This document shows, one piece after another, positions 1-64,000 of a DNA stretch of 64,000 nucleotides. The translations under genes and the position numbers were made by a program. The notes beneath the pieces were generated by a model, which was not told the DNA's origin, made no database searches, and worked only from the letters and a program-made list of their open reading frames with translations. This DNA comes from Heptranchias perlo. Lineage: Eukaryota. The stretch covers positions 50,654,001-50,718,000 of the forward strand of contig NC_090344.1 of the NCBI RefSeq assembly GCF_035084215.1, in the 5' to 3' direction. How positions within the stretch are numbered: the stretch's first letter is position 1; every line of letters starts with the position of its first letter.

Positions 1-1461
1 TTGCAGGAGTAGGGGGTAGTCATGTTAAGTGTGAATATCAGGTGGTTACAGGCTTCCTACCAATATGTAAACACACAAGTTCCTATCACTAATGCACTGA
101 CACAACTGAGCTGAAAGTTTACACTGAAGTCCCTAGCACTGGACACAATGCAAATGAATTGCTGTACTTTAATCTGGTATGCTGCTCACCAATCTTATTG
201 AAACTCACGAGATTGATGGGATCCATCCTGGCAGATATTTGGTAAAACGATTACACCCAGCATAAATAAAATGCTCAATTCTGACAATTACAAAAATGCA
301 GTTTGATTTCAGAGGAAAAAGGTAGTTCCAGCAGTTTAAGTTATTCAGATGTTTTGCAATGGTCGAGCCAACTGTTAATGTTGTTTCAAGTTCTCTTACT
401 CCTTGCTCTGGACATTGTATAATCTAGACTCATTCAATTCATTACTCTTCCTACAGATAATAAAAGCTGAAATATGGGTCCTGCAGCACTAGAATGGTTT
501 TACCTGTTTATCTCATCGACAAAAGGCTGTGAAATAAGGAATAAATCTCAGACTGTGAGACACAGAAGCATACAAACTATACAATGAACTTAATTTGCTT
601 TCTAATCGTTTTCTTCCAACACCTAAAACCTATATACCTTAATTTGTTTAAAGAGAAAAAAATGCAGCACTATTATTCTTCACACCGAGACTCACTCTCA
701 AAGCTCCTTACATGACACAAAGATCTCACCCCAGGGGTAGTAACCCAAACCAACACATCAGTGACAACTTGCTGAAAAGACTTTGGGTACAGCTGCTAAT
801 GTACTGAAGATACTTAGGTGCACTGAATGTCCTGAACAGACATGAGATACTATTGGCCACTAAGGTCCTAGGTAAATCAGTCTGACTGGCAACATGCTGA
901 ACAGATGCTGGGTGTACCCATCCATCTGCTGCAGATAATCGGGCATGTCTTGTCAAACATCTGGGTACATTTATTGGACAACAGCAATTACACTCATGAC
1001 AGTGCCCACATCAAACAATACAATAATGATCTGAGATTTCATTCGAAGCTGCACAATAAGTGCTACAATGTGTTTACACGTGGGAGTCCAATCTGATCCC
1101 AAACTATGAAGGCTAGCACAAATTAAGTCATTGACAAAATCAAAGAAAAACACAAGAAACTGTGTACAGAGAATTTTCATGACTGCTACCATGTGCAGAG
1201 AGAAACTGCTGCAGACCTTTTCCCATCTCCCGGTACACACAAGAAAAGCTCCAGTAATAACACAGCTCAGGTGTGGGATGTGCAGAAGGTTTGAAATTTC
1301 CAACCTGGTTTCACACTGGCTGACTGATTGAAGTGGCACTTCCTTTATCAGAATATTTGAAATCCTCTTGCAGATATTTTTTTCTTCATTTATTTTTTTT
1401 CGAGGAAACTTGCCTTCCTTTAAACAAACTCAGAGCGCTTCAAATCTTCAACATCGAGAAA

Positions 1462-1562
1462 GAATTCTGAAGAAGGATCCGCACCCAGAATGTTAATTTG
1501 TCTGTTCCCTCCACAGCTGCCGGCTGACTCTGTGTTTCCAGCATTTTCTGTTTATATTTTAC
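1462..1562 (+). mobile_element. Degenerate Penelope-like terminal repeat fragment
   Basis: ttctgaagaagg...ccacagctgc...tttccagcattttctgttt; same layout as 26410-26520 and 54058-54140; decayed hammerhead core. Confidence 0.5.
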
Positions 1563-4061
1563 AAGAAGAATTGCGTCCAATTTCAGCAAAATTAACAGAA
1601 GCAGGTGCTCCACCTGGTTCCAAACTTTGTGTCTCAGCATGGCGGCAGGAACCTTCTGCACAGCTCAACAAACACAACACTGTACAGTCAGCACTATCTA
1701 ACCCTACACATCACTCCAGTATCCATTCCGTCACTTAGTGTACATGGTTCAGTTAGTGACATATTAACAGTAACGGGACAGACACTCACTCCGTGCATTT
1801 CCCTTCTCCACTTGTATTCATTTACTTTTCCGATTTCTCCCTTGTAATCAGACATAACTGCATTTCAAATTTTCTTTTAATGAATAATTTTTTTTGCCGA
1901 AATCTCCAATTACAACCCATGTGACAGGAAACAGGACAATGGTTGTTACAGATGTGCATTGTGCTTGCACTTCAAGGCACCATGCTGTGGACTGACCGGA
2001 TACAGTTCAGCATCCACAATCCTCCATGTAGCGAGTTCCGGATCTCAGCCTAGCAGTGCGAGGGAGACGGTGAGTGGAAGCCAACTGGATTACCCTGAAC
2101 CGTTCTCACACACCTCTGAGCTGCCGGTCAACAGTGCAATTGACGGAGGCCTGGGATAGGGATCTGTCCTCTCAGCCTAAGAATGGTGCATGGCATGGAG
2201 GATCTAAACAGATGGGAGAAATAAAAAATTAAAAACGAAAAATTGATCATGAAGGTAATCACTCCTTTAAATTCATTGTCTCAGCACTTTAGTAAGTTCT
2301 GGAATTCCTGCAAATCCCATCAAATTCCAGAACCTGCATATCTGCTGGGATGATGGGCAGGGGAGGAGGCATAGAAGGGAGTGAGCCTTCTACTGTGACA
2401 AATCTATACTCCAGCTTTGTTTTTCAAGCAGGACAAAGTGACGCTGGAAATGTCTGCTTGGCAGATAATGTTCTGGTCAGAGTTTATTTCCAACTATTTA
2501 AAAACTTGGCAGAATTTAAAAAGCAATTGTTAATTACAAGTTTTGCAATGTTTGACAATGGGGATTAAAAACAATTTCAATTAAAATAAACTGCACAATG
2601 CAAAAATCAATTCATCACCACTTCACATTTACAGTGTTGCATATCACACACCACCACAGAACAGAAATTTCAGTTGATAGCAGGGCAAAAATAAGTGCAT
2701 TAAATCAGAACTGCAGGTAGACTAAAGCCAAAACCCCACTACAACTGTTAAAAACTTGGCCAGGTCCTATTCCATACAGCAATCCCTAACATCAGATCTA
2801 CTTTACCTGGTTAAATGTAGTAAGGAAAGCCTAGTGCTCCTTTTAACGTTAAACTCTCTGGGAAGAAAATCTTTGTATTTTAGTTCTCAATGGGGTGGGG
2901 GAAAGGACCATTGGTTCTGAACAGTCTCCTGGTACTGGCTTCTTTGGATGATGCATTTTAAAGCTAAGCTCAAAGCTCCGTATTAGCTGTTACAAAGAGG
3001 TGGGGAATATCAGCTTGGTGCTTTCAGATTTTGAAAAAAAAAATAGAAATTTAACCCATTTAATATGGCAATGATTTTTGTTTTATCATGACTGGTTATA
3101 TTACTAATGATCATCCATAAAAACTAGTATTGTACATAAAAAAAATATTAATTCTACCAGTTTTTCTGACTTTGTGCAATCAAAAGATTTTTTTTAAAAA
3201 AAGGTTCCAAGCACACATTCAGTACCACTGCCAGCTTGTAGTCTTCTGTACAAGCAAAATGAGGGGTGGAGGAAAGCACTTCATAAGTAAGGATTGATAA
3301 AAGTCCATTTATTCAGTCCATTGAGCTCAGCCCAATTCATGACTATACTTCAACACACTTAAGCTAAGGTCCCCTTTTAAGCAGCTCGCAGAGATCCCTG
3401 AATGAGCCCCATTGCAACAATCAGGGAGGCGACAATTTGATCTCAAATCTCCTGCTAAGGAGGTCAACATGCTACTGAACCATCAGAGCTGCTGATTGGG
3501 CTAATCATTTTCCTTCTAATTTTCCTCCCTTTCCTCTCATCTTTCCATAGTGCTGACTTTAGCTGAGGTATAGTTCCACAGACATCCGCCACGGTCTGAT
3601 TCTTCACCCAAGTGGGATTCTTCATGTGTGAGCCTGGGTAGTGACTTCCAGCTAACTGTTCAAACATGGAGCCAAGCCTGATCCTGTCCTCATGCAACGT
3701 TCACACATATGCACTTTCAGCAGGAGTCATTAGATAGCCATCAGGAGCAGGAACCCTGACTGATTTTCACATCCTTAGCCCACAGAAGCACAAGAGTAAC
3801 TGTAACATCCTCACTCAGAATAGATTGGGTACTGAAGCTAGGACCTCCTAGTCCGTACGGTTCAGTATCACATGGTATATTTATCCTCAAATAGGCTGCA
3901 GTTTCATCTAAAAAGTTAATACACTTACTTTTTGCCCTGGATCACTGTTCAAGAAGCATTTTGTTCACAACTGAATACCTGTTTGTGCCACGAGAGGTTT
4001 AAACCTTCGACTGCGTCAGTCCCTGCAATTCTTAAATTGTTATTAAAGCTCTCAAGTACCA

Positions 4062-4283
4062 TTACTGAGACGTGGGGTTATCAGACTTGCTCTCCTGGCT
4101 TGATGGCGGTTTACTGTTCCAAGGACTGCTATTCCCCAAGGCTGGCAAGTTACGGAAGTCGTCCTCGTCATCGATACCATTGGCTGCATCATATTGGCCG
4201 TTCTCTAACCGCGTGATTAGGCGCTCATCCTCGTCACCGAACTCCCCACCCATTAGTGCTGGCTCACCCACAACCATAACGTC
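4062..4283 (-). CDS. LDB1-like: LDB-family gene, last coding exon (LIM-interaction domain, stop)
   Basis: DVMVVGEPALMGGEFGDEDERLITRLENGQYDAANGIDDED...SKPPSSQESKSDNPTSQ* matches the LDB1/2 LID and C-terminus; acceptor ttgtag at 4284-4285; TAA at 4062-4064. Confidence 0.96.
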   Translation of the reverse strand, partial: DVMVVGEPALMGGEFGDEDERLITRLENGQYDAANGIDDEDDFRNLPALGNSSPWNSKPPSSQESKSDNPTSQ

Positions 4284-7200
4284 CTACAATAAGTAGGTCG
4301 CATCGATTAAACCACAGCAAAGACAGTAGAAAAGAATTTTTCCGTTTCCTCACACTTCAACTCAGCACTGGTTAATGCATTTTCCTTGAATATTACCCAG
4401 TGATTCTGTACATCTGGCTGGAATGGGAGGACCAGAGCCAGAGTTTCTGCCTCAGTTTGGTTCTATTTCTACAGGGACAAATTGAAGTCCGACTGATTTT
4501 TGTTGTTAAATGCCTAAATTAGTAGCATGCAGTTTTTAAATATACCAATCAGCTACTCCATAGTGTTTTCAGTGCCTGAGTTAACTAACCCTGAAAAGGG
4601 CTGAAGACGGTTTAATTTGCACCAATTTAATTTCAAATTTACCTCTGCGCCCGCTTCATTCAGAGGGAAAGTGCTGCGAGGAGCTATTGTATGGGAGGCT
4701 AAGCAGCTCTAGCAGTAGATCACCAGACTCCAGGCAGAGGGCCATAGTTTGCATCACAGGCGTGACCGATGATCACACTCGCCTCTCCTCCACAGTCAGG
4801 TTTACGACTGTGCTGCTAGTAGAGCACTTTACGATGGCAACAGCTCTGACAGGGAGGAAAGTTTGGGAAGACAAATCTCATAACAAATCCGACACAAGTG
4901 TGCAGCACAGATTTTGCCACTTGCTTTGCTGATGGAGGCAACATGGGATTAAGTTTGAGCAACTGGAAACCCTACAGAGAAGAAAGTCAAAGAATATGTG
5001 GTCAAATGTAAAAGATTCTGCCAATGGGCAGTTTAATGAACTGCTAACATTTCCATTTACTTGTCAATGTCCTTAACTTTGTACTCATATTAGTGAAGTG
5101 ACAATGTTATGCTAGAATGAGACACACGACCATTTAGGAACTGGTGCATTGAGATGAGAACTTGGTATTTTGAAGTTAAAACTCAGTTTACAAAAATTTA
5201 CGAATATTCACATCAGGTAAGATTGGGAAGCAGGCATGATTGCAGCCCACACTGCCTTCGATATACAAGAGCATACGGTGGGCGAGATTACAGTCCATGC
5301 CACCTACAGGCAGCAAGACTGTGAATTAGTCACAGTTCTTGTCTACACTGTCCAGAGTTGCAAAAGTGGCCATGATTCCTGTCCACGTTCGCTGACCTAC
5401 TTTAGTATGCAGTGGGTATAATTCGTGTCTACCCCGCCTATGGCAAGAATGGGCAGTGGGGGCAAGGTTCCTCTTTCTAATGCCTATAACAGACAACAGC
5501 TCAGAACGGACACAATTCTTGTCCACATCATCTACAGCAGACAAGAGCATGCAATGGGCACGATTCCAGTCCATTCCCTCTTCACTAGCAGGATTGTCCT
5601 TCTTTGCTCCAGTGCCAGGCCTACAGTGCTTACGCAATGGTGAAGCATCTGTTGGTTTTCACCCTTACAGAGACCACATGTGCCCTACCTTCCTCTTTTT
5701 GTTCCTTTGGTATCTGAATCTTGGTGCATGTACTGGGTTTTACGTCCATGAGACCATGGGAATGGAAAACAATCTTGTTCACCAATGATGTTTTACTTTT
5801 CATTTCCAACCCACTTTGGCAGACAGTGAGCAGTTTAATGTTCTGTCAGGGTTTAAAGTGGCTCAGGCATTTCACTCCCCAAACTTAAAAGCTATTTTCA
5901 GACAGGAGGCAATATATTGGCTTTAAACAGCTTGGACCCCAGGTCTCTCATAGCTTGCAGTCCTTGGCTAAACCCAAATATCCTCCTTCCCCATTCAACT
6001 AAAAAAGGATATGACCCGAAAGATCATGCTGTCATTGTTATTTGCTGGGCATTGTTAGTGTTCTTAGTATTCTATTCAATGTTTGCAAATTCTCCCCATT
6101 CAATTACACAGGGTATTTTCAGGGAGTCAGATCCAGAATATTATTCTTGTTCTGTGGCTAATATATCTTAAGGACCTGCAGCTTTTCAACATAGAAGAGC
6201 ACTGATGTTATTAAAATGCCTTTTCTAATAATGAGCAGCTCCGATCTGTTTCATAAGTAAATGGATCTAACTGCAGCCAAGCTTTCTTTCCTGTTGATTA
6301 TTGGTGCCCCACATTTACTGCAGTTGTTGATCTGTATCACTCTGTGTTGATATAACCCTTTTGGTCCATCAATATTTCTGATTGTCCCTTCCTTGTTGAG
6401 GGCAGGACAGGACAGGACAAAGGTTTAAATCTCTAAACAAAATTACCCATCAGGTATTATGACTCAATTTGGGATGCTTGTGCACACAAAGTGACCCAGA
6501 TCAACATGCAAAACTTGAATAAACTCGTCAAATGATGGACAACCCCTCTCCCCATATTGCAGCAACTTTTCTGGATGTCTGTTTCGGGTGTGGTGGGGGA
6601 CAGGTTTAAGAGGTTAGTATCTTGCGCCCATCATAGCAGCATGCTGGCAATTCCTCTAAAACGTGACCATCTTCTTTACACTCACACTGTTCAATGTGCA
6701 TTTGTTAAATTAATTTGTGTATGGTGGTGGGGGGGGGGGGCGGCGAGGGGGCTGTCTCGTTTGGGCTTGGGGTGTCAGTGATCTGACCATTATCCCTAAA
6801 CTGACAGGACTCTTTTATAAAACTCAACTCTGCTTCCTTTGGGCAAGGTTATGTCAGTGACTGATTTGTACTCCCGTACCTGGTCTTCCTCTGAGGGAGC
6901 ACTGTGCGGCTACTTATGCTCATGGGTGTGGTGGAAGTTTCCCCTGATTATACTATGTAAAGTCAAACAGGTATAAATCTCAACAGCTGTAAAAAGCCAC
7001 ATCGTACATAATGTTTGATGATTGTCCATTGTGAAGTAAAAAGTTTTTAAAAAGCAAAGCGTTACTGTTTAGGATGTGCTCACTGCACTAATTCCTGTCC
7101 AAATATGACTTGAAAACTATACAACCTCAATCTTGTACAAAATTTATAGAGTACAGATATTTTGTTTCTTTCCTTGCCCTAACTTCTAACATTTTTTGAA

Positions 7201-10200
7201 ACGCTACATAACCTGAGCTAGTACAGTTTATTGTTGAAATCAGACAAGACAAAATCTGACGTTAGAATAACCCAGGCCTCAAAATTACTACTGAACAACC
7301 AATTATAACATTTCTCAATTTTAAAGGGGTTTATTACAAAAGAAAAGAACATTAGCATTAAAAGTCTGATCTTCAAAGTGCAGAGTTAAAAGTTGGTGGG
7401 TTTTCCAGACCGTTTATATTGTTCTTCACAATCTTTCTGTCCCATTACCAAACCAGGCAGGGATAGAATCAAAGGCTGGTTTGATTCAAGGAATAGGACT
7501 CGTCAGATTAGATTCTGGGAAATCCTAATAGTATTAATATGTTGTTTCTTTTAAATAGGTTTAAGCCCCTCGATATCTAAGACACGGAGGATTAGACGAA
7601 AACCAATCTTCTGAGTTTTCAAAGCAGTCCGCCTCCTCCCCAGCTGCCGAGACCCACTTATTGTCTAATAACGTTCTACTTTGGCCTAGACAGGGTGTGG
7701 GGGCAGGGTTATAATCCCAAACCCTTTTAGCCCAGCAAGTTACTCTCAGGTTGAACCTGCAAGAGAAGAGGGCACTCTTAATCAAAAGTTCGTCTTGCCA
7801 AACTCATTCTCTACTTACTCGCCACATGCAAATTTTCAGCAGAGATTTTTTTGGATTTTTTTTTTAAAAAGATGAATTCTACTAGAATTTTAAAAAAAAT
7901 GTCATATCAGATCTAACAAAAAAATGCAGAAACCTGCTGTGTTCTTTAGCAGAGCATCAGTGTAATTAGCTACGTTTCCACACGCCCTGCAGTGAAGTCC
8001 TAAACATGACCACACCTCAATCAATCAATCCAAAAGCATTGTGGCCAACATTCCACGGGATGCAGAATATACTGCAGAACCAATATGGGGGGAGGGTCTT
8101 TATCAATAAAACTTATTCTCCAATGCATGGTACACTGAACAATTTTCATTACTACCATATCAACCTCAGTACCGAAGAGTAAGTATTAATTACTCAAGAG
8201 GTTGAGCTGCAGTGCACTGTTGATCCAAAGTAGAGGCAGTGGCATTACTGTTACTTGAAAAACTAATTCTTTCTCAGTGATAAAATTACCATTTATTGGT
8301 AGTCAATTTTATCGAAGCCTTCAGTCGTACAAACAGTGCTTTTCTCATCAGGTTTTGGAAGAGGAAGAGGTTGGAAATTCTTCTCTCATGACACAAGAAA
8401 CAAAAGTTACCGATCTTAATCCACAGATGAACTATAAAGCAGTAACTAGTCAACGATCCATTAACCTCATTGCAAGCTGAGTGTGCGAGCAGCACTGCCA
8501 CCCAAATCAGAGTCTGGGACTCACTAACTTCCCTCTAAACTGAGCTACCACCAGTAAGACAGCAGCCACTGCTCTGAATATTCAGCCTACCTATCACCCT
8601 CACACTGGGTCAAACCATCAAATTAATTTAACTGGTCTTCACAAAATGGGGACCACAAAACTATAACCATTTTCAAACTTTAGTACACACCTCCAATATC
8701 ACCTCATATATCCAGATATGAAAGAGATCCCCCACAGGGGCTGTGCTTCAAGACATGAAAAAACATCACTGGGACAATTCAGATTGAAGAGGGAGATTGC
8801 GACTGAGGTTCAATATGGCAATATGAAGTGGCGGTTCAGCACTGCTTTAAGGGAAATCTCAGCAAGTACTTGAGATTTTCAGTAAGGGTGAAAATCTCAG
8901 ACTGTGTGCATCCATAATTCAAGAATCTCAAGATGTAAAGAACACAGCAGGTCAGTACTGCACTGAAAACAGACACCTCCACAAACCCTACTCCCCACAC
9001 CCTAAAACAGTCAGGGTTAGAACTACAGTCAAATCAACTGCATCACAGAGAGGAAAGCGTTAGAGTGAAAGGTAAAGAGTAATAAAAGAGCTCACTGACA
9101 GCCTCAAAAGGACAGCTGCCCTCTACAATCACAAACAGTTTGATGTACTCAAGATGGCAACTACATCCAAAGCACAATAAGCAGTTTGCTGAATATAATG
9201 GCCATCAGAAAGCATCTAAAAGGTGTCAAAATATTTTCTTGATAGACTATTGGCCAGTTAGATTCCCCATTCTTTCATCTAAGAATGGGAATACAGACAG
9301 AAAGAGCTCAAACTCCAACCCCACGCACGAACCCAGCAGACCCGTTTACACAGCACTCACACTACATTTGCAGGACTCATTTCCTGCTTTTGAACTCAAC
9401 TCCAAAAGTTTTCGAAGTTTGTTACTTATTTTCCAAAGGGAATTGGTTACTGAGTTAGGGTTGGATTTCTAGGGAGAAGATTTAAGGTTACAGTACCATA
9501 GGTTTTAACTGGAATATAAAAACACTCTTTATTCATCTGGATGTTTTATCACTGTGGTTAGTCTCAATGGTTTCTCCAGCAGATTCTTTGCTGGCTTTCC
9601 TGTCTTGACCATCTAAGCTGATCTAAAACACCAGGGTGTCCTTGCTGAGCTCCATGCACCCAGGAAATTAACCAAGATCCTCAACCTCACTTCAAAAAAC
9701 AAATCACTCCGTGGCCTAGCCCCATCCCCATTTCAAAGATCTTCCCTAATTGCACATCTCACTCACGCCCTCCCCTCCTGCGACACCAGCTTATTCCTCA
9801 TTCCCACAATCGGTGGTTCTTCCTTCAGCCACTGGAACGCCCTCGCCCACCACCTTCATCTTGTTCTCTGCCTTCCAAAAAAGTTTACGTCCCTTCTTTT
9901 TGATTATACCTTCACACCCCCTGAATCTATTTTTCCCCTTTCTTTATTGCAGTGTTTAGCGCTCTGTGACATCTATGCTTGAGGAGTGCGATAGAAATGG
10001 AAGTTGTTTATGCTGTTCAGACATTTATTTCCATAAGCATTGTCGTAAGGTCCTCAAAAAGTAAAAGTATTAACAATATTAGATCAAGGTGTGCCTGAGA
10101 GGAGGCCACAGATTGCTGGGTTAATATTTATATAGAGGACACGTATGGAGCAGCATTACTGGCAAAATAACATCTCTTGTGCCCCACCTGTCACTGACAG

Positions 10201-10796
10201 TCCAAATCCACTGCTCCTGCCCATTAAGCACATCTGGGTCCATTGGGCCAATCAACTTTTATTATTGTGGGTAACATTGGTGCAGCATCATCGGTGAGAT
10301 GTTGACAGTAGCCAGTGTTAAGACAATGGATTGTTCTGTTTTCTAATCCCAGTTGTCATGGGCAGTCGGCGGCCACTATTCCTGCTCCCACTCTGTTGTG
10401 GATGATGCCATTTATGAGGATGCTCCTTTGGTAGTTCTCCCCTTAGTATGGGAGAAGTGTCAACTGGAGCGCGCTTTATAGCAGGACCACTTTTATTTAT
10501 CTGGACCGCAATTAACTGCGGGTAAAACTAGTCCGCTGGACATGCACTTCCTTGCCACTATCAAAAGAAAATATGAGAGGAAAATTCCCTCAATCTAGTC
10601 AAAGGCATAAAGCATTAGATGACCTCCAGTGAGAAATGAACACCATTCCTATGATCCAATAGATATGATTACTTGTAGACTGCCCCGATTGGGAACTTCA
10701 GGCTCTCCCAAAGTCTGTGTAAAGAGGCCAGCTGGTTTCGCAATGTTAGTGACAGTCAAAGACAGTGATTAAATCAATATAGAGAAGGATGCTTAC

Positions 10797-10948
10797 AGGT
10801 ACCTGAGTTGCCAGACTGAAGCCTGTGGCAGGGCTAGTCTTTTTCTTATTGCCCCCACTGCTGTTACTGGCTGGCCCTGCACTGGACGTGTTGCCTCCAG
10901 ACTGTTTCCTCTTTCGCCGCTTGGCTGTTGGAGGTCTGACAGGTTCAG
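10797..10948 (-). CDS. LDB1-like: LDB-family gene, coding exon 9 (NLS)
   Basis: (A)EPVRPPTAKRRKRKQSGG...KKKTSPATGFSLATQVP; acceptor cacag; tandem donors at 10802 and 10796; 152 nt, phase 1 to 0. Confidence 0.94.
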
Positions 10949-11473
10949 CTGTGTGAAAATAAGATGAAAGTAAAGCTGAACAATAACTTTGGAAACTGTA
11001 AATTGCAACAGACATCGGTCCCTCTATGTTCTCACAAAGTGTTTAAATATGGAAGCACATCACACAGGTATACTCCGGCTTCGTCCCAGCAGCCGTTCTT
11101 CACGCGTGAGCTTGAAAAATCAGAAGTGACTGACTAAGCCCTCACTTGGAGTGCAAAATTCTTCTCAACAACAATGCTCACTTTTCCCCATAATTAATGA
11201 CTCACTAATGAAATTAGGGGAACAAAGTTTTGAAGCAAGATTTCTAAAAATGCTATTTCATTAGTAGGTCATGAATTCGCGATGAACAGACGTTCTCCCT
11301 TTTTTTTGTTAAAATAGGAATTTTAAGTCCTGGTGTTCATATGTGCCCACTTTCAGCAAAAGGGTCAGAGATGATTAGAAGTAAAAACCCTCCCCATTTC
11401 CAACAGGTGCCACCTTACCTTGCCTGGCCTGTACTGTACCATGTATGGTCTGTGTTGTCCTGGGTCATACAGA

Positions 11474-12110
11474 GCTGAGTCTGGCCCGTGTTGTAGTATG
11501 TAACATAGCCCTGGGTCTGGCCCGTGTTGTAGTATGTAACATAGCCCTGGGTCTGGCCCATGTTGTAGTATGTAACATAGCCCTGGGTCTGGCCCGTGTT
11601 GTAGTATGTAACATAGCCCTGGGTCTGGCCCGTGTTGTAGTATGTTACATAGCCCTGGGTCTGGCCCGTGTTGTAGTATGTAACATAGCCCTGGGTCTGG
11701 CCCGTGTTGTAGTATGTTACATAGCCCTGGGTCTGGCCCATGTTGTAGTATGTAACATAGCCCTGGGTCTGGCCCGTGTTGTAGTATGTAACATAGCCCT
11801 GAGTCTGGCCCGTGTTGTAGTATGTTACATAGCCCTGAGTCTGGCCCATGTTGTAGTATGTAACATAGCCCTGGGTCTGGCCCGTGTTGTAGTATGTAAC
11901 ATAGCCCTGGGTCTGGCCCGTGTTGTAGTATGTTACATAGCCCTGGGTCTGGCCCGTGTTGAAGTATGTAACATAGCCCTGGGTCTGGCCCGTGTTGTAG
12001 TATGTTACATAGCCCTGAGTCTGGCCCATGTTGTAGTATGTAACATAGCCCTGAGTCTGGCCCATGTTGTAGTATGTAACATAGCCCTGGGTCTGGCCTG
12101 TGTTGCAGTA
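11474..12110. repeat. 36-bp minisatellite, ~17-18 copies, in an LDB intron
   Basis: Unit ccctgggtctggcccgtgttgtagtatgtaacatag with few variants; produces long ORFs on both strands. Confidence 0.97.
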
Positions 12111-12277
12111 GGACACAGTATGGTTTTCAGGGTTGGACTCTACTGTGCTTTCAGCTGTAATATGGTTGGAAATGTTATTGATCTCTGGCACTTCAGGAGA
12201 ATAAAAGCTCCTTTTTGCAGATTATCCCGCCTATCAGCTGCATCTTACAGACCATCTCTGTACCCGCAGCCTCTTAC

Positions 12278-12401
12278 CGGGAGGAGCCACCATCCGCTGC
12301 CACTTCTGAAACAGGCAGGTCTTCAGACAGTCTCGAGGGCTCAGGTTATAGGTTTTGTGTCTTGACATCAGTTCCTGCATTGGTTCCAAAATGACACAAA
12401 G
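12278..12401 (-). CDS. LDB1-like: LDB-family gene, coding exon 8 (LCCD)
   Basis: LCVILEPMQELMSRHKTYNLSPRDCLKTCLFQKWQRMVAPP; AG/GTAAG boundaries; 124 nt. Confidence 0.96.
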
Positions 12402-13801
12402 CTAGTTTGAGGGAAAGGAAAAAAAAGAAATCACACAAATCAGCCCAAGATTCAGGTTTTTAGGTCCAAGTGTTTGAACGGTTAACCTGTCTGATCCTTG
12501 AACTCAGAAATGTGCCCTAAATAATCCTTAGCTGCAGCTTTTATTGTTTCACTCCAATTTCATCACATATTGCACTCATGTCAGGGAAATATTTTTTGCA
12601 CACTGGAATGGACAGGTCTGGAAAGATTACTGTAATCCCTCTGGGTGGTCCCAAGATTTGAAAGATCCAATACAATACTCTGGTCATATATCCCTCAATC
12701 ATCTCACTGCCAAAAAATTATCCAACTCCCTCTTGAATATGTTCACTCCTTTGTTCTAAGTACTCCTTTTTATACAAGAAAATTCTCTTCCCAGGTATTT
12801 TTTTGCCACCAACGGAAACCCTCAAGCAATGTCCTCCCTCAGAGGCCACTGTGATTATAATAACAGGGGATGTCCCAGAATGGTTCCATTGTAACGAGCA
12901 GACGGTGTTATCAGACTTGAATGAGGATTACTGTGTAGCATTCCCAGCCCATAGCATGCCCAGAGTGGGGTGAGTGCAGTGTTCAGGCCAGTTGGAAGTC
13001 ACAAATCCACTATTTGCAGTGGAGCCACTTCAGTGCAAATGGAATTGCTCGCTCCACCTGACATTACCAGAGCAGTCTGTCAGGGAGAGAGACTCTAATC
13101 GAGAGATCTTCACAGCAACGATAAAATTGACATTTAAAAAAAATGAAACAGTCTAGTAAGGAAATTAATAATATTCTATGCAAAAAAGGGAGAGGCCTTT
13201 GCATAAAAGGTACTGCCCCTTGATTTTCCTTAACCTTCAATCTTATGTTTAGCACATTGCTCCACCCAACCCCAATGCTCTCTTCTCTAGCCCTGGGTCT
13301 GGCCCGTGTTGCAGTTCTTTGTTCTATTTTCTATTTTCTTTCTTTACTTCAGTCCCCAACCATGGCTTATTCTGTAATCAGAACAAAAGACAGGCAATTG
13401 AGCTGTTTCCCAGTTATTGACCGCCAAACCTGAACTAGGCACCAGAAGGCGTGCCACTACAGGACCAAAATAATGAATGAGTTTATGCCAGTGCTGAAGA
13501 AGTCATTTTCAGGCACTCTCAGGTTCGGTAGAGCACAGTTAGATGCAGAGTAAAGCTCCCTCGATGCTGTCCCATCAAAGACTGTCAGATTAGATACAGT
13601 ATGGCTAGATACAGGGAATAACTGCCTTTTCATTGACTTTTCAAAAGAATAACAGCTGTCCTTAAAGCCACACAATATTATCAATTTAGTTAATGCCAGT
13701 TTTGTACCAACTCAATACAAAAAAAAAGAGAAGAGTGCTCAAACAAGGTGGATTCATCTTTATTTACAGACTTGGGTTCCCTGTGCAGACATCATACTTA
13801 C

Positions 13802-13885
13802 TCTGAGGTAGTTAAGGGTGAAGTTTGTGAGGCCAGAGCGGGTGATACTGTTGGATAACTGCTCCAACATTGGAGGATCCTGGGC
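13802..13885 (-). CDS. LDB1-like: LDB-family gene, coding exon 7
   Basis: AQDPPMLEQLSNSITRSGLTNFTLNYLR; tttttag acceptor, gtaagt donor; 84 nt. Confidence 0.95.
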
Positions 13886-14870
13886 CTAAAAAAAAGTAAA
13901 AAGGACTAAGGAATGGGTTTTGTAGGGACATAAAATCATTAACTGTGCTACTCAGTAATACTGCAAATAAATACTAGCTACATAGAAAAATATGTTCCTA
14001 CTTTCATCCCTCAAAATGCTTTTTCAGTACCGTCAAGCTCATCAAATCCTTCATAAAACAGGCCAACTTTATAATTACAAGCAATGTCCAAGTCTGACAT
14101 GCTTTTATTACATTTAGTCATGCTCTGTTCAAGTACGCAAAGATGAATTAATTCATCTTACACAAACAACAATATTGTGCAGGGAGATCAGAATAATATA
14201 ATATGTTGATTGTAACAATAACACACGGCGTTGCTTTCCCTCTGTCTATTCGAAGAGATGGATTTGTATGGGACTTTGGGAGCCTGTGTACTTCAATGAT
14301 TGCTCAAACCTCAACCCATAGTCCAGTACCTCTGTACAGGTTTCACCAAGCACCCAGCCCACACTCCTATGTGGAAGTGTTGAACCACCTCTCACACACT
14401 CATATCTCTGATCACCTGGCAGTCATTTTGTGAGTGGAACATGCCTGTATTTTGCCTCCTGGTTTGCAACCAGCTAATTGGCAACAGACGCCATTACCAA
14501 TTTGCTAGACGATGTATTTCATCCTACAAGATAGCAAAAATTCACAAAAGAAAAAGGTAAAGGATAATATATATAAACTTTTGCAGCTTAGAAAGAACAC
14601 AAATTAAACAGAACTTATGTATTTAGGGAGTTTTTCCTGGTGCCCAGAAATTCAATTGCTGCCAATTACAAAAGAACAAACCGCGTTACAATGCCAGAAT
14701 TCGACCTTTTATGCAGTGAGTACGGGGGTCGGGGTCGGGGAGCCATATCCTTGCTGGTCAGTCACTAAAAGCTTCAAGGCCTGCATTCAGGACATCTGTT
14801 CACGCATCGATATGTGGCTGAGAGAGAATAATCAGTTGTGATCACTTTTAAAGAAAAATCAGATACTCAC

Positions 14871-14993
14871 ATGTGTTGCAAGGATACTGCGTGAGAGCAG
14901 CTCGCGATTTTGTCTGATATTAAAATGCCAATTCTTTATACGCATCAGATCATCGAAAGTGAACTCCAGGTAGAGACGGCCTTCTGTACATAC
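14871..14993 (-). CDS. LDB1-like: LDB-family gene, coding exon 6 (dimerisation domain)
   Basis: VCTEGRLYLEFTFDDLMRIKNWHFNIRQNRELLSRSILATH; ctcag/gtgagt; 123 nt. Confidence 0.95.
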
Positions 14994-15145
14994 CTGAGAC
15001 AACAAACAAGTACAAGCTGAATAATCTCTCCTGTCTTTATTTTACTGATGCTTTGTTTTTTGAGTTTCCTCTCTTTTGCCTCCTAAATTTCAAATATGCC
15101 ATTTACACACTGATCTCCCACCCTACTTCCTTGCTGTGTTGAAAT

Positions 15146-15566
15146 AAAGACTGGGGCTCTTTTCTCTACGAAAGAGAAGACCGAGGGGTGACCTGATAGC
15201 GGTCTTTAAGATTATGGAAGGGTTCGATAGGGTATATGTACAGAAGATGTTTTCACTTGCAGGGGAGACCAGACTAGGGACCATAAATATAAGAAGGTCA
15301 CTAACGAATCCAATAGGGAATTCAGGAGAAACTTCTTCACCCAGAGAGTGGTAAGAATGTGGAACTTGCTACCACAAGGAGTAGTTGAGGCAACTTGCAT
15401 AGATGCATTTAAGGGGAAGCTAGATCAACACATGAGGGAGAAAAGAATAGAAGGATATATTGATAGGGTTAGATGAAGAAGGTGGGAGCGAGGAGGCTCA
15501 CCTGGAGCATAAACACCGGCATGGACCTGTTGGGCCGAATGGCCTGCTTCTGTGCCGTACATTCTT
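15146..15566 (+). mobile_element. CR1 LINE 3' fragment
   Basis: RGDLI...NFFTQRVVRMWN motif and 3' GGGCCGAATGGCCT. Confidence 0.85.
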
Positions 15567-15715
15567 TGAAGGCCAAAGAGCAAAAATTCATGAGAAAAAA
15601 GCAAGAAAAATGCCTGCTCTACTGGTTTTTGGTTCAACTGCTAGTTGACAGAGACTAGCAGGAAATCAAAGCGTCTACATCCAATCTACAATTCACTACA
15701 CGGGATATTTCCTAC

Positions 15716-15888
15716 CTTGGTGAAGATGGGCTTGCTATGCAGTGTGATCATGCTGCACAGATCACAGTCCAGTATCACCAAATTGCCGTGGAACGATTCC
15801 TTTGAGTGTTTCAGGTTAAAATAAAGATCCGTTGCTCCGCCATCAAAGATACTACGGAAATACCGAGGGATTAGGGTCCGGCCAATTG
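15716..15888 (-). CDS. LDB1-like: LDB-family gene, coding exon 5 (dimerisation domain)
   Basis: (T)IGRTLIPRYFRSIFDGGATDLYFNLKHSKESFHGNLVILDCDLCSMITLHSKPIFTK; 173 nt, phase 1 to 0. Confidence 0.95.
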
Positions 15889-16333
15889 CTTTGTAGAAAT
15901 AGAAAAAAACACATTAAATTTCAAAACTTTGACAAGAGTTTTATAATACAATTGAACTTTAAACATCTAAGCATTTTGTAGAGTGTAGATTATTCCATCT
16001 GCTAAAGGAATAAAATTACTCCTCTGACTTTAGTAAATAACTCAGAAGAGGGAGTTTTACTGTGTTAATATGTACAATTTACTGATGTACCAAATTGGGT
16101 ACACAGGATATTTATGTACCATACTGGGCACGAGACTATCTCTCCACATTACCCTGCAAAGTTTATTAGTGTCCCCTCTAAGTTATTATTTTTTGTCGCT
16201 CAAAAAGAATGGCAGAGTCTTTCTTGGCCTATTACTTCAGCACATGTTTTTATAACTAATGAAAGTTGTTGTACGAGCGCTGCAGTTGGTTTGAAACGTG
16301 CGTAGACTGTGATGGGGAACAGTACCAACTCAC

Positions 16334-16436
16334 TGTATCTCTTTGGTCCATCTTCCAGGCAGCAAGCCACAGTTAACACTGCATCATCTTCAAAAAATTC
16401 AGTGGTGAAAGCGTCCCACCAAAGATTGTCACACTC
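16334..16436 (-). CDS. LDB1-like: LDB-family gene, coding exon 4
   Basis: ECDNLWWDAFTTEFFEDDAVLTVACCLEDGPKRY; ctcag/gtgagt; 103 nt. Confidence 0.96.
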
Positions 16437-17690
16437 CTGAGAGAAAAATCAAATTGACAAAAGAGTCACAAGACAATGTGCTCGCCAGAGAATAAAACCC
16501 TCAACACCGGCTGAACTATGGAGCCCAATAATAAGTTAATCTTCATCTAATGAAGTAAAACACAATAAAGACACAGAGAGACAGCGAGGCATGCGGAGTG
16601 TTTTCACCTCATCTACAATGACAGTCAGAATCAGCGCGCAATTGAATTCTGTCGGCATCTCCGTTGCAGTATTTGTCTTGGTTCCAAATAAAATCTTACA
16701 CTCACATGCTGCATTTTGTGCATCAGATGTTGTACTGTGTGCATGCGTGTATAACAAAATGTTCAACCATCCCATTCCCTATTGCCCTTACGTTGGTACT
16801 TCTCAAGTTATGGAAGCTATCTCCCAAACTATCCATCACCCTACAAGCTACTACAGTAGTGATGCTACAATTGGCTTCAGTGTGCCCAGGTTTGGGGAGC
16901 GGGAGTGGGCAGCCTGTGTATGTTTGATTGTGGACTTTAGATAAGGGTACAATCAGGCTCTGTACATGATGCCTACACTTATTGTCTATGCTAGCAACTG
17001 AATAAGGCCACTAGGGGGAGGCAGCAGAAAGCGACAGCCATTAAGGAACCATACCTTCAGGAAGAGAGGGGAGGCGAGAATATCGAACAAAAAATAAAAC
17101 AAAATTTATAGCTTAACCCATAATTGCCACCACATCCACAAACTGTAAGCAGCCGGCTATCCCAATAGCTCAGCAGGTTTCTAGTGAGTAGCTGAAATAT
17201 ACAAACAAAAAGGGCCTCATGTTTGGTCCCTGGTCTGTACTGAGTTAACTCATCTGATGACGCAACAGGCTTCATCCCTGGGTTTCAAGCAGGGGGAAAA
17301 GAAAAATCAGTTAGGGTCTCCAATCTTGATCACTACTCAGTTTGCACCCCTCACAGCCTGGCGACACTAAATGACAATGCTCACCTCTGAATATGGGTAA
17401 GGTGCTGAAGGGGAAAATGTCCATTGTGGAACTATGCCCCAGAAAAAAAGTTAATGCCTTCAGGAGAGGCCCATTCTCTATTGCCCTTATCAACCAGAAG
17501 ATGCTGGTTAAATCATGCAATCTCGACAATTTCAGTATCCCACTTCTCCAGATGTTCACTTTGATATTTACAACATTGCATTCAGCAGAAAACAATGTTC
17601 CAGCTCTAAGCTCGTGATTACTCTAGGAGTGAAGTTCTGAAACTATCTATACTTTAAACTCTGTTGACTAATCGGCCTGAAATTACCCAC

Positions 17691-17766
17691 CTCTGTCCAG
17701 TTCTGGAGACGTTTGTTGAGCTCATAGATCCTGTACTCAGGCTGTGACATATAAGGCGTGTGTCTT
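17691..17766 (-). CDS. LDB1-like: LDB-family gene, coding exon 3
   Basis: RHTPYMSQPEYRIYELNKRLQNWTE; ttcag/gtgggt; 76 nt, phase 2 to 0. Confidence 0.95.
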
Positions 17767-18333
17767 CTGAAATTGCAGGAATACATTAGTAATCAAATTA
17801 AACGAGGCAATCGGATCAGTGGCACATCCCCAGAATATGTGACATCCACTACAGAAACATATCTGCTGTTGAACACGGTCACTTACAACTACAGAATTAT
17901 AGCAACAGCTTGATAATGGTCTCAACACTATAATCTACTGTAAAACCAGCTGTGCATTTGGCATTTCTGTATGATCTGGAAACCAATGGTAAGATTTTTA
18001 CATTAGTATCACCAATACGCCAAGATACACACTATTTACAGTAAATACACAACTGAGGTGCTTATACAGACGCTACAGAGATGGCCTATAACCATCAGTT
18101 AGTTCACCAGCAAAGGGATCAGCTTCCTCTGGAAATCATCGACTGTTCTCCCAGAATTGCATTTGAAACATTTTATTGGTAGGTGCAAAAGCATAGATTG
18201 TAAAATTCTTATAATTATCATAAAAAGGTTATTGTTGAGGCCAGCAATATAGACAGCATGTAACTAATTGAAAGGTCCCGTCTACAGGAGATACAATAAA
18301 GACACCAAAACAACAGAACCAAAAACTCCTTAC

Positions 18334-18378
18334 CCAATAGTGGGCTCCGGATACGTGGGAGGATAAGACGGGGTCGGA
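18334..18378 (-). CDS. LDB1-like: LDB-family gene, coding exon 2 (45-nt mini-exon)
   Basis: PTPSYPPTYPEPTIG resembles LDB1 PTPMYPPTYLEPGIG; ttgtag/gtaagg; phase 2 to 2. Confidence 0.92.
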
Positions 18379-20322
18379 CTACAAATGAAGATGAAAGCGG
18401 TGATGTTAATTTCTGCTACGCTCAATATCAATCCTTTGTACAGTATTTTTCATTTAAAGCTAACATTCTCTGCTCTCCCTGGCTCGTGCAATACTACAAT
18501 ACTGAGAACAGGTGGGCATCCCTCTCTTATGAGCTGTGACTGTGCTGGTCTGAACTGGCCGTTCGGAGGTGCCTGGGACACCTCAGGGATGACTATGGGA
18601 AAGGACATGGCTTCCTCGTGGATACTTCCCCACAGTCATCTGCAACTCCATAGTTTGGTAGATTAAAGTTGCAAACCTATGAATGTTACCACACACTGGC
18701 ACCTCAATGCTCCGTGCCACTCTTGCAATGCTTTTTATCCCAATGTTCAATGTAAAGAAGAAACAGTAACCAAGGGACACGAAGGATGCACTATAAATGC
18801 GTGTAATAAGGGGAAAAATCTCAGTGACAGAAACTGGCCATCAAAAATTCAACACTAAGCTCTGATTACACAGCATTTCATCTTTGTTTATGAATTAAAA
18901 ACCCCGTTTTCTATTCACACATGCTACCTCCAAATTCTACACTGCCCTCTTATGGTGGCATGGGATCTGGAAGGGTCTGGCCCACAGTTGCAATCTACAT
19001 ACTGATGATCCAACTGAATTTTCTCAACTGGTAGAAGGAGGGTGTCTCAAAATTCCTCTCCCAGGTGCAGCGCTAAGCTGAGAACCAAATATTAAGAGTG
19101 GACCAGAATTCAAACATCATTCATAGCATGTATTCCAGACCCTCTAAACAGAATCCAAATATTTTGCTATTGCAGTTGCTAAGTAACTCCGGGCTTGGAT
19201 ACCTTACAACACACCAGAATAACCACCAATTCATCAAATTCAGTAATCAGCACAAGTGTAAACCACACACAAACTGAGTTTTAACTGTTAATCTGTAATG
19301 AACACCAGAGTAAATGTTCTACATGATCAGAAGCCTGTACAGATTGTGACTACAGGGACTGCCAAGCATAGAAAACTTTGTATCCCAAGTCACACCGTAT
19401 TACACAATTTTTAGATACAGTAAGTGACCAGTATGAAATCCTGCTGCTCAATGTCTCATCCTTAAATGATTTCAACACACTCATTGCAATCACATCATTC
19501 AACCATCATGGTACAAATCAAATACAGTCCCACATCCAGCATTCGCCCATCACAACACGCATTCAGTCCAGCCCATAAGCAGCCAGCTCGCCGCACAATC
19601 TGTTCAACAAATCTGCTCAAGTGCAACACTCACTCCATCCTGATATGACAGACTTGTTCTCCTCAACAGTCCCAATTCAACTAACGTGCAACAAAAACAC
19701 AGCTGCTCCCATTAAAAAGAAGCCTTCCCTAACCCATATCACAGCCTGGCATCTAACTCAGCAACTCAAATCAGGGAAGCACAAAACATTAATTCACACT
19801 TTTCTGCAACATATAGTTTCCAAAGAAGATTTCGTATTACCCTTCCTGGTCTAAACATAGGAACAGGAGGCCAGTCAGGCCCTCGAAGAAACACCAAAAA
19901 GTGTCAGCTGCAGTTAGACCCTAATTTTTCACCTGTGACTTGCAATCTCACTTCAAAAAGAGGATGCGTTTGTGCAACAACTGAACATTGTTTTGCAAAC
20001 ATCTCTGGGTCACATGGTATAACAATATATGGTACTCTTTGCTTTTATGTCTGGGCAATAGAACCCATTCAGAGGGCTGAGCAACTCCTTCCAAAGGTGC
20101 TGATCATCCAAAGATCCTGGGCTTGAATCCCAACCTTGACTGAAATGCACACTGCTTCAGTTTACAGCTAAGTTTCACTAGCTTGCGTTAGAAGCTATAT
20201 AGTATTCTTCTGGAAGACACGCCATCTAAGGGGGCTTAGGTGCCTTTAATAGGGAAAAAGCAGAAGGAAACTAGATTATAATGCAGCAACGGAATGCGCC
20301 TCTGCACGAGCAGTATACCCAC

Positions 20323-20342
20323 CCGAGGTCTCGGTCCAGCAT
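20323..20342 (-). CDS. LDB1-like: LDB-family gene, first coding segment (MLDRDLG); exon likely begins at 20422
   Basis: GCC-ATG context; MLDRDLG resembles LDB1 MLDRDVG; donor gtgggt at 20322; acceptor ttgcag at 20423-20424. Summed CDS is 1122 nt (373 aa plus stop) with all phases consistent. Confidence 0.9.
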
Positions 20343-20869
20343 GGCTCCCTCAGTCTCAGGAATGCACTTGAGGTTAGAATAATACTGAAATGTATTCAGT
20401 CTGGATACCTTAAGTAGGTAATCTGCAACAAGACAGAGAAATAAACTATTAGGCAAACTGCAAGAATTCACTCACTGATTCAACCATCATACATATTCTC
20501 TAACCTCTATCTGACAAGGCAACAGGATTTCCAAAGATTCATCAACGGGAATGCTGTCCTCAATTTATGACCTGTGCATTGCCATGACAACAGCATCACT
20601 ACCCCTTGCAGTCCCATGATAACACCATTCTCAATTTCCAACCTCTGTACAATCCTAGGGAAACAATGATCTTAACCTCTGTACTTCCCACAGGAACTAG
20701 TATTCCCAATCTTAGACTTTCAGGTAACCACCATTCTCTATCTCCCACCAGCATCCCATGGTGCCTACCTCACCCTCACCTACAAACATACAAAAGAAGA
20801 TGAGACCAGCTGATACATTAGGCCTATCCCAATGAGACATAGTGCATTCTACGCTTTCAACCCAGACCA

Positions 20870-21491
20870 GTTAGGAAGGCGAATGGTATGTTGGCCTTCA
20901 TTGCAAGAGGATTTGAGTACAGGACCAGGGATGTCTTACTGCAGTTATACAGGACCTTTGAGAGACCACATCTGGAGTATTGTGAGCAGTTTTGGTCTCC
21001 TTATCTGAGGAAGGATGTCCTTGCCATGGAGGGAGTGCAACGAAGGTTTACCAGACTGATTCCTGGGATGACAGGACTGACGTATGAGGAGAGATTGGGT
21101 CGACTAGGCCTGTATTCACTAGAGTTTAGAAGAATGAGAGGTGATCTCATCGAAACATATAAAATTCTAATAGACTAGACAGACTAGATGCAGGGAGGAT
21201 GGTCCTGATGGCTGGGGAGTCCAGAACCAGGGGTCACAGTCTCAGGATACGGGGAATGCCATTTAGAACCGAGATGAGGAGAAATTTCTTCACTCGGAGG
21301 GTGGTGAACCTGTGGAATTCTCTACCACAGAAGGCAGTTGAGGCCAAGTGCTAAAGGGATTAAGGGATAGGGGGAAAAAGCGGGAACAGGGTACTGAGTT
21401 GGACGATCAGCCATGATCATTTTGAATGGCGGAGCGGGCCCGAAGGGCCGAATGGCCTACTCTTGCTCCTATTTTCTATGTTTCTATGTTT
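20870..21491 (+). mobile_element. CR1 LINE 3' fragment
   Basis: MLAFIARGFEYR...RPHLEYCEQFWSP...RGDLIETYKI; TTTCTATG tail. Confidence 0.92.
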
Positions 21492-21669
21492 CAGTCATGC
21501 AGACTACTGGGAGGCAAAAAGAGCAGATAAGTTCAAGATCCAGGGTTGCTCATGTATAACATGCTTGCCTCAAACAGAGAAGTTTTTCAGTTCTTGGTTA
21601 GACCACTAAATGCAGCAGTCCTGCTCATGGTGTTCCCATGATGGTGTTAATAAGAGAATTTGGGGGCTT

Positions 21670-22725
21670 TTGACTCAGTGACGATGAAGGAACAGAAGTT
21701 TACATGCAAGCCAGGATGATGTGCGACTTGGAAGTGATGGCTTTTCCATGATCTTGCTGCTCTTGTTCTCCCAGGTGATAGAGGTCAGGGCGGCTGGGAG
21801 GTGCCGTTGAAGTAAGTTTGGTGAGTTGCTGCAGGGCATCCAATAGACAGTACATACTGCAGCCACAGTACATCAGCTATGGATGGGATGGGATGGATAT
21901 GGCGTTTAGTGGCAGGGACACCAATCAAGTAGACTGCCTTGAATGTTGGTGCAGTACCCATCCAAGCAAGTAGTGAGTACTTCATCACATTGCTGCATTG
22001 AGCCTTGTAAATGGCAGAGAGGCTTTGAAGGGTGACTTATTGCAGAGTACCCTGCTCTCATTGTCATGGTGTGACATGGCTGGTCTAGTTAAGCTTCTGC
22101 TTAATGGTGACTCCCAGCATGTTGATGGTGGGGCACACAGCAGTGCAGTTCAGGTACCACTGAAGTTCAGGGGAGGTGGTTGGGCTTTTTCTTGTCACAG
22201 GTGGTCACTGCCTGGCACTTAAGTGGCACGAATATTACCTACCACTGGTCAGCTCAAGCCTGGATGTTATCCAAGACCTGCTGCAGGCTGGCATGGGCAG
22301 CTTCCTTATCAGAGGAGTTGTGAATGGAGTGGAACACTGTAAAATCATCAGCGAATAATCGCACGCCTGACCTCTTGACAGATGAAGATGAAGCAGTTGA
22401 AGATGGCTGGGCCTAGGACATTGCCCTGAGGAACTCCTACAGCGATGTCCTGGGGCTATGACGATTGGCCTTTGACAACCACAACTTTCTCCCTTGTGTC
22501 AGGTATGACTCCACGCACTGGAGGGTTTTCCCTTTGTTTTTCTAGGGCTCCTCAATGTCATACTTAGTCAAGTGCTGCTTTGATGTTGAGGGCAGTTATT
22601 CTGACATCTTTTCCGCATTCAGCTCTTGTGTCCAAGTCACAATCAAGGCTGTCACGAGGTCTAGAGCCAAGTGGTTCTGGTGGAATCCGAAATGAAGGTT
22701 GGCGAGGTTATCGGTGAGTAAGAAG
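21670..22725 (-). mobile_element. Old degenerate non-LTR retrotransposon, same family as 43468-44277
   Basis: Reverse strand shares AAVCT / CSNSP / YS.LAWM motifs with that copy; frameshifted. Confidence 0.75.
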
Positions 22726-23559
22726 TAATCTTCTTTAAGTAACCAAGTAATCAATCCTCAGGATAAAAGTAATCCCTTTTTTCAACACAATGACATTCAC
22801 TGCTTCCCTTCAGTAGGTAACTATGTTCCATTATTATCCCCTGACCAGCCAGGGATCTGATCCCAATACTTTGCCAATGCCATCGCTTACCAAAGCAGCT
22901 GACAGATTTGTATCTCTATTGGTTCAGAAATACCTCCCAAACTGAGCACCATTCCAACAAAGCATCCACAATCAAAGCCCATGCGGGAGGGGGAAGCACC
23001 TCTCTGGAGCATAGCATCACTGACCCTCAGGCCGTGGGCTGAGGTGAGAGAGGCACTCTAATCTCCTCTCTACTGCTTCCCCCTTTCACACACTTACTGC
23101 GTTCTTTCCGTCAATCTCATTTGTTCCCACAGGTTTCCTACTCCTCCTTGCCTCACATTTTCTCCAGTCACTGTATCTCTCAGATTATTTCTAGTCCTCT
23201 CTCCCCAATTCCCTCAGGTCGTTCTCAGCTTCTCTCTTCCACCACCCCTCTCCCATTACTCCCTCAATTTATTCCAGGTCTCTCTCCCCACACCGTTCCC
23301 TCGATTTATTCCCAGTCTCTCTCCTCCCATTCCCTCGGGTCATTCCTGGTCTTTCTCTCTCTCTCTCCCCATTCCCTCGGGTCATTCCTCGTCTCTCTCT
23401 CTCTCCCTATTCCCTCGAGTCATTCCTGGTCTCTCTCCCCCAGTTTCATCAGGTTATTCCTGGTCCCTTGGGATATTCCAGGTCTCTCTCCTCTCGTTCC
23501 CTTGGGTTATTCTTGGTCTTTCTCTCTCTTTCTCTCTCCTGCCACCACCCCCCAGTTCC

Positions 23560-24118
23560 ATCAGGTTATTCCTGGTTTCCCTCAGGTTATTCCCCGTTTT
23601 CCGTGGGTTATTACTGTTTCTCTCAGATTATTCGCAGTTTCCATCAGATTATTCCCAGTTTTCCCCAGGTTATTCCCGGGTTTCTACAGAATATTTCCGG
23701 TTTCCCTCTGATTATTCCCTGTTTTCCATGGGATATTCCCGTTCTCCCTCAGATTATTCATGGTATTCTGCGGGTTATTCCCAGTTTCCCTCAGATTATT
23801 CCCGGTTTTCCGCGCGATATTCCCAGTTTCCCTCAGATTATTCCCGGTTTTCCATGGGTTATTCCCCGTTTCCCTCAGATTATTCCCGGTTTTCTGCGCG
23901 ATATTCCCGGTTTCCCTCAGATTATTCCCGGTTTTCCACGGGTTATTCCCGGTTTATTCCCAGTTTCCCTCAGATTATTCCCGGTTTTCCACGGTTTATT
24001 CCCAGTTTCCCTCAGATTATTCCCGGTTTTCCACGGTTTATTCCCAGTTTCCCTCAGATTATTCCCGGTTTTCCACGGTTTATTCCCAGTTTCCCTCAGA
24101 TTATTCCCGGTTTTCCGC
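23560..24118. repeat. ~21/42-bp pyrimidine-rich minisatellite at the start of LDB intron 1
   Basis: ttattcccggttttccacggt + ttattcccagtttccctcaga; regular near 24118, decaying leftward to ~23150. Confidence 0.92.
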
Positions 24119-24119
24119 A

Positions 24120-24400
24120 CTCACCGCTCGATCCTCCCGAACTCGACGCCAGACCAACATCCGCCGGAAGTGAGGAGCCCGTGTCTGCCGTGCGCGCGCG
24201 CGCGCGCTCCCGGCCTGACTGCGCGCTCCCGGGCTGAGCGAGGACGAGCTTCGATGTGGGCGCGCATCTGTTAATCTTCGCTAAATCGGTGCCCCCCCAA
24301 AAAAAAATTGACCGCCACCGACAGGCGTGAACGCGCGCGCGCGCCTCCGCGATGTGCGGCTCCCGGGGCCTCCCGCCTGTGGCTGCTGGAAGCAGAAGCA
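24120..24400. promoter_or_regulatory. CpG-rich promoter of the LDB gene
   Basis: Dense CpG, two (CG)n runs (~24192-24207, ~24332-24344), ETS site. Confidence 0.7.
24125..24175 (-). other. Probable non-coding exon 1 of the LDB gene (5' end uncertain)
   Basis: Donor GCG|gtgagt at 24124 at the edge of a CpG-rich patch; ETS motif CCGGAAGT at 24164-24171. Confidence 0.6.
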
Positions 24401-24675
24401 GGCGGCATTTCATCAACACAACCGAGTTTCAGGTGCTGCAGGATCCATTGACCATGTCGTGAGGTTAAAGGATTGGGACAGATGTTGCTGGCGGCAGTGC
24501 TGCACTGGGAGTGTCGGCCTATCTGTGGATCAAGGTGTGAGACTTCATATGAAGGCAGCACATTCGCCGCACATCTTGCTCATCAACCCAATGATTTCAG
24601 CAACCCCCCCTCACCAACTTCTCCAGCTCCACGATATTGGCCAATTGTTCACCATCCCCAGTAAGAATAGAAGAT

Positions 24676-25176
24676 CATAAGAACCAGGAGTCGGCCCCCC
24701 GCCCCCACCCCCCCCCCCCCCCCGCCCCCCAGAGTCTGCTCCGCCATTCAATCAGATCATGGCTGATCTTCGACCTCAACTCCACTTTCCTGCCCGATCC
24801 CCATATCCCTTGATTCCCCTCGAGTCCAAAAATCTATCGATCTCAGCCTTGAATATGTTCATGATGTGGAGATGCCGGTGATGGACTGGGGTTGACAATT
24901 GTAAACAATTTTACAACACCAATTTTACAACACCAAGATATAGTCCACAAAATTGCTGGACTATAACTTGGTGTTGTAAAATTGTTTACAACTGAATATG
25001 TTCAAAGACTCAGCATCCACAGCCCTCTGGAGTAGACAATTCCAAAGATTCACAACCCTCTGAGTGAAGAAATTCCTCCTCATCTCAGTCTCGAATGGCC
25101 GACCCCTTATCCTGCGACTATGACCCCTAGTTCTAGACTCTCTAGCCAGGGGAAATAATCTCTCAGCATCTACCCT
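24676..25176 (-). mobile_element. CR1 3' fragment interrupted by a Penelope-like insert
   Basis: Closely matches 63143-63476; insert at 24862-24992. Confidence 0.85.
24862..24992. mobile_element. Penelope-like mini-insert (inverted terminal-repeat fragments)
   Basis: 12-bp duplication tgaatatgttca at 24850-24861 and 24993-25004; shares sequence with the 36753 and 41638 inserts. Confidence 0.8.
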
Positions 25177-25224
25177 GGCCCTGTCCGCCGGTTAAGTGCT
25201 GGGAGAAGGGACTCCGACCTGTCA

Positions 25225-25535
25225 CCAACCACGTAAGGAGATATTAGGACAGGTGACCAAAAGCTTGGTCAAAGTGGTAGGTTTTAAGGAGTGTCTTAAA
25301 GGAGGAGAGAGAGAGAGAGGTAGAGAACCGGAGGAGTTTGGCGAGAGAATCCCAGAGCTTTGGGCCTAGGCAGCTGAAGGCACGGCCGCTAATGGTGGAG
25401 CAACGGAAGTTGGGGGATGTGCAAGAGGCCAGAATTGGAGGAGCACAGAGATCTTGGAGGGTTCCAGAGCTGGAGGAGGTTACAATGATATGGAGGGGTG
25501 AGGCCATGGAGGGATTTGAAAACAAGGATGAGAAT
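25225..25535 (-). mobile_element. L2-type LINE 3' fragment
   Basis: GRAFSCLGPKLWDSL...SFKTLLKTYHFDQAF is a typical L2 ORF2 C-terminus; related pieces at ~54570-54720, ~57597-57745, ~57990-58076, ~58670-58858. Confidence 0.8.
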
Positions 25536-25744
25536 TGGGTGTAAATATGCAGGGGGTCCCCAGGAGTATCACAACATTTGCAGATGGTTGCCAGAAGTCA
25601 ATATTTGCTGGGGGTGCTTGAGTGATTGTGAATATTTGCAGGAGGGCCCCCCATGCAGAAAAACTGAAGATTGTCTTAGGTGGTAACTGGTTTGAAGATG
25701 CACCCAATTGTAGGAACCCTACCATCTTACACTGTTATCAACAG

Positions 25745-26320
25745 ATAGGCTGACACTCCCAGTGCAGTACTGAGGGAATGCTGCACTGTCAGAGACGCCG
25801 TCTTTCAGATGAGACATTAAACGGTAGATGGAAAAGATCCCAACACGCTATTCAAAAAATGAATTCTCCTCAGCTACCTGGCCAATATTTGTTGTTATAA
25901 ACTGGATAGCCATGTGGGGAAGGATAGAATACTGCAGCCTGGTCTTTAGTTGCTTCCAAGCCTTTAGTCACAGAGATCCCACCCTCTCACTTACTTACTG
26001 ACACACACACACACACACCCTAGATCAGCTCTCATAAAAAGGATATGAGAATCCCCAATTGAACCACGTCATCTGAATACAATTAACACTAATTGATACA
26101 AATCACATTATACAATTAACATTTATCCGTAAACCAATATTAATAAAAACAGATTATTTGATCATTATCTCATTGATGTCTGTGGGGCTTTAATGCGCGC
26201 AAATTTGCTGCTGCGTTTCCTACATTACAACAGTTCGAAAAGCACTTCATTGGCTGTAAAGAGCTTTGAGACATCCTGAGATTGAGAAAGGCGCTACATA
26301 AATACAAGTCTTTCTTCCTT
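25745..26320 (+). mobile_element. Fragmented Deu-domain SINE
   Basis: Body (~25745-25890) and tail (~26140-26320) match 45271-45748. Confidence 0.7.
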
Positions 26321-26409
26321 CCATATTGCTCTGGTCCTGAGTTCTATGCTTCTCTGCGGGCCAAGAGAGGCCACCGCGCCAAAGGAGAGATTCGAGAACC
26401 AGACCAGAG

Positions 26410-26520
26410 CAAAATTTGAAACAAAGACAAGAAATGCCGCAATCGCTGAGCAAGTCGGGCAGCATCTGCAGAGAAAAGGAAGATGCGGACGTTTCAAACA
26501 CAGCCCTTCGTCAGAACCCG
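26410..26520 (-). mobile_element. Penelope-like terminal repeat fragment with hammerhead-like core
   Basis: Reverse strand: ttCTGACGAagggctgtgtttGAAACgtc...ctgcagatgctgcccgacttgct. Confidence 0.55.
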
Positions 26521-26779
26521 AAGCCGGACCTGGGCCCGGGCAAAGGTTGACCGTCCGTGACCGATGGTCACCACGGCGTGCGGAGTGTCTTATGGACGAT
26601 TCCCTGGGCTTTTGGTGGGGCTTATGTTGAGCTTTTTTTTTTAGTTTGATTGGACCATATGTTTCTTTCCTATATTAGTGGTGCCCTGAAAAGAAGCACT
26701 TGTTGAGCTGAATCTTATTTGGTGGCCCTGGGGCAAGCCAGGCAAGGGTTAAAGGTCCTGGGGGGGGGGGCTCTGGACA

Positions 26780-27260
26780 ATTGCCCCACTGACCCAGGGA
26801 GTCGCGCCTGCGCACTGGCCGCAGGACCCACCCGGCCGATGACGTCAGCGCTCCGGGCGGACGGTATTTTTGGTTCCGGGACCAGTTTCCGGGGGAGCGG
26901 TTTGACTGTTGGACCAGAGGCCGCGAGTGACGTGTTCAGGTTCAGTCCGAGCAGGGTTTCGATTCTAATCGATTCTTGGGGCCGGAGTGGCGGCGGTGAG
27001 TTCCCCGGGGCTGACTGACTGACCGACCCCCCTTCTCCACACACCCCCCCCCCCCCCCCCCGGCAACACGGACACGGTGGGCCGGGCCGGGCCGACACCG
27101 CGGGCTCGGGTCGCGGCCTCCGGACCCGGGCCCTGTCCCCCGGCTGGGAGAAGGGACTCCGACCGAGGGGCAGATTGACAGCTCCCCCCACCCCCACCCC
27201 ACCCCTTTAGGGGCCGCTCTCCCGGCCCTCGCAGCCCTCGGGAGTGTGTGCGGGTGTTGA
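26780..27260 (+). promoter_or_regulatory. YKT6: CpG island promoter and non-coding exon 1 of YKT6
   Basis: CRE TGACGTCA 26840-26847, NRF1-like CGCCTGCGCA ~26803, TTCCGG ETS cores ~26874 and ~26888, TGACGTG ~26928; donor GCG|gtgagt at 26996. Confidence 0.75.
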
Positions 27261-27439
27261 ACCGGATCACACAGCACAGCACACGGATATAACGGGCAGG
27301 AAAGGACTGGCTGGAGCTTCCTGCCCTCCCCCAGGAGAGGCAATAAAACCAGGGCTAATAAGGGAATGTAAAATTCATCTCTGACCCCCCCCCCTCCTCA
27401 AACAATCGGGCGCAGTCCAGGACTTCACATTGTACGTGA

Positions 27440-27613
27440 ATACAATTTTGTCTTTTAAAAAGCATTTGGACAGTTACATGGGTAAGATGGGTATCGAGGG
27501 ATATGGGCCAAGTGCAGGCAACTGGGACTAGCTTAGTGGTATAAACTGGGCGACATGGACATGTTGGGCCGAAGGGCCTGTTTCCATGTTGTAAACTTCT
27601 ATGATTCTATGAA
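27440..27613 (+). mobile_element. Young CR1 3' end in YKT6 intron 1
   Basis: Near-identical to 49966-50130 and to 60517-60690; TTCTATGA tail. Confidence 0.9.
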
Positions 27614-28124
27614 CTATTCATCTACTGACCGCCCTATAGGATGTGATCTCTGCCCCAGCTGGAGCCCAGTCCGGCTCCCCCTTTGAAGGTGTGCAGAGAG
27701 TTGGCGCTCAGGGATGGAACCTGTGACCCCCCCCCTGGTGTAGTTCTGTGTCATATCTTCTCTATCATGGGGGGAATTTAACATTTATGTACTGAATGGC
27801 TTTGTTGTTGTTACCACTCGAGGCCCTAGACAGAGTACATTTCAACTTTTTGAAGTCCAGTGATATGTTTTCTCAAGGCAGGTGTTCATTGAGCTCTGAT
27901 CCATGTGCATTCTTTATGATGCAATCTTTAATAGAAAACGCATTATATGATTCCCAACTGTTGCACTGTAAAGGAGGTGACTGTATATTGTTTTCCCAAA
28001 ATCTTATGAGAAGCCCTGTAGGAATATTGCTCTAGGCTTCCATTGTTTGTCCTGCTCACATCCATTTGCACTGCAGCAGTTTCTGTCACTGAAGAGCTGG
28101 GGATATTGTGAGTATAAAGCCTCG

Positions 28125-28520
28125 GCTCAGTGATAAACACTCATCTCCAAGGCAGAGGGGTCAAACCTTACTCCAGGATTTGAGCACGTATTCTTGGTTG
28201 ATCGTAATGCAGTACTGAGGGAGTGCTGCACTGTCGGAGGTGCCATCTTTCGGATGAGACGTTAGAGTGAGGGCCCATCTGCCCTCTTGGATGGACGTGA
28301 AAGATCCCATAGCAACATTCAAAGAAAATCAGGAGACTTCTCCCAGTGTCCTGGCCAAAATGTACCCCTTCAACCAACCAACTAAAAAAAAAATAGTTTG
28401 GTCATTGGGATCTTGCAAGTTGGCTGCCACATTTCCCCATGTTACAACAGTGACTACACTCAAAAGTAATTAGTTGGCTGTTAAGAGCTTTGGGATGTCC
28501 TGAGGTTGTGAACGATGCAG
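28125..28520 (+). mobile_element. Degenerate Deu-domain SINE
   Basis: ggaggtgccatctttcggatgagacgtt...aaagatcccat core. Confidence 0.8.
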
Positions 28521-28733
28521 GGTTCCTTAAATGACTTGCAGTAGACCTTATCAATAAGGTATGGTAGTGGACATGTTTAATTAACTCTGTTTCCTGTGAC
28601 TGAGGAGGATATGAACCTAAAAATAGTCCAGCTTGATATCTGGTAATAGCAATTGTTCTGTGAGCCTGGCACCGCATTTTACTCTGTTTGTTTGTCTTGT
28701 AAAGGTCGGTGGAAGGAGTGCAAGGGTGCAGAT

Positions 28734-28837
28734 ATGAAGTTGTACAGCCTGAGCGTATTATACAAAGGGGCCACGGGTGCTAAGCTTCTGAAAGCCGCTT
28801 ACGATGTTTCATCCTTCAGTTTCTTCCAGAGATCCAG
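28734..28837 (+). CDS. YKT6: YKT6 coding exon 1 (longin domain); exon starts ~28705
   Basis: MKLYSLSVLYKGATGAKLLKAAYDVSSFSFFQRS; donor gtatgg; 104 nt. Confidence 0.97.
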
Positions 28838-29359
28838 GTATGGAAGAATTACAGCTGACAGCTTAAATCTAAGGATGGGAAATTAAGTACTGATTTGAAA
28901 GCACCTGGAGGTGTTTGTACTGAGAGCGCTCCCCCCACAACCCCTCCCATGTAAAGACTGCCAAAGGATTAAGGCAGCAACCACTGAGAAAATGCACATC
29001 ACACCTAATTGTGTAGCCACAACTGTTTGATCCAATGAGCTACATTTGGGGATGTAGAATGTCAGTCTGGTTTTGCACAGAGACCCCTTCCCCTCTATAA
29101 TGACTATAAAGGGAGTGACCACATGTTCTCCAATCTGTTCCAGTAACAAGGGTAAGAGGGAAAGCAACCAAATGACACTGAGGAAGCTAATGTCAGTGAC
29201 CAGCTCTCCCTTGTAGGGGCCTTGCTGATCGGTTATTGGCAGTTTCCTTCCTATGGGTGCCTTGGTACCTTTCTTTCTGAATACTCTGATGTGATTTCAA
29301 GTTCTATGATGCTTGTGCAAAAGGTGTGCTTGAATTAAATCCCTGTTTATAACCTGCAG

Positions 29360-29442
29360 TGTCCAGGAGTTTATGACTTTCACAAGTCAACTGATTGTGG
29401 ACCGTTCGCAGATAGGAAGCCGAGCTGCGGTGAAAGAGCAAG
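29360..29442 (+). CDS. YKT6: YKT6 coding exon 2
   Basis: (S)VQEFMTFTSQLIVDRSQIGSRAAVKEQ; ctgcag/gtaagt; 83 nt. Confidence 0.97.
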
Positions 29443-30294
29443 GTAAGTAACCGCGTGTTACTGAAGAGCCTGGGAGGGAATTCAATAAATACAATTAAAT
29501 AAGGGATAATTGCTTCACTTCTAATTCCAAATGGGTCACCAGATGGATTAGGACAGCCCGTGTCCTCTGTCAGCTCATCCATCTTGAATAACCTACAGTT
29601 CTCCTCCATCATAGCAGCCAACTGCCCCTTAAGTGACTCCAAGGTTTTTGCCTCCACTATCCTAGCCAAAAGTTGACTCCAGCTGCTTACGTTGGGACCA
29701 AGCGCATGTGACTTTTCCCCCATGAAGTTGATTAAAAGCTAACCTGAGCAGGATCTAGCCTGGGAGTGCCTGATGCTGATATTGAGAGCCTGAAATAGGC
29801 AAAACATTGAGGGGAAATGTTGAGAAAGTCGGGCTTGTTTTCTTTGGGAAAAGAGACCGTGAGATGATGATCTTCAAAAACTTGAATGTTGACAAATTTG
29901 TTCAAGACAAATTGTTCAATTTCTCGGGGACACAAGTTTAAACATTAGCTTAGGTATAATGAGGGAAATGGACAGGATAAATGGGTTCAGGAGACAGTTG
30001 GATGTGTTTCTGAGAATGGGTTGAGGGATATGATGAGAAATTGTCTTTAGTCTGAGAAAAAGAGATGAACTTTGTTAGGTGTTATAACTTTTTCCTGTTC
30101 CTAAAAAAATTCTCATGTTCTTGCAGTGATGGATGTCAGTGATGGTCAGCAATAACAAAACTCATTGTTACTCATGTATTTCTGCATTAATTAGAAAAAC
30201 TTCAGTGCATTTACCATCAATGAATTGGGTTATGGAATGTCACATTGAGCCTGCAGTCGCCACTGAATGAAGTTCCTCTTTTTGTTCTTCCCAG

Positions 30295-30395
30295 ATTACC
30301 TTTGTCATCTCTGCGTACGGAACGATTCCCTGGCAGGGGTAGTTATTGCAGACAGCGAATATCCATCAAGAGTTTGTTTCACATTACTTGATAAG
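30295..30395 (+). CDS. YKT6: YKT6 coding exon 3
   Basis: (D)YLCHLCVRNDSLAGVVIADSEYPSRVCFTLLDK; cccag/gtacg; 101 nt. Confidence 0.97.
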
Positions 30396-30873
30396 GTACG
30401 ACACTAAGCTGACACCATGTGCCATGAACACTACGCAGAGTCTGAGTGGAATCTGATGTTCAAGGTTTCCTTACTGACCTCTTCAGTCATACTTCAAATG
30501 CACTTATCCCTCCCTCCCTCCCATGTACTCTACATCTTCCCCAAAGTTGCTTCCTCACAGTTGTATAAATGACACCCTATCTGCAAGCACAGTGTCAGCA
30601 GAGCAGTAGATGCTGCTTTAGTTTGTTTTCTGTTTTTGACTCTCTTCACTTACCCCCAAATCGCTAACATAACTACGGAGCTTTAACTGGTAGGAATGTT
30701 CGAATCTGGAGGATAGTCTGTCAATAAGGCTTGAATGTATGTAGTGCCTCTCCGTGTCTCTTAAATGTTTAAAGCACGTCACAAAATGAATTACATTGAA
30801 GTACAGTGATTGTTACGGAGCAAACATGAATACTATGTAGATGGGTGATGTGATACATTTCCTTTGTGTTTAG

Positions 30874-30978
30874 GTATTAGATGAATTCTCCAAACAGGTG
30901 GACAGTATAGACTGGCCCTCGGGTTCTCCAGACTCGATTCGCTACACAGGACTTGACGCCTACCTTTCCCGTTACCAG
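30874..30978 (+). CDS. YKT6: YKT6 coding exon 4
   Basis: VLDEFSKQVDSIDWPSGSPDSIRYTGLDAYLSRYQ; tttag/gtattg; 105 nt. Confidence 0.97.
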
Positions 30979-31304
30979 GTATTGAGCTGGCTGTGCTGCC
31001 CTTGCAGAAACGCACAACTGGTGGATTTTATTTTTCACAAAGCTGAGTACTTGGCAGTCTCATTGCAGGAAGGGTGGAGGTGCAGGGTGCCTCACCATTG
31101 AGCCCCACCCCGGGGAGAACTGTAGTGTGGCAGGCTGTGAAACTGATCATACCTTTCTCTGTGCTCTGTGACTTTGAACAGCTGGTGGTCAAAGAATGGC
31201 CAGCTTTTCTCTTGAACTGGTCCCAGTGCTTGAACTGAAAGCTACCTTTTTGAAATCATGTCTTTTACATGGTGAGAACGTGTCAGCAGGGATTGGACCT
31301 GTAT

Positions 31305-31580
31305 AACATTGAATTACACAGCACCGAAGGCAGCCATTCGGCCCATTGTGCCTGTGCCGACTCTTAGAACAATCCAATTAGTCCCACTCCCTTGCTCTTT
31401 CCCCATTGCCCTGCAAATTTTTCTTTTTCAAGTATTTATCCAATTTCCCTGATTTATAAAATCTGCTTCCACCACCCTTTCAGGCAGTGCATTTCAGATC
31501 ATCATAACTTAATGTGTTTTAAAAAAAAATTCTCATTATCTCATCTCTGGTTCTTTTGCCAATTACTGTAAATCTGTGTC
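31305..31580 (-). mobile_element. CR1 3' fragment
   Basis: Similar to 44730-44980. Confidence 0.7.
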
Positions 31581-31651
31581 TTCTACATATTGTACATGTA
31601 TATTTCAAAACGTCACTAATACACTCACTACATTTGCCTGTCTTTTCCCAG

Positions 31652-31717
31652 GATCCTCGAGAAGCTGACCCTATGAGTAAAGTACAAGCAGAACTGGATG
31701 AAACCAAAGTAATATTG
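31652..31717 (+). CDS. YKT6: YKT6 coding exon 5
   Basis: DPREADPMSKVQAELDETKVIL; cccag/gtaaga; 66 nt. Confidence 0.97.
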
Positions 31718-32546
31718 GTAAGAGTCACAGCGGATGACTGCTAACATGATTGTCATAAGCCCCTATGCACACTACTAAATACTGACACTCCTATATATTG
31801 TATAGGACCTGTGCTATTAATACAGGACATGCATAACATTAGACATCAAGGTCTGGCACCATACACTTCTAAACTAGCTACCGTTATACAGTGTCCCACC
31901 AAAGCAATGGTAATTTCTATCCAGTTTCTCTCAAATCACTATCTGTGCTGCAATTGATGGTTCCTGTTTTTTTCCCATTAACTCGGGGTTCCCAAGTCTG
32001 TTCGTTCATATCATTGACCTCTTCCACTTAACATCCAACCTGATTCGCTCTCTGTGATGATTCCAGTCTACGTTCATCAGCCTCTTCCAGATTGTGCACC
32101 TTCAGTGCTCACAACCTAAAAGGGTGTCGCTGTTGTAACACCATTGTTCCTCCTTCCTCCACTTTCACTGGGTTGAAATCGAAACTCACTGCAGTGTTTA
32201 CTCTTGCCTCCTTCTTTCCCAGGACCTCAAAGCTGCAAGTTCCTCCTGCACTGCTTAGCCTTTTAAAAACCAAGCTTGCTGTCCTCTACTTACTGATTTG
32301 CTTTCTCTTCTCTCTGCTCCTTTTTCCAATCTGGGTAGTGTCCTGCAGTATGTGCCTTAGACCTTTACCTAGATTTCTGAATTTAAAAGAAAAATCTTTG
32401 TATGTAGGAAGTGTGCAAAATTCACAGTTCTAATTTTGTATGACTTTATATTCTGCAAATGTTTCCAGGGATTGATGTGCATGTGGAATAAAGAACTGCT
32501 GCCTATGAGCTAAGCAGATTTACAGCTATGATACTTGTCTTTACAG

Positions 32547-32648
32547 CATAACACAATGGAGTCACTGCTGGATCGTGGGGAGAAGCTGGATGAACTGGTG
32601 TCGAAATCAGAAGTTCTAGGCACACAATCTAAAGCTTTCTACAAAACA
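32547..32648 (+). CDS. YKT6: YKT6 coding exon 6 (R-SNARE motif)
   Basis: HNTMESLLDRGEKLDELVSKSEVLGTQSKAFYKT; ttacag/gtaagt; 102 nt. Confidence 0.97.
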
Positions 32649-33299
32649 GTAAGTGCACTTGTTGCCTATGCAATGGAACCATAATATAATGAACAAAATG
32701 CTCTCTATCCACTGACTGCACAATGCCACTCATAGCGCGTGCTAAAAATTGCTAACGCTGTACTCTTGATGGGGACTTTTATGGGTAATTGTGGGAAGAT
32801 TTACATAAAAATCCAAATGTCCGACCAATCATAGAGATAATGTTCTAAACTCCTTAATCAGGTCAGAGTAGATAACTCCCTTCTGTGTATCTGTTGTTCA
32901 GATGGCTTACAATCCACAACATCTCAATTAGGTTCTAGCTTTTAACTCGCGCTCAGACTTCCATAGTTCTAATATGTTGGCAGATTTCCTGTGCCGTTGC
33001 TCAGTGTGTAAGCGAGTACAAAGTATGGTTGAGTTGCAAAGCCACCTGATGCCTGCAGGCATTATCACCAGGACTTGTTTACATAGGGAATTTCCATTAT
33101 AACTTTCAATGTCAAATATTGACATGAAAAGTGTGACCAAAAATCATGATAACACCAAGTGAGGTTTGTGGGTATTGTTCTCTCCCTCTCATAATTCTAT
33201 ATATAAACTAAACTTCAGCCTGTAACTCACTCTGAAGGCAAATGAAATCTAATAGAGAAGTGTAAAGAAAGTACATCACATAGGGAACACACATACTGT

Positions 33300-33930
33300 G
33301 AATAGTGTTGAAATACTAAGGATGAAGCTGAAAGTGATCTGGGAGTCTTTCTGGACTCACTGCTGCTCTGCATTGGTTGGACATGTTGAGCAATCAACAA
33401 AGCCAATAGAATGTTGAACTAGATAGCAAGAACAGTGGAAGTCTGAACAAGCTATGATCAAAGTGTTTAGTGCTCCGGTCTCCAAGACACAAGGGAGATA
33501 GACCTTCAAGCATTGGAAGCAGTGCAAAGAGCCTGAAAGCTAGTCACTAGCCTTGGAGATCTGAGTTATGAGGAAAGACTGGAGAAACTTGGGCTTTTCA
33601 GCCTTGAAAGGAGGTGCCCGAGAGGTAATTTAATGAGGTATAAAAAGGAAATGAGCCTTTTTTTTTAAAAAAAAAAGGTAAATTTGGAGAATTAAATTGA
33701 GTGGGATAAGGGGCCACAAGTTCAAATTGGTTAAAGGCAAATTTAGGACTGATGTCAAGAAATTTTTTTAACTGTGGAAAATTACATAAATTGACTCCCA
33801 GGGTTTTTGCCTCTACTACTCTATCTGGAAGAACCAACCAATTGGAGATGGTACAATGGTGGGATTTGAGTCATTCTGGATAGGTGAACCAAGGTGGGCT
33901 GAATGGTGTCCTTTGTCTGTGATTATTCTC
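33300..33930 (+). mobile_element. Old degraded CR1
   Basis: Residual YEERLEKLGLFSLERR motif and 3' gggctgaatgg. Confidence 0.6.
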
Positions 33931-34046
33931 TATTAGGGTATTCAAGAAATTCAGTTTTGATTTAGACTTGAGAAAATACCCAGCAAGAGGAGCTGGCAAT
34001 GCTGTTTTTTTTAAGAAATATTGCAGATGTTGTTTTCTTCCTGCAG

Positions 34047-34082
34047 GCTCGGAAACAGAATTCCTGCTGTGAGATCATGTGA
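34047..34082 (+). CDS. YKT6: YKT6 last coding exon (prenylation motif, stop)
   Basis: ARKQNSCCEIM*; total CDS 597 nt (198 aa plus stop). Confidence 0.97.
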   Translation, partial: ARKQNSCCEIM

Positions 34083-36752
34083 TTTATGGACCGAGCCCAC
34101 TCAGTCCTCTGCCTTCACTAACATTCGGTTTGTACAAGAAATGTCTTTCAGCGCGCGGGGCACATGACAATTCTATCAGCAGTGTTTCCTGGATGGGAGC
34201 TTGTGTGCGGCGTACTGCGGAACATCTCACAGATTGAGGCCACTCACCAATTACCATGCATTGTAGCCACAAGAATAAATGGAGCGGGATGAAGACAGCT
34301 GTAATTAACCCTTTCGTTTTCTGTTTGGATATATGACTGTGAGTGAGCCAGTTTTCCCTGAAGGAGCTGCGCCAATGTTTCCAGTAGTTACAGACTATTT
34401 TAAAATTTTTTTGATGAATGGAGCAGCTTCAGTCTCTGCTGGTGTGCAGTCTCTTGTTAAAATGAGTTTGCGAATTGTTGTGACCTGATCCAGATAGTTG
34501 TATGTAGCTCTGGGGAATTTGCATGTGAAAAGAACCCACCTTACAACTATTTAGTAGAGTGTTTTAACTTTTTTTGTCTTCTGATTTTTCTCTCATTTCC
34601 CCTTCCTGCCTTGAAAGTGGCAATTTGTGCTTGGAGTACAGTCTATGGGTGGTGGCCCTCAGTGGCCTACACGTGTAAGCATAATACTATACCCTCCTAA
34701 TACCTACACATGCACACTACTCAAGGTTTGCTGTCTGTTGATCAGAAGCGGGAATCTTGGCCTATTTTTCACCTTTAACCCAGGTATCCCAAGGCCAGTT
34801 GTTCACCTACTACTGCGTTAGCCAAGATTAGTTACCTCAGCACTGACCTTCCTTTTCTGTGAGTCATTGTCTGCATTTTTACCTCCGAAGCCATCAGGAA
34901 GGCCTGATTGGAGAGAGTTTAACTTCATGTCAGAACAATGGTTTGAACAATAATAGTGTGTAAAACCACCAGACAAAATAATGGAACTGAGTAATGGTCT
35001 TTAAGTCTCTAGAATTCCCTTTTATTTAGATATGCACTGACCTAGGTTGTCCAGTGTGTTGGTACATGGGAGCTGGCCTGTCTCAGCCAAACTATGCATT
35101 CAGCAGAAGCATGTGAAACCTACCCTGGAACCAGTGCGAATGAAGAATATAGATATTATGTGGTAGCTATTCAAGCTCCATCACAGTCATTGTTAAATTC
35201 AGCTCTGACTGGATAAGTATTTTTGTGAGGAGGGGAGAGCAATCTGCAATAGTGAAGTTATCCTATTACTGTTCTTTTTATCCTTTCCACAAGCTGTCTT
35301 GCCTCACCTCATTGGACCTTGGCTTCATGCTGCCAGTGTCACTCAGGAACTAGCTGTGAAGGTGAGAGTGACACAGAATGAATTCCATTTTCCCCCTGCC
35401 CCGTTCTGTCAGACTCCCTGGGAATTGCAGTGGGGGAGAAACCTGCATCCTGCTATCTGGCACAGTGTTGTGATAATCTGTGTGCTGGGCTTACTTACTG
35501 TTGAGGTATTAACCCTAGGGTGAAGCTGTTCCTTTTATTCGAGTTATTTATTCCTCACTTCTGAGCTCTGCTCACTTATTCTTGGATATTTCTGTGATGT
35601 TTTCATGCTAAGAATTTAAAGTAAATGTCACCATATAAACTCAATTGCTGTGCCTTTTTGTTTCCTCTGTCCCTGCAACTCAGGTGACCTGAATAAGTGA
35701 GCACAAAATGCCCTGCTCGGAAGAAATCATTGACAAGTGTTCAGCAGTTAAATTATAGTGATAGGATTGCCTTCACGTGTTGAAGTTCAGTTTGTTTTTA
35801 TAGGAAAGAGGTCGGGAATGACTGGCCCCTTTCTTCAAAAAGCATTCCTATTTTCTCTACCTGATAGTTAAGTCTAAGGGTAATTTTGATGTAACATCTT
35901 ATGTATAAGCAGCCTCTGTTCATGTGTTGTATACACATCACTCACTGTGTCTTCAAAGGGCTTTAAAATCAGCAAAATATTGAGGCTCCCACATACTGGT
36001 CTGGTGTCAGATTCTGTGGAGTCTCAATGCTGCACAGGCCTGGTATATATGTTAGTGCTTCACCAATTAACACTACATTATATAGGAATTATTCCACTTG
36101 AAAGCAAGTATGATTTTACCTAGGAAACATTATGTTCGGTAACAATAATTAAAATGTTTGATCCCATAAAGTAATGAATTAATCAGTACTTACTACAGAG
36201 TGGAGATCCTGCAATTGAGATCTGCTATGAGACGATTAACTCCATCACTGGAACTGGAATCAACTACAGTTATGACAATGTATTGATGAAGGGAACCGTG
36301 AATAATATTTTTGGAAAATATTTTCCTTGTACTATTTTGCTGCAAAACGGCTTGTGGTATTAGAGAGCACAACAAGAATAAAACACCTAATGCAGCAGTG
36401 AGTATCCCCTATTTGTTTTATGTTCACAGTGTGGATTTTTGGAATGGTGCCTTTTTTGAGTTTTAATACTTATACCAGTTTTCTACCAACAGATGTTGCT
36501 ATAGTGCTTTGCAAATGCTTTTAGCAAATGGAAAACTTATTGGCTGCAGATGAAGTTTTTTAACATCGACCCTTGCACATTCCAATTTTAAAAAAAAACA
36601 CCACCCAGCGTCCCACTAATGCCTTTAATCTTGGGCGTATGGGAAGTTAATATGTAGCATTTTACCAGTTCGCCCTCTATGAGCAGAGGCTGTGTTCAGA
36701 AATGGAATTAACCATTGCCATTTCAACAGCTTGCATCACTTTATGATAATTA

Positions 36753-36971
36753 TAAACAATTTTACAACACCAAGTTATAGTCCAGCAATTTTATTTTAAA
36801 TTCACAAGCTTTCGGAGGCTTCCTCCTTCGTCAGGTGAACGATGTGAAAAGGAGGAGGAAGGAGGAAGCCTCTGAAAGCTTGTGAATTTAAAATAAAATT
36901 GCTGGACTATAACTTGGTGTTGTAAAATTGTTTACAATTGTCAACCCCAGTCCATCACCGGCATCTCCACA
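36753..36971. mobile_element. Penelope-like insert with inverted arms and a hammerhead motif
   Basis: Arms 36753-36829 and 36858-36934 are reverse complements (one mismatch); flanking ttatgataatta at 36741-36752 and 36972-36983. Confidence 0.85.
36801..36839 (-). ncRNA. Minimal type I hammerhead ribozyme motif
   Basis: TTCAC-CTGACGA-A-GGAGG-AAG-CCTCC-GAA-AGCT-T-GTGAA: stem I TTCAC/GTGAA, core CUGANGA and GAAA, stem II GGAGG/CCTCC, palindromic stem III. Confidence 0.75.
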
Positions 36972-39548
36972 TTATGATAATTAGCACTTGAAATATATTC
37001 TCTTCATTGTACTGTTCAGAAGCTCTGGGGTTTGGAACTGAAATGCACTGCATATATAGATTTCCAGTTTCCCAGGAGAGTATCCCGAACCAGGATATTC
37101 AGGATTGATCGAAATTTATTTGCCCCCGTTTTCTGTGTTTTAACAGTGGGACAGTCTGAATTGCGATAGTATTTTGATGTATCAGTACTGCAATTATCAA
37201 AGGGTTAACCACAAAGTAACCCCCCAAGTGACCAATCCATTCCCTGAAAGACTCCTTGGTTTCGAACAGGGTTGCTGTGGTTTTCAGACTTGGATTTTTA
37301 AGGATCTTGTTTACTTTTGGCCATCGCTTGCTGAGTTCACTGGGAGCATTTGGCTGCAGTGAGATGACTTGCCTCACGTTTTTCCTTTCCATGTTGATCC
37401 CTGTATTAATTAATTATGTACCCTTTGGAATCCCCAGCACTGTGATTCTTGGTCCACACTGAAATGTTTTGTATGGTGTGCACTTGTATTCTGTATCAAT
37501 GTTCAGTATTTGCAAAGTGGTTACATTGATGTTTCAAGATTACAGGGTCCTAAAGTGATCTGTAATTTGTGAACTATTGTGTATTCCGTCTGCTCTAGTA
37601 AACATACAGACTCTGGTGTTTATTACAATTCTAGACAAAATCTTTGGGCCAACTGAATCTAGTGGTCTATTTAATGGTGTCATGCCAGTAAGTTATTCAT
37701 TATTTTTGCTAAAATAAATTTCCACCTTTCTCACTCCATTTTTCACTTGGAAAGGGGAGAAGATTGACTGACTGGGCAGGTCTGCAGACTCCCTTACCTG
37801 CACCAGAGCTAAACCGTGGTATGAGAAACATTTCCTTAAAGTTTACAAAGAGATATGGCAGCATCATCATCTTCTCAGTGCATCTCATAAGATGGGGTAA
37901 CCTCGGCAAGTATGTCGATGACCTCTGACAACAAATTTATTTCCTCATCAGGACTTGAAGCTCTGCTGCGAGAAGCCAGAGCTGCAGTTGGTCCCATGGG
38001 CATTTCTATTGATTGATAACAGAAAACTTCTACCCTTTTTTGTTCTTTCAATCACTGGACTCTGTCTGAAAAATTGATACTTGGGTTACACCTCTCTCTA
38101 GAAAAGGAATGAGATAGCATGCGGTGATGAGGTGACACGGTGGCTTAGTATACGAACGTTTATCCCTGATCCAGCACTGCCTGGCTGAAAGTTTCCTTTT
38201 TGTGCTACTTATGAAACTAATCTCAACTCGGTCTCACCCGATTGAGCCAACAGCACCAAACTGTCCACACCTTGCCACGAGTCTGCACTCTCACTCGGGC
38301 TAGTCGGAAAGATTCATACTGTCGGGGTGATGCTTTGAGGTTTGGCGGGGGGTGGGGTGGTTAAAGCACGTTATAGGGCAGAGTTGGAAGGAACTCAATC
38401 CTGCATTTGGGTTTTCTCTACCTGCCCTCGGTGCTGGAAGCTGAAACTATCGAAGAAAGGAGTTCCAACACCCACGCCCCTTGTTTTAATGAGCACAAAA
38501 TTGACCAAAAAAAATGTGCATTTAAAAGGGGCAATCATATAGCTGTGTTATGTGAGCTAATAAAATGTTCGCTGTCGTGCAGCTACTGGAAGTGAGGATT
38601 GAACACACTTTCTATAAGTCTTAAGTATTTTGCTTTTTTTCTAATGTGCTGTACCAGATAAATTATTTTAGTCTTGTTTGTAAACTAACAAAAAATGCTC
38701 ATGTATGGAAACTGGTAAACTTCAGTTAAAAGATTGTATTTTGGTGAAGTTGCTGGATTTGTTGTAATGCATTGATTGTTTACACCGTTGTAATTTTGCC
38801 TTTTCAAAATGTATAAAGTTTGCTTTCAAAGTTTTTGCCTGTTTCTTTGGAATGTAAGTCCTGTATGCACCCGAGACCTTTCCCTCTCCCTCCGTTAAAA
38901 GTTAAAATGGTACACAAACCACCATAAGGTGCAATTTGGGATATAGAGCCTGACCACAGCAGCTGCTAGTGGTTGGAAAATGAAGTTTTGGCAGATAAAT
39001 TTTAATATGATTAAATATAAGATATGCATCTAACTTAGTCTTGGGTATAGCAATCTCCTATATTATCTTACCTCACAAACTGGCTGTGTAGCTACTGAGC
39101 TTATAAAACTGTCACAATTCCAAAGCATTACCTATTTGTAGGACAAAAAATCTAAGTTACCAATGAATCAAAACGAAATAGGAGCAGCAAGGAATAATTA
39201 ACCAGCTGAAAACTAAGCAACTGAGAAGATTTTTCCGATTCCAAACTTACCAGTCAGAAGCTGGCAAGTGCTACTAAACAACCAATTGACTTGATCATAA
39301 TTTCTATGCACTTTCCAGCTGCTATTCCCCCCCCCCCCTACTGTATGCAGTTGCTGTATAGTTTTTTAAAAAAGAAACAAACAAAAATACACACTTCTGG
39401 GGCAAAAAAAAAAAATTATCTCCAAAACTGATCACTTAATGGGTGCTGGGAAAAATTCTGGTTTGCTGGAATTCTGCTTTGTGCGTTTTGGTGATTCAGA
39501 AAGGTGAAAATGGAATGCTAGTCTGCAGCCCTGCGTAGCTCTGAAGTA

Positions 39549-39897
39549 AGGAATCTTACACCAGGTTATAGTCCAACAAATTTATTTTAAAATCACAAGC
39601 TTTTGGAGATTATCTCCTTCGTCAGATGGGACAGCATCACACCAATCAAAAGGTGTCGTTGTTATTCAAACAGGCCAGTCACGGAGAACAGCATGTCCCA
39701 GTACACTGGATATACATTGTGTCTATTACACAGGCAGGCAGAGAGAGAGAGAATTTTAAAAAACATATAATTTTTTCCCCCTTTTTTGCTGGTGGGGTAA
39801 CGTGTAGCGTGACATGAACCCAAGATCCCGGTCGAGGCCGTCCTCATGGGTGCGGAACTTGGCTATCAACTTCTGCTCGACGATTTTGCGTTGTCGT
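39549..39897 (-). mobile_element. 5'-truncated Penelope-like element (ORF C-terminus plus terminal repeat)
   Basis: Reverse strand RQRKIVEQKLIAKFRTHEDGLDRDLGFMSRY resembles the end of a GIY-YIG endonuclease; mutated hammerhead ~39591-39626; 14-bp duplication gtagctctgaagta at 39535-39548 and 39898-39911. Confidence 0.85.
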
Positions 39898-40979
39898 GTA
39901 GCTCTGAAGTAGCAGCTTTAAAACGTTTCCCAAGAATAGCTGCATTTCCAAGGATGTACAATGATCAGCAAATAAATGATCTATTTATATAACAGGCATT
40001 CACTCTTGACAGCCTCCAGTAAACACGAACATTGCTGAGCACTCTTGCCAGTATTTCTGAAGTTACGCAGACTTCTGAGCTTCAGAATCAAACTCCCAGT
40101 TTATCGTCAGACACTCCGAACTCCACTGGAGTTTCGATCTTCCGTGACCTGGATTATTGCCCAATATAAATTTCTATACATTAATTTTAAGTAATTACAT
40201 ACCCATAATCATTTTTTTTACAGATTCACAGAGCAACTAGTAGCTTTAGGTATTCCAGAATGGAGCACTCGGTACAATCTCTGAATAGAAGAACTTTAAT
40301 TAGGATCGAGGTGTCCGTATCACCAAGTTATGTTGGGGCGAGGGAGGTCATCACGCTCATTGCTCGACAGAAACCTCTCATCACAGCAATCAATGTGTGT
40401 TGTGCTCTCCACTGAGAGCCTGGTTTCATTATCCAGTCTCCAGTGCTAATAGGGCATGGATCATTTTGCAACTATCATTAAACAACAAGCACGGTCAGTG
40501 ACCATGTCAACTCGCTAGTTATCCCCTGCACTCAGGGCTGTTATTGCACTTTACATACCTAAATAAACAGATTTTATCTCACTGCTTATTTTTATTAGTT
40601 ATTGGTTGTTAGCTGGAATTAATTCCATTTGCGTAAATAACTTCTTTGTGAGTATGTTTTGTGTGATTATTAATCTTCATTTTGTGCTCTGTGATATTGC
40701 AAGTATTTCTGTTAGTAATTAAATTCAATGATTGTATAATAATTGGACATATATTACAGATCAATGAATGAATGAATGAAGAGTTGCTTTGTTCCATTGA
40801 GAGCTGCAATGTGGCGCCTCTGGTGTATTCCTCCGCTACCCTGGGAGGAGCCGCGTCACCGCAGTCTCCCATCCGCCGCTGGAGCGAGTTCGCTCCGACC
40901 TGCAGGTGAATGAGAGCGAGTTGGACCGGACCGGAGTGACTGAGTTCAGGCAGGTCACTGGCCCAACTGCAGGGACAAC

Positions 40980-41045
40980 ATGAAACCATCTGCAGAAAAT
41001 GAAACCCAAACTAGGAAAAGCTTCACTTTGAAGAGCGAGATACAG
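40980..41045 (+). other. Candidate first exon of an unidentified gene
   Basis: Local CpG enrichment 40810-40940, ACAACATG, 22 open codons, strong donor CAG|gtaaga. Confidence 0.35.
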
Positions 41046-41637
41046 GTAAGAGGGGAGGGGATTATTCTCAGGCATTGTCGATCTGTTCACACTGAGCTTA
41101 AATCGCCTCTCTCTGCAGACAGAGTTTAAATTGTGTTCATGTGTGTGTATCTCGCATCAACTCGGGTACGTGCATGTTTGAAGAAAAAGAACCTTTGGGC
41201 TTATATGGTGTAGCTGGATATAAAACTTCAGATTGTAGTCAAAATATAGTTTGAGAGCTCCAGCTTTAAACGAGAGCTATCCAGAGAGAACCCAAAGTCT
41301 CTCCAATCTGCTCAATATAGTTGGCTTTTAACGGACGCAGAGAAACCAAACAGGTCCGTGTTTACTCAGCAGACTCAGATATAACACTGAGAGCAACATA
41401 ACCATTGTTGGAATCTCGTATACATTTATTAAATATATATCTGACCTATCCAACATACAGTTACTAAATGTTTTTTTTAAGGGTACTGTGTAAAGTTCAG
41501 GTCTCCATATTATAAAAAGGATATAGAGGCACTGGAGAAGGTGCAAAAAAGATTTACAAGGATGATACCAGAACTGAGAGGTTATACCCATCAGGAATGA
41601 TTGAACAGGCTGGGGCTCTTTTCTCCAGAAGAGAGAA

Positions 41638-41863
41638 ATGTAAGGAATTTTATTTTAAAATAAAATAAAATTGTTGAACTATAACCTGGTATTGTAAATT
41701 GTAAACAATTCTACAACACCAAGTTATAGTCCAGCAATTTTATTTTAAATTCACAAGCTTTCGGAGGCTTCCTCCTTCGTCAGGTGAACGATGTGAAAAT
41801 GAAATCCTTGTAAGATTCCTTACGTTTGTCCACCCCAGTCCATCACCGGCATCTCCACATCCT
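41638..41863. mobile_element. Penelope-like composite insert
   Basis: Duplication agaagagagaa at 41627-41637 and 41864-41874; same terminal caccccagtccatcaccggcatctccacat as the other inserts. Confidence 0.8.
41750..41788 (-). ncRNA. Minimal type I hammerhead ribozyme motif
   Basis: Identical to the 36801-36839 motif. Confidence 0.75.
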
Positions 41864-42719
41864 AGAAGAGAGAAGGCCGAGGGGTGACCTGATAGAGGTC
41901 TTTAAAACCATGAAGGGGTTTGATAGGGTCGACATAGAGAAGATGTTTCCACTTGTGGGGGAGCCCAAAACTAGGGGTCATAAATATAAAATAGTCACTA
42001 ATAAATCCAATAAGGAAGTCAGACAAAACTTCTTTACCCAGAGAGCGTTGAAAATGTGGAACTTGCAAGGAGTTGTTGAGGCAAATATCATAGATGCATT
42101 TAATGGAAAGCTAGATAAACACATGAGGGAGAAAGGAATAGAAGGATAGACTGATAAGGTGAGGTGAAAGAGGGTGGAAGGAGGCTCGAGTGGAGCATAA
42201 ATACCAGCATAGACCAGGTGGGCCGAATGGCCTGTTTCTGTGCTCTAAAATTGGATGTAATTCCAGGTAAAGTCCTCCTTTGCACAAATAGTCTTCTGAT
42301 TTCTACAATTGCTGCGGCTCAGACGGGTGACCTGTTCTTTGGTCTGTTGGTCTCACTGTGAACCTGGGCTCTGGTTGGACGGTATGGACAGCAGCCCCAG
42401 TCTGATCGACGCTTTCTAAAATGTTTTCTCCCTGTCAAGAAAGTGCTTGGCCCCACTTCATTCTCAGCATTACCAAGATCACCAGTTCAACAGTGGGGAG
42501 AATTACTTGAGTGGACCTGTCCCTGGCATCACGTTAGTGCTCCAATGCAAGGGTCCCTCGCTGGGCCTCCATCGGTGCTGATTATGGAGTGGGGAAGGGC
42601 ATGTGAAAAGTTTAAATCCATAAAAAGATGTTACTATCAGCAACTTGAGATATATCGAAATCCATATTTTAATGTGAGGCAACAGTGATAACAGCCCTTT
42701 TCTAAATCTCCAGACCCAT

Positions 42720-43370
42720 AATTACATACAGATTACAGCGCAGAAACAGGCCATTCAGCCCTACCTGTTGGTGTTGGTGTTTATCCTCCACGTGAGCAGT
42801 AGTCCCAATCCCACTGTTCTCATCCTTTTATTCCAACCATCTCTCTATCCTAATCTTACATGTCGACATGGTCTCTGCTTCAATCACTAACTCTGGTAAT
42901 GCGTTCCACAGCCTCGCACTCCTCTGTGTAAAAAGTTTCTCCCACTCTCTGTTCTAAATTGCTTCCATTTAATCTTATTTCTAGGTCTCCTCATCCACTG
43001 GAAACAGTTTGTTTCTATCTGTCCCGTCCCTTCAGAATGTTAAACACCTCTATCAAATCACCCCACAATCTCCTCTGTTCCAAAATAATGGCCCCAAATT
43101 TTCAAGTCTTCCTTAGTTTTTGTCTTTCCTCATACCAGGCAGCATCCTAGTGAATCTGTGCTATACCCTCTCTATTCCTACATTACAACAGTGGCTACAC
43201 TTCAAAAGTACTTCATTGGCTGTAAAGCGCTTTGTGACGTCCTGAGGTCATGAAAGGCACTATAGAAATGCAAGTCTGTCTTTATTGCCTCGCTGTCCTC
43301 CTGTAGTGTGGAGCCCAAAACGGCACAATGTACTCCAACTGTGATCCTACCAAGGTTTTGTATAGATTCA
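42720..43370 (-). mobile_element. Degenerate CR1 interrupted by a SINE tail (~43172-43284, +)
   Basis: Reverse CR1 ORF2 motifs on both sides of cctacattacaacagt...aatgcaagtc. Confidence 0.65.
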
Positions 43371-43467
43371 CCATTGCATCTTAACTTTTATATTCTTATA
43401 TTCCCTGTGAGCACGAAACAAAAGTGTTAGGATCAAGCAATCCATACTTCCCAATTGAGTGTCTGTA

Positions 43468-44277
43468 TGTGTCTGGACAACATCCAGGCTCGGGCTGTTA
43501 AGTGGCAAGTAACATTCATGCCAGACAAGTGCCAGGCAATGACCATCTCCAACAAGAGAGTGTCTAACCACCTCCCCTTGACATTCAACGGCATTACCAT
43601 CACCGAATCCCACACCATCAACATCCTGGGGGTCACTATTGACCAGAAACTTAACTGGACCAGCCACATAAATACTGTGGTTACAAGAGCAGGTCAGAGG
43701 CTGGGTATTCTGCGGCGAGTGACTCACCTCCTGACTCCCCAAAGCCTTTCCACCATCTACAAGGCACAAATCAGGAGTGGGATGGAATACTCTCCACTTG
43801 CTTGGATGAGTGCAGCTCCAACAACACTCAAGAAGCTCGACACCATCCAGTACAAAGCAGCCCGCTTGATTGGCACCCCATCCACCACCCTAAACATTCA
43901 CTCCCTTCACCACCAGTGCACTGTGGCTGCAGTGTGTACCCTCCACAGGATGCACTGCAGCAACTCGCCAAGGCTTCTTCGACAGCACCTCCCACCTAGA
44001 AGGACAAGGGCAGCAGGCACATGGGAACAACACCACCTGCACGTTCCCCTCCAAGTCACACACCATCCCGACTTGGAAATATATCGCCGTTCCTTCATCG
44101 TCGCTGGGTCAAAATCCTGGAACTCCCTTCCTAACAGCACTGTGGGAGAACCTTCACCACACGGACTGCAGCGGTTCAAGAAGGCGGCTCACCACCACCT
44201 TCTCAAGGGCAATTAGGGATGGGCAATAAATGCCGGCCTCACCAGCGACTCCCACACCCCATGAACAAAAAAAAAAT
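43468..44277 (+). mobile_element. Non-LTR retrotransposon 3' part (CR1/L2 group), post-RT region
   Basis: KWQVTFMPDKCQ...ILGVTIDQKLNWTSHI...IYKAQIRSGMEYS; AATAAA and a poly(A) tail. Confidence 0.88.
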
Positions 44278-44729
44278 CACCTCAGTCAATTCTGCTTTTA
44301 TGTACAGTGTATTTCATATTTTCACAATCCTTTGTGAGGCAGCTTTTTTCTGAAGTAACTTTTAACCGGCATGGTTAAAATTCTAAGATTATGTTTCCTT
44401 ATTCTGGATTCACTTACTAGAGAGGAGTCATTCCCTATCTTCCTTGTCAATTCCCTTCATTATTTTGAACAACTTAATCAGATCATCCCTTTACCTCTTC
44501 GTGTTCAGGGAATACAACCCAAATTTATCCAACTTCTCACCATCATACTTAAGTCACTTCATCCTAATTGTTGCCCTGGTGACTCATTGTGAGACTTTCT
44601 CCAAGACCAGTATGTCCTTCCTAAGTTGGGATGCCCAAAACTGAACACACTATTCCAAATGAGGGCTGACCAGCACGCTGTATATCTGCAGTAGCACATC
44701 CTTGCTTATATACAAACTAAGTATATTAT

Positions 44730-45240
44730 CACGGAAGGAGGCCGTTCAGCCCATTGAGCCCGTGCTGGCTCTTTGTAAGAGCAATCCAATCAGCCGCATT
44801 CCCCCGCTCTTTCCCCATAGCCCTGCAAATTTTTCCCCTTCAAGTGTTTATCCAATTCCTCTTTTTTCCACTACCCTTTCAGGCAGCATTCCAGATCATA
44901 ACAACTTGTGTTTTTTTTAAAGTTTTTCCTCAAGCTGCCTTTGATTCTTTTGCCAATCACCTTAAATCTGTGCCCTCCGGTTCTCTACCTTTCCACCAAT
45001 GGGAGCAGTTTCTTTTTATTTACTTTATCTAAACACTTCATGATTTTAAACACCTCTATCAAATCTCCTCTCAACCTTCTCTGCTCCAAGGAGAACAACA
45101 CCAGCTTCTCCAGTCTATCCACGTAACTAAAGTCCCTCATCCCTGGAACCATTCTAGTAAATCTTTTCGCCCCCTCTCTAAGGCCTTCACATCCTCCCTA
45201 AAGTGCGGTGCCCAGAACTGGACACGATACTCCAGTTGTG
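44730..45240 (-). mobile_element. CR1 3' fragment
   Basis: Reverse QLEYRVQFWAPHFREDVKALER; an older CR1 remnant lies at ~44330-44700. Confidence 0.82.
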
Positions 45241-45270
45241 ATGAAAACCAGAATTCTTTTAGCAACCTCA

Positions 45271-45748
45271 GTGTTGGCCGTGGCTCAGTGGGTAACACTC
45301 TCGCCTCTGAGTCAGAAGGTCGTGGGTTCAAGTCCCACTCCAGAGACTTGAGCGCAAAATCTAGGCTGACACTCCCAGTGCAGCACTGAGGGAGCGCTGC
45401 ATTGTTAGAGGTGCCGACCTCTCGGATGAGTGATTAAACCAAGGCCCCGTCTGCCCTCTCGGGTGGACGTAAAAGATCCCATGGCACTATTTTGAAGAAG
45501 AGCAGGGGATTTCTCATCGGCGTCCTGGTCAACATTTACCCCTCAACCAACATCATTAAAATAAAACAGATTATCTGGTCATTTATCTCATTGCTGTCTG
45601 TGGGATCTTGCTGTGCACAAATTGGCTGCTGCATATCCTACATTACAACAATGACTAAACTTCAAAAGTATTTAATTGACTGCAAAGCGCTTTGGGATGT
45701 CCTGAGGTTGTGAAAGGCACTATAGGAATGCAAGTCTATCTTGTTTTT
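45271..45748 (+). mobile_element. Full-length tRNA-derived Deu-domain SINE (SacSINE1-like)
   Basis: A box TGGCTCAGTGG, B box GGTTCAAGTCC, Deu-like core (ggtgcc..tcggatgag..taaacc..aaagatcccatggcact), L2-like tail aatgcaagtc. Confidence 0.85.
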
Positions 45749-46829
45749 CCAATCGCCTGTGAGATAGCTTCTAACAACTTAATTTTACCAGGAACAATAG
45801 ATCTCTTTGGTCCTCCCTCGTGCTTCTAACTAAGAAGGCATTCCCATCATTCGTGGTGTGCTCACACATTGTTCCACTAAACTGTATTTGAGATCGTCTC
45901 TGCCCGCTTGCTTTAAACTATCAGCCTTTTTCTGAGGCACCGTGTGCTTTCCAAAAGAAATGTCAGAGATGATCTTCTGCGATCGCTTGACGCAAAGATA
46001 ATTCCTGGTTCGTTATCTGTCTTTTATTTACCGACTTAAATTTTTCCTCACAAACTAGCAGTATCCTCCGTCAATAGTGAGGACCTGAGAAAACCAGGAG
46101 TTTGTGGAGCACTGCCTATATGTCAGAGTGATAGGAAAAACCAGGCCTCCGACAGGGTGACTGTCTGGAGTTTGTGTTTATTCAGCGAGATGAGACTTAT
46201 GCTTTGTAACTGTAAAGCTGCTTATTCAGCAGGTTACAGGTTACTCACTGTGTAACTATATGGAGTTGCTGTTTATTTAACAGGGCAAGATTTACTGGTT
46301 GTGTAACTGGAACTTTATAACCAAGAATGTTGTCTCTGAATCCACTCAAGATGTTCGTTTATCTCCTTTTACACTTTATTTGCATTCTTTCACTTCACCC
46401 CACCCCTCATTCCACAACCAAGGGGCCAGAAGGGAGCCAATTCCCAGCCGTCTGTCTCTGCTGTTCTGTAACTGTAAGGTGTGCTTGGTAGTTATAGACT
46501 TTCCTATTTCTCCTCCTCCCCCTCAGGGTAAGTGTTTATCTCTCATTATTTCCCAGTTGATCTAGCTGAGATTAAGGACATTAAGCTAAGTTCTCTTTTT
46601 GGAATTACCAGGTTTTACCAGGACTAACACCACCAGCTGTCTCCATGAACCATGGACACTTAGGGTGCATAAGCTTTCCTGGGCAAATGTCGAGAAACCT
46701 ATCAGGAAACTCGTGTGCCTTTAGGAACACTAGCAGAGCACTCAAACAGGTCCTTCACTTCAGTCTAAAGTCTTAGTCTTTGGTTCCTGATTGTCAGATT
46801 TTTGCTGCGATGTGATCTAAAGGTGAAAA

Positions 46830-46967
46830 GTAAGACTTGCATTTATATAGCGCCTTTCACGACCTCAGGATGTTCCAAAGAGCTTTACAGCCAGTGCAGC
46901 ACTTTTGAAGTGTAGTCACTGTTGTAATGTGGGAAACGCAGCAGCCAATTTGCACACAGCAAGGTTT
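46830..46967 (-). mobile_element. Deu SINE 3' part; the rest lies at 53257-53575
   Basis: The SINE sequence breaks at cacagcaagg and resumes at tctcacaaacagca after two CR1 elements. Confidence 0.8.
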
Positions 46968-47007
46968 CCCCTCCCACTCCAAGTTCTTCTCCAGCCCGGA
47001 CATCTGT

Positions 47008-50000
47008 TCCGGGCCGGAGAGAAACTTGGAGTGGGATGGGGAGGTTCCTGTTGTCATGGTCCACGTAGGTACCAATGACATAGGTAGGACGAAGAAAAAG
47101 GTTCTGCTGAGAGAGTTTGAGCAGCTAAGGACTAAATTATAAAGCAGAACCACAAAGGTAATAATCTCTGGATTATTACCTGAGCCACGAACAAATTGGC
47201 ACAGGGTAAATCGGATCAGGGAGATGAATGCGTGGCTCAAAAGATTGGCTTGGGATAAGTGGGTTTCGATTCATGGGGCACTGGCACCAGTACTGGGGAA
47301 AGAGGGAGCTGTTCCGTTGGGACGGACTACACCTGAACAATGCTGGGATCAGAGTTCTAGCGAATTAAATAACTAGGGAGGTAGATAGGGCTTTAAACTA
47401 AATAAGGTGCGATAGGAAAGATAGAGCAGGAGGTAAGAGAGGAGGGGGAGTTGCGTTCTTGATTAGGGAGAACATCACAGCAGTAGTGAGAGGGGATATA
47501 TCCGAGGGTTCGCCCACTGAGTCTATATGGGTAGAATTGAAGAATAAGAAGGGAGAGATCACTTTGATAGGATTGTACTACAGACCCCCCAAATAGTCAA
47601 CGGGAAATTGAGGAGCAAATATGCAATGAGATTACAGACAGCTGCAAGAAAAATAGGGTGGTAATAGTAGGGGACTTTAACTTTCCCAACATTGAATGGG
47701 ACAGCCATAGCATTAGGGGCTTGGATGGAGAGAAATTTGTTGAGTGTATTCAGGAGGAATTTCTCATTCAGTATGTGGATGGCCCGACTAGAGAGGGGGC
47801 AAAACTTGACCTCCTCTTGGGAAATAAGGAAGGGCAGGTGACAGAAGTGTTAGTGAGGGATCACTTTGGGACCAGTGATCATAATTCCATTAGTTTTAAG
47901 ATAGCTATGGAGAAGGATAGGTCTGGCCCAAAAGTTAAAATTCTAAATTGGGGAAAGGCCAATTTTGATGGTATTAGACAGGAACTTTCAGAAGTTGATT
48001 GGGAGAGTCTGTTGGCAGGCAAAGGGACGTCTGGTAAGTGGGAGGCTTTCAAAAGTGTGTTAACCAGGGTTCAGGGTAAGCACATTCCTTATAAAGTGAA
48101 GGGCAAGGCTGGTAGAAGTAGGGAACCTTGGATGACTCGGGAGATTGAGGCCTTAGTCAAAAAGAAGAAGGAGGCATATGACATGCATAGGCAGCTGGGA
48201 TCAAGTGGATCCCTTGAAGAGTATAGTGATTGCCGGAGTAGAGTTAAGAGAGAAATCAGGAGGGCAAAAAGGGGACATGAGATTGCTTTGGCAGATAAGG
48301 CAAAGGTGAATCCAAAGAGCTTCTACAAATACATAAAGGGCAAAAGAGTAACCAGGGAGAGAGTAGGGCCTCTTAAGGATCAACAAGGTCATCTATGTGC
48401 GGAACCACAAGAGATGGGTGAGATCCTAAATGAATATTTCGCATCGGTATTTACGGTTGAGAAAGGCATGGATGTTAGGGAACTTGGTGAAATAAATGGT
48501 GATGTCTTGAGGAATGTACATATTTCAGAGAGGGAGGTGCTGGAAGTCTTAACGCGCATCAAGGTAGATAAATCTCCGGGACCTGATGAAATGTATCCCA
48601 GGACGTTATGGGAGGTTAGGGAGGAAATTGCGGGTCCCCTAGCAGAGATATTTGAATCATCGACAGCTACAGGTGAGGTGCCTGAAGATTGGAGGGTAGC
48701 AAATGTTGTGCCTTTGTTTAAGAAGGGCGGCAGGGAAAAGCCTGGGAACTACAGACCGGTGAGCCTGACATCTGTAGTGGGTAAGTTGTTAGAGGGTATT
48801 CTGAGAGACAGGATCTACAGGCATTTGGAGAGGCAGGGACTGATTAGGAACAGTCAGCATGGTTTTGTGAGTGGAAAATCATATCTCACAAATTTGATTG
48901 AGTTTTTTGAAGGGGTAACCAAGAAGATAGATGAGGGCTGTGCAGTAGACGTGGTCTACATGGACTTTAGCAAAGCCTTTGACAAGGTACCGCATGGTAG
49001 GCTGTTACATAAGGTTAAATCTCACGGGATCCAAGGTGAGGTAGCCAATTGGATACAAAATTGGATTGACGACAGAAGACAGAGGGTGGTTGTAGAGGGT
49101 TGTTTATCAAATTGGAGGCCTGTGACCAGCGGTGTGCCTCAGGGATCGGTGCTGGGTCCGCTGTTATTTGTTATTTATATTAATGATTTGGATGAGAATT
49201 TAGGAGGCATGGTTCGTAAGTTTGCAGATGACACCAAGATTGGTGGCATTGTGGACAGTGAAGAAGGTTATCTAGGATTGCAACGGGATCTTGATAAATT
49301 GGGCCAGTGGGCCGATGAATGGCAGATGGAGTTTAATTTAGATAAATGTGAGGTGATGCATTTTGGTAGATCGAATCAGACCAGGACCTACTCCGTTAAT
49401 GGTAGGGCGTTGGGGTGAGTTATAGAACAAAGAGATCTAGGAGTACAGGTTCATAGCTCCTTGAAAGTGGAGTCACAGGTGGATAGGGTGGTGAAGAAGG
49501 CATTCAGCATGCTTGGTTTCATTGGTCAGAACATTGAATACAGGAGTTGGGATGTCTTGTTGAAGTTGTACAAGACATCAGTACGGCCACACTTGGAATA
49601 CTGTGTACAGTTCTGGTCACCCTACTATAGAAAGGATATTATTAAACTAGAAAGAGTGCAGAAAAGATTTATTAGGATGCTACCGGGACTTGATGGTTTG
49701 ACTTGTAGGGAGAGGTTGGATAGACTGAGACTTTTTTCCCTGGAGAGTCGGAGGTTTCGGGGGGATCTTATAGAAGTTTATAAAATAATGAGGGGCATAG
49801 ATAAGGTAGATAGTCAAAATCTCTTCCCAAAGGTAGGGGAGTCTATAACGAGGGGGCATAGATTTAAGGTGAGAGGGGAGAGATACAAAAGGGTCCAGAG
49901 GGGCAATTTTTTCACTCGGGTGGTGAGTGTCTGGAACAAGCTGCCAGAAGCAGTAGTAGAGACGGGTACAATTTTGTCTTTTAAAAAGCATTTGGACAGT

Positions 50001-62434: not shown

Positions 62435-63142
62435 GTTTGTTTGCGCGTTAATCACTGCATCATTTCAAACGGTGCTCTGAGCAGGTTGGTGCGCATCTCC
62501 CATCTTCCTCACCTTGACTAATTCTTGCTCGCTAAGCTTCATTGGCCCAGCAGTGGCTCTGCAATCTTCCAGTAGCAGAAGTGAGCATTGGTTTGTGGGA
62601 AGGTGTTTATCCAGATGCGAGTGCGGGGGGGGGGAAAAAAATAAATGGGAAATAAAAGAATTGTAAGTTTTTTTTAAAAACTCTGCTTCCTATACTTGCA
62701 ATCACTGCTTTTGTTGAAGCTTAAGAAAAAGAGAAGTGCAATTAAAACGTAAGGTTAAAGCTGACTGATTACTGTCGTCTCTTTGGATTTGGTCGGGGTT
62801 GTTACGATGCTCCAGTGTTCCACTGGGATGTGTCCTGGATTGAATCTGTTGTCACCTGTCTGAGGGGAGAATGGCGTTTTTTGGTGTTTTCCCCTGAGAT
62901 AGGGCCGCACTCTGGTGCATTGACAGAGTGGAGATAATTCTTTCCCCTTGCCCTGGCTGGGAAATGATTTGTTTTGTGTTCATGTCAGCTGCAGAGGCGG
63001 TGGGGAATATTACGATTAGCTTCAGCAAACCCCGTAGTCTGGAGAGGGGGGGGGGAAATATCAGCCACGGTTTCTGATCACTGTCCTGGTGAAAAGTCTG
63101 CGCACGGCATCAGGTGAGTAGAGAATTGGGGTCCACTGTGTT

Positions 63143-63476
63143 AGAACATGAGAAATAGGAGCAGGAGTAGGCCATACGGCCCCTCGAGCCTGCTCCGCCA
63201 TTCAATAAGATCATGGCTGATCTTTGACCTCAACTCCACTTTCCTGCTCGATCCCCTTATCCCTTGATTCCCCTAGAGTCCAAAAATCTATCGATCTCAG
63301 CCTTGAATATATTCAACGACTGAGCATCCACAGCCCTCTGGGGTAGAGAATTCCAAATATTCACAACCCTGAGTGAAGAAATTCCTCCTCATCTCTGTGC
63401 TAAATGGCTGACCCCTTATCTTGAGACTATGTCCCCTAGTTCTAGACTCTCCAGCCAGGGGGAACAGCCTCTCAGT
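63143..63476 (-). mobile_element. CR1 3' fragment
   Basis: ESRTRGHSLKIRGQPFSTEMRRNFFTQ. Confidence 0.88.
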
Positions 63477-63639
63477 GTTGTGCCTCATCGTTGAACAGCC
63501 TGACATAGCTCACACACGAAGAATGGCCGCACAGGTGGAGGAATACTGGTGCCAGTCGATCTATGCCGGACGGGAGTCGTCAGCCCAGGGTCCAAGTTCA
63601 GAAATCACCGCTAAAAGCTAATGGACAGGTACAAAAAAA

Positions 63640-64000
63640 TCACACAAAAAGCTAATGGAATGTTGGCCCTTATCTCGAGAGGGCTGGAATACAAATGGGT
63701 GGAGGTTACGCTACAGTTATATAAAGCTCTGGTCAGACCCCATCTGGAGATACTGCGTTCAGTTCTGGGCACCGCACCTCAGGAAGGATATATTGGCCCT
63801 TGGAGGGGATGCAGTGCCGATTCACCAGAATGAAACCGGAGCTAAAAGGGTTAACTTACGAGGCCAGGTTGCATGGACGAGGCTTGTATTCCCTCGAATA
63901 TAGAAGATTAAGGGGTGATCTTATCGAGGTGTTTAAGATGATTAAAGGATTTGATTGGATAGATAGAGCGAAACTATTTCCCCTGGAGTCCAGAACAAGG
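63640..64000 (+). mobile_element. CR1 fragment running off the window
   Basis: KANGMLALISRGLEYK...LYKALVRPHLE...RGDLIEVFK. Confidence 0.88.

Follow-up and report, generated by a model that had tools for sequence, protein, structure and literature searches.

A third LDB gene in the shark Heptranchias perlo, a sister of LDB1 probably born at the second vertebrate genome doubling (2R) and kept in cartilaginous fishes

The window analysed here, a stretch of 64,000 nucleotides from the shark Heptranchias perlo (NC_090344.1, positions 50,654,001 to 50,718,000 of the forward strand), carries on its minus strand a gene of the LIM domain-binding (LDB) family whose residues recall both LDB1 and LDB2. 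The question is whether this gene is a displaced LDB1 or LDB2, a mixture of the two, or a third member of the family, as a first-pass annotation had proposed. We find that it is a genuine gene of a known family that had no name of its own, RefSeq listing it under an automatic "LDB1-like" label. Very probably it is an intact sister of LDB1 that arose at 2R; sharks, rays and chimaeras have kept it and bony vertebrates have likely lost it, and its product is predicted to be a Chip/LDB scaffold.

Structure of the gene and its divergent neighbor

The gene had been described as intact, with consistent splice phases and a product of 373 residues, and all of this holds except the length. Ten coding exons (20, 45, 76, 103, 173, 123, 84, 124, 146, and 222 nt), separated by GT-AG introns in consistent phase, encode 371 residues and a stop codon, and the spliced product agrees letter for letter with P0133, a database entry for H. 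perlo that carries the source label "LIM domain-binding protein 1-like". The 373-residue form requires a donor 6 nt downstream, which adds VP, and is the form of the orthologue P0127. The motifs quoted earlier map to minus-strand positions 4062 to 20342 (Table 1); one of them, LQNWTEECDNL, crosses a junction and is contiguous only once spliced. In coding exons 1–8, sizes and phases equal those of the LDB1 gene on another chromosome of the same genome (C24, see below). Two alternative last exons recur in database records: the VQPESNLLG tail in ray and skate records P0121, P0129, and P0132, and the ILHAMHHS tail in P0122, P0123, P0130, and P0131 and, nearly identically, in P0003.

Table 1. Features of the third LDB gene and of YKT6, in positions of the window
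Feature	Position	Strand	Evidence or remark
5' untranslated exon 1	24125..24260 (upper end approximate)	-	sequence; donor GT at 24124
Upstream ATG in exon 1	24160	-	starts a 20-codon uORF with its stop in exon 2
Exon 2, MLDRD start codon at 20342	20323..20422	-	sequence; a spliced run X6 contig covers it
45-nt PTP exon, which some orthologue isoforms skip	18334..18378	-	sequence, relatives' contigs, orthologue records
Coding exon RHTPY...NWTE, dimerization domain begins	17691..17766	-	sequence and relatives' contigs
Coding exon ECDNL...KRY, group-specific VAC (70-72)	16334..16436	-	sequence, contigs, alignment
Coding exon TIGRT...FTK, most diagnostic exon	15716..15888	-	sequence, protein search, contigs
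Coding exon VCTEG...ATH	14871..14993	-	sequence; its start matches the loose end at 15713 (runs X6 and X9)
Coding exon AQDPP...YLR, end of dimerization domain and start of LCCD	13802..13885	-	sequence
Coding exon LCVIL...APP (LCCD)	12278..12401	-	sequence and relatives' contigs
Coding exon with KRRKRK nuclear localization motif	10803..10948	-	second donor, +6 nt, adds VP
Alternative last exon VQPESNLLG*	7727..7756	-	307-residue form without LIM-interaction domain; 5481-7754 covered by a run X5 contig
Main last exon, LIM-interaction domain (PF17916) and stop	4062..4283	-	contig of run X5 ends at its acceptor
Second alternative last exon ILHAMHHS*	2177..2203	-	also without LIM-interaction domain
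YKT6, divergent neighbor	26880..34082, ATG 28734, stop 34082	+	best PDB match YKT6; Longin; further exons to 34082

The gene model was compared with contigs of relatives (runs X5, X6, and X9; presumed RNA), in which five GT-AG junctions fall at the predicted places; a relative's spliced contig joins exon 1 to exon 2 (loose end at 20423). Of the coding differences listed, 16 of 17 in run X9 and 2 of 3 in run X6 are synonymous. Among the contigs listed for runs X1, X2, X3, and X4, which cover the whole stretch, we found no splice joint of the third LDB gene, and run X3 has no exon cover within 15600–20600; these runs count neither for nor against splicing. Repeats crowded the contig-match tables of runs X1, X2, and X4. 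The core of the protein is identical to that of the horn shark at 223 of 227 residues, of the skate at 220 of 226 and of the chimaera at 206 of 227, and the corresponding figure for LDB2 against chimaera LDB2 is 224 of 227. Judged by these comparisons, the gene is constrained, yet evolves faster than its paralogues.

The gene had also been placed head-to-head with YKT6. The two are indeed divergent, but only loosely so: they have separate GC/CpG-rich blocks, at about 24.0–24.5 kb for the LDB gene and 26.5–27.2 kb for YKT6, and their first exons lie about 2.7 kb apart (the 5' exon of YKT6, near 26880–26995, was placed from its donor site alone). Human YKT6, GCK, CAMK2B, and NPC1L1 lie together at 7p13. 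YKT6 does adjoin the gene, as the proposed synteny comparison assumed, but the informative neighbor proved to be the prominin gene downstream.

Three LDB loci in one genome

We searched the genome with the last exon and the full protein as queries, which were used instead of Pfam PF01803 (that search found one exon). LDB loci lie on C23 (the window), on C24 at 4.06–4.09 Mb and on C1 at 108.04–108.30 Mb; 24 of the 25 full-protein matches fall on these three chromosomes, and the 25th is a weak match to linker (E = 0.145). Over residues 23–249, the C24 gene is identical to human LDB1 at 216 of 227 positions and the C1 gene to mammalian LDB2 at 216 of 227, the latter also matching shark LDB2 records. 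Over the same residues the third LDB gene shares 187 of 227 with LDB1 and 183 with LDB2, and LDB1 and LDB2 share 188 with each other; it is thus about equally far from both, and its protein is 79.8% identical to the LDB1 of the same genome.

The neighborhoods tell the three loci apart and also link them. The order is OGA, LDB1, PROM, HPS6 on C24; LDB2, TAPT1, PROM on C1; and NPC1L1, YKT6, third LDB gene, PROM, KCNIP on C23. A prominin search found three genuine prominin genes; downstream of every LDB gene lies one of them, on the same strand, and the remaining matches are repeats. In relatives the C23 prominin is named prominin-2 or prominin-2-like by automatic annotation, and its nearest non-shark matches are gecko "prominin-1-A-like" proteins at 57–60%; the best PDB match of the C23 KCNIP exon is calsenilin/KCNIP3. 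Because the same genome has both a genuine LDB1, on C24, and a genuine LDB2, on C1, each with its usual neighbors, the window holds a third copy, and the simple translocation that the first-pass annotation had named as its refutation is itself refuted. The gene differs from LDB1 further in its chromosome and neighbors, in 24 group-specific residues and in its own last exons without the LIM-interaction domain (LID); the exon for the longer N terminus of LDB1 (KSFKLYSPKEPPNG, on C24) has diverged at the third LDB locus, where no in-frame ATG was found upstream. LDB2 (CLIM1) has the same domains and also a prominin downstream, and it shares the ancestral P31, Y36, K139, T142, L155, and E188 with the third protein, but here it spans >260 kb, compared with a coding span of 16 kb for the third LDB gene.

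In the main ML tree (52 rows and 346 columns, two LID-less isoforms and one partial sequence having been dropped beforehand), the seven third LDB sequences form a clade (100/100). Its sister comprises 16 LDB1 sequences of sharks, rays, and bony vertebrates (100/99), and LDB2 stands apart (98/96). The sister relation to LDB1 was retained (99/99) in a second tree of 34 rows, in which two crinoids and a lamprey partial sequence were added and amphioxus and tunicate were absent. The duplication postdates the crinoid split (97/96), cyclostome branches have no supported position in either tree and the lamprey "LDB1-like" partial P0434 forms a long branch with no stable placement. In the ML-tree check that had been proposed, the protein nests in neither LDB1 nor LDB2: it is sister to LDB1 rather than inside it, and the place beside HPS6 and OGA is taken by the C24 gene, just as that beside TAPT1 and PROM is taken by the C1 gene.

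Retention, probable loss and chromosomal origin

Sharks, rays, and chimaeras of 18 named species have orthologues annotated "LDB1-like", which bears out the proposal that the gene was kept in cartilaginous fishes; those of skates and rays came from cluster members (15 of 105 in the main cluster listed). Eleven other species have a PROM2-like match; in 9 of them this gene and the third LDB gene lie on equally long contigs, one of just 91 kb, an indirect sign that the two are linked. Of the remaining two, one is given no length and one is mismatched. Searched with the most diagnostic exon, the best 120 of 381 matches include shark and chimaera records alone at 88–98%, followed by a step to 74%. 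Among 532 LDB-like proteins, a set with many isoforms, 33 carry 7–13 of 13 diagnostic residues, these sites having been picked from the third LDB group itself; all 33 are chondrichthyan, and the other 499 carry at most 4. The loss had been assigned to mammals, but it looks wider, no bony-vertebrate record of the third LDB standing among the protein matches listed, and these protein searches suggest a likely loss from bony fishes and land vertebrates alike.

The principal rival to this account agrees that the gene is a third ohnologue and holds that some slow-evolving bony vertebrates (gar, bowfin, coelacanth, or lungfish, for example) retain it too, either overlooked or strongly diverged. The protein evidence does consist of the best matches of longer lists (the best 120 of 381 matches, the best 120 of 906 matches, and the best 150 of 1226 representatives), gar, bowfin, and coelacanth LDB1 lay outside the sample and in the parts of PMC10115646 available, differentially kept ohnologues are shared with coelacanth (17) or ray-finned fish (24) more often than they are chondrichthyan-only (19). 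Against it stand the exclusively chondrichthyan diagnostic proteins, and the bichir, sturgeon, paddlefish, lungfish, coelacanth, and caecilian records among those listed are LDB1 or LDB2. We therefore consider retention in some bony vertebrates improbable, and wider loss remains the preferred reading.

How the third copy arose is best read from its chromosome. In the portion of PMC2446394 available, a fourth Lbx/NK paralogon is defined by Fgf17-Npm2, Loxl2, Prom2, and Kcnip3, paralogons 1 and 4 are sisters, bony vertebrates have two Ldb groups (Ldb1 and Ldb2) and the Ldb slot of the fourth paralogon is blank. Besides its PROM2-like and KCNIP3-like genes, C23 carries, as placed by family search, an FGF gene (34.65 Mb) beside a nucleoplasmin gene (34.74 Mb), a LOXL gene (38.6 Mb), a one-domain hexokinase, a two-domain hexokinase, and a CAMK2, and the LDB-PROM pair is found on all three of the three LDB chromosomes. 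These marker families extend along 16 Mb of C23 and have other members on C24, C1, or C14; a nucleoplasmin gene was looked for beside the C24 FGF gene and was not found. In SI Table 3 of PMC10115646, chicken-6 (1 alpha) is paired with chicken-22 (1 beta), and beta segments are reported there to evolve faster and to lose more genes; in our ML tree, the stem branch of the third LDB group measures 0.17, compared with 0.089 for LDB1. These data support the earlier suggestion of a whole-genome-duplication copy, the protein lying outside both the LDB1 and LDB2 groups and its neighborhood being paralogous to theirs. Under this reading, an ancestral LDB-prominin pair would have been copied at 1R into the ancestor of LDB1 and the third LDB gene and that of LDB2; 2R would then have yielded LDB1, on a chicken-6-type chromosome, and the third LDB gene, on a chicken-22-type chromosome, and the 2R partner of LDB2 would have been lost. 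The timing at 1R as opposed to 2R rests on synteny, because the trees give cyclostome branches no supported position.

If the LDB1-prominin block had instead been copied by an old segmental duplication in the jawed-vertebrate stem, outside any genome doubling, the same topology would be expected; because the gene tree cannot separate the two, the doubling reading rests on chromosome-level paralogy, for which the wider markers were placed by family and not by orthology. However, a segmental copy accounts poorly for families spread over 16 Mb of C23 with counterparts on C24 and C1 that match the published 2R pair, and we judge it very unlikely.

The origin at 2R requires a duplication that predates the split between sharks and bony vertebrates, and this is what the residues and topology tests indicate. 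With arthropod outgroups, 9 of 13 LDB1-type sites in the protein are shared-derived and 3 ancestral, and the 12 LDB2-type sites include 8 ancestral ones and 3 that look derived. The "mosaic" of the first-pass annotation is thus a real residue pattern with another cause, its LDB2-like part being mostly ancestral and its LDB1-like part mostly shared-derived. The MLDRD start and the 45-nt exon had been counted as LDB1-type, which was mistaken: because shark and skate LDB2 records and a lamprey LDB have the same start and the short second exon too, these features are not LDB1-specific. A fast-evolving LDB1 duplicate born within cartilaginous fishes might seem to account for a gene that is nearer LDB1 than LDB2 and found, among the matches listed, only in these fishes. 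Such an origin is already largely refuted, and we give it next to no weight, because shark and bony-vertebrate LDB1 join to the exclusion of the third LDB (100/99), grouping with shark LDB1 alone is rejected by the AU test (p = 0.0025), the 8 ancestral states have been lost from all LDB1 and the position of the gene is paralogous, not tandem. A true LDB1/LDB2 recombinant or a translocated LDB1 or LDB2, which the interleaving of 13 LDB1-type with 12 LDB2-type sites might suggest, is just as hard to credit, given that both orthologues lie elsewhere with their own neighbors, that the site classes are interleaved rather than in blocks and differ in polarity as a sister of LDB1 predicts and that the AU test rejects grouping with LDB2 (p = 0.0057).

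Predicted function and place in the LDB family

The protein has the full domain set of LDB1 (NLI/CLIM2; PF01803 and PF17916), with PF01803 (dimerization domain and LCCD) matching residues 34–235 at 89.8 bits and the PF17916 LID residues 299–326 at 42.4 bits; its LID is identical to that of LDB1 at 37 of 40 positions and it matches PDB 6tyd over its full length (E = 2.9e-133). From the published work available in part, Y81, I83, L87, and R90 belong to the SSBP-facing patch (PMC6800368), and R232, N237, N241, R244, L245, and I248 serve Pygo binding in the NPF pocket (PMC10287724). All 10 residues are kept, in all 10 orthologue rows, and are common to LDB1. Since these contacts and the LID are conserved, the third LDB most likely works like LDB1, and we expect with good confidence that it would dimerize and bind SSBP, Pygo/ARID1, and LIM proteins. 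It would dimerize via its N-terminal domain, bind SSBP dimers through the hydrophobic patch and the LCCD and form the Pygo/ARID1 NPF pocket; its LID would bind LIM-homeodomain or LMO proteins and so link enhancers to promoters. The LID-less isoforms would dimerize without binding LIM proteins and would thereby dampen or redirect such complexes. Matches in the ESM Atlas were to generic LDB clusters only, and an AlphaFold model from a 24-row alignment was discarded as unusable (mean pLDDT 38).

Against this conserved background, the private changes noted earlier in the dimerization domain are confirmed, VAC at residues 70–72 being group-specific. Among the 24 group-specific residues, F72C, N116G, K192N, and N193S fall at positions that are invariant in all other rows and could, as read from the alignment, alter function; T327G lies in the LID. 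LDB1 residues 173–192 are required for activation and dispensable for looping, as stated in the part of PMC4066399 available, and P173S, M179T, and K192N fall within this segment if 375-residue numbering is assumed, a clustering that was spotted post hoc. Together with the two LID-less last exons, the group-specific residues hint at a specialized role. One tentative and rather doubtful form of such a role is that the third LDB keeps its SSBP, Pygo, and LIM contacts, and that P173S, M179T, K192N, and N193S, in or beside the dimer apex, and the LID-less exons would make its heterodimers with LDB1 a shark-specific switch between looping and activation, lost in bony vertebrates.

Literature searches outside subscription journals found no paper describing a third LDB, and 12 of the 24 supplementary files of PMC8455134 contain no LDB match. 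The main text of PMC10115646 does not name LDB; the part of its supplement that was searched has "Ldb1-1" rows only, and its list of 19 retained genes, which lies outside that part, may name the third LDB. That study describes, in the portion available, the same differential retention on a fast-evolving beta chromosome for wnt6b and cspg5, so that an ohnologue kept solely in cartilaginous fishes is an event of a known type. The name LDB3 cannot be used for the gene, because it is taken by ZASP/Cypher, a PDZ-LIM protein that shares only a likeness of name and is unrelated to Chip/LDB (PMC2671401, in the part available).

The vertebrate LDB family has so far been treated as two genes, as in the available part of the PMC2446394 supplement, and LDB1/2 double knock-outs serve as LDB-null cells in PMC6800368, again as far as that source was available. 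Shark and skate matches named "LDB1-like" call for caution, since they are not LDB1. The third LDB gene occupies the Ldb position left blank in the fourth NK/Lbx paralogon and lends support to pairing paralogons 1 and 4, and with it the ancestral LDB-prominin linkage is visible three times in one genome. As a naturally occurring variant, it can also help to test where the dimerization domain tolerates change.

Transcription and repeats around the third LDB gene

Upstream of the 45-nt exon of the third LDB gene lie non-coding stretches that are conserved in relatives (see the table below). In the sequencing run X9, presumed to be RNA, of one such relative, a single contig continues from these stretches into the 45-nt exon, which suggests that the gene has an additional 5' end. 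The gene also carries two minisatellites.

Coordinates of features in the window and elsewhere in the H. perlo genome (G000; C, chromosome or contig; L, DNA piece)
Feature	Position	Strand	Remark
Minisatellite, 36-bp unit x17.7	window 11475-12110		third LDB gene, intron separating coding exons 8 and 9
Conserved non-coding stretches	window 18405-18800 and 19272-19317		
Minisatellite array, 21/42-bp unit	window 23556-24116		directly behind donor of third LDB first exon
Exons resembling type I inositol 5-phosphatase	C23:50.40-50.44 Mb (L082, L085, L086)	minus	weak PF22669 match
Homeobox adjoining these exons	L087:1153-1422	+	Pfam homeodomain only
LOXL gene and FGF-nucleoplasmin pair	C1:3.36 Mb, 8.80-9.06 Mb		LDB2 chromosome
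Nucleoplasmin domain	C34:4574542-4574844 (L065)		intronless coding

Beyond YKT6, much of the window (47571-52727 and 60599-64000) is taken up by fragments with open frames whose motifs suggest reverse transcriptase of LINE type. Further along C23 (~50.744 Mb), a piece of a HAD-family hydrolase frame (L037:6493-6642, +; PF13419, 26.9 bits) lies inside the NPC1L1 span on the opposite strand.

Paralogon markers and the lamprey record

All three vertebrate prominin types seem to be present in H. perlo, on C1, C23, and C24, each behind an LDB gene; in PMC2446394, tetrapods and teleosts are reported to differ in which prominin they lost. That source proposes that the LDB2/PROM1 paralogon includes Loxl3 and Fgf24-Npm4, a placement that the LOXL gene and the FGF-nucleoplasmin pair on C1 fit. 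Unlike the C1, C14, and C23 copies, the C34 nucleoplasmin has no introns in its coding sequence and is possibly a retrocopy or a relocated NPM3. A nucleoplasmin was looked for beside the C24 FGF and not found. The lamprey protein record P0434 is a divergent LDB with an MLDRD start and a very long branch.

A candidate second ohnologue in the C23 block

The phosphatase-like exons on C23 are, by their motifs, presumably INPP5A-like, and the adjoining homeobox is probably of NKX6 type. Because human INPP5A adjoins NKX6-2 on 10q26, this pair may represent a second retained ohnologue in the block of the third LDB gene.
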